Program-made: the position numbers and the translations under genes
Shown here: piece by piece, positions 1 through 47,070 of the stretch
How the letters are laid out: every line of letters begins with the position of its first letter
How positions within the stretch are numbered: the stretch's first letter is position 1
DNA from: a bacterium
GTDB taxonomy: Bacteria; Patescibacteriota; Minisyncoccia; Phycocordibacterales; UBA1550
NCBI GenBank assembly: GCA_021823825.1
Contig: JAKANJ010000001.1
Coordinates: 1 to 47,070 of the forward strand
Reading direction: 5' to 3'
Length of the DNA stretch: 47,070 nt
The notes under the pieces: generated by a model
Databases searched by the model: none
Told to the model about the DNA's origin: nothing
The model's input: only the letters and a program-made list of their open reading frames with translations

Positions 1-2
1 TT

Positions 3-1526
3 AAAGAGAGTGTCGCCCGTGCGGCTCTCGTCGCACCATTTGAACTTGCAGGGAAAACATTAAAGGTTGGCGTTTTTAAGCCAACAGAAACAAACACAAG
101 AGAAGCACTTGCGGACCTTGCGGAGCGCGGTTACACCATCGAAACCTATCTTGTTTCTCATGCAAGCCTTGAAAAGGTATGGGAACGTTACAAAGAAATT
201 TCCAGTTCAACAAAAAGTGAAGCTGGTGTTGTTGATATCTCAGATGAAAACATGGAGGACCTCGCAGACAGTTTTACGAACCTCTCAGACGTCTCAACCG
301 CCCTTGCTAACGTGATTACCGAGAAGACGGGTCGTCATATTTCAAAAATGTTCAACATTGTTCTTGCGGGTGCAATTGGTATCCGCGCGTCAGATATCCA
401 TGTTGAGCCAGCAGAAGATTCTGTACATATTCGATATCGTGTTGATGGTGTTCTCCATGAAGTTGCAACGCTCCCAACTACGATCTATCGCCAGTTTAGT
501 TCACGTATTAAATTGATGTCTGGGCTTAAACTCAACATAGGAGCAGAGAGCCAAGATGGTCGCTTTAGTATCAAAATGAAAAGTCTTGAGATTGAAATCC
601 GCGTATCACTTATTCCGGGCGCATACGGGGAGGGAGTGGTTATGCGTATTTTGAACCCCCTCTCCATCAATGTCACCTTAGAGGATCTTGGAATGAGCCC
701 TCAACTGCTTGCTATTGTGGACAGGGAAATCAACAAGCCTCACGGGATGATTCTCAACACTGGCCCTACAGGATCAGGTAAAACGACAACTCTCTACGCA
801 TTTCTTAAAAAGATTTATTCTCCGGAAATCAAAATGATGACCATTGAGGACCCTATTGAGTACCACATGAAAGGTGTTTCGCAAACCCAAGTTGAAGAAA
901 AAAAGGGTTACTCATTCCTTGAAGGACTTCGTGCCGCAATGCGCCAGGACCCTGACGTTATCATGGTTGGTGAAATTCGCGATGGTGAAACAGCAAAGGT
1001 CGCAATTAATGCCGCGCTCACTGGCCACATGGTCTTCTCAACACTGCACACCAACACAGCGGCAGGAACAATCCCCCGCCTTATTGAGCTTGGGGTTACC
1101 CCAAAGATTATCAGTTCTGCGCTTACGGTTGCTCTTGCGCAGCGTCTCTCCCGTAAGCTGTGTAGCGTTTGCAAAAAAGAAGACGTCCCAACAAAGGAAG
1201 AGCAAAAAATTATTGATGAAATGGCCGTTCGAATCCAGAAAAAAACAGGAGCTGTTGTACAAACAAAAAAAGTTTGGCGCGCGGTTGGTTGTACAAAATG
1301 TAACAATACTGGGTATAAAGGACGTGTTGGTATTTTTGAAGCCGTACTCATGACATCTGCTATTGAGTCGCTCCTTAACACAATTCCTAGTGAGCGCGAA
1401 ATCAGCGCAGCGGCGGAAGAACAAAAAATTCTCAACATGCAAGAGGATGGTATTGAGAAAATTTTGGCCGGTGTTACCTCCTTTGATGAGGTTGCACGTG
1501 TTGTTGATTTAGGAGAACGAGAATAG
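3..1526 (+). CDS. pilB: Type IV pilus / type II secretion assembly ATPase, PilB/GspE family (5' end runs off the window)
   Basis: The frame is open from base 3, with no stop before the listed ATG at 252. Motifs: Walker A GPTGSGKTTT, Walker B/Asp box DPDVIMVGEIRD, His box GHMVFSTLHTN, and C-terminal tetracysteine CSVC...CTKC followed by GYKGRVGIFE. Confidence 0.9.
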   Translation, partial: KESVARAALVAPFELAGKTLKVGVFKPTETNTREALADLAERGYTIETYLVSHASLEKVWERYKEISSSTKSEAGVVDISDENMEDLADSFTNLSDVSTALANVITEKTGRHISKMFNIVLAGAIGIRASDIHVEPAEDSVHIRYRVDGVLHEVATLPTTIYRQFSSRIKLMSGLKLNIGAESQDGRFSIKMKSLEIEIRVSLIPGAYGEGVVMRILNPLSINVTLEDLGMSPQLLAIVDREINKPHGMILNTGPTGSGKTTTLYAFLKKIYSPEIKMMTIEDPIEYHMKGVSQTQVEEKKGYSFLEGLRAAMRQDPDVIMVGEIRDGETAKVAINAALTGHMVFSTLHTNTAAGTIPRLIELGVTPKIISSALTVALAQRLSRKLCSVCKKEDVPTKEEQKIIDEMAVRIQKKTGAVVQTKKVWRAVGCTKCNNTGYKGRVGIFEAVLMTSAIESLLNTIPSEREISAAAEEQKILNMQEDGIEKILAGVTSFDEVARVVDLGERE

Positions 1527-1589
1527 TGCGCCTAAATTGTTTTTTAGAAGAGAGCGCGGTACTATAAGCAAACGGGATATAATAAAAAA

Positions 1590-1760
1590 TCCCACACATA
1601 AACCCCGAGCGGTTCTCGAATCACAAGGATCCGAGTGAGGAAACGGTCTAAGGATGGTAGTCGTGGTCGTCACACAAGGTGAAGCACCACTACGTCCTCG
1701 TCCGCGACCATGTAGTCCCCGAAGGGTCCAACCGCAAGAGGCTTATGTCTGGGATTTTTT
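1590..1760 (+). ncRNA. Candidate structured small RNA (rod-like, 6S-like architecture; family unassigned)
   Basis: A GC-rich island sits in an AT-rich spacer. TATAAT at 1578-1583 lies about 7 nt before the 5' arm. A 13-bp closing helix (1589-1601 with 1743-1755, one mismatch) extends via cc/gg and gcgg/ccgc. Inner helices are 1627-1632/1724-1729 and 1651-1661/1689-1698. A T6 run at 1755-1760 ends it. The only ORF here (MVVVVVTQGEAPLRPRPRP...) is implausible. Confidence 0.35.
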
Positions 1761-1819
1761 AAAACAACAAAATGACCATCAAGTCATTTGTACATACACA
1801 CTAGCACAAAACATTTTTT

Positions 1820-2854
1820 ATGTCAAGTACCCCACCAAACAACCCTTTGCAGAGCTCAAACAAAGAAGATTTTTCATTCCTTGATCAAGCCTTGCGTCCA
1901 AGTCGTTTTGACGAATACGTAGGACAAGAAACAATCAAAAACAATCTTAAAATTCTTCTCCAAGCTGCCCGCGAGCGAGCACATCCGCCAGAACACCTTC
2001 TTTTTTATGGTCCTCCAGGGCTCGGAAAAACAACCCTGGCGCATCTTATCGCAAATGAAATTGGGTGTCAAGTCAAGTCCACTTCTGGTCCAGCCATTGA
2101 AAAAGTTGGGGATTTGGCCTCAATTCTTACAAACCTTTCACCTGGTGATATTCTCTTTATTGATGAAATTCATCGTCTCAATAAAACAATTGAGGAGGTG
2201 CTGTACCCCGCGATGGAGTCTGGTGTTCTTGATATCATTATTGGTAAAGGACCCTCCGCACGTACCATTCAACTCGATTTGCCCCCCTTCACAATGATTG
2301 CAGCTACCACACGTATTGCACTTCTCTCCGCACCGCTTCGTTCTCGGTTCTCTGGTGGAACATTTCGTCTTGAATTTTATACAGATGAAGAAATTGAAAA
2401 GATCGTACACCGCTCTGCGGGTATTCTGGGTGTTACCCTTGTAGACGACGCGGCACGACAAATTGCTGAGAGAAGCCGCTCTACACCAAGAACCGCAAAT
2501 TACTTATTAAAACGAGCTCGTGACTATGCGCAGGTCCAAAAGAGTGACCTTTCATCAAGATCAGTTGTTGAAGCGCTTTCACTCCTTGAAATTGACCATT
2601 TTGGGTTGACTGCTTTGGATAGAAAAATTCTTGAAACGATTGTCCAAAAATTTAATGGTGGGCCAGTTGGTTTAAGCACAATTGCAGCCGCACTTTCTGA
2701 AGAAATGGCAACCATTGAAGAGGTAAATGAGCCTTATTTAATTCAGCGAGGACTCCTTGAGCGAACACCCCGTGGTCGCATCGCTACACGTCTTGCCTAC
2801 GAGCATCTTGGCTTAGAGTACCCAGAAGAACTTGCGAAAAGGTTGTTTTCATAA
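1820..2854 (+). CDS. ruvB: Holliday junction branch-migration helicase RuvB
   Basis: Motifs: [15 protein letters not shown] (Walker A), [10 protein letters not shown] (Walker B), sensor ATTR. The C-terminal winged-helix region ends PRGRIAT, typical of RuvB. 344 aa. Confidence 0.97.
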
Positions 2855-2941
2855 TTAAAATTGGGACTATTTAGTTACAAATTTAGGGTATTGTCTCTAT
2901 CTAAATTTTTAGCTATGCTGGCAGTATAAAATATACATATC

Positions 2942-3472
2942 ATGTCAGGACACAATAAATGGTCACAAATTAAGAATAAAAAAGCTGTAACGGACAGCAA
3001 AAGAAGTAAGATTTTTGGTAAATACTCAAAACTTATAGCTCTTGAGGCAAAGAAGTCTGCTGGAAACATGGCTTCTTCGGGGCTTCGTGCTGTTATTGAG
3101 CGCGCTCGTAAAGACAATATGTCCAACGATCTTATTGACCGGGCGGTGAAAAAAGGCGCTGGTGGCGATGCGGGGAACATGGAGGCAGTACTCTACGAAG
3201 CTTATGGTCCTGGGGGGTGTGCCATTCTCATTGAAGGGCTGACAGATAATAAGAACCGCACTGTCGCAGAAATAAAACATCTTCTTTCAAAACATAATCT
3301 TGCTCTTGCCGGTCAAGGTGCGGCAATTTGGGCGTTTACAAAAACATCAGAAGGTTATGAGCCCCAAACCACTGTTACTCTTTCTGAGGAAGACGGTGAG
3401 GCGCTCTCTACCCTCCTTGAGGAGCTTGATGACCACGATGATGTTCAGGAAGTGTACACAAACGCCGAATAA
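2942..3472 (+). CDS. yebC: YebC/PmpR-family protein, shortened form (176 aa)
   Basis: The N-terminus MSGHNKWSQIKNKKAVTDSKRSKIFGK, then YEAYGPGGCAILIEGLTDNKNRTVAEI and the C-terminal DDVQEVYTN match YebC hallmarks. About 60 residues of the middle domain are absent. Confidence 0.85.
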   Translation: MSGHNKWSQIKNKKAVTDSKRSKIFGKYSKLIALEAKKSAGNMASSGLRAVIERARKDNMSNDLIDRAVKKGAGGDAGNMEAVLYEAYGPGGCAILIEGLTDNKNRTVAEIKHLLSKHNLALAGQGAAIWAFTKTSEGYEPQTTVTLSEEDGEALSTLLEELDDHDDVQEVYTNAE

Positions 3473-3541
3473 TTTTTTACAACCCCTAAGACCACTTTTC
3501 CTTTTTGCCGTTTTTTAATTTTGTCGTGTTACACTATTGTC

Positions 3542-4024
3542 ATGCGAATCATTGCAATTGATCCTGGGTATGAGCGTCTCGGTATTGCGATTCTTTCTCG
3601 TGGCGATAATGGTGAGAAAAAAGAGACACTTCTTTTTTCAGAGTGTTATAAAACAAAATCCTCGCTAAATTTTTTTGACCGTCTTGAGCTTATTGGACGT
3701 GAGGTTGAGCGTGTCGTGCGTGAATACTCTCCCAAAGCTCTTGCTATTGAAAACTTGTTCATTGAGACAAACCAAAAAACGGCAATGCGCGTTGCGGAAG
3801 CGCGCGGGGCGATTTTGTACCAAGCTCGTGTTTTAGGCTTAGAAATTTTTGAATATACACCCCTGCAAATCAAAGTGGCAACAACAAGCTACGGCCGCGC
3901 CTCAAAAGAGCAGGTAATGACTATGGTTCGCCAGCTTGTTTCAGGTGCGAATAACATAAAACAAGATGATGAGATGGACGCAATTGCAATTGGCCTTACT
4001 CATTTTGCCTACGAGAAGCCATAA
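3542..4024 (+). CDS. ruvC: Crossover junction endodeoxyribonuclease RuvC
   Basis: MRIIAIDPGYERLGIAIL (catalytic Asp), ALAIENLF (catalytic Glu), and a C-terminal DDEMDAIAIGLTH acidic pair. The ATG at 3542 is preferred over the TTG at 3521. Confidence 0.9.
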   Translation: MRIIAIDPGYERLGIAILSRGDNGEKKETLLFSECYKTKSSLNFFDRLELIGREVERVVREYSPKALAIENLFIETNQKTAMRVAEARGAILYQARVLGLEIFEYTPLQIKVATTSYGRASKEQVMTMVRQLVSGANNIKQDDEMDAIAIGLTHFAYEKP

Positions 4025-4063
4025 AAAGCTATATTTTACAAGGTTTTTGATGTTTTTTACCCA

Positions 4064-4083
4064 TCGTCCACAGGTTATCCACA
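4064..4083. promoter_or_regulatory. Two tandem DnaA-box-like 9-mers (TCGTCCACA, TTATCCACA)
   Basis: A perfect consensus TTATCCACA lies at 4075-4083 and a 7/9 match at 4064-4072. Both are in the ruvC-downstream spacer, about 100 nt upstream of the small acidic ORF. Confidence 0.5.
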
Positions 4084-4186
4084 GGTGGCAATAAATAGCC
4101 TTGCAGAGAAAAACTCTTTTTGCTACAACTATGTGGTCTGGAGCAAAAATCCTCTCCAAAGACAACTAATTTTTAAACATTATAAT

Positions 4187-4324
4187 ATGAGCGACGAAGA
4201 AATAATTGAAATTAACCCAGATGAACTTGATGAGAACGAACTCTTTTTAGATGATGATCTTGATATGGAAGAGGAATTGGATGAAAATGAAGACCTTGGT
4301 ATAAATTTTGGTCTTGATGAATAG
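4187..4324 (+). CDS. Small, extremely acidic protein (45 aa), function unknown
   Basis: An ATG ORF encodes MSDEEIIEINPDELDENELFLDDDLDMEEELDENEDLGINFGLDE. A bidirectional terminator follows directly. No family recognised. Confidence 0.4.
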   Translation: MSDEEIIEINPDELDENELFLDDDLDMEEELDENEDLGINFGLDE

Positions 4325-4342
4325 TGATTGCTATATTGCAAA

Positions 4343-4372
4343 CAAAAACCGGCTTCAGCGCCGGTTTTTTGT
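4343..4372. terminator. Bidirectional intrinsic terminator between the acidic ORF and tyrS
   Basis: aaaaaCCGGCttcagcGCCGGtttttt: a GC stem flanked by an A-run and a T-run, between convergent genes. Confidence 0.7.
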
Positions 4373-4374
4373 TT

Positions 4375-5703
4375 CTAGTCTACCTGGACGAAACGCCTCT
4401 TCCCTATTTTATAAACACCAGGCGCTGCAGGTTTGTTAAAATCTGTAATTTTTTCTTCTCCTCCTTCTTTTAACAATTTTACTGCACCCTCATCCACGAG
4501 TCGCCTCCATTCACTTTTTGAAGAGAGTATTTCAGCGCGAACAAGTAGCTCTGAAAGAAGTTCCCCATTTTTCGCGGTTATTTTTTCTACCTCATCAGGG
4601 ATTTCTTTTTTTTGAAATGTCGCAATGAACACATCACGTGCCTTTGTCGCATTTTGGGAACCGTGATAAATAGAGACGATTTCCTCTGCGAGGTTGAGCT
4701 TAATGTCTCGTGGGTTTGTTTTTGCGTCTTTAAGTTTTTTCTCAATTTCCTCAACCCTTTTTGCGTCAGCAGAAGTACAAAGTTTGTAGTAGTTTAGAAT
4801 TACCGTGTCAGGAATAGACATAATTTTCCCAAAAATGTTTGTTGGGTCCTCACTGATGCCAATATAGTTATCGAGGCTCTTGCTCATTTTTTCTTTACCG
4901 TCGGTTCCCACAAGAATATCCATGCTCATTACCGCTTGCTCTGGTTGTGAGCTCGCTCTCATCACCTCGCGCCCCATAAGCATGTTGAATGTTTGGTCTG
5001 TACCGCCTATTTCCATACTACAATCCCCATATATCTTGTACAAAACATCAGAATCAATGCCTTGAAGCACGGGGTAAAGCATCTCATGCATAAAAAGTGG
5101 CCGCCCCTCTTTAATTCGCTCCTGGAACATGTCTCGCTCTATGAGTTGTGCTTGTGTTATATGTTTAAGCATCCAAAGAAGCCCCCTTAGGGTAACTCCA
5201 TGAACCGCGGTCTTACCAAGATGTGTTTTTTGCATCCTTGTGTTCTCATAAAGTTGAGATTTCTCTGCAAATGAGCCGCCTTCAAGATCTGTAACTGAAT
5301 AAAACCAGTCGGAATTTCGTATCCAGGAAAACACTTGGGGGTCGGTAGATAATATTTTACCTACCTGACTCAAATAACTCTCCATGTTTGCCTCAACCTC
5401 TTTTTGCTCAATCTCTGGCCGCACTTTACTTTTTCCAGTTGGGTCGCCGATTGATGCCGTAAAGTCTCCAACAAGAAAAACAACCTTGCATCCGATATTT
5501 TGGAATTTGCGTAATTTTTGAAGTACAACCGCGTGGCCAAGGTGTAGGTCGGGGCGTGTTGGGTCTACGCCAAATTTTATAATAATTTCCCCCACATCCT
5601 CGCCCTTTATTTTTTTGAGTAGTTTTTCTTTAAATGTGCCGTTTGGATCAACAAATGTTGCAACTCCTCGCGTTAGTAGGTCGTCTAATTCTTCAACTTT
5701 CAT
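4375..5703 (-). CDS. tyrS: Tyrosine--tRNA ligase
   Basis: HIGH-type motif PDLHLGHAV, KMSKS motif present verbatim, and a C-terminal S4-like domain (SKSEWRRLVDEGAVKL). 442 aa. Confidence 0.92.
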   Translation of the reverse strand: MKVEELDDLLTRGVATFVDPNGTFKEKLLKKIKGEDVGEIIIKFGVDPTRPDLHLGHAVVLQKLRKFQNIGCKVVFLVGDFTASIGDPTGKSKVRPEIEQKEVEANMESYLSQVGKILSTDPQVFSWIRNSDWFYSVTDLEGGSFAEKSQLYENTRMQKTHLGKTAVHGVTLRGLLWMLKHITQAQLIERDMFQERIKEGRPLFMHEMLYPVLQGIDSDVLYKIYGDCSMEIGGTDQTFNMLMGREVMRASSQPEQAVMSMDILVGTDGKEKMSKSLDNYIGISEDPTNIFGKIMSIPDTVILNYYKLCTSADAKRVEEIEKKLKDAKTNPRDIKLNLAEEIVSIYHGSQNATKARDVFIATFQKKEIPDEVEKITAKNGELLSELLVRAEILSSKSEWRRLVDEGAVKLLKEGGEEKITDFNKPAAPGVYKIGKRRFVQVD

Positions 5704-5824
5704 GTCCCCACTTTATCATAAATATAAACTATTGCCAATAAAATATTATTGTGGTACAGTCGCAATTCAACAACCATTTTTAAAAAGACTCTTTTTTATT
5801 TTTGTTGTATAATATAGCAACTAT

Positions 5825-8362
5825 ATGGCTCCTAAAAAACCCTCGCCTTTCATTAAAAAACAGCTTCATTTCCTTTCTCGCCACAAAAAAACAATCTTCC
5901 TTTTTTTTGTAGGATGTTTCTTCCTTTCAGCAGGAGCCTTTCTCTTGTGGGCATCGTTTATACCTCTTCCTGATTTTAATACTTTTAAAGACAGTAAAGT
6001 TGTAGAATCAACCCAAATTTATGATCGCACGGGTAAAATTCTTTTATACGACGTGCATCAAAATGTACAACGGACCGTTGTCCCCTTTGAAGATATTTCC
6101 CCTTGGCTTAAAAAGGCTGTGGTTTCAATTGAAGACTCTGGCTTCTACACCCATGGCCCTATTAGCTACACAGGACTCGCACGGGCAATCCTTTTCCTTG
6201 GAACGCGTGGTGGTGGGTCTACAATAACTCAGCAGGTTGTTAAAAAAACATTTCTTACTGATGACAAACTTATAACGAGAAAATTAAAGGAAATTGTTTT
6301 ATCGTTTAAGCTTGAGCAAGCATACACAAAAGATCAAATTCTCGGCCTCTATCTCAATGAAATTCCTTATGGAGGAAATATTTATGGGGTTGGACAAGCA
6401 AGCAGTGCATTTTTTGGTGTTGACCCAAAGGATCTCACTCTTGCTGAATCTGCATACCTTGCCGCTATCCCAAATGCTCCAACTTATTATTCACCCTACG
6501 GAAACCATAGGGATAAGCTTGATGAACGAAAGAATCTTGTTTTAAAGCAAATGCTTGATCTTGGCTATATTGATAACACAACATACCAACAAGCACTCAC
6601 AGAGAAAGTTACTTTCCTTCCTCGACAATCAACGGGTATTAAAGCTCCTCATTTTGTTGAGTGGGTAAAAGAGTATCTTGCAAATAAATATGGCGAACAA
6701 GCGGTTGAGGAAAATGGTTATAAGGTGATTACAACACTTGATTATACCCTTCAACAAAAAGCTGAGGATGTTATTGCTCAGTATGGCCCAAGTGTTGAAA
6801 AGAACTATAACGCAAAAAATATGGGGCTTATTGCTATTGACCCCAAAACGGGGCAAGTTCTTGCAATGGTGGGTTCTCGTAATTATTTTGATGTGCAAAA
6901 CCAGGGGAACTTTAACGTTACCCTTGCCGCAAACCGTCAACCAGGATCAACGTTTAAACCATTCGTGTACGCTACTGCTTTTATGAAGGGGTATACACCA
7001 GAAACAACGGTGTTTGACCTTCCTACAAACTTCAGCACAAACTGCGACGCTCACGGTGTTCCCCTCTCTCCCAATATTAAACCGTCAGATTGTTATATGC
7101 CGGTAAACTTTGATGGAAAATTCCTTGGTCCGGTTTCTCTTCGTGACGCACTTGCACAATCAAGAAATGTCCCATCAGTAAAAGTGTTATATCTTGCTGG
7201 GCTTAATGACTCTCTTAATACTGCAAAAAAAATGGGGGTTACAAATTTGGGTCCTGCTTCTCAATATGGGTTAACGCTTGTACTTGGTGGAGGGGAAGTT
7301 TCACTTATTGATATGACGAGTGCATATGGAGTTTTTGCAAATGATGGGGTTAGAAACCCGATTCAGTCAATCCTTAGTGTTGAAGATAAAAATGGAAATA
7401 TTGTTGAGCAGTATCAACCATCAAGCGAACAAGTGATTCCGAGTGAGGTTGCTCGTAAAATCACAAACATTTTAGCTGATAATGTTGCCCGAACACCAGA
7501 ATTTGGAGCAAACTCTGCGCTTTATTTCCCCAACCATGATGTTGCGGTAAAAACAGGTACAACAAATGATTATCGTGATGTCTGGACAATTGGATACACA
7601 CCGGATATTGCTGTTGGTATGTGGGCAGGAAATAACGACAACTCACCAATGCAAAAGAATATTGCAGGGTTTATTATTGCTCCAGTTTGGCATGCTTTTA
7701 TGGAAGAGGCGCTAAAACTTACCCCTGACGAACATTTTATCCCGCCTGCACCAGAAGATTTAACCACGCTTCCTGCTCCTCTTGCGGGAATCTGGCAAGG
7801 TGGTGAAAAATATATTATTGACACGGTTTCAGGTAAGCTTGCAACGCCAAATACACCAGAAGAAACAAAAAAGGTTGTTGTTGTCCCCGATGTGCACTCA
7901 ATTTTGTATTGGGTAAACAAAGACAATCCACTTGGACCACCCCCTGTAAACCCTCAAAATGACCCACAATTCAATCTTTGGGAAACACCAGTGCGTGAGT
8001 GGGTTGCTAAACAAAACATCAAGGAAGGCGATCGTAGTGGCATTCCAACCACATATGATGATGTCCATGTACCAGCGACGGCACCAAATCTTTCTGTTAC
8101 AGGTTCAGACCTCACACAACCCCATAATGCGAATGAGGTATTAAACCTCGTGGTGGCAAACACAAATATTTATCCATTAAAGAAGGCGACTCTTTATATT
8201 AATGGTCAGTTTGTAGAGGAAAAAGATAGTGAACCTTTTTCTTTCACTTTTACTCCATCAAATATTCCTTACATTTCAACAAATAATACCGTTTCTATTG
8301 TTGCGTATGATTCCATATATAATAAGGCTGTATTTACCGCACAATTAGCAGTACAACAATAG
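5825..8362 (+). CDS. Class A penicillin-binding protein (glycosyltransferase + transpeptidase) with C-terminal extension
   Basis: An N-terminal TM anchor, then GT51 motifs EDSGFYTH, GGSTITQQ and RKLKE. Transpeptidase motifs are STFKP (SxxK), SRN and KTGTT. An unassigned tail of about 200 aa follows. Confidence 0.93.
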   Translation: MAPKKPSPFIKKQLHFLSRHKKTIFLFFVGCFFLSAGAFLLWASFIPLPDFNTFKDSKVVESTQIYDRTGKILLYDVHQNVQRTVVPFEDISPWLKKAVVSIEDSGFYTHGPISYTGLARAILFLGTRGGGSTITQQVVKKTFLTDDKLITRKLKEIVLSFKLEQAYTKDQILGLYLNEIPYGGNIYGVGQASSAFFGVDPKDLTLAESAYLAAIPNAPTYYSPYGNHRDKLDERKNLVLKQMLDLGYIDNTTYQQALTEKVTFLPRQSTGIKAPHFVEWVKEYLANKYGEQAVEENGYKVITTLDYTLQQKAEDVIAQYGPSVEKNYNAKNMGLIAIDPKTGQVLAMVGSRNYFDVQNQGNFNVTLAANRQPGSTFKPFVYATAFMKGYTPETTVFDLPTNFSTNCDAHGVPLSPNIKPSDCYMPVNFDGKFLGPVSLRDALAQSRNVPSVKVLYLAGLNDSLNTAKKMGVTNLGPASQYGLTLVLGGGEVSLIDMTSAYGVFANDGVRNPIQSILSVEDKNGNIVEQYQPSSEQVIPSEVARKITNILADNVARTPEFGANSALYFPNHDVAVKTGTTNDYRDVWTIGYTPDIAVGMWAGNNDNSPMQKNIAGFIIAPVWHAFMEEALKLTPDEHFIPPAPEDLTTLPAPLAGIWQGGEKYIIDTVSGKLATPNTPEETKKVVVVPDVHSILYWVNKDNPLGPPPVNPQNDPQFNLWETPVREWVAKQNIKEGDRSGIPTTYDDVHVPATAPNLSVTGSDLTQPHNANEVLNLVVANTNIYPLKKATLYINGQFVEEKDSEPFSFTFTPSNIPYISTNNTVSIVAYDSIYNKAVFTAQLAVQQ

Positions 8363-8367
8363 TTTTA

Positions 8368-8622
8368 TTATTGAATCTCTGTATAAACACCTTCCCCTAG
8401 AGCCTTCTCTATTTGTTTTAATAGCTTGTTTTTTTGAAGAATTATTTCTGTTTTTATTATTGGGGGTGTTTTAATTAAAATTGTTTTTTTTGATAGTGTA
8501 ATTTGGTTGATTTTTACTGGTAGGCTCGCTTTATTAAAGATCTCTATTATTGCTTCTTTTTTAACCTTCTCTGTATTAGGAAGGTTTCTAAAGCGCTCTA
8601 ATAGTTGTTGAATAGGAATCAT
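8368..8622 (-). CDS. Small DUF721/DciA-like protein (tentative)
   Basis: The start overlaps the dnaN stop in a TAATG junction at 8620-8624, suggesting translational coupling. The pattern ITLSKKTILIKTPPIIKTEIILQKNKLLKQI resembles the DUF721 core. Position after dnaN is typical. Confidence 0.45.
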   Translation of the reverse strand: MIPIQQLLERFRNLPNTEKVKKEAIIEIFNKASLPVKINQITLSKKTILIKTPPIIKTEIILQKNKLLKQIEKALGEGVYTEIQ

Positions 8623-9722
8623 TACTTTGTTAGAGGCATTGTTAAATAAGTAAAAGATGAATCACCTAACCCATGAATCACAACAGCTTTATTTACCTCG
8701 TTAAACTCTAAAACAAGGCTGTCTCGGTCTATTACACTCAAACAATCAAAAATATGCTTTCCGTTGAGTGCTATTTCTATCGGCTCTCCAGTCATTGTAG
8801 CGGTGAGACTTGTTTCTGTTTCACCAAGTTCTGTGTTTTTTGTAGAAATCAAGCACCTTTTCTCTTTTGGGTTGATGTTGAGCTGAATTTTATTAAATTT
8901 GTCGGAGAATAATGTAGAAAGTTTAATTGCGTTTAAAAGGTCTTGTTTAAGTACCACTATCTCTGTCGCGTGTTTCTTGGGCAAAATTTGCTCGTAGTCT
9001 GGGTAAATTCCTTGAATAACTCTTGATGTAGTATAAGCGGTTTTTCCAACGCAGGATATTTGGTTTTTAGTAATTTTAATAAGTAGTTCCTCGTTGGAAG
9101 ACTCAAAAACTTTAATAATTTCAATTATGTTTTTGATAGGAATAATTATCCCTTTAAAACTTTTACTGTTTGGGTATGACACCTTTTTTTCAGCGAGGCG
9201 GAATGAGTCGGTTGCAACAAAAACAATGTTGTTTGCTTCGTGATGGATATAAACACTTGATATTTCTGGTTTTATATCAGACATTGAAGCACTCATAAGG
9301 ACACTTTTTACACCCTGTATAAATTTTACTGAAGAAATAGTAAAGCTCTCCTCATCAGAAATATTTGGAATTGTTGGAAAATCATCTGGGGTAAACCCTT
9401 TAACACTGATATTTTTTGTTTTTGTAATTATCTTACAAACCCCATTATTTGCTGTAATTGTAATATTCTCTTCATCGGGAATATTAGCAAGGATGTTTGA
9501 AAACAGCGTCCCGGGTATAGCGACGCTTCCTTCAGTTTTAATTTCTGCTGGAATTTGAAATTCTACCCCAACTTCTAGGTTTGTTGCACGGATAATAAGA
9601 ACCTTTTTATTTGTAGCTAGAAAAACAGAACTAAGGATAGGCAGAGATAAATTCTTCCCCGTTATCCTTTCCGCATTAATAATGCATTTTTGTATTAATT
9701 CTCGGTTGCAAGTAAAATTCAT
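8622..9722 (-). CDS. dnaN: DNA polymerase III beta sliding clamp
   Basis: 366 aa and directly downstream of dnaA. N-terminal MNFTCNRELIQKCI...ERITGKNLSLPILSSVFL and a three-domain length are typical of DnaN. Confidence 0.9.
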   Translation of the reverse strand: MNFTCNRELIQKCIINAERITGKNLSLPILSSVFLATNKKVLIIRATNLEVGVEFQIPAEIKTEGSVAIPGTLFSNILANIPDEENITITANNGVCKIITKTKNISVKGFTPDDFPTIPNISDEESFTISSVKFIQGVKSVLMSASMSDIKPEISSVYIHHEANNIVFVATDSFRLAEKKVSYPNSKSFKGIIIPIKNIIEIIKVFESSNEELLIKITKNQISCVGKTAYTTSRVIQGIYPDYEQILPKKHATEIVVLKQDLLNAIKLSTLFSDKFNKIQLNINPKEKRCLISTKNTELGETETSLTATMTGEPIEIALNGKHIFDCLSVIDRDSLVLEFNEVNKAVVIHGLGDSSFTYLTMPLTK

Positions 9723-9956
9723 AGTATAGGTGTTTAATTATATATAAATACTTATTATTACTATTATATATGTTGATAAGTGGATAAACACAAAAAAGCA
9801 TTCATTTTATTAACTATTAATGAAGAACCTAAAACCCCTTCTTGTGGATAAAATAACAAAACAAGAGAATAAACAAAATTGATCAACCTATTTTTAATAA
9901 ACATACCTCGTGTTGTTAACATATTTTTAATATTTATCCACAAGAAACACACATAA
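9723..9956. promoter_or_regulatory. oriC-like dnaA-dnaN spacer with a DnaA-box cluster and AT-rich tract
   Basis: Perfect boxes TGTGGATAA at 9843-9851 and TTATCCACA at 9934-9942. 8/9 boxes TGTTGATAA at 9771-9779 and AGTGGATAA at 9779-9787. An AT-rich run spans 9741-9770. Confidence 0.7.
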
Positions 9957-11333
9957 TTAAAACATTGCACGAATCTGGTCAACCTCCTGCATTAAAGAAA
10001 GATCGTTCTTCATATCTATTTTTACTTTCTCACAAGAATGCATAACTGTTGTATGGTCACGCCCACCCAATTTTTGTCCAATTGTTGGATAGGAGATGTT
10101 AAAATCCTCACGAAGGATAAACATGGCAATCTGGCGTGGTTTAACAACCTCCTTCCTCCGGGTTTTTTCATAAACAAAACTTTCCTCAATATTGTAAAAA
10201 TCACATACAACCTTCACAATATCCTTTACAGACAACATCTTTTTAGGTTTCGCAGTGTTTTTAATGAAAGGTTTTATCTCATTAAGGGTAAGATTCCTAC
10301 TTTTGATTTGGGATTGGCAAATAATCCCATTCAAAAGACCTTCAAGCTCACGAATATTCCCCTGCACAGAAGAAGCAAGATAGTCAATTATTTCCTCCGG
10401 GGGGAAGAAGTTTTGTGTTGCAGCTTTTGCGCGTAAAATTGCAAGACGCGACTCATATTCTGGTTCTTGGACATCAACAATCATACCGGCGCTAAAACGA
10501 GATTTTAAACGAGATTCAAGCGCAGGGATATAGTTTGGGTGTTTATCAGACGAAAATATAATTTGTTTATTGTTGTGATATAGCTCATTGAAAATATGGA
10601 ACAACTCCTCTTGAGTTTTCTCCTTATTGGAGAGGAATTGGATATCATCCATAATTAAAAGATCATAGTTTCTGTATTTGTTTTTAAAAACAACCATAGC
10701 TTTTGAACCTTGGCTGACAGAGTTAATGTAGTCTACAGAAAATTTTTCAGAAGTAGTGTAAAAAACGCGCTTAGAAGGGTGGTTTTTTTTGACTTCATTA
10801 CCTACTGCTTGAATAAGGTGTGTTTTTCCTAAACCCGTGCTTCCGTAAATAAAAAGCGGGTTGTACACATTCGTTCCAACCTTTTTCAAAATAGCTTGAG
10901 CCGCAGTATAGGCAAGCTCATTAAATGATCCAATAATAAAGTTATCAAAAGTGTAGCGCTGGTTTAACCCGTCTTCCCTATTAACATATAAATTCGCAAG
11001 TGGTAGCTCGCCTTCCTGGGGTGTATTTTGGAGAGATAACTCTTTTTTTTCTTGTTTTTTTTCTTCTACCCTAAAAACAGTGTATTCAATACCGCGAATA
11101 TTTTCTGAGAGATTTCTCAAGGAGCGCAAAATCATTTTATGGAACTTGTTTTGAAGCCAATCCTTAACAAACTCATTGGGAACACCTACAAAAACAATTC
11201 CATCATCTTGTTTTAGTATTGTTGTGTTTTTAAACCAAGTACTAAAATTTGCGCGCGAAAGATCACCCTCAAACTCAGAAAGCGCTCTTTCCCAAAGCTG
11301 TGTGTTCTCTGATGTTGAATTAGGTGAACTCAT
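9957..11333 (-). CDS. dnaA: Chromosomal replication initiator DnaA
   Basis: AAA+ motifs GSTGLGKTHL and LLIMDDIQFL. The C-terminal DNA-binding domain reads PRQIAMFILRE...GGRDHTTVMHSCEKV. Confidence 0.97.
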   Translation of the reverse strand: MSSPNSTSENTQLWERALSEFEGDLSRANFSTWFKNTTILKQDDGIVFVGVPNEFVKDWLQNKFHKMILRSLRNLSENIRGIEYTVFRVEEKKQEKKELSLQNTPQEGELPLANLYVNREDGLNQRYTFDNFIIGSFNELAYTAAQAILKKVGTNVYNPLFIYGSTGLGKTHLIQAVGNEVKKNHPSKRVFYTTSEKFSVDYINSVSQGSKAMVVFKNKYRNYDLLIMDDIQFLSNKEKTQEELFHIFNELYHNNKQIIFSSDKHPNYIPALESRLKSRFSAGMIVDVQEPEYESRLAILRAKAATQNFFPPEEIIDYLASSVQGNIRELEGLLNGIICQSQIKSRNLTLNEIKPFIKNTAKPKKMLSVKDIVKVVCDFYNIEESFVYEKTRRKEVVKPRQIAMFILREDFNISYPTIGQKLGGRDHTTVMHSCEKVKIDMKNDLSLMQEVDQIRAMF

Positions 11334-11400
11334 GTTTTTTATTATAGTCTTCTCTGAAGAAATAAAGAAAGAAAATTAGGGGAAGGATTAGTGAATAGAT

Positions 11401-11421
11401 TGTGGATAAACTGTGGATAGA
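11401..11421. promoter_or_regulatory. DnaA boxes in the dnaA/rpmH divergent promoter region
   Basis: TGTGGATAA at 11401-11409 is a perfect match and TGTGGATAG at 11413-11421 is 8/9. The boxes are 3 nt apart. Confidence 0.65.
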
Positions 11422-11524
11422 TTACCATATAAAAGAACAAGACCAAAGAGTGATAAAGAATCCCCTGTTTTTAATAAATAAGAAAGACTAGATTTTTTCC
11501 AGGAATAGTGTATAGTGTCCCATT

Positions 11525-11662
11525 ATGTCACAAACATACCAGCCTAAAAAAAGAAAACGAGCGACAACACATGGGTTTCTTGTTCGTTCGGGCACAAAAA
11601 GTGGTAAAAATGTCCTAAAACGACGCCGCCAAAAAGGCCGAAAACTTTTGTCTACTGTCTAA
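11525..11662 (+). CDS. rpmH: 50S ribosomal protein L34
   Basis: A manually found 45-aa ORF, below the track cutoff: [45 protein letters not shown]. It sits in the canonical position before rnpA. Confidence 0.93.
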
Positions 11663-11689
11663 AACCCTACAATAAAGGGTATAAATCAT

Positions 11690-12025
11690 ATGCTTTCTCG
11701 TAAGAACCGCATATCAAAAAAGGAGTTCCCCTCACCAAAGGCCAAGGGAGCTCGTTTTTTTTCAACCTCTTTTTCTACAACCATCTATACTGGAAAAGAC
11801 AAAACCCTTTTTTCTATTGTCGTTTCAAAGAAAATATCTAAAAAAGCTGTTGATCGAAACCACTTAAAGCGACAATTTTATTCCTTAGCAGAAAAACACC
11901 TCAAAACTATTATAAAAGGAGTTAAAATTGTTATATACCCTAAAAAGGAAGCACTTAAGACACCTTTTCTTTTATTACAAAAGGAGCTGTCCACTGTTTT
12001 AAAAACGGCAAAATTAATACCTTAA
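11690..12025 (+). CDS. rnpA: Ribonuclease P protein component
   Basis: A basic 111-aa protein in the conserved rpmH-rnpA-yidD-yidC order, with AVDRNHLKRQ matching the RNR-type motif region. Confidence 0.8.
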   Translation: MLSRKNRISKKEFPSPKAKGARFFSTSFSTTIYTGKDKTLFSIVVSKKISKKAVDRNHLKRQFYSLAEKHLKTIIKGVKIVIYPKKEALKTPFLLLQKELSTVLKTAKLIP

Positions 12026-12026
12026 A

Positions 12027-12257
12027 ATGAGGAAAATTATTGCTTCAGCCATAACATTTTACCAAAAGTTTATTTCCTTAGACACAGGTATTTTTTCCTA
12101 TAAAAAGGGGACGACCTGCGTTTTTTACCCAACCTGCTCTGAGTATACAAAACAGGGAGTTATTAAATACGGAGTTATTAAAGGGTCTTTTTTGGGCTTT
12201 AAAAGAATCATACGCTGTCACCCCTGGCAGAAAGAGCATATTGACCCACTCCCCTAG
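12027..12257 (+). CDS. yidD: Membrane protein insertion efficiency factor YidD
   Basis: CVFYPTCSEYTKQGVIKYG...RIIRCHPW matches the YidD signature. 76 aa. Confidence 0.87.
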   Translation: MRKIIASAITFYQKFISLDTGIFSYKKGTTCVFYPTCSEYTKQGVIKYGVIKGSFLGFKRIIRCHPWQKEHIDPLP

Positions 12258-12289
12258 TAAAAAGGGTGTATTTACGCTACTATAGCCGA

Positions 12290-13018
12290 ATGATTTTAAG
12301 TATTTTAAAAACAATTTTTTATCAGCCGCTCTATAACGGACTTATTATTGGCCTCTCTATTATCCCCGGAGCAAACGTGGGTGTTGTAGTGATTCTTTTA
12401 ACCCTTGTTGTGCGAAGTGTCCTTTTGCCCTTCTCCCATAAATCTGTTGTTTCCCAATCAAAAATGAGGCAAATTGCGCCTAAAATTGAAGGTATCAAGG
12501 AACAATACAAAGATGATAAACAGGAACAAGCAAGGAAAACCATGGAACTTTATAAGGAACATGGAGTAAATCCATTTTCTGGGTGTGTTGTTATTCTTAT
12601 ACAGCTACCCGTGCTCTTTTCTCTGTATTACGTATTCTCAAAGGGCCTCAGCACGCTTAATGGTGACATCCTCTACTCTTTTGTTCATGTCCCTGCGGTT
12701 GTTGACATGACGTTTTTTGGGATAATTCTTTCTGGGAAAAGTGTGTTACTTGCAGCCATCGCCGCAATTTCTCAGTATTTCCAAATAAAACTATCCGTTC
12801 CACCGGTGCCACCCTTGGCTCCAGGGGCAAAGCCAACCTTTAAAGATGATTTTGCGCGAAGCTTTAGTTCTCAAATGAAATACATGCTACCAATTATCGT
12901 TTTTGGTATTTCTTACTCAATTTCTGCCGCCGTGGCGCTTTATTGGGCAACAAGCAACACTTTCTCAGTCTTTCATGAGCTTTATGTAAAAAGGAAAGCA
13001 GAAGAAATTAAAGCGTAA
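12290..13018 (+). CDS. yidC: Membrane protein insertase YidC (short form)
   Basis: Multi-TM, with the KMRQIAPKIEGIKEQYKDDKQEQARKTMELYKEHGVNPFSGC loop typical of YidC/Oxa1. The ATG at 12290 is preferred over the GTG at 12266. Confidence 0.87.
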   Translation: MILSILKTIFYQPLYNGLIIGLSIIPGANVGVVVILLTLVVRSVLLPFSHKSVVSQSKMRQIAPKIEGIKEQYKDDKQEQARKTMELYKEHGVNPFSGCVVILIQLPVLFSLYYVFSKGLSTLNGDILYSFVHVPAVVDMTFFGIILSGKSVLLAAIAAISQYFQIKLSVPPVPPLAPGAKPTFKDDFARSFSSQMKYMLPIIVFGISYSISAAVALYWATSNTFSVFHELYVKRKAEEIKA

Positions 13019-13025
13019 AGAATTT

Positions 13026-13065
13026 AAAAAAACCCTAGCGGTAGATCTACCGCTAGGGTTTTTTT
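13026..13065. terminator. Bidirectional intrinsic terminator (yidC / end of the T4SS-like operon)
   Basis: aaaaaaaCCCTAGCGGTAGAtCTACCGCTAGGGttttttt: a perfect 13-bp palindromic stem with A and T flanks between convergent genes. Confidence 0.85.
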
Positions 13066-13076
13066 AAAAATCTTTT

Positions 13077-14435
13077 CTAACGAATTTTTTGCATATCGGG
13101 TGTTATTGCTGATGGTAAAATTGTTGGCGTTGTTGTATTACTAGAGGAAACCGTTTGTGGGGTATCAATAAGTCGATACACCCATGGAGTGCTGGTGATT
13201 TTATCAACAAATAAGAGATACGCATCGTTTGAGGACAAGAGGAGGTTGGTCATATCCATCGCTGGAGCTCCGTAGGCGCCCGGGACCATTATGGGTGTTA
13301 CATTGAGGGTTGCGACGTCAATCCTCCACAAAGAATCTGAAAACGAAATAACACCTTGGTACCATTGATCTGGGTATGTTCCTGTTGGGATATTCTGTGG
13401 CACGGCGCAGTAAACGACAGTTTTTTGCATTGTGGACCAAACACATTTTTCTGGAAGTGTTTGAAGAGATATTTGATTACTTGTTTTTTTTGTCGTGTCA
13501 TACACAGAGAGTTGAGGGACGCCAACTTGAGTTCCAGAATATAAAACATATTTTCCGTCAGTGTTTGTGAGTGTTGTAAGGCCATTTATGTCACCTAAAA
13601 TTTTTGTTACTGCTTTTGTCTTAGGGTTCAAGAAAAACATATCACCAGGAACATCAGCGGAAGGTTTTGTGTTTAATGTGACAAGGTTTTTGTTGGGAAA
13701 CTGTGGTAGCCACTCAGTAAATGGGGAGCTAAATATATTTATTGCAGAACTATTTTTAAAATCAGTCACAAACCCCAGTATTGGTCCACCAGTGTCCTTT
13801 AGATAAAAAAGTGTATTACTATTGTCTCCTGCAGTTGAAGCAAAAGGAATATAGTCAGGAAGAAAAACTTCCTCTGTTTTTAAGAAGGATGGCTGAACAC
13901 TCTCTGTGGAGGTGCTTATTGTTATTGGGGTTGCGGATGTGCCTAGGTTGATAATATGGCTTTTGATAAGGCCATCTGTCTGGCTATCAAGGTAGCGGAA
14001 AATAACACTATTTCCTTTATTCCCCCAAAGGGCTTCTGCAACCTGTGGATGTGTTTCGTTTGAAATCCTTGTCTCAGCAAATGTATTAAGCGGTGTTTCA
14101 AAAATATTACCTAAACTCCGCTCCATGTAGCGAGCACTCACAGAAAGAGAAGAACCTGAACCTGTTTCATAAAACCCCGCACCAGCGACAGGGGTTGTGT
14201 GAAGTTGATAAAGACGTGGAAGGGGTGCTCCAGATCCCGGTACAAAATTACTTACGCTACCGTACCCTCCCGCGCCACCAGTGCCACCGCCAGGCGCTTG
14301 GGCACCACTCCCTTGAGGGAATGTGGGGACGCCACTCGTTTGCGGGGTTGTTTTCCTAGAAAGAAGGAAAAATACTCCAACTGCGAGAAGAAGGACAACT
14401 ACGATTACTAGAATGATGAGATTGCGACGTTTCAT
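13077..14435 (-). CDS. Membrane-anchored extracytoplasmic protein, unknown function (last gene of the T4SS-like operon)
   Basis: N-terminal TM LIILVIVVVLLLAVGVFFLL, then a Gly/Pro-rich linker and a roughly 380-aa beta-rich region. No motif recognised. Confidence 0.7.
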   Translation of the reverse strand: MKRRNLIILVIVVVLLLAVGVFFLLSRKTTPQTSGVPTFPQGSGAQAPGGGTGGAGGYGSVSNFVPGSGAPLPRLYQLHTTPVAGAGFYETGSGSSLSVSARYMERSLGNIFETPLNTFAETRISNETHPQVAEALWGNKGNSVIFRYLDSQTDGLIKSHIINLGTSATPITISTSTESVQPSFLKTEEVFLPDYIPFASTAGDNSNTLFYLKDTGGPILGFVTDFKNSSAINIFSSPFTEWLPQFPNKNLVTLNTKPSADVPGDMFFLNPKTKAVTKILGDINGLTTLTNTDGKYVLYSGTQVGVPQLSVYDTTKKTSNQISLQTLPEKCVWSTMQKTVVYCAVPQNIPTGTYPDQWYQGVISFSDSLWRIDVATLNVTPIMVPGAYGAPAMDMTNLLLSSNDAYLLFVDKITSTPWVYRLIDTPQTVSSSNTTTPTILPSAITPDMQKIR

Positions 14436-14451
14436 GAATTAAATATGGTGT

Positions 14452-15378
14452 TTAATAGCAAACGTGCCAATGAGGGCTCGAACTATCTGTTGCTGGGGGG
14501 GTTCCTTCGGCAACGTAGGTGCCCGCGCCGGGGCCTGTTACATAATAATGATTTGCACTATCTACACCACAACCTTTGGCTGGAGCAGTGGGTGCTGGGG
14601 CATGGCTTTTAATATAGTTATCTAGTTGGGATGTGTGATGGAGGTCAACCATTGGCTGTCCTGGACCATGTGTTTGGTGTCCCCACTCTGTTCCACCAGT
14701 TATTGCTACGGAACAGTTGCAAGCTGTTGCGAGGGCTCTAACTCCATTAATGGCGCTCGTGGGGAGTTGGTACACACTTGTGCAATGTGACGGTATCGTG
14801 GTTTGGTCTGTTCTCCCTGTGCAGTCTGGCGTATATACCGAGACAACAGCGTTGTTGGGTAGCGGGGCAGTAAGAAGTGCTCGTTCACTGCTGTCGTCTG
14901 GCCAAGGACCAACAATGGTGCCATTTGCGCCCACACTAGTTCCTGTTGTGGAAGTGGTGCTAGCAAAATCCATTGGTGATAAACCGACAGGGGGCAACGC
15001 AAGATTAAAATTTACCAAATCGGGGTTAATTGAGTTGAGTATCAAATAAGAGGTAAGAACAAGAGCAAGGCCAATGAATGCATTTATCATCTTCTCTTTC
15101 GCGTCCATCTTTGCACTTGGAGAAATCCCCTTTGCAACATATTCTACCCCTGCAAGGATAGACATAATGACCGCAAGACCTGCACCAAGCGCGATAATAA
15201 GCTTTATCGCTCCCGCGAGATAGGTGGACATCGTGTAGGTGGACAGCGTGCTTCCCCCTGGCCCAATAGGTAGTGGTGCAAGGGGTGTATATGATGCGGA
15301 GATATCAGCGTGAGCGATAAAAGCACCTCCAATGAGGGCAACAAGTATTCCGCTAATTATTGGTGCAAATTTTTTCAT
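14452..15378 (-). CDS. T4SS pilin-like (VirB2/TrbC-type two-helix) protein fused to a putative LAS/M15-type zinc peptidase domain
   Basis: A signal peptide ends in AHA. Two hydrophobic helices (YLAGAIKLIIALGAGLAVIMSILAGV and INAFIGLALVLTSYLIL) flank the charged loop AKGISPSAKMDAKEKM. The Cys-rich C-terminal domain carries ITGGTEWGHQTHGPGQPMVDLHH and a terminal PHWHV. Confidence 0.6.
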   Translation of the reverse strand: MKKFAPIISGILVALIGGAFIAHADISASYTPLAPLPIGPGGSTLSTYTMSTYLAGAIKLIIALGAGLAVIMSILAGVEYVAKGISPSAKMDAKEKMINAFIGLALVLTSYLILNSINPDLVNFNLALPPVGLSPMDFASTTSTTGTSVGANGTIVGPWPDDSSERALLTAPLPNNAVVSVYTPDCTGRTDQTTIPSHCTSVYQLPTSAINGVRALATACNCSVAITGGTEWGHQTHGPGQPMVDLHHTSQLDNYIKSHAPAPTAPAKGCGVDSANHYYVTGPGAGTYVAEGTPPATDSSSPHWHVCY

Positions 15379-15387
15379 AACTTTTAA

Positions 15388-16533
15388 TTAAAATAATGTG
15401 TTACCTTGTGTGCTCTCGTTGTTACTAAAATAAATATGGAGAGACTGGCTCGCCTCCTGAAAAGATTTTTCAATATTACTCATAGAGAGTGAAATAAGTG
15501 AATCTCCTTGTGCCCCAGTATCGTTACGAAGGGTGATAGAACGACCATAGTTTTGTGTCGTTTGGCCGTTCATAGACCACGTGTAGCTGAGTGTTTGGGT
15601 GTCAGACTCATCGTTTGAGAAAAAATATGGCTCAGCAACAATCGTAATCTGTTTTTTAGAAAGAGTGTAATTCATTTGTATTGGGTTGTTATATAAAACC
15701 CCCAAAAGTGGGTCCTTCTCATAAAAAAGAATAAATGGTTGCGTTAAGGAAAGTGCGACTTGTGTTTCTGACTGAACACTATTATCAAGGGAGGAGACAA
15801 CAACACTCACATTCGCATCACTATATGGTTTTGGGCCCAAAAAAGAAAAGACATTTTTCCCATATCCAGAAGCGGAACTAACAACCGCTCCATCCTTTTT
15901 CCAAACATACACAAGGTTGCCGGCGCTCAGTGCGTTACCCGGTGTGTTGTTGTCTGGGATAGCGACAACCTGAACTTGCGCTTGTGGGGCGAGAAGGGCT
16001 TTGCCACGGTAAAACGGAGGCGTATAGGTGGTAGCTTGCCAAAGGGTCGTAATACCAATCGGTTGCCACGACAACTTTTTTGTCACATAGTCCCCCTCTG
16101 GGGTGCTAATAGAAACAGAAAGCCGTGTTACTACACCACTTGCGCCGTTTTGAAAACTAAATGTTCTTTGACCAACACCGCTCGATACAAGCTGTCCGTT
16201 GATTGACCACTTGAATGTTGCTTTATCAAGATCACTCAAATAACTATCAATAGTCACAGTTATTGTATCGTTAGGACCAGGATTTTCTGGGGTTGATTTA
16301 ATATCAAGGTAGTTACTGACAGGGTTTGAGCTTTGGGAAAGACTTGCCGACTGTACCGCAGAGCCCGCAAGTTGTTGCAACTGTGAGCTTATTAAGTCAT
16401 ATAGAGTGCTAGATAGGGGGGGTGTCGTGGTGGCGGTGTCCGTTGTTGTCGCTGTTTGTGCATGAACAAAAAACGGTATCACTAAAATTGCTACCAAGAG
16501 AATACGGTGTAATGCAGTGCGCAAATGATGCAT
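15388..16533 (-). CDS. Secreted protein with three internal beta-rich repeats, unknown function
   Basis: A signal peptide ends in VHAQ. The repeated motif appears as TFKWSINGQLVSSGVGQRTFSF, LVYVWKKDGAVVSSASGYGKNVFSF and LSYTWSMNGQTTQNYGRSITL. Confidence 0.7.
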   Translation of the reverse strand: MHHLRTALHRILLVAILVIPFFVHAQTATTTDTATTTPPLSSTLYDLISSQLQQLAGSAVQSASLSQSSNPVSNYLDIKSTPENPGPNDTITVTIDSYLSDLDKATFKWSINGQLVSSGVGQRTFSFQNGASGVVTRLSVSISTPEGDYVTKKLSWQPIGITTLWQATTYTPPFYRGKALLAPQAQVQVVAIPDNNTPGNALSAGNLVYVWKKDGAVVSSASGYGKNVFSFLGPKPYSDANVSVVVSSLDNSVQSETQVALSLTQPFILFYEKDPLLGVLYNNPIQMNYTLSKKQITIVAEPYFFSNDESDTQTLSYTWSMNGQTTQNYGRSITLRNDTGAQGDSLISLSMSNIEKSFQEASQSLHIYFSNNESTQGNTLF

Positions 16534-16586
16534 GTGATTACATTATAACGCGGAATATGTAAAGGCGCTATAGTGGAACAGTGAAA

Positions 16587-18410
16587 CTATTTAGTAGCCT
16601 GCTCCTCTGAAGCGAGAAGCTCACTTTTTGCTTTTTTTATAGCAAGAATTTGAGATGGATCAGAAGTAATAATTTGGTCTTCTGTGTAGGAGGCAATAGT
16701 GCGGATTGCCACATGTTTCATCCCTGCAAAAAAGATACCCTCCCCCACCCCAGACTCAAGTAAAAGAAACTTCTCTTCATCGGTCAAATTGAAGGCTTTT
16801 TGGACAGCATCTATCGCTGTAGGAGACTGTTTTAATAGAATTTGTATTGAAGAGTTTGTAATAATAGGAAGACCATAAGGGGAGCGGAGGAAGTCATTAA
16901 CATCTTGGGTTATTGTTGCAATTCCTAAGTAGTATTTACGACCTCGCTTTGCAAGAGAGTATAGGAACGCTGCAGTGTCCTCAGACTTCATCATCCACCA
17001 TGCCTCATCAACAACCAACAATCTCTTTCGCAGGGTGCGACGGATTGCATTCCAGATGAAGTGCGTCACCAGATACATTGCAACCGGCTTAAGGTCGTCT
17101 TCCATGTCACGAACCGAGAAAACGATAAATTTACGATTAATATCAACGTTTGAGGGCTGGTTGATAAACCCTGCCCATGACCCACGGGTGTATTTAGTGA
17201 GTTTCGTGAGAATTCCCTCGGCTCCATCCATACCTCCAAGTACAAGCTCAAAATCAGAAAGAAGTGGCGCTTCTATTGCGGTAAAATCAGAGTCAGGAGT
17301 TATATCTTTAAGCGCATAGGTTTCAGAAATTGCGCGATCAACAATCGCATCCTCTTCTGGGGTAAGGCCACCAAGCATTAAGCGGAAAAGACCGACAAGG
17401 TTTATGACGTTGGAGCGCAGGACATCACCAGGAGCTTCATCTTCTCGGGGAACCGGCAGGTCAAAGGGGTTGATGTGGTGTTCGGAGTTTAACGAAATGT
17501 TGAAGTAACGACCCCCCACAGCCTCTGCCATAGACTCATATTCTCGCTCGGGGTCAATAACAATAACATCGGTATCAAACATCAAACTACGAAGTATTTC
17601 GAGTTTAGTGGCGTAGGATTTTCCAGAACCAGACTTTGCAAACGTAACAGAATTGAAGTTTTCAAGAGAAAAACGATCAAAGAGGACAAGCGATGAGTTG
17701 TGGCGATTGATACCATAAAGGATTCCATGGTCTGAAGTGAGGTCAAATGAGACAAATGGGAAGAAACTTGAAAGTGGCTCCGAGTTTATTTTTTGGGTAA
17801 CGGTTATTTTGTCGTCATCCATCGGTATAATGCTCTGGAATGCCTCAACCTGTTGGAAAAGAGCTGGACGAATATAGATAAGACGGGACTCAAGCATTGA
17901 TTTAATCTCTGCCTCTGCATGACCAAGCTCCTCCTCAGAGTCAGCGTATAGCGAAATATACAACCCAACGTCAAACATTTTTTCTTGTGCTTGCTGGAGA
18001 CGATCGCGCAATGCTTCCAGGTCTCGATATGCGGCCTCAAGCATTGGATCCCTCACGAACCCCTTTCCTTCTCGTATATTAATCTGGCTCTGCACCTCAG
18101 CAACCTTTTTTTCAAACTTCTTCATTATTGCCGCGGTGTCAACGGGGTGAATATAAATTGAAATATCAAAAACTTTATCCAAATTGATAAGGGGAGAAAG
18201 CCAGTTGTCGGTAACTGTGCTTGGGTAGGAGGTGATAAAAAATGAACGTACAACCTTTTCTCCGAGGACAAGATCTTTTGAGGTAACTTTGACCGCCGAT
18301 GGTGCTATCACGTCATTTAAATTGAGCGCAGACTCAGCATACATCTCCTGTGGAAGAATAGGGATTACGTTTTCGTCGGTTGTTTTTTGTTTTTTGAAAA
18401 AATCAAACAT
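16587..18410 (-). CDS. virB4: VirB4/TrbE-family type IV secretion ATPase
   Basis: Walker A FAKSGSGKSYAT, Walker B RLLVVDEAWWMM, C-terminal ITQD motif GIATITQDVNDF. 607 aa. The genomic context includes PrgI-like and VirB6-like genes. Confidence 0.88.
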   Translation of the reverse strand: MFDFFKKQKTTDENVIPILPQEMYAESALNLNDVIAPSAVKVTSKDLVLGEKVVRSFFITSYPSTVTDNWLSPLINLDKVFDISIYIHPVDTAAIMKKFEKKVAEVQSQINIREGKGFVRDPMLEAAYRDLEALRDRLQQAQEKMFDVGLYISLYADSEEELGHAEAEIKSMLESRLIYIRPALFQQVEAFQSIIPMDDDKITVTQKINSEPLSSFFPFVSFDLTSDHGILYGINRHNSSLVLFDRFSLENFNSVTFAKSGSGKSYATKLEILRSLMFDTDVIVIDPEREYESMAEAVGGRYFNISLNSEHHINPFDLPVPREDEAPGDVLRSNVINLVGLFRLMLGGLTPEEDAIVDRAISETYALKDITPDSDFTAIEAPLLSDFELVLGGMDGAEGILTKLTKYTRGSWAGFINQPSNVDINRKFIVFSVRDMEDDLKPVAMYLVTHFIWNAIRRTLRKRLLVVDEAWWMMKSEDTAAFLYSLAKRGRKYYLGIATITQDVNDFLRSPYGLPIITNSSIQILLKQSPTAIDAVQKAFNLTDEEKFLLLESGVGEGIFFAGMKHVAIRTIASYTEDQIITSDPSQILAIKKAKSELLASEEQATK

Positions 18411-18415
18411 AAATT

Positions 18416-19069
18416 TTATTGTGCCACTACGTTTTTCTCTGCTTCACCCGGGTTAAAGAGGCGGTAGTAGAGCTCGGTAAGCTCTTCTGTGCCCAAAGGA
18501 ACAACGCGAACACCTGTTCGTGCAAGGCCTTGTTTGACGATACCAACACGCTGTTCAATTTGTGAACGCGCCTCCTCAAAAGCCTCAACCGCGCTTGGGG
18601 ACGGGACAGTGCTCTTTTCTTTTTTACCGCCCAAAAGACCCATAAAACCAGAAGATTTTTCACTGCTTGTTACTGATTTTGGTGGTGCATAGGGCACCAC
18701 AACAATAAAAAGCTTATTCATAATATTGGTTGACTGCGTAATCTTTTGAATAAAACTTATGTATTCATGGATCTGTATTTTGAGAAGTTCATTGAGCTCG
18801 GTTTGTAGGCGAGCCTCAAGAAGTTTTACATAAGGACGGATATCCAGCTTTCTTGACTGTATAAAAATTTGTGTGGAGAACTCAAGAGAATTCAAAAAAT
18901 TTTGAAACTGACCAAGAATGGCAACCTGTTCATCGTCGGACTTGAGAGCAAGGTTTATTGATGAAGCAAGAAGAAGTACGCGGATTGTGCCGTCTTTTAG
19001 GATAACGATTCCATCGCGGATTTCCTTGATTGGAACAAAATCTTGAGCTGCTTTTGATTTAATTGCCAT
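18416..19069 (-). CDS. Soluble T4SS-associated protein resembling a VirB4 N-terminal domain (tentative)
   Basis: 217 aa with no TM, 5 nt upstream of virB4. FVPIKEIRDGIVILKDGTIRVLLLASSINL...FLNSLEFSTQIFIQS follows the pattern seen at VirB4-type N-termini. Assignment is by resemblance only. Confidence 0.35.
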   Translation of the reverse strand: MAIKSKAAQDFVPIKEIRDGIVILKDGTIRVLLLASSINLALKSDDEQVAILGQFQNFLNSLEFSTQIFIQSRKLDIRPYVKLLEARLQTELNELLKIQIHEYISFIQKITQSTNIMNKLFIVVVPYAPPKSVTSSEKSSGFMGLLGGKKEKSTVPSPSAVEAFEEARSQIEQRVGIVKQGLARTGVRVVPLGTEELTELYYRLFNPGEAEKNVVAQ

Positions 19070-19071
19070 AA

Positions 19072-19512
19072 TTATAATTGTTTACCTTTTGGTTCAACTG
19101 TCGGGCTACCTCCGCCAACATCTAAACCAAGTGATTTATTGGAAAGATTTCCAAGAGATAGTGATGTTGGGCTTTGTGGAACCTGGGAAGGAAGCCCTTT
19201 CCCGGCGCCGGGAGATGTTTCTTTTGTCGTTTTTTTCCACGTGTAGAGCTTACTGCCAATATAGTAATTGAAGCCAGCCTCAAGAACACCAATAAACGGC
19301 TTTCCAAGCTTCTCTTTTGGGTAAAATGCAAGCGCCCAAGTGAGGAAACCCAGCCCAAAAATAATCGGCGCGGAGATAAAAATCCAAGGAATGAGTCGGT
19401 AAATAAAATATGCGCCAGCAATACCCCCTGCGACGTAGATAGCTTGCTTTAAGGTGAGTGGTCCGAAAAGTTTGTCCTCAATATCAATATATTGTGGAAT
19501 GTGAAATTGCAT
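19072..19512 (-). CDS. PrgI-family / VirB3-like small membrane protein
   Basis: MQFHIPQYIDIEDKLFGPLTLKQAIYVAGG is followed by two TM helices, the characteristic PrgI-family opening. It lies immediately upstream of the VirB4 module. Confidence 0.7.
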   Translation of the reverse strand: MQFHIPQYIDIEDKLFGPLTLKQAIYVAGGIAGAYFIYRLIPWIFISAPIIFGLGFLTWALAFYPKEKLGKPFIGVLEAGFNYYIGSKLYTWKKTTKETSPGAGKGLPSQVPQSPTSLSLGNLSNKSLGLDVGGGSPTVEPKGKQL

Positions 19513-19620
19513 ATGAATAGTATAACGTATTTATCAAACTCAGGGAACGGTAAACTCTAGTTGTGATAGACCGAAAAACTATTTTTGCCCACTTTTGGTA
19601 GACACTTTGTTTCGCCAACA

Positions 19621-20409
19621 CTATTCAATCGGCTCACGGTAAGGGTCCTTCCTTGGCACGACAGGTATTGCAACCTCCTGTGCTGTACTCGTTGCTGGGG
19701 ATGGTGTTGCTGGTGCTTGTGGTGTAGAAGGCTGAACGGGGTTGATTGTAGGAGGGACAAACGAGGTTTCTGGGGCGACCGCCGTACTTGAGGCGACTGG
19801 CTCAAGTACGAGACTGTCTGGATCCGCTTGCCCCGAGGTGAATACCTGCTTCATTTTTTCCTCAAAAGGATGTGGCTCTATTTTGGGCTGTTGTGGTTCG
19901 GGTGTGTATACCCTGTTCCCAACCTTTTCTTCTATTGGAGGAATAAGGGGTTCTACCTCGGGCGCTATGGGCAAATTTTCTGGAGCGACGACGTTTTTAA
20001 ACATTGCTGGCGCTTCAGGCTCTACGGGAACGTTCTTTTCTGTGGTTTCTGGTGTAGGAGCAGGCTGTTCTTCGCTGCTATTTGTCTCATTTTCAAAAAA
20101 TGAGACAAGATCGGCACGTATTGAGTTAAAAATTTTCTGCTCTGTTGCATTAACAACTGCTTCAAGCACAGCTCCTTTTAACCCAAGTTCCTCTTGTAAG
20201 GCGGAGCCGAATTCATCAACCGGGACCAAACCAGCAAGAACAAGGGCAACTTCTCTTTTAAAGTTTGAAACCTGTTCTTCGTCTAAATTGTACATTGAAG
20301 CAATTGCGTCAAGGTCTTCATTCCAGTTTGGTGTAGCAAGAAACGCAACAACACTTTTAGGAAGTTTAAGAAGTTGCTCTTGAAGAATTGTTAATGTTTC
20401 GTTATCCAT
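19621..20409 (-). CDS. Acidic, proline-rich protein with a folded N-terminal ~100-aa domain, unknown function
   Basis: 262 aa, no signal peptide or TM. The C-terminal 150 aa are P/E/V-rich low complexity. It lies inside the operon. Confidence 0.65.
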   Translation of the reverse strand: MDNETLTILQEQLLKLPKSVVAFLATPNWNEDLDAIASMYNLDEEQVSNFKREVALVLAGLVPVDEFGSALQEELGLKGAVLEAVVNATEQKIFNSIRADLVSFFENETNSSEEQPAPTPETTEKNVPVEPEAPAMFKNVVAPENLPIAPEVEPLIPPIEEKVGNRVYTPEPQQPKIEPHPFEEKMKQVFTSGQADPDSLVLEPVASSTAVAPETSFVPPTINPVQPSTPQAPATPSPATSTAQEVAIPVVPRKDPYREPIE

Positions 20410-20427
20410 GAGGTATTTTTGTGTAAT

Positions 20428-23196
20428 TTATGGTGTCGCTTGTTTCTTTGCCGCCTCAGCCGCTTTCTTTGCCACTTCAGCCTCATCAGCCTCCCTTTTT
20501 GCAGCTATTTTTTGTATCGCTTTAGTCATACTCTCTTCTTCTTTTTCTTCTTTTGCTTTTTTTGCTTTAGCGCTCGCGTTTCTGATCTTGTTTGCTCTAT
20601 TTAATGCAGTTGTTCTTCCTGATGCTGTCCAATTATCACCAGAATCTTTGTGGCGTGCGTAGACCTCACGACGAGCCGCATTTTCTTCAATCAACTCATT
20701 CTTTGCTTTTTTAAGATCAGCGTCTTTTATCTTCTTTATTTCAGCTGTCTCTGCGCGCCGCTTTGCTGCCGCCGCAAGGTCTATTCCCTCAGCAGAAGCT
20801 GAGTGAGTTGAGATTGCAGAGTCCACATTATTTTTTGCCGTTGTGCGTGCCATTGTAGCATCGGATGCAGTTTTTTTCGCTACAGCCTCTGCCCTTTCCG
20901 CATCAGCCTGACCGATCTTTTTTCCTGGGTAGTTAGGATCTTCAAGCGCGTTTGGGTTTGAGGTTATTTTCTTCAGATTTTCAGAAGCTATTGCCAAAGC
21001 TGCGGCTGCGGCTGTTTCCTTTTCAACAAGCTCCTTTTCGGCTTTCTGAGCCGCGACAACGGCTTTACCTGTCTCACTCCCTGCCGCCTTCTCCTCGGCC
21101 TTCTTTAGGTTTTGCTCAGCGTCATAATCTGCACGGTTTGCTAGGTTTGCTTCGTGCTCTTTTTGTTCAATTGCTTTCTGTGGACGCTCCATGAGTTTTG
21201 CCATGTGCTCATTCTTCTTTTCCCTGTCCTCATTCCACTTCTTCCCTTGAGAGGTGTATGTCATCTCACTACCCTTACCTAGGCCCAATGTTTTACCAAC
21301 AGCTCCGCCCCCGATATTGCGCACATCAAAGGTTGCATTCTGTGCCTTGTCTGCGGCAAGAAGCCCAAGCTTGCTAACACCGCGGGTTATTTTGTTTGAG
21401 CTCAACGCTCCCTCCTGGAGCTTCCCACTTGCGGCAAGCATTGATCCAGCTTGACCAGCGGCAAGTGATGCTCCGCCAGACGCGACAGCCACGCCTGCAC
21501 CGATTGCTTTTGAAGCATACTCTGATGCCATTTTGCCAAAGTCGCCACTCATTTTTTCAGCAACCTTCAGCGCTTTCTGCAGCGCAAGGAATATTATTAT
21601 TGCAATAGTGATTGGGACAACAAGCTTATCAAAAATGAAAGTTGAGGTACTTGATGCATCTCCCACAACACCGCTCAAAATACCGCCACCCGCAGAAACA
21701 CCTTGCATAACGAGGTAAATCAAAAAGAGGAAGACCGGCGCAACAAAGGCTTGATCTAGGAGTGTGTTTGACCACCAATTAAAAATACTCCCTTTCGGTA
21801 AGGCAATAGATATAAAAGCAAAGGGTGAAAGAATCATCAAGAACCAAAAAGCAACAAGACGACCAAGGAAAAGCAATGTTCCTTTAAAAAAGATGTATGC
21901 CACCGTGAGGCTTACAAAAGCGGCAACTAAGAAAATAATAAGTGCATCAAGTGGGCTCGTGAGGGCTTTTGCACCTGCTTCACCGAGGAATTTTTGCGGC
22001 TGGAATTGGGCTGCAATTCCACTCGCTATTCCGCGTTGTTGTACATCGCTTGTACTTGTTTTAATTCCTGATGTGTTGGTTGTGCCCATGCTGTTGTACA
22101 CCCCAACCGCAAGAACATTCCCGGCATCTATGACCACCTTTGTAAAAAATAGACTGAAGTTTATCAAAAGAGCAATGACAATGACGTTTATCACTGTCTT
22201 TTTCCAGTTGCCTAACCCCAGCATTGTCTGTATCCCCGTATAAAGGAGAATAAAGATAAAAATCATGTTGGAGAAATTCCTGAGAAGAACCCAGAGCGTT
22301 GATACGAACGGTTTATTTACAAATGCACTACTAATGCTCAAGGACAATGCCATGTCAAAGAAGTAAACAGCGCCCATGAGCAACCAGGAGGATGGAACAT
22401 AAAAAGCATAGTACGCACCGATGGTGAGACAAGCGGGGACATCAAAACCATCAGTTATTCCTTTCCAGCATTGGAGTTTTCCAAGGTTTGGATTTTGGCC
22501 CGCGGGAGGTGCTGCTGTGGTTACGCTTACATTTCCTGTTCCTGTTTCACCTGTCGGGCTTGTGCATGTCAGGCTGTATGTTCCCGCTTGTGGCGGTTTG
22601 ATCGTCCATGTACCACTATATTCTTTGGGGCCTGCCCAATTCCCCGGACCCGAAGCAAGACAACCATTAGGTGCCTTTGTATTTGAGGCTGTCCATGAAA
22701 TATTGATTTGCTGAGTAGAATTGTCGGCAGCGAGTTGTTGTGGTGTTGCGGTGAGAGAAACAACGGGCTGTGTCGCCGAAGTTGGCATATTGACGTTTAC
22801 GTACAAATAAGTGCTTGGGCTAATACTGAAGGTGTCGGGGTTAATGCACTTAATACCGAAAACGACAGGGTTTGCCCAAGTAGAGTCAATGGTAACCGGC
22901 ACTGTCTGTTCACCCGAAGGAGGACGAGAGAGGGGTGTATTTGGATCAATGTTGCCTCCTGATATTAAACACTGTGATGGAGCATTAGATGCCCAGCGGA
23001 GGGTAACGCTATCACCATTATTAATCGTCGTTGTGTCAGTGTTGTCGTTCGGTGTTGATGAGGTTGCGGGCGCAACTGTTGCAGATGTGATCACAACTTT
23101 ATCAGCTGCGTGGGCAAAGGGTGCCATTACAAAGTTAACTCCAAAGAACGTAATTCCCGCTAGTGCAATTAGTGTTGTTTTAAGAATTTTGTTCAT
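20428..23196 (-). CDS. VirB6/TrbL-like polytopic membrane protein with N-terminal extracellular beta domains and a long A/K/E-rich C-terminal tail
   Basis: The likely start is ATG 23196 (MNKILKTTLIALAGITFFGVNFVMAPFAHA signal); the ORF is open to 23280. About 250 aa are beta-rich with repeated W/T/C motifs. About 8 TM helices follow, then a roughly 330-aa charged coiled-coil-like tail. Confidence 0.6.
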   Translation of the reverse strand: MNKILKTTLIALAGITFFGVNFVMAPFAHAADKVVITSATVAPATSSTPNDNTDTTTINNGDSVTLRWASNAPSQCLISGGNIDPNTPLSRPPSGEQTVPVTIDSTWANPVVFGIKCINPDTFSISPSTYLYVNVNMPTSATQPVVSLTATPQQLAADNSTQQINISWTASNTKAPNGCLASGPGNWAGPKEYSGTWTIKPPQAGTYSLTCTSPTGETGTGNVSVTTAAPPAGQNPNLGKLQCWKGITDGFDVPACLTIGAYYAFYVPSSWLLMGAVYFFDMALSLSISSAFVNKPFVSTLWVLLRNFSNMIFIFILLYTGIQTMLGLGNWKKTVINVIVIALLINFSLFFTKVVIDAGNVLAVGVYNSMGTTNTSGIKTSTSDVQQRGIASGIAAQFQPQKFLGEAGAKALTSPLDALIIFLVAAFVSLTVAYIFFKGTLLFLGRLVAFWFLMILSPFAFISIALPKGSIFNWWSNTLLDQAFVAPVFLFLIYLVMQGVSAGGGILSGVVGDASSTSTFIFDKLVVPITIAIIIFLALQKALKVAEKMSGDFGKMASEYASKAIGAGVAVASGGASLAAGQAGSMLAASGKLQEGALSSNKITRGVSKLGLLAADKAQNATFDVRNIGGGAVGKTLGLGKGSEMTYTSQGKKWNEDREKKNEHMAKLMERPQKAIEQKEHEANLANRADYDAEQNLKKAEEKAAGSETGKAVVAAQKAEKELVEKETAAAAALAIASENLKKITSNPNALEDPNYPGKKIGQADAERAEAVAKKTASDATMARTTAKNNVDSAISTHSASAEGIDLAAAAKRRAETAEIKKIKDADLKKAKNELIEENAARREVYARHKDSGDNWTASGRTTALNRANKIRNASAKAKKAKEEKEEESMTKAIQKIAAKREADEAEVAKKAAEAAKKQATP

Positions 23197-23325
23197 CCCG
23201 TTAGAAATAGGCCGCGATTGAAGAGCGACATTGTGTTCTATTTCTTTTGTGTTGCTTCGACTTTTCATTTTTGTGTTCATCGCGATTTCTAACGGGATTC
23301 ATTCGGATAAATTAAAACACGGTAG

Positions 23326-24432
23326 CTACTTAAAGACCCCCCGCACGGTTTGCTGTACGAGCTGGGTCAAAAGTGCAGTGATAACCTTGTTCATATCATC
23401 AGCAAAACCTAAACGATCCATATCAACACCAAGTGTTTTTGTAAGTTGGTTGGAGATGACATTTCCTGGGGTTGTAATGGGGCAGTATTTCTTTTCAAGT
23501 GCCGAAATAACTTCAGGGGTATATTTTTTAGGATCTGGACGACCTGTTGCATCAAGAGCAATTGCGTTGGGATCTTTTGGTTTATCTTTTATGTTTACAT
23601 AGCTACATTTTTTAGGGTCATTATCAACAAGGTCAATAAAGCCATGCGACCATGCGAGTTGCTGTGCCTGAAGAGCTGCTTGTTGTTGCTCTCGTTGATT
23701 CAATTCGTCGCCTGTAAGCACCGCGACACCAAATGGGTTCCCCGCGTCATTCAAGGCGTTTGCGAAAGAATCCCACCCACCATTTGTGAAGTCATTATAA
23801 AAGGCGCCCGCATCACCTGTGCCAAACGGACACTTGACTTGGGATGCAAACATTTGGCTGTTGTCCGAGGATAAATCAACAGCATTGCTCAACGTGACGG
23901 TAAAATTGGGAACAAAGTTACATGCCCCAATGCTTTTAATTTGTTGAGCGAGCTCGGTTGCGACTGAGTTAGCTATATCAGCAAAAACCTTTTTAGGACT
24001 GATTGCAAATGATGGGCTACCATGGAATCCTCCTTGAATCCACTTAATAGTGCTATTTGTCATTTCTGTCAGCGTGCACTGCGCAAGAACATATGCAATA
24101 TTATTTAAAACAGATTTTGTTGGATCTACTGCAGTGATAATACCTAAATTCGAGCCGGCAACAGTTGCCGCCGGGATATTAGTAACTGGAACGTTGCCTA
24201 CAGCAGCTGCTGTCGCTGCAGCAGCTGCTGTCGCAGCCGCAGCTGCCGCAACTTGTGCATCTGTGGATGTGAGTTTTAATGTGTCGACAAGCCCTGCCGC
24301 AGTCCCTGTTGTAATACAAACTGCGAATGATGCATTGTCAGCGTGTGCGCGAGGTGTACCAGTGAGTGCTATGTAAACAGCAAAAGCGGATATCACAACA
24401 GTCTTTTGGAGTGTTTTGAAATTATAATTCAT
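23326..24432 (-). CDS. Secreted protein with poly-Ala tract, unknown function
   Basis: A signal peptide ends in AHA. It carries the tract AAAAATAAAAATAAAV and 4 Cys. No family recognised. Confidence 0.7.
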   Translation of the reverse strand: MNYNFKTLQKTVVISAFAVYIALTGTPRAHADNASFAVCITTGTAAGLVDTLKLTSTDAQVAAAAAATAAAAATAAAVGNVPVTNIPAATVAGSNLGIITAVDPTKSVLNNIAYVLAQCTLTEMTNSTIKWIQGGFHGSPSFAISPKKVFADIANSVATELAQQIKSIGACNFVPNFTVTLSNAVDLSSDNSQMFASQVKCPFGTGDAGAFYNDFTNGGWDSFANALNDAGNPFGVAVLTGDELNQREQQQAALQAQQLAWSHGFIDLVDNDPKKCSYVNIKDKPKDPNAIALDATGRPDPKKYTPEVISALEKKYCPITTPGNVISNQLTKTLGVDMDRLGFADDMNKVITALLTQLVQQTVRGVFK

Positions 24433-24441
24433 ACTTTGTAA

Positions 24442-25260
24442 TTAATTTGGCAGCACATAATTTTTATATTCATTTTGAGCAACAAGGGTATCTTGTGCTG
24501 CCTCCTGGTACTGTTTAAAGCCCGTAAGACCTTTAACGGGGTCATCAAATATCCCCTCCATTATTTTTAAACCATTTTGCATGTCTGAATAATCCTGAAC
24601 AACCCGCAAGTGAATTGACGCGAGAGAGGATGGGGTACTAACGGCAAGGATTCCTTTAATTAATGTTTCGTAGTGAGCAATGTTTTGCTCAAGTTTGGAA
24701 ATTCTCAATGCGCTGTTGGTGCCAGGGTCTTCTAATGCGACCTGGAGATCCCCATTTGTCTGTGAGGAAACAAAATTACTAATGAGTCTCGTCATTGCTA
24801 CGGTGTAGTTAATGACCGCGGTGCGACTGTTGTCTTCGGTGATATTGAGGTCACTGACTTGATACTGTTTCCCATACGAGACGGGAATACTATTTGCTAG
24901 TACTTGCGCTTGAGATAACGCATCTGCGTCGCTCAATGTGGTTGTTCCTGTATTTTGTACAAATGCAGCGTAGTTGTTGATGAGCTGTCTCGCGAGGAGG
25001 TCTGTTGTCGTTGTTCCAAGTGGTGCGTCGGGCAGTGTTGATGAATCATTTGCAACCGTTGAAATTGGAGCTGTTTGTAATGTGTCGTTGTTTTGAGTAC
25101 TACTAACAACTTGTAGGGTGTTTGCGTTACTTGCCACAGAGTTTGCAGATTCGTGTGGTGTTGCATTAAATAAATTTTTATTTAATGCAAGATAAATGAT
25201 GCCTATGCTGAGGAGGACAGCGAGGAAGATAGAAAAGATTTTTTTTGATTGCTGGTTCAT
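24442..25260 (-). CDS. N-terminally anchored extracytoplasmic protein, unknown function (first gene of the operon)
   Basis: TM helix IFSIFLAVLLSIGIIYLAL followed by a T/S/N-rich region and a helical C-terminal half. Confidence 0.7.
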   Translation of the reverse strand: MNQQSKKIFSIFLAVLLSIGIIYLALNKNLFNATPHESANSVASNANTLQVVSSTQNNDTLQTAPISTVANDSSTLPDAPLGTTTTDLLARQLINNYAAFVQNTGTTTLSDADALSQAQVLANSIPVSYGKQYQVSDLNITEDNSRTAVINYTVAMTRLISNFVSSQTNGDLQVALEDPGTNSALRISKLEQNIAHYETLIKGILAVSTPSSLASIHLRVVQDYSDMQNGLKIMEGIFDDPVKGLTGFKQYQEAAQDTLVAQNEYKNYVLPN

Positions 25261-25322
25261 ACCTCCTTGCTAATAAGTATACCAGATACTTATATGAATA
25301 TACAGTAAAATTTGATGTTTTT

Positions 25323-25331
25323 TGTGGACAA
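25323..25331. promoter_or_regulatory. DnaA-box-like 9-mer (TGTGGACAA) in the divergent promoter region
   Basis: An 8/9 match, equivalent to the TTGTCCACA variant. It sits about 25 nt upstream of the extended -10-like TGGTATACT at 25356-25364, between the T4SS-like operon and the PG-binding gene. Confidence 0.4.
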
Positions 25332-25370
25332 CCATAAACAAACTCGTTACCTTCGTGGTATACTTTTAAA

Positions 25371-26375
25371 ATGAAATTCCGATTAACTTTTGCTGGGGCA
25401 GTGGCAGCTCTTCCCTTTTTTGTTTTCGCTCAAAATTATACCTTTTCCCGCAATTTACAGGTAGGAGTGTCTGGCGATGATGTCCTCGCTTTACAAAAAG
25501 CACTCAATCTTGATTCAGCGACGAAGGTTGCCGATACCGGGCCAGGTTCTCCCGGGAACGAGACTCGATATTTCGGCCCAGCGACTGCGCAGGCGGTAGT
25601 AAGGTTCCAAGAAAAATACAGCGCTGATGTCTTGCAACCCGTTGGGCTCACCGTGGGGACGGGCTATTTTGGCGAAAAAACGCGCGAGAAAATTAATAGT
25701 TTATTAGCAAATTCATCAACAAAAAATACGGCACCAGGCGACACGATATCGACCGCGGGGACCGCACCTGCGCCAGCGGCACCTCAGGGGCTAGAAGGTG
25801 TCGTTATTAAGACCCCCTCGCAATATTCAGGAAAGCCCGGCACATCAATAACCATAGGGGGCTGGGGATTTACGCCCACCAATAATACTATTTATTTTGG
25901 ATCATCCTATAAGGTTGAGAATGTTGCATCAAGTGATGGTTACACGCTCACGTTTAGTGTACCGAGTATCCCCGCGGGGGCTTACGTAATCTCTCTGAAG
26001 AATAGTAATGGCGAGAGCCAAACAAAAACCTTTTTTTCAGTTACGAGTGCAACAGCAACCACGCCCGTCATTGAAAGTATCATGCCAGAAAGTGCAAAAC
26101 GGGGTGAGACGGTAACAATAAAAGGAACAGGATTCTCCGCGACGGGGAACATGTTGCGCACCAGTCTCGGAGTTTTTGAGAATATTCCGTCTGTGGATGG
26201 GACGACGATACTGTTTACTATACCCACAAATACTTTTACAACGCCACCAACAGGTTTTTCTATACCAACAAGCACTCCGCCGGTGACTGCGGCAATATTT
26301 ACAATGCCCGTATGGGTTTATGTTGCTAACGCAAATGGGCTAAGCAATGGACAAAGTTTTAATGCCAGTTTTTAA
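25371..26375 (+). CDS. Secreted peptidoglycan-binding protein with two IPT/TIG-like beta domains
   Basis: A signal peptide, then the PG_binding_1-like GVSGDDVLALQKALN...GPATAQAVVRFQEKY. Two repeats follow: GTSITIGGWGFTPTNNTIYFG and GETVTIKGTGFSATGNML. Confidence 0.75.
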   Translation: MKFRLTFAGAVAALPFFVFAQNYTFSRNLQVGVSGDDVLALQKALNLDSATKVADTGPGSPGNETRYFGPATAQAVVRFQEKYSADVLQPVGLTVGTGYFGEKTREKINSLLANSSTKNTAPGDTISTAGTAPAPAAPQGLEGVVIKTPSQYSGKPGTSITIGGWGFTPTNNTIYFGSSYKVENVASSDGYTLTFSVPSIPAGAYVISLKNSNGESQTKTFFSVTSATATTPVIESIMPESAKRGETVTIKGTGFSATGNMLRTSLGVFENIPSVDGTTILFTIPTNTFTTPPTGFSIPTSTPPVTAAIFTMPVWVYVANANGLSNGQSFNASF

Positions 26376-26429
26376 TTTTGTGTTTAGTTGCGATGGTGCC
26401 ACCCTTGTGAAATAATAGTATCTATACTT

Positions 26430-26819
26430 ATGAAGTTCCTCTCCTTTTTTAAAAAACACACACTACTTTTTAGTATCATTTTCTTTTTTGTATTAATTAC
26501 GACAGCATATGTCATAAAAATCAAAAAGAGTGAGGCAGCACTCGGGCTTCCATTTGGCGGACTCGTTCTTTGGGAATATCCGTGCACCTGTAGTCCTGGC
26601 ACCATAATGGTCTATTTGAGTCTTCCTCGCCCAGGACTTTACGCGGTCAACCCAACAGCGTTGGGGCCACTTCTTTTTTTGGACAAAGTCATTGCTCCTG
26701 GATCGTGGCTTTTAGGGAGCTATACACCAGGAGTACAATCTTGCATTATGTACTACGGGCTTACCTGTGCACCCTTCCCCGTGCTCGGTACAATTACTTC
26801 AACGGGGACTTCGTTGTAA
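26430..26819 (+). CDS. Small membrane-anchored Cys-containing protein, unknown function
   Basis: MKFLSFFKKHTLLFSIIFFFVLITTAYVI forms a TM anchor ahead of a roughly 95-aa domain with 5 Cys. It overlaps the 3' end of rsmA by 26 nt in convergent orientation. Confidence 0.55.
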   Translation: MKFLSFFKKHTLLFSIIFFFVLITTAYVIKIKKSEAALGLPFGGLVLWEYPCTCSPGTIMVYLSLPRPGLYAVNPTALGPLLFLDKVIAPGSWLLGSYTPGVQSCIMYYGLTCAPFPVLGTITSTGTSL

Positions 26820-27588
26820 TAGCAAGCCATTGATCCAAAGAAACATCTTCGGCCCGGGCATTTTCCTTTATCCCCACATCACGCAATATTTGTTGGGCCT
26901 CGCTGCCTAAAACTTCTTTTAGGTTGCCAGCAAGGACTTTACGTTTGTGTGCAAAGCCGTTTTTTACTATTTCAAAAAATGCGCCTTCTTCCTCTCTGTT
27001 TTTAAACTTTTTGTTTGAAATATTGTCTATTAAAAGAATAGCGGAATCAACGCGTGGTGCTGGGGTGAAGTAACGCGCAGGGACTTTTTTAATAAAATGG
27101 GGTGTGCCATATGCTTTTACGGAAATGGAGAGGATACTTTCTTTATTGTCTCGCGCGACAATTCGTGTTGCCACCTCTTTTTGAACCATGAGAACCATTG
27201 TTTCAGGCTTGGAACTTGATTCAAGAAATATTCGCAATAGGTATCCGGTGAGATAGTATGGAATATTTGCCACAAGTTTATAATGCTTCGGAAGATCAAG
27301 TTTCTTCTCCTCAAGAAGATTTACGATATCGCCATGAATCAGTGTAAGCTTTTGCTTTTTGATAGCGTCTCCAAATGTATTTTCTAGGAGCGGAATCATT
27401 CGGTCGTCCTTCTCCACTGCAATAACGTGCGCGCCAGACTCAAGCAGTTCTGTGGTGAGAAACCCTTTTCCGGGGCCAATTTCAAGAACGGTATCTGTTG
27501 GGGCGAGTAGAGCGGTGCGAACAATATCCCGTGCAACACCTTTGGCGTTTAGGAAGTTCTGCCCAAGAGATTTCTTTGCATGTACCAT
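26794..27588 (-). CDS. rsmA: 16S rRNA (adenine1518/1519-N6)-dimethyltransferase RsmA/KsgA
   Basis: KKSLGQNFL, the SAM motif VLEIGPGKGFLT and NIPYYLT. The ATG at 27588 is preferred. Confidence 0.93.
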   Translation of the reverse strand: MVHAKKSLGQNFLNAKGVARDIVRTALLAPTDTVLEIGPGKGFLTTELLESGAHVIAVEKDDRMIPLLENTFGDAIKKQKLTLIHGDIVNLLEEKKLDLPKHYKLVANIPYYLTGYLLRIFLESSSKPETMVLMVQKEVATRIVARDNKESILSISVKAYGTPHFIKKVPARYFTPAPRVDSAILLIDNISNKKFKNREEEGAFFEIVKNGFAHKRKVLAGNLKEVLGSEAQQILRDVGIKENARAEDVSLDQWLAITTKSPLK

Positions 27589-27611
27589 AGGTGGTTTATT
27601 ATAACAAAAAG

Positions 27612-29555
27612 CTACCAATCAAGGCGGATTATCGGCTCATGCTCGCTGTCCCCCGCCTCAAGCTCAATGTACGCATCGTCAATATCTGCAAGAAATTCTG
27701 ATGGAAGATTTACTTGGCGCTTACCAAAAATAGTTCGCACCGACGCATAGGAGAGAAATAGTTTTTTCTTTGCGCGAGTAATTGCAACATAGAATAAGCG
27801 GCGTTCTTCCTCTTCATCTTCCTTTGTCACATTCCCCGCACTCATTTTACGATGGGGGAAAAGGTCTTGTTCGAGGCCTGTAATAAAAACATAAGGAAAC
27901 TCGAGTCCCTTTGCTGCGTGTACGGTCATAATTTTTACAGCACTTTCGCTCTTAATAAGAGAGTCCTGGTCACTTGCGAGCGCGGCATCCGCAAGAAGTC
28001 TCTCCACCGCTTCCTCTGGTGGCAGAAAATCGTATTTTGTAGCAAGGGTCACCATTTCATGAATGTTCTCAAGGCGGTCATTGTCTTCGTCAGAGCCTGT
28101 TTTTAAAGAAGCCTCAATCCCTGTTTTTTCAGAAACAAATTTAATAAGTTTTGATGTTTTTTCTACCGATGCGTACTCGCGAATGCTAGACAAAAGCTGC
28201 CAAAACTCTGCTACACGCTTTTTTGCTGCGGGTGCGAGACTCTCTTCATCTTTTGCAAACATTTTAATAAGCGTAGATTTTCCGATTCCGCGCGGGGGCA
28301 CGTCAATGATTCGTTTGATATCCGAGAAACTTTCTGGATTAAGCGCTGCACGTATAAAAGAAAGAATGTCCTTTACTTCTTTTCGTTCAAAAAAACGAAC
28401 GCCTAAAACTTGGTAGGGAATTTCCATTACAAGAAACCCCTCTTCGAGTGCTCTTGATTGAAAGTTCGCACGATAGAGAACCGCAATTTCTTCGGGTTTT
28501 ACCCCGTTGTCAATAAGCTTTTTGATCCGATCCCCCACCGTTCGAGCTTCGCCGTTTTCGTCATAACTTTGAAGCAGGGTAATTTTTTCGCCCTCGTCAT
28601 TTTTAGTAAATAAATTTTTATCTTTTCTGATGGTGTTTTTTTTGATTACATCGTTTGCAGCAGCGAGAATGGTTTGCGTTGAACGATAATTTTCTTCAAG
28701 GAGGACTGTTTGCGCACCATTGTAGTCTTTCTCAAAATTTAAAATATTTTGAACGTTTGCCCCTCGCCAGCTATAAATATTTTGGTCACCGTCACCAACT
28801 GCGCAGATGTTCATGCGGTCACCAGCAAGAAGCCGTGCGAGCTCGTACTGCACGCCATTAGTGTCTTGGTATTCGTCAATGTGAATATACTGCCATCTTT
28901 TTTGGTATTCCTTTCTCACATTTTCGTGGTCTCGGAGAAGGAGAACTGTTTTCAGCAATAAGTCATCAAAATCAAGCGACTGCTCTCGCGCAAGGGACGC
29001 TTCGTATCGATCCCACACTGATGATACAATTCCGCCAAAATAGGTACTTCCAGACTCCCTGCGGTATTCCGAGGCGGTCATTAGGTTGCCTTTTTGGCGC
29101 GAGATAACGCCAGCAATTCTGTCGGGAGAAAATTGTTTTATATCAAGCCCTTGAGCTTTCACCGCTTCTTTAATAAGCGAAAGTGAATTAGTTTTATCTA
29201 GAATCGTAAAATGCCTTGTTAAACCAAAAACATGAGCGTGTGCACGAAGAATATAGACTCCAAGGGAGTGAAATGTTCCGATAAAAGGGCGCGCATCACC
29301 ATCGCGGACACCCGCGGCGAACCCGTGTTTTTCAAGGAGCGAGTCAACGCGTTCAAGCATTTCCTTTGCTGCCTTATTGGTGAAGGTGATTGCCAAAATA
29401 TTTTGTGGGGCTACCCCTTCTTTTATAAGGTTAAGAATGCGATGGGTGAGAGTGCTTGTTTTTCCTGTTCCTGCACCAGCAATAATAAGCATGGGCCCAT
29501 CCTTATGCAGGGCCGCCTTTTTTTGCATATTATTTAAGTGCTCTAAGTGTTCCAT
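27612..29555 (-). CDS. pcrA: UvrD/PcrA-family ATP-dependent DNA helicase
   Basis: Motif I AGAGTGKTSTL, motif II HIDEYQDTN, then TVHAAKGLEF and RRLFYVAITRAKKKL. The ATG at 29555 (MEHLEHLNNMQKKA) is preferred over the upstream extension. Confidence 0.93.
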   Translation of the reverse strand: MEHLEHLNNMQKKAALHKDGPMLIIAGAGTGKTSTLTHRILNLIKEGVAPQNILAITFTNKAAKEMLERVDSLLEKHGFAAGVRDGDARPFIGTFHSLGVYILRAHAHVFGLTRHFTILDKTNSLSLIKEAVKAQGLDIKQFSPDRIAGVISRQKGNLMTASEYRRESGSTYFGGIVSSVWDRYEASLAREQSLDFDDLLLKTVLLLRDHENVRKEYQKRWQYIHIDEYQDTNGVQYELARLLAGDRMNICAVGDGDQNIYSWRGANVQNILNFEKDYNGAQTVLLEENYRSTQTILAAANDVIKKNTIRKDKNLFTKNDEGEKITLLQSYDENGEARTVGDRIKKLIDNGVKPEEIAVLYRANFQSRALEEGFLVMEIPYQVLGVRFFERKEVKDILSFIRAALNPESFSDIKRIIDVPPRGIGKSTLIKMFAKDEESLAPAAKKRVAEFWQLLSSIREYASVEKTSKLIKFVSEKTGIEASLKTGSDEDNDRLENIHEMVTLATKYDFLPPEEAVERLLADAALASDQDSLIKSESAVKIMTVHAAKGLEFPYVFITGLEQDLFPHRKMSAGNVTKEDEEEERRLFYVAITRAKKKLFLSYASVRTIFGKRQVNLPSEFLADIDDAYIELEAGDSEHEPIIRLDW

Positions 29556-29620
29556 CCGTGCTACTGTAGCACAAAATTGCCAGAACGTATTTTTAAATTC
29601 TGTCGATTGCGTGCCCCGTA

Positions 29621-29671
29621 ATAACATAGGGCGCATTTTGAAAGTAGTTTTCAAAATGCGCCCTATGTTAT
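29621..29671. repeat. 51-nt perfect hairpin (23-bp stem, 5-nt loop)
   Basis: ataacatagggcgcattttgaaa gtagt tttcaaaatgcgccctatgttat. It lies between the stop of the 112-aa gene (29695) and the helicase start (29555). Confidence 0.8.
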
Positions 29672-29694
29672 GTTAAACGTGCACGTTGTTGTGT

Positions 29695-30033
29695 CTACAG
29701 GGTGGCCTCATCAGGAAGATCTTCCTTCGCAATGTGTTCTGCGGGGTGCTCCTTAAAGCTCAGTATTACTTTTTTGAGCTCTTGCTCCATCATTTGGTGA
29801 AGGCCAGGTGCATTTTCCTCAAGAAACAACTGAATGTGTGTGGGGTCTCCTGTGGCAGTTATACGATCAAACTCCTCTCTTGCTGCGGGGGTGAGCCTTT
29901 CAAAAATAGCAGCAGTCAAGGATCGTAAAACGATCTCCCCTATTTTCCCAACGATCTCGTCTTGTGCCTCTCCAGAGAGATTTTCAATGCCGAGTTCTTT
30001 TATTAACGTTTCACGGATTGCTTGATTGTTCAT
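29695..30033 (-). CDS. Small acidic helical protein, unknown function
   Basis: 112 aa, 4 nt downstream of the 732-aa gene and probably co-transcribed. No motif recognised. Confidence 0.6.
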   Translation of the reverse strand: MNNQAIRETLIKELGIENLSGEAQDEIVGKIGEIVLRSLTAAIFERLTPAAREEFDRITATGDPTHIQLFLEENAPGLHQMMEQELKKVILSFKEHPAEHIAKEDLPDEATL

Positions 30034-30037
30034 ATTG

Positions 30038-32236
30038 CTATTTTTCTGCTTTTTTTGTAAATCTATTAATTGTAATTGCTGCTGCCCGGGTTAGATAATC
30101 CTCTGCCTTTTCTTGGGGTTCTGGGTGGACGTCTGTTTCTGCAATTGCAAGAGCAAGGTACTCACGCATTTTTTTTGTTGCCTCCGGGTTGTTTATACCA
30201 ATGTTTTTCATCCCAGGTTTCAAAACTGAAGGTTCTGGCTTTGCCTCCAGAATTTCCGCAACTGTTTTTCCAGAAAATCCCCAAAGCTCATCCTTCCAGT
30301 GGGGTGAGTTTGCTCCTTCCATCTTTCCTAACCCCCAAAAACCTTTTCGGCCCCAAAAAATATTGAGATGCTCGCGTACTTGTGCATCTGCTGACGCCAG
30401 TATCTGTGGATCGTGGGGCATTATTTCCTGTGGCATTGTTTGTGGCTGTTCATGGTTTTCGACTGTGGGCAGCGGGTCATCAATAACCTCCTTTTCAACA
30501 GGCAATGGGGCAATCGGTTTTTCCGCAGTCTTCATTTGGACGCGTTTTTCTGCGTCTGCAAGCATTTGCTCGTGAGAATAGACCAACGTATCGTTGCTGT
30601 CTGGGCTAAATTGCTCCCTTGGATCAGGCGTTGGTGATTCATGCAGCACTTCTTTTTCTGTGAAAGTACTACTTTCCACAGCAGATGAAATTTTTTTTAT
30701 TTCTGATTGGGCAGAAGTAAACACCGGGGACTGTTTTTTATCGTCTGTTGGATACAAGTCATCTCGAATTACTGGATCCAGGTCGGGTTCGCTAATAGGC
30801 AAAAAAATAGAGTTGCTATCTTCGGGTTTTTTTACAGGATCAATTTTTTTGTATTCTGTTAGAGGTTTTGTTTCCTTCACATCGACAAGATAATCTTTTT
30901 TCTTCGCTTGTTGTTTGGTACTTTCAGGTAGCTTGTCTTTTAGTGGAGGAAAGATCCCCTTGGTCTTCATAAAATTTTCAATTACGACAGAAGCTGCTCG
31001 GTAGAGATAATCCTCAACCTTTTCAGATTTTTCTGGGGTGACGCCAGATTCATCCATTGCAAAGGTAAGATATCCTTGTATTTTTTTAAGTGCTACAGGA
31101 CTTTTAATACCAATTTGTTTTTCCACTGCCGGGGATTGCGTTGGCACCATCTGCAGTACTTCGCTTGCTGTTTTTTTACTAAACCCGACAAGTGCGTCGT
31201 TCCAGTCAGGAGAAGTGCTCCCTGATTTTTTGCCAATACCAAGGAACCCCTTAGACCCAAAAAGAAAATCAAGATGCTTCCGCACCTGTCTTTTTGCGTA
31301 TGCAAAGGCTTGTGGGTTGCTTGGCTGTGCACTCTTTGAAACGGCTGGTTCCACGCTTGTTGTGGGCATGGAAGGACTTTGCGTGTCCACTGAAGAAGAT
31401 CCTTTTAGTAAGTCCTCTCCAATAGATATTTTCTCTTCAGGTTTTTCATCAACAAGTGGTTTAATGGGCTCTGCTGGTGTCTCGTTTGCAATGGGTATCG
31501 TTTGTGACACGGGAGCTTTGTTAGAAGAAGCTTCTTTGTCAGCATTTGCTTCTTCGTGGGTATAGAGAACACTCTCCTCGGGCGCCCCGTCTGCCTTATT
31601 AGACGAATCATACCCTTCGCTTTTTTTGACAAGGTCTGAAATTTCTTGGTGAAGAGTAAATGCTGTTGCTCTAGATCTGTTTACTTCCCCTTCTGCTTGT
31701 TTGTCTTCAGGGTTCAAGTTGAATCGATGCTCTGCCGCTGCCTGATGGGTGCGCAAGTGGTCGTAATCACGCCACTTTTTAATAAGGTCTGCCATCATTG
31801 CGCGATCTCTGGAAAAAGACTTTTCTGGAATAATTTTAGAAAGTGTTTGAGATCGGTCGCGCGCTTCCTCTATTAGTGTTTCTAGGCGTTTTGTTGTGCT
31901 TTTGGTAAGTCCCGCCCTTTTTGCTTCCTCAAGTTGCTTTTCAAGAATGCGAACCTGCTCAATGAGACCTGATTTGTCCGACTCGAGGCGTGCGATGTCA
32001 TGCTCAAGGTGCCCTTCCGACATTTGGATATGGTGAATGGAGCGTTTAATATCTGGATTTGTTTTTCCAATACGTCCATATGTGTGGACGGGAGGGTGGT
32101 GTATTGCAGGTCTACTTTTTTTTACAGGATCAACGGTGCCCGTGGTTGACTGGTCTGCTGCTTTTGATGGGTCAATGTTCTTGTTTTGTGTGTCGTCTTT
32201 TTGAATATCCATACAATTATTCCAATAGTATCGCAT
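30038..32236 (-). CDS. Large orphan protein: N-terminal coiled coil, disordered linkers, two copies of a ~117-aa domain
   Basis: The internal repeat is aa 311-427 (RKHLDFLFGSKGFLGIGKKSGSTSPDWNDALVGFSKKTASEVL...) versus the C-terminal REHLNIFWGRKGFWGLGKMEGANSPHWKDELWGFSGKTVAEIL.... No signal peptide. Confidence 0.75.
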   Translation of the reverse strand: MRYYWNNCMDIQKDDTQNKNIDPSKAADQSTTGTVDPVKKSRPAIHHPPVHTYGRIGKTNPDIKRSIHHIQMSEGHLEHDIARLESDKSGLIEQVRILEKQLEEAKRAGLTKSTTKRLETLIEEARDRSQTLSKIIPEKSFSRDRAMMADLIKKWRDYDHLRTHQAAAEHRFNLNPEDKQAEGEVNRSRATAFTLHQEISDLVKKSEGYDSSNKADGAPEESVLYTHEEANADKEASSNKAPVSQTIPIANETPAEPIKPLVDEKPEEKISIGEDLLKGSSSVDTQSPSMPTTSVEPAVSKSAQPSNPQAFAYAKRQVRKHLDFLFGSKGFLGIGKKSGSTSPDWNDALVGFSKKTASEVLQMVPTQSPAVEKQIGIKSPVALKKIQGYLTFAMDESGVTPEKSEKVEDYLYRAASVVIENFMKTKGIFPPLKDKLPESTKQQAKKKDYLVDVKETKPLTEYKKIDPVKKPEDSNSIFLPISEPDLDPVIRDDLYPTDDKKQSPVFTSAQSEIKKISSAVESSTFTEKEVLHESPTPDPREQFSPDSNDTLVYSHEQMLADAEKRVQMKTAEKPIAPLPVEKEVIDDPLPTVENHEQPQTMPQEIMPHDPQILASADAQVREHLNIFWGRKGFWGLGKMEGANSPHWKDELWGFSGKTVAEILEAKPEPSVLKPGMKNIGINNPEATKKMREYLALAIAETDVHPEPQEKAEDYLTRAAAITINRFTKKAEK

Positions 32237-32303
32237 ATTTTTTCATCTGTGTATAACTAAGCACTAAAATATTATTGAAAATGTAAAAACTTGACCATTT
32301 TTG

Positions 32304-32312
32304 TTATCCACA
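32304..32312. promoter_or_regulatory. Perfect DnaA box TTATCCACA
   Basis: An exact 9-mer in the 316-nt spacer between the 732-aa gene and the LysM-M23 peptidase gene. It lies just downstream of a TTGACC hexamer at 32291-32296. Confidence 0.45.
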
Positions 32313-32552
32313 GCATAGAACTAGACGAATCTCCTCAAGAGGGTCATTTTGTGGTAGTCTTTAGGGTAGCAATGGGGGTTGGCCCCTTCGCTCTCCGAAC
32401 AGACGATATCTCCCGACACGAACGCATGACGGACACGGTTCATAACAAATAGACTTATTTCTACTAAATTTCATGACCCCCTCCAGAGGCGCATTGGCGC
32501 AGGTTGGGCGAAATATGCTTACGTTTCAAGGCTCGCTAGCATCGGGCTTCCT

Positions 32553-33548
32553 TTGCTATTTATTGGGGTTTGGCTAAGTACGTCGCATACGCAAATTGCA
32601 TCTGCAAGTCAGGTTTCTATTTTGAACTCCGAGAACTCCCAAACAATTGACCTCCTCCAAGCGGGATCAATGATTGACCAAAACGGTGGTAAGGGAGGTG
32701 GAGACATTACTATTCTGGATAATACCGCAATAGCGCCCGATGCGGGACCAGCAGGGACTATCGCAGATATCCAAGCAAATGATTATCAGGGTGCTACGAG
32801 CGTATATATTGTTCACAAGGGCGACACCTTGCCACAGATTGCAAAAATGTTCAATTTAAATTTGGACACAATTCTTTGGGCAAACAATTTGACACGGAAC
32901 TCGGCAATTCATGAGGGAGATTCGCTCGTTATTCTCCCCGTTAACGGCGTTCAGCATATTGTAAAAAAGGGTGACACTATAAATAGTATTGCGAAGAAAT
33001 ACGGCGCAAAAGTTGCCGATGTTCTTGATTTTAACGATATTCTCGCTGGGCAGGTTCTTTCTGTTGGCGACATTATTATCGTTCCCAATGGGATAACACA
33101 AATCAATACCACCTCGAAATCATCATCTTCTCCGGTGGTGAGCTCTTTGGCTGCCGTGCGCGCAAGGCTCATCGCGTCCTATCCTTCTATGCCGGGATAC
33201 TTCAAGAACCCACTTCCTGAAGGACATAAAACACAAGGAATCCATGGATACAACGGTGTTGATCTTGCGGCACCTAAGGGTAGTCCTGTATATGCTGCGG
33301 CAGACGGTATTGTCTCTGTTAGCCACTTTAAACCTTTGACCGACCCATGGTTTGGCGGGTATGGTAACTATATTGATATTAATCACCCAAATGGGACGCA
33401 AACACGATATGCGCATCTTAGCGAAGTTTATGTAAAGGCTGGTGCGCACATAAGCCAAGGACAGATAATCGGTGCAGTTGGAAGCACGGGGGAATCAACA
33501 GGGCCACACCTCCACTTTGAAATTCACGGAGCAAAAAATCCTTTTTAA
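32553..33548 (+). CDS. Secreted LysM-LysM-M23 (lysostaphin-type) peptidoglycan endopeptidase; 5' end uncertain
   Basis: Two LysM repeats (YIVHKGDTLPQIAKMF..., HIVKKGDTINSIAKKY...). M23 motifs are HGYNGVDLAA, GNYIDINHPNG and TGPHLHFEI. The only in-frame canonical start is the TTG at 32553. Confidence 0.88.
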   Translation: MLFIGVWLSTSHTQIASASQVSILNSENSQTIDLLQAGSMIDQNGGKGGGDITILDNTAIAPDAGPAGTIADIQANDYQGATSVYIVHKGDTLPQIAKMFNLNLDTILWANNLTRNSAIHEGDSLVILPVNGVQHIVKKGDTINSIAKKYGAKVADVLDFNDILAGQVLSVGDIIIVPNGITQINTTSKSSSSPVVSSLAAVRARLIASYPSMPGYFKNPLPEGHKTQGIHGYNGVDLAAPKGSPVYAAADGIVSVSHFKPLTDPWFGGYGNYIDINHPNGTQTRYAHLSEVYVKAGAHISQGQIIGAVGSTGESTGPHLHFEIHGAKNPF

Positions 33549-33564
33549 CCCCACCTGAACCAGC

Positions 33565-33604
33565 AAAAAAGGTCCGACCTTTTGTAAAAGGTCGGACCTT
33601 TTTT
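33565..33604. terminator. Bidirectional intrinsic terminator (M23 peptidase / comM)
   Basis: aaaaaaGGTCCGACCttttgtaaaaGGTCGGACCtttttt between convergent genes. Confidence 0.85.
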
Positions 33605-33605
33605 G

Positions 33606-35144
33606 TTATCGCATCTCCTGCGGTCGGTATGCGAGAGCTTCAAGAATATGAGATTCAGTAATATCTGTTGACCCATCGAGGTCTGCAATTGTTCGTGCAA
33701 CCTTGAGTGTTTTGTGGTGCGCTCGCGGCGAGAGTTTAAGCTGTTCTGCGGAGGTATTAAATAATGTGCGCAGTTTTGGAGTTAAAATAATAAATTGTTC
33801 AATATCATTTGCACGCATCTCGCTGTTTGTTGTGATTGCTCGTTTATGATTGGCGAAGCGCAGTGCCTGGCGAGCGCGCGCCTGCGAAACCCTGTTACGA
33901 ACATCTATTGTTGATTCCCCTTTTTGTGTGTTTGAAAGTTTTTCATGACTCATATGAGAAACTTTCGCCCAAAGCTCAATGCGGTCAACGATTGGACCTG
34001 ATATTTTGCGCGTGTAGGATGCCAGCGTTCCCGGCATGCAGGTGCAACGCTCCTCACTGCCATATTTTCCGCACGGGCACGGGTTCATTGCTGCAATTAA
34101 TATGAAACGTGCGGGAAATGTCTCAAACCCTTTGCTTCTTGTTATTCGGATGTGGCCCTCCTCAAGAGGCTCACGAAGAGACTCGATAACGCGACGGTCA
34201 AACTCTGGAAACTCATCAAGGAAGAGAACACCTCGGTGTGCAAGGGTTATTTCTCCTGGTTTTGGTATCGCTCCACCCCCAATCACTGAAGGGTATGAAG
34301 CGGTATGGTGTGGTGCACGAAGTGGTGGTCTAACAATAATGTCCTCACGTAATGTTCCCGCAACCGAATGAATTCCTGTAACCTCGAGTGACTGTTCTTC
34401 TAAAAGATCTGGCAGAAGGTGGGGGAACGCTTGTGCAAGCATTGTTTTTCCTGTGCCGGGTGGTCCCCACATTGCAATATTGTGATTCCCTGCTGCCGCT
34501 ATCTCTAATGCTCGTTTAGTAAACTCTTGTCCCTTGATATGTTCAAAATCTACCATAGTTTCATCCTTGTATGTTTCCTGTTTAAGAGAGGGCGAATGAA
34601 TGTACGGCTTAATCTCAAAAGTTTTCTTTTTATCAAGATGGTCAATGACTTCACGGAGGGTGTTGGCCGGGTAAATCTGAATGTCAGCCACCAGTGACGC
34701 CTCTCGTGCGTTTGCTGTTGGGACAAAGATACTTGTAAGACCTACATCTTTTGCTCTGTGGGCAAGGAGTAAGGTTCCATGAATAGGACGAAGCGAGCCA
34801 TCAAGAGAAAGTTCCCCTAGAAACATTTTTTCGCTTGGGTCAAAGCCAATTTCGCCGGAAGCGTTAAGGTAGGCAAGCGCTATTGCGAGGTCGTAATGCG
34901 ACCCCTCTTTTTTGAGCTCAGCAGGAGCAAGGGAAATGACAATTTTCTGGTTCTTTTGCTTCGGTGAAGTAAACCCAGAGTTTTTTATTGCAGCGCTGAC
35001 TCTATCTTGAGATTCATCTACCGACGTGCTGGGAAGGCCCACTAACGAAAAAGCATGCAGACCTCGCGATAGGTCTACTTCAACATCTACAATATGAGCA
35101 ACAAGTCCAACTATCTGAGCAGAATACAGTTTGGAAAACTGCAT
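33606..35144 (-). CDS. comM: Mg-chelatase-like AAA+ protein ComM/YifB
   Basis: An N-terminal Lon-protease-like domain, Walker A MWGPPGTGKTMLA, Walker B VLFLDEFPEF, and the C-terminal ChlI/MCM-type region CPCGKYGSEERCTC. Confidence 0.92.
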   Translation of the reverse strand: MQFSKLYSAQIVGLVAHIVDVEVDLSRGLHAFSLVGLPSTSVDESQDRVSAAIKNSGFTSPKQKNQKIVISLAPAELKKEGSHYDLAIALAYLNASGEIGFDPSEKMFLGELSLDGSLRPIHGTLLLAHRAKDVGLTSIFVPTANAREASLVADIQIYPANTLREVIDHLDKKKTFEIKPYIHSPSLKQETYKDETMVDFEHIKGQEFTKRALEIAAAGNHNIAMWGPPGTGKTMLAQAFPHLLPDLLEEQSLEVTGIHSVAGTLREDIIVRPPLRAPHHTASYPSVIGGGAIPKPGEITLAHRGVLFLDEFPEFDRRVIESLREPLEEGHIRITRSKGFETFPARFILIAAMNPCPCGKYGSEERCTCMPGTLASYTRKISGPIVDRIELWAKVSHMSHEKLSNTQKGESTIDVRNRVSQARARQALRFANHKRAITTNSEMRANDIEQFIILTPKLRTLFNTSAEQLKLSPRAHHKTLKVARTIADLDGSTDITESHILEALAYRPQEMR

Positions 35145-35150
35145 AAAGCT

Positions 35151-35510
35151 TTACCCTTCTCGATGAGCGATGCAGGTGACTGCGGCAGGGTTAGCACGGA
35201 GACGAGCTTCCTCAATCTCTTCTTTGCAAACTCGACAAAGTCCATAGGTACCAAGCTCTATCCTTGTAAGTGCAGCATCAATTTCCATCAGGCGTGCCTC
35301 AAGCTCAACCTCAACTGCGGCATTTCCTTCAAACTCTTCTATGCTATCAGCAACATCATTTGGGTCTGCAGTTGGATTATTTAAATCTGGAGCGGAGGGT
35401 TCCCAGTCACCCTTAATCTCCGGATTTTTGTGCGCAATGCCGGTGAGCTCTCCCTCAATGCGCGCTTTTTCTTTAAGAAGCAGTTTTTTGTAGTCTGATG
35501 TATTTTTCAT
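35151..35510 (-). CDS. DksA/TraR-family C4 zinc-finger protein
   Basis: A coiled-coil N-terminal part, with C-terminal CRVCKEEIEEARLRANPAAVTCIAH supplying Cys pairs. The ATG at 35510 is preferred. Confidence 0.75.
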   Translation of the reverse strand: MKNTSDYKKLLLKEKARIEGELTGIAHKNPEIKGDWEPSAPDLNNPTADPNDVADSIEEFEGNAAVEVELEARLMEIDAALTRIELGTYGLCRVCKEEIEEARLRANPAAVTCIAHREG

Positions 35511-35563
35511 ACGGTACAGTGTACCCCGACGGTTGTTCAAAAACAAGCGCACCTTACGAGAAA

Positions 35564-43576: not shown

Positions 43577-43652
43577 CGGGGTGTGGTGTAACGGCTAACA
43601 TTCCTGTTTTGGGTACAGGCGACTCCGGGTTCGAATCCCGGCACCCCGACCA
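43577..43652 (+). tRNA. tRNA-Pro (anticodon UGG) with genomically encoded CCA
   Basis: Hand-folded cloverleaf. Acceptor CGGGGTG/CACCCCG (C1-G72), anticodon stem CCTGT/ACAGG with loop TT-TGG-GT (G37), T-arm CCGGG-TTCGAAT-CCCGG, discriminator A, then CCA at 43650-43652. Confidence 0.92.
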
Positions 43653-43716
43653 TGATTTTAATTGGTATCGGGGGGTATTTGACAAAATGTTGAATATCCC
43701 TGCGAACCCCTCGTCG

Positions 43717-43788
43717 TTCAACGGATAGGACGCAAGCTTCCGAAGCCTGTGACGCAGGTTCGATTCCTGCCGAGGGGACAATAGCAAA
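43717..43788 (+). tRNA. tRNA-Arg (anticodon CCG), no encoded CCA
   Basis: Hand-folded cloverleaf. Acceptor CCCCTCG/CGAGGGG, D-arm GTTC/GGAC with GG in the loop, anticodon stem CAAGC/GCCTG (one A-C mismatch) with loop TT-CCG-AA, T-arm GCAGG-TTCGATT-CCTGC, discriminator A. Confidence 0.82.
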
Positions 43789-43790
43789 AC

Positions 43791-43835
43791 TCCAGCAAGG
43801 TTAAGCCTTGCTGGAGTTTTGCTATATCGCGCCCC
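43791..43835 (+). repeat. 20-bp perfect hairpin immediately 3' of tRNA-Arg(CCG)
   Basis: atagcaaaactccagcaagg ttaag ccttgctggagttttgctat. Confidence 0.85.
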
Positions 43836-43842
43836 CTCGGCA

Positions 43843-43953
43843 GGAATCGAACCGTAGGCGACTGATTTTCTTGGTCTCAACAGAGACCTTAGAAAATCGG
43901 AGTTCCGACTGAAAGGAGGGGCGATTCCTGCCGAGGGGACAATGACAAAAACA
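43843..43953 (+). repeat. tRNA-end module C1: inverted copy and direct copy of the tRNA-Arg(CCG) 3' end flanking a structured core
   Basis: 43843-43863 (cccctcggcaggaatcgaacc) is the reverse complement of tRNA bases 43767-43787. 43932-43953 is identical to tRNA 43771-43792. The two arms form a 17-bp helix around a core that holds the hairpin 43874-43908. Confidence 0.85.
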
Positions 43954-43954
43954 C

Positions 43955-43989
43955 CAGATTTGCTCCTGGTGCTTTTTGTTATACGAGTT
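43955..43989 (+). terminator. Terminator-like hairpin after module C1 (a diverged version of the 43791-43835 hairpin)
   Basis: acaaaaacaccag atttgctc ctggtgctttttgt, with a T-run in and after the 3' arm. Confidence 0.55.
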
Positions 43990-44001
43990 ATCCCTCAGTA
44001 G

Positions 44002-44109
44002 GAATCGAACCGTAGGCGACTGATTTTCTTGGTCTCAACAGAGACCTTAGAAAATCGGAGTTCCGACTGAAAGGAGGGGCGATTCCTGCCAAGGGTACAA
44101 AATATTCAA
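44002..44109 (+). repeat. tRNA-end module C2 (second tandem copy, arms decayed)
   Basis: The 91-nt core 44010-44100 is identical to 43852-43942 (period 158 nt). The left arm is ccctcagtaggaatcgaacc. The right arm cgattcctgccaagggtaca matches the tRNA 3' end at 18/20. Confidence 0.85.
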
Positions 44110-44237
44110 ATCATGGTGCGGTGACACCCTTTCTGTGAAATTTAGTGACCTTCTTGATTAATGATCACCATTACGGTACTCTTCAAAATAGAAATAAATT
44201 GAGTCAATGGCGGCTCGAGGATACCAAGGGGGATAAA

Positions 44238-44540
44238 ATGCACATACCTCAGGTACGGAAATACCTTTGTGTAGTCTGCAAGAAAAATGAAATTGTTGAG
44301 CATCGGACAGAGCATACCTATGAAGGCGATGTTCCCGACCAGTGTAACTGCGATCTGAGCACCCATGATGGGTACCACGTTTCTGGTGGGAAGTTGCTGA
44401 AACAGCGTCAGGAGGGCTGCTGGACTTCTCTCAGTACAAACATGCTGGCGGTTGGTCCTGGTGGTATTTGCGAGGACTGCCTGAAAAATGAAATCGTAAG
44501 AGCTCTTTTGCCACATCTTGGTTTCAATCCCTGGACATGA
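44238..44540 (+). CDS. Small Cys-rich (zinc-ribbon-like) protein, unknown function
   Basis: The ATG at 44238 has AAGGGGG 6 nt upstream. Duplicated motif CVVCKKNEIV and CEDCLKNEIV, plus CNC. A terminator at 44551-44586 follows on the same strand. Confidence 0.6.
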   Translation: MHIPQVRKYLCVVCKKNEIVEHRTEHTYEGDVPDQCNCDLSTHDGYHVSGGKLLKQRQEGCWTSLSTNMLAVGPGGICEDCLKNEIVRALLPHLGFNPWT

Positions 44541-44550
44541 CAACAGACAG

Positions 44551-44586
44551 AAAGCCGCACGGCAGTAGTATGTGCGGCTTTTTCTT
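44551..44586 (+). terminator. Intrinsic terminator after the Cys-rich ORF
   Basis: AAAGCCGCACggcagtagtatGTGCGGCTTTttcttg. Confidence 0.8.
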
Positions 44587-44645
44587 GTTTGTTTTTCCAC
44601 ATTGGCGTAATGATTATTTTCTTTGTTGGTGTATACTGGTACTAC

Positions 44646-46223
44646 ATGAAACTAGGGACAAAGATAAATCTTATTCTTATCGGTGTTGTCGCAGTGACTC
44701 TCACAATCGGTTTTTGGGTAATTGTCGGAATAGAAGCAGGGAATATTGAGAATCAAGTAGTTGGTGACACCAACACGGTCACAAAATTGGTCCAAGAAGA
44801 TGCATCTCGTGTACTCGCTCAGACACAGGCAAAAACAGGAATAACGCCAGATGAAACAGCATATTTGAAAAAAATTGTTGACGATGCTTTTTTGTTTGGA
44901 AAGACTGACCCAAAAGCTGCTTATGGTTTTTTCCACGATATTATTATTTTTGACAAGAATCTTTCTGTTCTTGTAAATAGCGGGGATACAAAAGAAAATT
45001 TTTCAAACGATGATCCAATTTACGTTAAAATTCGCCAAGATGTTTTAAGCGGGGCAAAGGCAAACGCTGAGTACGAACGTCTCAATGACGGTAACGACAA
45101 CAGTGACGTTCTTGTGTACGTCAGTCCACTTATAATTCACGATAGCAAAGGGGACCGCATTGTAGGGGTCATTGAAACTCATGCAATGAAAAATGCATAT
45201 CAAGATCGAGTAAATGCGTTGCGCGCGCGCATGCTAGGTGTTGGGGTTGTCTTTACTGCTGTTCTTGTTATCGCACTAGCAATCATTCTTGAGAGGCAAG
45301 TTGTTGGTCCGATTCGCAGATACTCACTTGTAGCACAAAAAGTTGCTGCAGGGGATCTTAAACAGCAGGTTGAGCACACTTCTAATGACGAAATTGGTAA
45401 ATTCGGTGAGGTTTTTAACCTCATGGTGAAAAACTTGCGTGAGCTTGACCAAATGAAATCTGATTTTGTTTCTGTGGCCGCACATCAGCTACGCACCCCT
45501 CTTTCCGGACTAAACTGGGTAATCAAGTTATTTATTGGGGGAGATCTCGGGCCAACTACGGAATATCAAAAGAAAATGCTTGACCGGGCATATGAGGCCG
45601 AACAAAAAATGATAACTTTGGTAAACGATCTCTTGAATGTGTCACGTATAGAAAATGGCAAATTTGGGTATAAGTTTGAGAAAAACGACCTTGCACTCTT
45701 ACTTAAAACACTTGTATCAAATGTTGATCTTGCCGCAAAGGAGCACAATATTGAAGTGAAGCTTGAACACAAGGGCGAACCATTTCCCGAATTTGTTTTT
45801 GATTCCGAAAAGCTTCTCATGGCGCTTCAAAATATTACAGACAATGCTCTCAAATACACGCTTCCTGGCGGGAGTGTAACAATCACAACAGAAAAAGCTG
45901 GTGACTATGCGGAGATAAAAATAAGCGATACCGGAGTTGGTATTCCAAAAGCGGAAATTCCTAAACTGTTTTCTAAGTTTTTCCGGGCATCAAACGTTAT
46001 TCACCTACAGACGGACGGTTCTGGCCTTGGTCTCTTTATTTCAAAAAATATTATTATTCAGCATGGAGGTCAGGTCTGGGTAGAGTCTGAGGAAGGGAAG
46101 GGCACAACAATAACCGTGGAGGTACCAACCAAAGAGTCCCTACTCCCCAAACAGCAAGAGGAGGAGGGGACGGCCTGGAAAACACAGGTGAGCCAGAGCG
46201 GAGAAGCAACGTGGAAGGTCTAG
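44646..46223 (+). CDS. Sensor histidine kinase (TM - periplasmic-type sensor - TM - HAMP - HisKA - HATPase)
   Basis: H-box SVAAHQLRTPLS, N-box DNALKYT, G1 DTGVGI, G2 GSGLGL, and a HAMP-like GPIRRYSLVAQKVAAGDL. The ATG at 44646 (MKLGTKINLILIG) is preferred; alternatives are ATG 44610 and TTG 44589. Confidence 0.9.
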   Translation: MKLGTKINLILIGVVAVTLTIGFWVIVGIEAGNIENQVVGDTNTVTKLVQEDASRVLAQTQAKTGITPDETAYLKKIVDDAFLFGKTDPKAAYGFFHDIIIFDKNLSVLVNSGDTKENFSNDDPIYVKIRQDVLSGAKANAEYERLNDGNDNSDVLVYVSPLIIHDSKGDRIVGVIETHAMKNAYQDRVNALRARMLGVGVVFTAVLVIALAIILERQVVGPIRRYSLVAQKVAAGDLKQQVEHTSNDEIGKFGEVFNLMVKNLRELDQMKSDFVSVAAHQLRTPLSGLNWVIKLFIGGDLGPTTEYQKKMLDRAYEAEQKMITLVNDLLNVSRIENGKFGYKFEKNDLALLLKTLVSNVDLAAKEHNIEVKLEHKGEPFPEFVFDSEKLLMALQNITDNALKYTLPGGSVTITTEKAGDYAEIKISDTGVGIPKAEIPKLFSKFFRASNVIHLQTDGSGLGLFISKNIIIQHGGQVWVESEEGKGTTITVEVPTKESLLPKQQEEEGTAWKTQVSQSGEATWKV

Positions 46224-46263
46224 TTGAAATATTCTTTTTGTATTATAATAAAAAGTACCTATT

Positions 46264-47070
46264 ATGAGCGACAAAAGAAAAATAATTGTAATTGAGGACG
46301 ACGTTATTCTCAGTGATGTTCTTGCGATAAAGCTTAAGAAACTTGGTTATGATGTTGATAAGGCTCAGGATGACGTAGCAGCATTCCAAAAAATTAAAAC
46401 AGATCATCCTGCGTGCATCGTTCTTGATATTTTGATGGCACGAAAAGTTGGCATTGGACTTTTGAGCCAAATAAAAGCTGACCTTAGTCTTCGCGATATT
46501 CCTGTTCTCCTTACTGCAACCGCAGAAGATAAAGATGAAGTAAAACACGCTCGAGAGCTTGGCGCGCGCGATTTTATCTTTAAAGCCGTAATGGACCCAA
46601 ATGAGATTGTTGAGAAAGTGGGCCAAATGCTCTCAGGGGTAGCGCCCGCTCCTTTGCAAAGTACGGCAAGTCAAGCTCCGGCGTCAGCACCTCAGGCTAC
46701 GGCCCCAGTAGCAGGTGGAAAAACTTTTGTACTCGTCATTGAAGACGATAAATTCCTCAGAGAGCTTTTGGTGAGGAAGCTCTCAAGCGAAGGATTTGAT
46801 GTCCAGAATGCAATTGATGCTACTTCAGCATTCGCTATTTTGGCGCAACGAAAACCTACGATCATTCTTTGTGATCTTATTTTGCCTGAAGTAAGCGGTT
46901 TTGAAATTCTTCAGCGCATTAAAGCAGATCCAAAGATCTCCGATGTCCCCGTAATCATTTTGAGTAATCTTGGTCAGAAAGAGGACACCGATAGGGCAAT
47001 GGCTCTTGGTGCAAAAGATTTCATGGTTAAGGCAAACTTTACGCTTGATGAAATCGTTGAAAAGATTCGT
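46264..47070 (+). CDS. Response regulator with two tandem receiver (REC) domains, 3' end runs off the window
   Basis: An ORF not in the track because it has no stop before the window end. REC1 has IIVIEDD, VLDILMA (phospho-Asp), LLTA and FIFKAV. An A/P/Q-rich linker follows. REC2 has LVIEDD, ILCDLILPE, IILSN and FMVKA. Confidence 0.85.
   Translation, partial: MSDKRKIIVIEDDVILSDVLAIKLKKLGYDVDKAQDDVAAFQKIKTDHPACIVLDILMARKVGIGLLSQIKADLSLRDIPVLLTATAEDKDEVKHARELGARDFIFKAVMDPNEIVEKVGQMLSGVAPAPLQSTASQAPASAPQATAPVAGGKTFVLVIEDDKFLRELLVRKLSSEGFDVQNAIDATSAFAILAQRKPTIILCDLILPEVSGFEILQRIKADPKISDVPVIILSNLGQKEDTDRAMALGAKDFMVKANFTLDEIVEKIR

What the first reader, a model, noticed from the sequence alone, without database searches (positions are those of the whole stretch)
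13077..25260. Pared-down type IV secretion-like operon with six orphan envelope proteins and no conjugation functions
Ten co-directional genes lie on the minus strand with gaps of 2-108 nt, bounded by a divergent promoter region and a strong bidirectional terminator.

Four products are recognisable:
- a VirB4 ATPase (Walker A FAKSGSGKSY, Walker B LLVVDEAWWMM);
- a PrgI/VirB3-like protein;
- a 900+-aa VirB6/TrbL-like polytopic protein;
- a VirB2/TrbC-style two-helix pilin-like protein.

I cannot recognise a coupling protein (VirD4/TraG), a relaxase, VirB11, or VirB8/9/10 homologues anywhere in the window. The other six products are signal-peptide or TM-anchored proteins with no nameable family.

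The operon sits in the core chromosome beside yidC and the dnaA origin region, not in an obviously mobile context. That argues for a resident envelope machine, for example host contact, effector delivery or DNA uptake in an epibiotic cell, rather than a conjugative element. This function is inference.
Basis: partly seen in the sequence, partly recalled or inferred. Interest (0 to 1): 0.8.

Follow-up and report, generated by a model that had tools for sequence, protein, structure and literature searches.

The report
Patescibacterial chromosomal type IV secretion operon
This is the origin-proximal, conjugation-free type IV secretion gene cluster that ultra-small Patescibacteria (here a Paceibacteria-type genome) carry as a core envelope machine; it is real and well conserved, but its existence, make-up and location were already published in 2023-2025, so only some details of its accessory proteins are new.

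Summary
Ten co-directional minus-strand genes lie at 13077-25260, with gaps of 2-108 nt. They sit between a 110-nt divergent intergenic region and a perfect 20-bp-stem bidirectional terminator.

The VirB4, PrgI/VirB3 and VirB2-like pilin calls pass curated HMM cut-offs. The VirB6 call is supported only remotely, by fold search and by Pfam hits in relatives. One supposed orphan, the 217-aa protein, is the detached VirB4 N-terminal module (TrsD-like). It and the 262-aa protein have no membrane segment.

No coupling protein, relaxase or VirB11 is encoded in the window. Gene order g1-g10 and the flanks (uvrD-ksgA on one side, yidC-rnpA-dnaA-dnaN on the other) are kept in 78 of 80 other Paceibacteria-type genomes. 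It is therefore a vertically inherited core machine, not an ICE.

This system is already described: Wang et al. 2023 (Cell), Quinonero-Coronel et al. 2025 (Microbial Genomics) and a 2025 FEMS review. That includes the missing relaxase and the dnaA/rnpA/ksgA neighbourhood in Paceibacteria.

I did not find one detail in those papers. The pilin gene here is fused to a 160-aa Cys/His-rich extracytoplasmic domain. Orthologues replace that domain with known peptidoglycan hydrolases.

The parts
24442..25260 (-). g1: 272-aa bitopic envelope protein with an N-terminal TM helix, a Ser/Thr-rich linker and a conserved C-terminal domain. Family unknown.
   Evidence: One hydrophobic segment at aa 8-26. No Pfam, NCBIfam or PDB-profile hit. 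Found at the first position of the cluster in 20 of 80 loci at E<=1e-5, with 21-34% identity. AAGGAGG lies 5 nt before the ATG.
23326..24432 (-). g2: 368-aa secreted protein with a signal peptide ending ...AHA-D and a conserved core carrying invariant W, G, C and P residues. Orthologues add lectin or Ig-like C-terminal domains. Candidate surface or adhesin component.
   Evidence: No Pfam or PDB hit for the core. Among 45 orthologues, 5 carry F5/8 type C domains, 2 carry Bact_surface_Ig-like and 1 carries fn3. Present in 49 of 80 loci, always just upstream of g3.
20428..23280 (-). g3: 950-aa 'extended' VirB6-like polytopic membrane protein. Layout: signal/TM, then two Cys-containing beta-rich repeats (aa ~60-260), then a multi-helix membrane core (aa ~280-600), then a long charged coiled-coil tail (aa ~680-950).
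   Evidence: Hydrophobic segments. AlphaFold model of aa 265-640: pLDDT 84.1, pTM 0.77. Foldseek PDB ranks 1-6 are chains of R388 TrwJ/VirB5-TrwI/VirB6 stalk entries, taken as TrwI/VirB6 from their modelled lengths. Probabilities are 0.94-1.00, E-values 8e-3 to 0.1, and TM-score 0.36-0.45 normalised by target. Rank 7 is DotA-IcmX. Homologues P0168, P0170, P0177 and P0178 carry PF04610; P0180 and P0186 carry PF19590. Only 1 of 46 orthologues hits TrbL directly.
19621..20409 (-). g4: 262-aa cytoplasmic protein with a ~105-aa helical N-domain, a Pro-rich disordered region and a conserved C-terminal DPYRE motif. Function unknown.
   Evidence: No hydrophobic segment. No Pfam or PDB hit. Found between VirB6 and PrgI in 26 of 80 loci. 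Conserved motifs seen in alignment A8.
19072..19512 (-). g5: PrgI/VirB3-like small membrane protein that anchors VirB4.
   Evidence: Pfam PF12666 PrgI, 30 bits against a gathering score of 27, aa 5-79. TM hairpin at aa ~34-62. Present in 76 of 80 loci.
18416..19069 (-). g6: TrsD-like protein, the detached N-terminal module of VirB4. Soluble.
   Evidence: NCBIfam hits: TrsD/TraD E=7e-7; VirB4_plasma positions 101-226, E=6e-8; CD1110 positions 2-118, E=1e-3. Orthologues carry PF26593 TraC-like. g7 lacks the first ~215 residues of pCF10 PrgJ. Present in 79 of 80 loci at 49-79% identity. No PDB sequence hit.
16587..18410 (-). g7: VirB4 ATPase of the MPF_FATA-related CD1110 type, the motor of the system.
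   Evidence: NCBIfam NF045971, 364 bits against a cut-off of 325; Pfam P-loop_TraG 1e-24. Walker A and B motifs present. 26% identity to pCF10 PrgJ, E=2e-41. 72-93% identical to VirB4 of many Paceibacteria MAGs.
15388..16533 (-). g8: 381-aa secreted protein made of three Ig-like beta-sandwich repeats, each with a W-x-x-(N/D)-G motif (aa 109, 211, 319).
   Evidence: Signal-like N-terminus. Pfam PKD_3 at 1e-4, below the cut-off. Orthologue hits: BiPBP_C 12 of 46, Ig_3 7 of 46, PKD_3 5 of 46. Weak PDB hit to Hoc. Repeats located. Present in 79 of 80 loci.
14452..15378 (-). g9: VirB2-like pilin module (signal peptide aa 1-24, two hydrophobic helices aa ~50-117) fused through a low-confidence linker to a 160-aa Cys/His-rich extracytoplasmic domain (aa ~150-308) of unknown family.
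   Evidence: PF18895, 29.8 bits against 26.6. All 72 of 72 relatives hit PF18895 and 10 of 72 hit TrbC/VirB2. AlphaFold pLDDT 83.5, with the linker at aa 128-140 below 50. Invariant C186, C199, C220, C222, E231, H234, D245, H303 and H305. The domain alone finds 611 cluster representatives. Of the 137 new hits listed, 119 also carry the pilin module. It is the only pilin gene in the window.
13077..14435 (-). g10: 452-aa bitopic protein with an N-terminal TM anchor, a Gly-rich linker and a TolB-like beta-propeller.
   Evidence: TM at aa 6-24. The orthologue profile hits TolB 7mx5 at E=4e-4 and 12 further TolB chains. PD40 repeat detected in 4 of 46 orthologues. Present in 71 of 80 loci, always last.
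13023..13068 (.). Bidirectional intrinsic terminator shared by yidC (+) and g10 (-).
   Evidence: Perfect inverted repeat with a 20-bp stem, AAAAAAACCCTAGCGGTAGATCTACCGCTAGGGTTTTTTT, reported on both strands.
25261..25370 (.). Divergent intergenic region upstream of g1 and of the TIG/PG-binding gene. Presumed promoters.
   Evidence: Sequence read directly. Only a plus-strand sigma-70-like site, at 25335-25364. A one-mismatch DnaA-box-like TTGTCCACA lies at 25323-25331; its significance is unknown.

Best explanation
[quoted passage not shown] It descends from the conjugation machinery of monoderm bacteria (MPF_FATA). It has lost, or never kept nearby, the DNA-processing and substrate-recruiting parts: relaxase, coupling protein and VirB11.

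**What is retained**
- The cytoplasmic-membrane motor and platform: VirB4 split into TrsD-like g6 plus g7, its anchor PrgI/VirB3 (g5), and an extended VirB6 (g3).
- A VirB2-type pilin (g9).
- Conserved envelope proteins: g1, g2, g8 (3 Ig-like domains) and g10 (membrane-anchored beta-propeller).
- One cytoplasmic partner, g4.

**Most likely mechanism (inferred, not shown)**
1. Sec inserts the pilin module into the membrane with its C-terminal domain outside.
2. The VirB3-anchored VirB4 hexamers extract pilin and feed it onto a VirB6 base. This follows the pilus-biogenesis model derived from the R388 structure.
3. The result is a surface filament or conduit that crosses the cell wall, helped by the wall-active domain attached to the pilin and scaffolded by g8, g10, g1 and g2.
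4. The structure is used for contact and macromolecule exchange with the host cell, on which these reduced-genome bacteria depend.

The set of parts kept is, in diderm systems, the set needed for pilus biogenesis. The set missing is the one needed for DNA substrate delivery. Essentiality is known only from the Saccharibacteria homologue.
For: **Component identities:**

**Missing functions:** no T4CP, relaxase or VirB11 domain in any of the ORFs of 100 aa or more that were scanned with Pfam, and no further VirB2-like gene.

**Vertical, core-genome inheritance**
- Order g1-g10 is colinear in 78 of 80 species-level genomes, with the same uvrD-ksgA and yidC-rnpA-dnaA-dnaN flanks.
- The same holds in more distant contigs.

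**Strong purifying selection:** VirB4 has a median identity of 74%, against 60% for DnaA. It is more conserved than every housekeeping neighbour in 70 of 70 loci.

**Origin proximity:** DnaA-box clusters lie at 9771-9942 and 11401-11420, and GC skew changes sign near 12 kb.

**Extracytoplasmic, wall-directed role of the pilin's second domain:** orthologues in the same gene position carry NlpC/P60, VanY, Peptidase_M15_4, YkuD, SLT or Amidase_5 domains instead.

**Literature**
- The same system, the same absences and the same neighbourhood are described in PMC12102498.
- The homologous Southlakia cluster SEML1_0006-0019 is essential for epibiotic growth and also lacks a recognisable T4CP and relaxase (PMC10633639).
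- The pilus-conduit idea appears in PMC12857230.
Against: - No experiment exists for any Paceibacteria system, and no pilus of this type has been seen.
- VirB6 similarity is remote: Foldseek E=8e-3, TM-score 0.36-0.45; hhalign against PrgH gives 7% probability.
- No VirB5-like or VirB8-like part was recognised. In the R388 model both take part in pilus assembly.
- A 160-aa domain on every pilin subunit might prevent polymerisation. The 'pilin' module could then be only a membrane anchor.
- A coupling protein may be encoded elsewhere in the genome. PMC12102498 reports VirD4 homologues in many Patescibacteria, far from virB4. The window covers only 47 kb.
- The 80 loci were chosen by VirB4 similarity, which inflates the VirB4 conservation comparison.
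Confidence: 0.85

Rival explanations
1. It is the mating-pair-formation module of an integrated conjugative element (ICE) whose relaxase, coupling protein and att sites lie outside the window.
For: VirB4, PrgI and TrsD are conjugation-type families. A tyrosine recombinase (38303-39247) and tRNA genes (41580-43779) lie in the window. T4CP homologues exist elsewhere in many Patescibacteria genomes (PMC12102498).
Against: The cluster sits between the same housekeeping genes in 78 of 80 different species. Its GC content, 0.43-0.47, matches most of the window. VirB4 is more conserved than DnaA. No relaxase or T4CP domain occurs in the window. The recombinase has the XerC/D-type domain pair and lies 13 kb away, separated by conserved core genes.
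Confidence: 0.02
2. It is a DNA- or nucleotide-import machine analogous to the Helicobacter ComB system or the archaeal Ced system. It would be a T4SS without coupling protein or relaxase that pulls host or environmental DNA inward to feed a cell unable to make nucleotides.
For: The retained parts, VirB2, VirB3, VirB4 and VirB6, are also the inner core of ComB (my knowledge of that family). VirB4 gives a weak hit to CedB (NF041017, E=7e-10). Import from the host is the hypothesis favoured in PMC12102498. A ComM-like gene lies nearby at 33606-35144.
Against: In Southlakia, comEC is dispensable while the T4SS is essential. Uptake through the usual ComEC channel is therefore not the essential function (PMC10633639 as summarised in PMC12857230). 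No DNA-binding component was recognised in the cluster.
Confidence: 0.2
3. It exports protein effectors or lytic enzymes into or onto the host cell without a coupling protein, as the Bordetella Ptl and Brucella VirB systems do. The pilin-attached wall-active domain would be one of the delivered activities.
For: T4CP-less protein-secreting T4SSs exist (PMC12102498; PMC12857230). Wall-hydrolase domains are attached to the pilin module in orthologues. g2 orthologues carry lectin-like domains suited to binding a foreign surface. Protein export is one of the options named by Wang et al..
Against: No effector candidates or secretion signals were identified. Ptl substrates reach the periplasm by Sec, and there is no such compartment in a monoderm. 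The hydrolase domains could act on the cell's own wall, as VirB1 or PrgK do.
Confidence: 0.25
4. The 'pilin' g9 does not polymerise. It is the VirB1/PrgK equivalent, a wall hydrolase held at the membrane by a VirB2-like hairpin, and the system has no pilus.
For: g9 lies after VirB4, near where pCF10 has PrgK and Southlakia has a lysozyme-like protein. In 46 orthologues there are 13-14 Pfam hits to wall-active enzyme families. Some relatives carry large domains on both sides of the hairpin.
Against: Bare pilins of 124-140 aa occupy the same position in some genomes: L031, L057 and L074. The window's own C-terminal domain could not be assigned to any hydrolase family. Saccharibacteria have essential arrays of small pilins of the same Pfam family.
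Confidence: 0.3

Closest known systems
Patescibacteria T4SS as defined by Quinonero-Coronel et al. 2025 (PMC12102498) and Wang et al. 2023 (Southlakia epibionticum SEML1_0006-0019, PMC10633639)
   Same: The component set is the same: VirB4, an adjacent TrsD, PrgI/VirB3, VirB6 and a PF18895 VirB2-like pilin. No relaxase or T4CP lies nearby. The location is chromosomal, next to dnaA, dnaN, rnpA and ksgA, as reported for Paceibacteria. The core order VirB6 - x - PrgI - TrsD - VirB4 - envelope proteins matches Southlakia.
   Different: There is a single pilin gene, fused to an extra domain, instead of an array of six small pilins. No NTF2-like (VirB8-like) gene and no lysozyme-like gene were recognised. 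The accessory proteins g1, g2, g8 and g10 have no counterpart named in those papers.
MPF_FATA conjugative T4SS of Gram-positive plasmids and ICEs (pCF10 Prg/Pcf; pGO1 Trs)
   Same: VirB4 belongs to the CD1110 family and is 26% identical to PrgJ. A PrgI-family protein lies just upstream, and a separate TrsD-like protein is present as in pGO1. The order VirB6-VirB3-VirB4 is kept.
   Different: No PcfC-type coupling protein, relaxase, accessory factor, PrgK-type hydrolase, PrgL/VirB8-like protein or LPXTG adhesin was recognised. It has a VirB2-like pilin, which these systems lack. It is chromosomal and vertically inherited.
R388/VirB-type (MPF_T) T4SS inner-membrane complex and stalk (PDB 7o3v, 8rt9, 8rtd)
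   Same: The g3 membrane core has TrwJ/VirB5-TrwI/VirB6 stalk-entry chains as its best structural matches, taken as TrwI/VirB6 from their length. The VirB2-like two-helix pilin and the VirB3-VirB4 pairing are shared.
   Different: There is no outer-membrane core (VirB7/9/10), and no VirB5, VirB8, VirB11 or VirD4 was recognised. VirB6 is 'extended' with extracellular repeats and a 270-aa coiled-coil tail.
T4CP-less T4SSs (Helicobacter ComB DNA uptake; Bordetella Ptl; Brucella VirB)
   Same: They work without a coupling protein and relaxase, so they offer precedents for a non-conjugative use.
   Different: Those are diderm systems with complete VirB7-10 cores. No sequence relationship beyond the shared VirB families was tested here.

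Membership tests
Patescibacteria-clade T4SS (PMC12102498) | VirB4 related to MPF_FATA and closest to other Patescibacteria VirB4 | tested here: met
   NF045971 CD1110 family, 364 bits against 325. The 120 best database hits are all Patescibacteria or unnamed, at 74-93% identity. No phylogenetic tree was built.
Patescibacteria-clade T4SS (PMC12102498) | TrsD-like, PrgI/VirB3-like, VirB6-like and VirB2-like (PF18895) genes next to virB4 | tested here: met
   TrsD E=7e-7. PrgI above the gathering score. PF18895 above the gathering score. VirB6 only by fold search and by relatives' Pfam hits.
Patescibacteria-clade T4SS (PMC12102498) | No relaxase or coupling protein near virB4; chromosomal site near dnaA/dnaN/rnpA/ksgA (Paceibacteria) | tested here: met
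   Pfam scans of the window's long ORFs. Synteny in 78 of 80 loci.
Patescibacteria-clade T4SS (PMC12102498) | Required for epibiotic growth | not testable with these tools
   Known only for Southlakia (Tn-seq).
Conjugative MPF_FATA T4SS / ICE | Coupling protein (VirD4/PcfC or TcpA type) | tested here: not met
   No T4SS-DNA_transf or TraG-type hit other than VirB4 in the window. The rest of the genome was not available.
Conjugative MPF_FATA T4SS / ICE | Relaxase and oriT | tested here: not met
   No relaxase domain in the window. oriT was not searched because it has no general model.
Conjugative MPF_FATA T4SS / ICE | Mobile context: variable insertion site, att repeats and an integrase at the border | tested here: not met
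   Same flanking core genes in 78 of 80 species. GC content is like the surroundings.
Conjugative MPF_FATA T4SS / ICE | VirB8-like (PrgL/TraM, NTF2-like) subunit | tested here: inconclusive
   Profiles of g1, g2, g4, g8 and g10 gave no VirB8-type hit in PDB sequences. Fold-level comparison of these proteins was not possible because the structure jobs were exhausted.
VirB6/TrbL family (g3) | Polytopic membrane protein with sequence or fold similarity to VirB6 | tested here: inconclusive
   No Pfam hit for g3 itself. 1 of 46 orthologues hits TrbL. 6 of 66 remote homologues carry PF04610 or PF19590. The top six Foldseek hits are R388 stalk-entry chains, taken as TrwI/VirB6, with E-values of only 8e-3 to 0.1. 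hhalign against PrgH gives 7%.
VirB2/TrbC-type T4SS pilin (g9 N-terminal module) | Cleavable signal peptide, two hydrophobic helices joined by a short charged loop, HMM match | tested here: met
   PF18895, 29.8 bits against 26.6. 72 of 72 relatives hit it, and 10 of 72 also hit PF04956 TrbC. Helices at aa 50-82 and 87-117 in the model. Polymerisation is not testable.
LAS / M15 zinc peptidases (g9 C-terminal domain) | H-x(3-6)-D and H-x-H zinc-binding motifs in a recognisable LAS fold | tested here: not met
   Invariant H234, D245 and H303-W-H305 resemble the motifs. However, the domain profile finds no PDB sequence at E<=10. hhalign against a relative's VanY domain gives 0.5% probability. Foldseek PDB and viral searches of the full-length model show no LAS peptidase in the top 50.

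The most novel reading that the evidence does not exclude
In Paceibacteria the T4SS pilin is a carrier for exchangeable cell-wall-active modules. The gene after virB4 and g8 encodes a VirB2-like hairpin. Its extracytoplasmic C-terminus bears, depending on the lineage, one of the following:
- NlpC/P60, VanY/M15, YkuD, SLT or Amidase_5 domains;
- dockerin or carbohydrate-binding domains;
- as in this window, a previously undescribed ~160-aa domain with four invariant cysteines and an E/H/D/H-x-H set.

That last domain has 611 cluster representatives and is almost always attached to a pilin module. If these subunits polymerise, the filament would be a pilus coated with wall-degrading or wall-binding enzymes. 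That would be a device for breaching the host's or the cell's own wall, and a merger of the VirB1 and VirB2 roles in one protein. I found no mention of such fusions in the papers I read or in one keyword search of the held library.
Probability: 0.3. Interest if true: 0.6.

Novelty: already known. Interest (0 to 1): 0.35.

Why it matters
The Patescibacteria T4SS is considered one of the most intriguing recent additions to the T4SS superfamily. It is the only T4SS shown to be essential to its bearer, it occurs in a monoderm yet has pilins, and its substrate is unknown.

This window adds no new principle. It does give a clean, complete Paceibacteria example, and it yields usable leads:
- five conserved accessory proteins with first structural guesses: an Ig-like triple repeat, a TolB-like propeller, a lectin-decorated secreted protein, a bitopic helical protein and a cytoplasmic adaptor;
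- an extended VirB6;
- pilin-enzyme fusions that point to the cell wall as the structure the machine has to deal with.

These are concrete targets for cryo-ET and biochemistry once a Paceibacteria co-culture is tractable.

Tried and rejected
1. **LAS/M15 peptidase assignment for the g9 C-terminal domain.** The motifs are suggestive. A PDB profile search gave 0 hits at E<=10. hhalign against a VanY domain gave 0.5%. Two Foldseek searches of the full-length model returned only helical-hairpin matches. I dropped it as a claim and kept it as a lead.
2. **PrgH (pCF10) as a direct homologue of g3.** hhalign probability was 7%, which is inconclusive.
3. **g6 against the pCF10 PrgJ N-terminus.** BLASTP gave E=0.89 and hhalign gave 0.1%. 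The TrsD/VirB4-N assignment rests on NCBIfam and on Pfam PF26593 in orthologues.
4. **g5 against pCF10 PrgI by BLASTP.** Not significant. The Pfam profile hit stands.
5. **g4 against the neighbouring DUF5663 protein.** hhalign gave 2.5%. No relation.
6. **PDB profile searches for g1, g2, g4 and g6.** Nothing found. Pfam on g1 and g4 orthologues gave only TSP3 repeats.
7. **R388 record BR000038.** Not in the plasmid collection, so no direct VirB5 or VirB8 comparison was made.
8. **Sigma-70 promoter scan.** No more sites than in shuffles, and none convincing for the operon.
9. **ICE reading.** Rejected on synteny.
10. **Extra pilin genes or extra P-loop proteins in the window.** None found.

Full report
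**1. What is there**

The window carries ten ORFs on the minus strand between 13077 and 25260. They are separated by 9, 45, 18, 108, 2, 5, 53, 9 and 16 nt. I call them g1 to g10 in the order of transcription.

Downstream, g10 converges on yidC. The 58-nt spacer holds a perfect inverted repeat with a 20-bp stem, flanked by A and T runs (13023-13068). The scan reports it as a terminator on both strands.

Upstream, g1 is divergent from a TIG/PG-binding gene across 110 nt. g1 has an AAGGAGG ribosome-binding site. No convincing sigma-70-type promoter was found for the operon, and the scan as a whole found no more promoter-like sites than in shuffles.

**2. Context**

| Side | Genes |
|---|---|
| Left of the cluster | yidC, rnpA, dnaA, dnaN, a class A PBP, tyrS, ruvC, yebC, ruvB, a PilB-type ATPase |
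| Right of the cluster | TIG/PG-binding protein, ksgA, uvrD, a DUF5663 protein, a 732-aa orphan, an M23/LysM peptidase, comM-like, a DksA/TraR zinc finger, then further housekeeping genes and four tRNAs |

- Perfect DnaA boxes cluster on both sides of dnaA: 9843, 9934 and 11401, plus near-perfect neighbours.
- GC skew changes sign near 12 kb. The replication origin is therefore next to the cluster.
- Exact-sequence look-ups place the contig in an uncultured Paceibacterota/Minisyncoccia metagenome-assembled genome.
- None of the ORFs of 100 aa or more that I scanned with Pfam shows a coupling-protein, relaxase or VirB11 domain.

**3. The recognisable parts**

- **g7 is a VirB4 ATPase.** It scores 364 bits against NCBIfam CD1110 family (cut-off 325). 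It also hits Pfam P-loop_TraG. It is 26% identical to pCF10 PrgJ over PrgJ residues 218-772.
- **g6 supplies the missing VirB4 N-terminus.** The first ~215 residues of PrgJ have no counterpart in g7. g6 (217 aa, no membrane segment) matches the N-terminal part of three VirB4/TrsD models: TrsD at 7e-7, VirB4_plasma positions 101-226 at 6e-8, and CD1110 positions 2-118. Its orthologues carry the newer Pfam family PF26593, TraC-like. VirB4 is therefore split as in pGO1 (TrsD plus TrsE).
- **g5 passes the Pfam PrgI threshold**.
- **g9 passes the PF18895 T4SS_pilin threshold.** All 72 of its database relatives hit this family, and ten also hit TrbC/VirB2.
- **g3 is VirB6-like, but only remotely.**
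  - It has no Pfam hit of its own, and only 1 of 46 orthologues touches TrbL.
  - Six of 66 more distant homologues carry PF04610 or PF19590.
  - An AlphaFold model of its membrane core (aa 265-640, pLDDT 84, pTM 0.77) was searched with Foldseek. The six best PDB matches are chains of R388 stalk entries (TrwJ/VirB5-TrwI/VirB6), followed by DotA-IcmX.
  - Probabilities are 0.94-1.00, E-values only 8e-3 to 0.1, and TM-scores 0.36-0.45.
  - That these chains are TrwI rather than TrwJ is my inference from the modelled chain lengths of 260-272 residues.
  - I accept VirB6 as the best reading, of the 'extended' kind discussed in PMC12857230. It has two extracellular Cys-containing repeats in front and a long charged coiled-coil tail behind.

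**4. The 'orphans'**

I fetched 80 loci from one-genome-per-species contigs using VirB4. All are Paceibacteria-type MAGs: Yonath-, Nomura-, Kaiser-, Taylor- and Campbellbacteria and others.

tblastn with the window's proteins, at E<=1e-5 and with many loci truncated, finds:

| Gene | Loci with a hit (of 80) |
|---|---|
| g7 | 80 |
| g6 | 79 |
| g8 | 79 |
| g5 | 76 |
| g10 | 71 |
| g3 | 63 |
| g9 | 62 |
| g2 | 49 |
| g4 | 26 |
| g1 | 20 |

The order is colinear and on one strand in 78 of 80 loci. The flanks are the same: yidC-rnpA-dnaA-dnaN on one side and ksgA-uvrD on the other. Two more distant contigs keep the same plan. The unnamed genes are thus conserved members of the module.

Profiles built from the orthologues give first ideas:

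- **g10** is a membrane-anchored TolB-like beta-propeller (7mx5 at E=4e-4, plus twelve other TolB chains; PD40 in four orthologues).
- **g8** is a secreted protein of three Ig-like repeats (BiPBP_C in 12, Ig_3 in 7 and PKD_3 in 5 of 46 orthologues).
- **g2** is a secreted protein whose conserved core matches nothing. Its orthologues add discoidin (F5/8 type C), Ig-like or fn3 domains, which suggests a surface-binding role.
- **g1** (bitopic) and **g4** (cytoplasmic, with a Pro-rich tail and a C-terminal DPYRE motif) remain without any match.

**5. The pilin is a fusion**

g9 is 308 aa long. Its parts are:

- a signal peptide;
- a two-helix pilin module (helices at aa 50-82 and 87-117);
- a low-confidence linker;
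- a well-predicted alpha/beta domain at aa ~150-308, with invariant C186, C199, C220, C222, E231, H234, D245, H303 and H305.

With the topology usual for VirB2-type pilins, this domain lies outside the membrane. That rests on my knowledge of the family.

Searched alone against 1.84 billion cluster representatives, the domain finds 611 proteins at E<=1e-3. Of the 137 new hits listed, 119 also contain the pilin module, and most of the rest look like fragments.

In the orthologous gene position of 46 loci, 39 proteins hit PF18895. Their C-terminal parts are replaced by a range of other domains:

| C-terminal domain | Orthologues |
|---|---|
| NlpC/P60 | 3 |
| VanY | 3 |
| Peptidase_M15_4 | 2 |
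| YkuD | 2 |
| SLT / SLT_2 | 1-2 |
| Amidase_5 | 1 |
| Extensin-like_C | 1 |
| CBM_10 | 1 |
| TIG | 1 |

A few orthologues are bare pilins of 124-140 aa. Database relatives include pilin-VanY and pilin-dockerin proteins.

The window's own domain could not be placed. My LAS-peptidase idea (H-x-D plus H-x-H) failed every sequence and fold test available.

The pattern still argues that the position after the pilin hairpin is a slot for cell-wall-directed modules. The 2025 survey notes that VirB1 homologues associate with virB4 only in Paceibacteria. In its text it mentions no VirB2 fusions. This is the one aspect I could not find in the papers I read or in one keyword search of the held library.

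**6. What it is and how it probably works**

The cluster is the Patescibacteria T4SS. It combines an MPF_FATA-type motor and platform (VirB4 with TrsD, PrgI/VirB3, VirB6) with a VirB2-like pilin. It lacks the DNA-processing and substrate-recruiting proteins.

The parts retained are those that, in the R388-based model, build the pilus. The parts missing are those that deliver DNA. My best mechanistic reading is therefore as follows:

- It is a VirB4-driven assembly of a pilin-based surface structure.
- The structure passes the wall with the help of the pilin-borne domain and the conserved envelope proteins.
- It serves for contact and exchange with the host cell.

This is inference. The only experimental anchor is the essentiality of the homologous Southlakia cluster.

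VirB4 is extraordinarily conserved. Its median identity is 74%, against 60% for DnaA, and it exceeds every housekeeping neighbour in 70 of 70 loci. This fits an essential function, with one caveat: the loci were picked by VirB4 similarity.

The rivals cannot be separated with sequence data:

- DNA or nucleotide import, ComB- or Ced-like;
- coupling-protein-independent protein export;
- a non-polymerising, membrane-anchored hydrolase.

The ICE reading is excluded by synteny.

**7. Comparison with the literature, and novelty**

- Wang et al. 2023 (PMC10633639) described the Saccharibacteria cluster: its Gram-positive-like composition, its pilins, the lack of a coupling protein and relaxase, and its essentiality.
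- Quinonero-Coronel et al. 2025 (PMC12102498) surveyed Patescibacteria. They reported VirB4, TrsD, PrgI/VirB3, VirB6 and VirB2-like genes. They noted the absence of relaxases and the proximity to dnaA, dnaN, rnpA, ksgA and rpmH in Paceibacteria. They also proposed repurposing for import from hosts.
- The 2025 FEMS review repeats this and proposes a pilus conduit.

That is a sound reading, but not a new one.

I rate the novelty as 'already known' and the interest as modest. The residual value lies in the accessory proteins and the pilin fusions.

Noticed in passing
window 14452-15378 (g9) and the orthologous genes in L001-L080, e.g. L010:12834-14072, L017:12806-13798, L025:12870-14162: The VirB2-like pilin gene of the cluster carries interchangeable C-terminal domains across Paceibacteria. 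These include NlpC/P60, VanY, Peptidase_M15_4, YkuD, SLT, Amidase_5, CBM_10 and dockerin. Some genomes have no extra domain. The window's version is an unassigned Cys4/His-rich domain with 611 cluster representatives, nearly always attached to a pilin module.
   Followed up: partly
window 16587-18410 compared with 9957-11333, across L001-L080: VirB4 is more conserved than DnaA, DnaN, UvrD, KsgA and YidC in every locus where they can be compared: 70 of 70, with median identity 74% against 60% for DnaA. The loci were selected by VirB4 similarity, so the size of the effect is biased.
   Followed up: partly
window 9723-9956 and 11334-11689; operon 13077-25260: DnaA-box clusters flank dnaA, and GC skew turns positive near 12 kb. 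If the origin is there, the 12-kb T4SS operon is transcribed towards the origin, head-on to the rightward fork. This orientation is kept in the related loci. The published gene-dosage argument does not mention it.
   Followed up: no
window 25323-25331: A one-mismatch DnaA-box-like sequence, TTGTCCACA, lies about 60 nt upstream of the g1 start codon, in the presumed operon promoter region. Such matches are common by chance: 26 were found and 12 expected.
   Followed up: no
window 42849-42878: Three adjacent DnaA-box-like sites, one of them perfect, lie in the tRNA-rich region far from dnaA.
   Followed up: no
window 29695-32236: A DUF5663 protein (112 aa) and a 732-aa protein with no Pfam match lie on the minus strand between uvrD and the M23/LysM peptidase. 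They are absent from the same spot in the more distant locus L084.
   Followed up: no
window 32553-33548, 33606-35144 and 35151-35552: An M23/LysM peptidase, a ComM-like Mg-chelatase ATPase and a DksA/TraR zinc-finger protein lie upstream of uvrD-ksgA. They are syntenic with the T4SS cluster in distant relatives (L084, L085). The 2025 survey counts M23/LysM proteins among possible VirB1 substitutes.
   Followed up: no
window 252-1526: A PilB/GspE-type ATPase (T2SSE, E=2e-118) shows that the type IV pilus system typical of Patescibacteria is also present on this contig.
   Followed up: no
window 42163-42576 and 43554-43880: ORFs of 137 and 108 aa overlap tRNA-Gly, tRNA-Pro and tRNA-Arg genes. 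They are almost certainly not genes.
   Followed up: no
window 12027-12257: A 76-aa ORF between rnpA and yidC sits where relatives have yidD (PF01809 in L082). This was not checked directly.
   Followed up: no

Follow-up and report, generated by a model that had tools for sequence, protein, structure and literature searches.

Behind a tRNA-Arg(CCG) gene in a bacterial contig lies a short tandem array in which every unit pairs an inverted with a direct copy of the tRNA 3' end, which raises the question of what such an array is and how it arises. The initial annotation of this DNA named three candidates: a miniature mobile element that targets tRNA genes, the relics of serial integration and excision, and a co-transcribed RNA that imitates the acceptor/T-arm helix or competes with it. 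These are weighed below against the architecture of the array, its relatives in other genomes and its likeness to known systems. The window is the whole stretch of DNA that was analysed, 47,070 nucleotides in length.

Architecture of the array behind tRNA-Arg(CCG)

The internal coordinates of the initial annotation proved to be uniformly 10 nt too high, and the features of the array lie at the following positions.

43707..43779, + strand: tRNA-Arg(CCG) (ARAGORN; Rfam tRNA model, 56.9 bits)
43781..43825, + strand: spacer hairpin 1, perfect 20-bp arms and 5-nt loop (inverted-repeat search)
43833..43853, + strand: L1, inverted copy of tRNA-Arg(CCG) 43757-43777, 21/21
43842..43932, + strand: 91-nt block (inner L, core and inner R), exactly the same as 44000-44090
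43864..43898, + strand: core hairpin, copy 1, GATTTTCTTGGTCTCaacaGAGACCTTAGAAAATC
43922..43943, + strand: R1 arm, direct copy of 43761-43782 (tRNA 3' end plus 4 nt of trailer), 22/22
43945..43982, + strand: spacer hairpin 2, terminator-like (stem 43952-43971 plus T-run)
43992..44011, + strand: L2, inverted copy, 18/20 complementary
44022..44056, + strand: core hairpin, copy 2, identical to copy 1
44080..44099, + strand: R2 arm, direct copy, 18/20 (sequence reading)

Apart from the shift, the layout first described was recovered: a 20-bp hairpin behind the tRNA, then two units with a period of 158 nt, each of which opens with the inverted and closes with the direct copy of the tRNA 3' end. The tRNA gene is without an encoded CCA, and its 3' end is the template of every arm. 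L1 covers the T-loop, the 3' strand of the T-stem and the 3' strand of the acceptor stem, and forms a single long palindrome with spacer hairpin 1 and the tRNA 3' end. Spacer hairpin 1 has a GC-rich inner stem followed by TTTTGCTAT and is thus terminator-like; spacer hairpin 2 looks like its diverged homologue, with a compensatory change in the stem. That each direct copy is followed by its own hairpin holds for the R1 arm but not for R2, which is followed by a weak 4-bp stem only. The L1:R1-arm helix of 17 bp (43833-43849 with 43922-43938) could also be retained, as could the 91-nt identity between units; the helix, however, encloses 72 nt rather than a 91-nt core, and the identical block takes in the inner halves of the arms.

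All differences between units 1 and 2 fall outside the 91-nt block, with the spacers and outer arms strongly diverged. The acceptor part of L2 reads CTGAGGG, an allele of tRNA-Arg(CCG) found in related species, whereas the tRNA of the window has CCGAGGG. The arms of unit 2 carry uncompensated changes, and R2, which a pattern scan located at 44080-44096 with 2 mismatches in 17, is both the farthest from the tRNA and the most decayed copy, the copy next to the tRNA being perfect.

The window holds 5 instances of the 17-nt arm pattern, where 0.06 would be expected, and 3 of the core hairpin, where chance predicts 0; counts so far above expectation exclude chance as their source. In folding stability the unit far exceeds its shuffles, with z-scores of -9.0 for the + strand and -12.7 for the - strand. 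Tandem Repeats Finder at its thresholds did not report the array because its spacers are too divergent. Neither ARAGORN nor the Rfam tRNA and tmRNA models gave a tRNA or tmRNA call on either strand of 43780-44110, and a tRNA, tmRNA or tRNA-like gene was ruled out by the lack of a cloverleaf or tmRNA model match on both strands. No promoter was found before L in the window.

Sister modules and gene neighbourhood

Such modules trail 3 of the 4 tRNAs in the window, and the arms match each module's own tRNA. The sister modules, which the initial annotation overlooked along with the E. coli parallel described below, lie 1.2-2.2 kb upstream of the Arg(CCG) array, with the following features (type 1 is defined below).

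41580..41882, + strand: tRNA-Arg(TCG) sister module
41580-41652, + strand: tRNA-Arg(TCG) gene
41648-41793: short-arm type-1 element behind tRNA-Arg(TCG); second copy truncated, 1.6 copies in total
42346..42698, + strand: tRNA-Gly(GCC) sister module
42346-42417, + strand: tRNA-Gly(GCC) gene
42417-42462: terminator hairpin of the tRNA-Gly module
42471-42487: L arm of the tRNA-Gly module, 17/17 inverted copy
42506-42585: sub-module within the type-1 core of the tRNA-Gly module (core about 160 nt)
42645-42698: direct copy in the tRNA-Gly module, 54 nt, consisting of the tRNA 3' end and the whole terminator

The module behind tRNA-Arg(TCG) is built on 86-nt repeats at 41657-41742 and 41797-41882, with a period of 140 nt. 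Behind tRNA-Gly(GCC) the core hairpin is found a third time, in the opposite orientation; GATTTTCTTGGTCTCaacaGAGACCTTAGAAAATC is a reduced copy of a sub-module of about 65 nt that is reversed in the tRNA-Gly element. The neighbours of the array encode a CCA-adding enzyme, a YraN-family protein, a histidine kinase and an Xer-like recombinase, with dnaA and dnaN 30 kb away. The gene for the Xer-like tyrosine recombinase lies 2.3 kb from the array, is syntenic in relatives and probably has a housekeeping role.

Occurrence in related genomes

The closest homologues of the CCA enzyme came from Candidatus Nomurabacteria, Yonathbacteria and Paceibacterota metagenome-assembled genomes, so that the window is a piece of chromosome from a bacterium of the CPR/Patescibacteria (Paceibacteria), an ultra-small group. 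Relatives were sampled as 80 species-level loci around the orthologous CCA gene. Together with the window, its strain variants and metagenome matches, these loci yielded a set of 244 tRNAs. A direct copy of the tRNA's own 3' end was found within 450 nt downstream of 58 of the 244, compared with 2 upstream, and an inverted copy downstream of 21, compared with 1 upstream. When model matches and 3'-end repeats were pooled, 102 of 211 tRNAs in related genomes (48%) bore an element; the tRNAs concerned are those for Arg, Gly, Pro, Lys and Leu.

In relatives, the tRNA is followed by a spacer, the inverted 3' strand of the acceptor stem and often an inserted hairpin, H1; then come the inverted T-stem 3' strand and T-loop, the core, and a direct copy that runs from the T-loop to the discriminator. 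The spacer may be a terminator, an AT-rich hairpin or a stretch of about 15 nt, and a conserved AT-rich spacer between tRNA and element was also observed in relatives. There are at least three to four core types with a common arm logic.

A recurrence of the core beside other tRNAs, for which the initial annotation had proposed a search, was found both in the window and across the bacterial class. The exact core-hairpin pattern gave no match in GTDB representative genomes, and a scan of metagenomes gave 13 matches, 12 of which are chance occurrences inside unrelated coding repeats. The only true relative among the 13 is a locus from Hainich groundwater (L018), where the element stands behind a tRNA-Lys; with this locus and the third copy in the window, the core is not unique to the Arg(CCG) array. 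Searches of Rfam at permissive thresholds returned tRNAs and spurious miRNA-hairpin matches, with no family for these elements, and nothing relevant was found in the literature on tRNA-trailer elements of the CPR. The family is large and, as far as these searches reach, undescribed.

Covariance and strand specificity of the type-1 core

A seed alignment of 18 elements with the commonest of the core types gave a consensus of three helices, H1, P2 and P3, in which 20 of 22 pairs covary, and a covariance model (model R1) was built on it. Type-1 elements are defined by these helices around the conserved junctions CGAAAGGCGGAG / GAGCCGGGG / GTGACC. In 840 kb of sequence, model R1 detected 106 elements, distributed over 53 of the 80 species loci, the window and L018. 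Of these, 86 are situated at most 120 nt downstream of a tRNA on the same strand, 7 follow another element and 5 sit at locus edges, and none of the 106 is opposite in strand to its tRNA. Both sister modules match the model, that of tRNA-Arg(TCG) with 41.3 bits (E=3e-10) and that of tRNA-Gly at 42450-42656 with 24.1 bits (E=7e-5).

In the 106-sequence alignment, which was fitted to model R1, all 22 of 22 pairs covary. Paired cells make up 95.4%, compared with 61.5% in shuffles and 32-43% with slid partners, and 618 cells are changed on both sides, compared with 163 in shuffles; besides the slid controls, an independent MAFFT-based result concurs. Pairs of the G-T/T-G kind outnumber those of the A-C/C-A kind by 61 to 25, and 33 of 36 cases retain the G-U at the base of P3. 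This excess and the kept G-U identify the folded strand as the tRNA-sense strand. The modules are a conserved, strand-specific fold that is tied to tRNA 3' trailers and clamped by arms derived from the tRNA.

The two Arg(CCG) units gave no match to model R1 and have only the arm logic and the sub-module hairpin in common with the family. They are reduced, species-specific members of it and, with their few relatives, could be decaying copies.

Specificity of the arms

The arms of type-1 elements are specific to the tRNA that they follow. R agrees with its own tRNA in at least 10 of 12 positions in 45 of 83 elements, whereas the control with other tRNAs gave 4%; L carries a 7/7 inverted acceptor strand in 32 of 83, against a control of 1.2%. 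The arms also track changes of the tRNA between orthologues, as illustrated by TATCCGC, which occurs in the tRNA, L and R of two loci (L031 and L062). The L:R helix reproduces the stacked acceptor and T stems of the module's own tRNA, with the same discriminator base at its end. In about 40% of elements, the short-arm variants, L and R copy just the last bases of the tRNA and the trailer, and P1 takes in the discriminator as well in some elements, so that strict mimicry of the tRNA end is not universal.

The direct repeat usually ends at the end of the tRNA and begins at T-loop position 56 or in the T-stem, its length ranging from about 6 to 54 nt. L is contiguous with the spacer palindrome in every case. 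One-sided decay was looked for as a sign of which arm, R or L, is the primary copy, and all combinations occur.

Turnover between strains and species

A comparison of strains, which the initial annotation had suggested, found the number of units to be polymorphic, with breakpoints in the repeats or the core. Among sister strains with an identical YraN protein, two loci have two units (L001 and L006). Another (L002) has spacer 2 and unit 2 only, with its breakpoint in the tRNA-end direct repeat, and L005 is a chimera of unit 1 on the left and unit 2 on the right, with its breakpoint in the core. Unit number changes by recombination in the repeats. Whole-unit tandem duplicates that are 100% identical are present in L073.

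At the species level, four orthologous tRNAs were compared between the window and a species whose CCA enzyme is 84% identical to that of the window (L105).

tRNA-Pro: element present in L105; none in the window
tRNA-Arg(CCG): no arms in L105; two units in the window
tRNA-Gly: element without the sub-module of about 65 nt in L105; element with the sub-module in the window
tRNA-Arg(TCG): long arms and H1 in L105; short arms in the window

Depending on the element, the sub-module stands in one orientation or the other. Within a genome, cores that follow different tRNAs can reach 74-79% identity, and the best core match was to the same tRNA type in another genome in 49 cases, as against 8 within the same genome.

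Comparison with the RtT repeats of Escherichia coli and other systems

The tyrT locus of E. coli contains repeats of 178 bp, each with 19 nt of the tRNA-Tyr 3' end. In MG1655 the region was found to be annotated with tyrT, tyrV, rttR (small RNA RttR) and tpr and to hold 3-4 copies with a period of 178. Besides the 19-nt direct copy, each repeat has a 22-nt inverted copy (19/22, 86%) of the tRNA-Tyr T-arm and acceptor. The RF00391 (RtT) model gave 4 matches in E. coli, and its closing helix is formed by the inverted copy (GGGGAAGGA) with the direct copy (AUCCUUCCCC, then CACCACCA). The annotated 3' end of rttR is the CCA of the direct copy. RttR has been detected experimentally. According to the literature, it is the product of a single repeat unit in the tyrT operon; it has been connected with the processing of the tyrT transcript, possibly also with the stringent response, and has no known mode of action.

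The Paceibacteria modules are like RtT in lying directly 3' of a tRNA, on the same strand and in tandem (both sides were checked), and in a closing helix made of an inverted and a direct copy of the upstream tRNA 3' end. In addition, the loop motif GAGCG-N3-GCGAG of the internal hairpins of RtT is common in Paceibacteria cores. There are also differences. RF00391 gave no match in window positions 41000-45000 at E<=10, in L027 at E<=5 or in 12 related loci at the gathering score. RtT is confined to one enterobacterial tRNA operon, whereas the Paceibacteria family is found at about half of the sampled tRNAs. Unlike RtT, the Paceibacteria cores have a hairpin inserted in the L arm and a three-way junction and come in several types, and the direct copy in the modules has no encoded CCA. 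The E. coli units are 95% identical over their full length, whereas the Arg(CCG) units share the 91-nt block only. The link to RtT is one of analogy, in that the modules may work like RtT without being RtT.

A similar layout is seen in the E. coli rrn small RNAs rrA, rrB and rrF, where a small RNA gene lies between dual terminators at the end of a stable-RNA operon (PMC8144298), as in the order of tRNA, terminator, module and terminator in the window. In contrast to the modules, these RNAs contain no copies of the upstream RNA 3' end, form no arrays and are unrelated in sequence.

Proposed working of the modules

The reading that we favour, with about even confidence, is that the modules are a class-wide, RtT-like family of tRNA trailers in the Paceibacteria (CPR), co-transcribed with the tRNA and clamped by a helix that resembles the acceptor and T stems. 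Each module would be transcribed with its tRNA, either within an operon of tRNA genes or when transcription runs on through the spacer hairpin. The L:R clamp would then allow tRNA-end maturation, that is, 3' trimming and CCA addition and possibly RNase P on the 5' side, to free a separate, stable small RNA. L could pair either with the tRNA's 3' half or with R, and R would in this way prevent L from trapping the tRNA. The arrays themselves grow, shrink and swap cores through recombination among copies of the tRNA 3' end and among cores, as the strain variants show.

Folding of the transcript from the tRNA through the R1 arm is consistent with such a competition. The minimum free energy structure (-134.1 kcal/mol) joins L1 to the tRNA 3' half and the R1 arm to the 5' acceptor strand of the tRNA, and the alternative, with a native tRNA and an L1:R1-arm helix, is about 4 kcal/mol worse (-130.0 kcal/mol); on these energies, L and R are a competing pair. 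Co-transcription seems unavoidable at the 49 of 83 elements that have no terminator-like hairpin between tRNA and element. At all three element-bearing tRNAs of the window such a hairpin precedes the element, so transcription there depends on read-through, as it does for the rrn small RNAs between dual terminators in E. coli. Of the explanations first offered, the co-transcribed mimic or competitor of the acceptor/T-arm helix comes nearest to the one preferred here: the RtT analogue and the near-isoenergetic pairings speak for it, and co-transcription and release are the parts that we infer.

Further points count against this RNA reading, besides the read-through needed in the window, the missing match of the two Arg(CCG) units to model R1, the short-arm variants and the missing match to RF00391. 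Processing needs just a generic helix, and the tRNA-specific sequence of the arms goes beyond it. Gain and loss as fast as that seen at 84% protein identity would be more usual for selfish DNA than for an RNA that the cell needs.

Alternative explanations

Fast turnover is also part of the evidence for the mobile element of the initial annotation, an unlikely explanation but a live and serious rival. In its present form it holds that the modules are non-autonomous DNA directed to tRNA 3' ends through site-specific recombination. A small circle of spacer, L, core and R would recombine through R with the identical tRNA 3' end, and the order of tRNA, spacer, L, core and R that is observed would follow from such integration. 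In single-stranded DNA the L:R fold would present the target in duplex form, in the manner of integron attC or CTX-phage attP sites, with the core as the structure recognised by a recombinase and the arrays as serial insertions, the newest beside the tRNA. Integron attC and CTX-phage attP sites have an imperfect inverted repeat that closes a variable structure and fold strand-specifically, and arrays are ordered from a fixed entry point. The modules may resemble them in inverted-repeat closure, strand-specific fold and ordered arrays; unlike attC, which conserves structure only, they have arms that copy a tRNA and a conserved core sequence.

Several features of the array suit this explanation. 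The copy proximal to the tRNA is perfect and the distal one decayed, the identical 91-nt block sits within much more divergent spacers and outer arms, and L2 bears an allele foreign to the present tRNA. Strains are polymorphic for one or two units, orthologous tRNAs in related species have different element types or none, similar cores (up to 79% identity) stand behind different tRNAs of a genome, and the sub-module of about 65 nt has been inserted in both orientations. Strand-specific folding suits single-stranded DNA as well as RNA. A tyrosine recombinase gene of the Xer type is at hand 2.3 kb away; it is, however, probably the housekeeping gene noted above, the window yielded no dedicated recombinase or transposase, and no integron integrase or attC core sites were identified there. 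An element of such a kind has no known precedent, its L:R stem is without the T arm's 5' half, which integrases that target tRNAs usually employ, and direct repeats of about 6 to 54 nt are unusual for a single recombination system. The excess of orthologues among the best core matches (49 against 8 in the same genome) suggests much vertical descent, homologous recombination between repeats explains the strain variants equally well, and the counterpart in E. coli has a fixed place at tyrT and produces an RNA. Distinctly unlikely, in our judgement, is the wider proposal that an unrecognised class of small elements has spread to about half of the tRNA genes of a CPR class, with the L:R fold as a recombination or homing site at the level of single-stranded DNA or RNA and with the tyrT/RtT repeats of E. 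coli as a domesticated or stranded relative.

There is a slim chance that the modules are a functionless by-product. Template switching would extend the terminator palindrome into the tRNA and so create L, unequal crossing-over would duplicate the tRNA 3' end and terminator in tandem, and the arrays would drift. One long inverted repeat, with L always contiguous with the spacer palindrome, is what such an origin would leave, and the identical whole-unit duplicates in L073, the inclusion of the entire terminator in the tRNA-Gly direct repeat and the uncompensated changes in the unit 2 arms agree with it. It cannot account, however, for a conserved, covarying multi-helix core across 53 of 80 species-level genomes, for several core types with a common arm logic, or for arms that track tRNA changes in orthologues (L031 and L062). 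It could apply to the two reduced Arg(CCG) units alone if these are untranscribed and absent from other populations.

It is scarcely credible that the modules are fused attL/attR remnants left by the deletion of full-size phages or islands whose attB was the tRNA 3' end. An intact tRNA gene with a direct repeat of its 3' end downstream is the classic footprint of integration, integration-derived tRNA-gene fragments are common in prokaryotes (PMC9897764), and some relatives have a plain 33-nt fragment of the tRNA-Pro 3' end that resembles an att relic. Unlike attL/attR scars, however, the modules have no integrase or cargo, contain a conserved, covarying insert of 100-250 nt, form arrays with a period of 140-180 nt and carry an inverted copy, which is unexpected in such a scar. 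No large insert, integrase or full-size element was found between the repeats in the 80 loci and strain variants examined. The initial annotation was right to doubt a simple att scar, and its integration and excision relics are disfavoured on the same evidence.

Other candidates were also rejected. A phage origin was discarded, as the 5-kb region and the modules have no similarity to 50,697 phage records or to IMG/VR contigs. A MITE does not fit arms that vary with the neighbouring tRNA (Arg, Gly, Pro, Lys) and a "duplication" that consists of 6-54 nt of the tRNA end. An aminoacylatable minihelix serving as amino-acid donor was set aside because the synthetases for Arg, Pro and Lys rely on the anticodon or D-loop and because H1 keeps one and the same loop whichever tRNA it follows. 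Against a retroelement primer-binding site, L complements CCA only where this is encoded in the genome, as expected of a DNA palindrome, and there is no reverse transcriptase nearby. An IS110 bridge RNA, a TnpB/IscB guide RNA and a retron were dismissed for want of an associated ORF.

Implications

If the RtT-like reading is true, a large, strongly covarying family of RNA (or single-stranded DNA) has been overlooked in a poorly understood group of bacteria, one that has no entry in Rfam and takes up about half of the tRNA trailers sampled. In practical terms, its repeats break metagenome assemblies at tRNA arrays and yield tRNA-fragment signals that are liable to be misread as integration scars. 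The enigmatic RtT repeats of E. coli would gain many structurally parallel examples, and the purpose of joining antisense and sense copies of a tRNA 3' end, be it as a processing handle, a control of tRNA folding or a homing device, becomes testable.

Modules behind tRNA-Gly(GCC) and tRNA-Arg(TCG)

Modules with arms that match the 3' end of the adjacent tRNA were also found behind two other tRNA genes of the window. The direct repeat of the tRNA-Gly(GCC) module is 54 nt long and includes the entire terminator, and the tRNA-Arg(TCG) gene is followed by 1.6 tandem copies of its element, with identical 86-nt repeats at a period of 140 nt.

Sister modules
41580–41882: module of tRNA-Arg(TCG), arms matching the tRNA-Arg(TCG) 3' end
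42346–42698: module of tRNA-Gly(GCC), arms matching the tRNA-Gly(GCC) 3' end

In the second unit behind tRNA-Arg(CCG), the acceptor part of the inverted arm (L2, 43992–44011) corresponds to CTGAGGG rather than to the CCGAGGG of the window. CTGAGGG is the tRNA-Arg(CCG) allele of related species (L023 and L062) and also occurs in a tRNA-Lys (comparison locus L042).

A sub-module of ~65 nt, consisting of GGCCACGATAAATCTAGGGCACTGC, a long hairpin and AAATCGGGAG, was found within different elements and in both orientations. The orthologous Gly element of a related species (L105/L023) is without this sub-module, which looks like a nested insertion in a hairpin loop.

Sites of the ~65-nt sub-module
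Window: 42506–42585
Window: 43853–43906
Window: 44011–44064
Comparison locus L018: 1080–1145
Comparison locus L034: 2729–2760
Comparison locus L033: 5721–5748

Spacers and variant arrangements in relatives

Behind several different tRNAs, an AT-rich spacer, AAAAATAACGRARCAAATGC-RRR-GCATTTG..GTATATTTTTGT, is conserved between the tRNA and the inverted (L) arm (comparison loci L026, L028, L041, L042, L043, L049 and L055). It carries TATATT ~6 nt ahead of L, so that a promoter is one possible reading and a structured spacer another.

In several relatives, tRNA-Pro(TGG) is followed by a two-hairpin spacer of 89–111 nt, after which 33 nt from the 3' part of the tRNA, with the whole T arm, are repeated. 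No inverted copy was present in these downstream regions, and the arrangement looks closer to a classic tRNA-fragment repeat.

tRNA-Pro(TGG) loci with the variant arrangement in their downstream regions
Related locus L034: 4086–4157
Related locus L039: 4046–4117
Related locus L071: 3710–3781
Related locus L072: 4457–4528

Genomic context of the tRNA array

The region at 8000–12300 holds dnaN, dnaA and yidC; GC content falls there to 0.33–0.36, and the cumulative GC skew reaches its minimum. Replication probably starts in this region, and the tRNA array runs in the direction of replication. A minus-strand cluster at 13077–25260 is a type-IV-secretion-like or conjugation-like apparatus, in which several large ORFs gave no Pfam matches. 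At 44142–44600, two ORFs overlap on opposite strands, neither with a Pfam match.

Landmarks of the window
8622–9722, minus strand: dnaN
9957–11333, minus strand: dnaA
12266–13018, plus strand: yidC
14452–15378, minus strand: T4SS-pilin-like protein
16587–18410, minus strand: VirB4/TraG-like ATPase
20428–23280, minus strand: 950-aa ORF, one of the large ORFs without a Pfam match
44145–44540, plus strand: 131-aa Cys-rich ORF
Within 44142–44600, minus strand: 152-aa ORF overlapping the 131-aa ORF; of the two, the 152-aa ORF is called in public assemblies

A CCA-adding enzyme gene is the divergent neighbour of tRNA genes without an encoded CCA (40031–41500 and the four tRNAs); among these four, only tRNA-Pro encodes CCA. 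This synteny is kept in many, not all, of the 80 related loci, several of which have tRNA-Arg(TCG) and the enzyme gene on the same strand.

Contigs of sister strains and species end inside or beside the tRNA array (L003, L004, L007, L008 and L103), which suggests that the repeats break assemblies. Because L004 diverges from the window directly after tRNA-Pro, it may be a further structural variant.

Comparison with the E. coli tyrT repeats

The tyrT repeat of E. coli contains the textbook 19-nt direct copy of the tRNA-Tyr 3' end. In every 178-bp repeat, the T-arm and acceptor strand of tRNA-Tyr were found to be present in inverted form as well, as a 22-nt copy (86%), and the closing helix of RF00391 is this inverted copy paired with the direct copy.

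Inverted tRNA-Tyr copies in L102 (E. coli MG1655, 1286300–1288000)
508–529
686–707
864–885
1161–1182

Two window modules share a 13-nt hairpin-loop motif, TGAGCGACGGCGA (41755–41767 and 42610–42622), on stems that differ with compensating changes. Similar loops (GAGCGAAGCGAAG and the like) recur in the family and in spacer hairpins, and the related loop of E. coli RtT is GAGCGCCAGCGAG.
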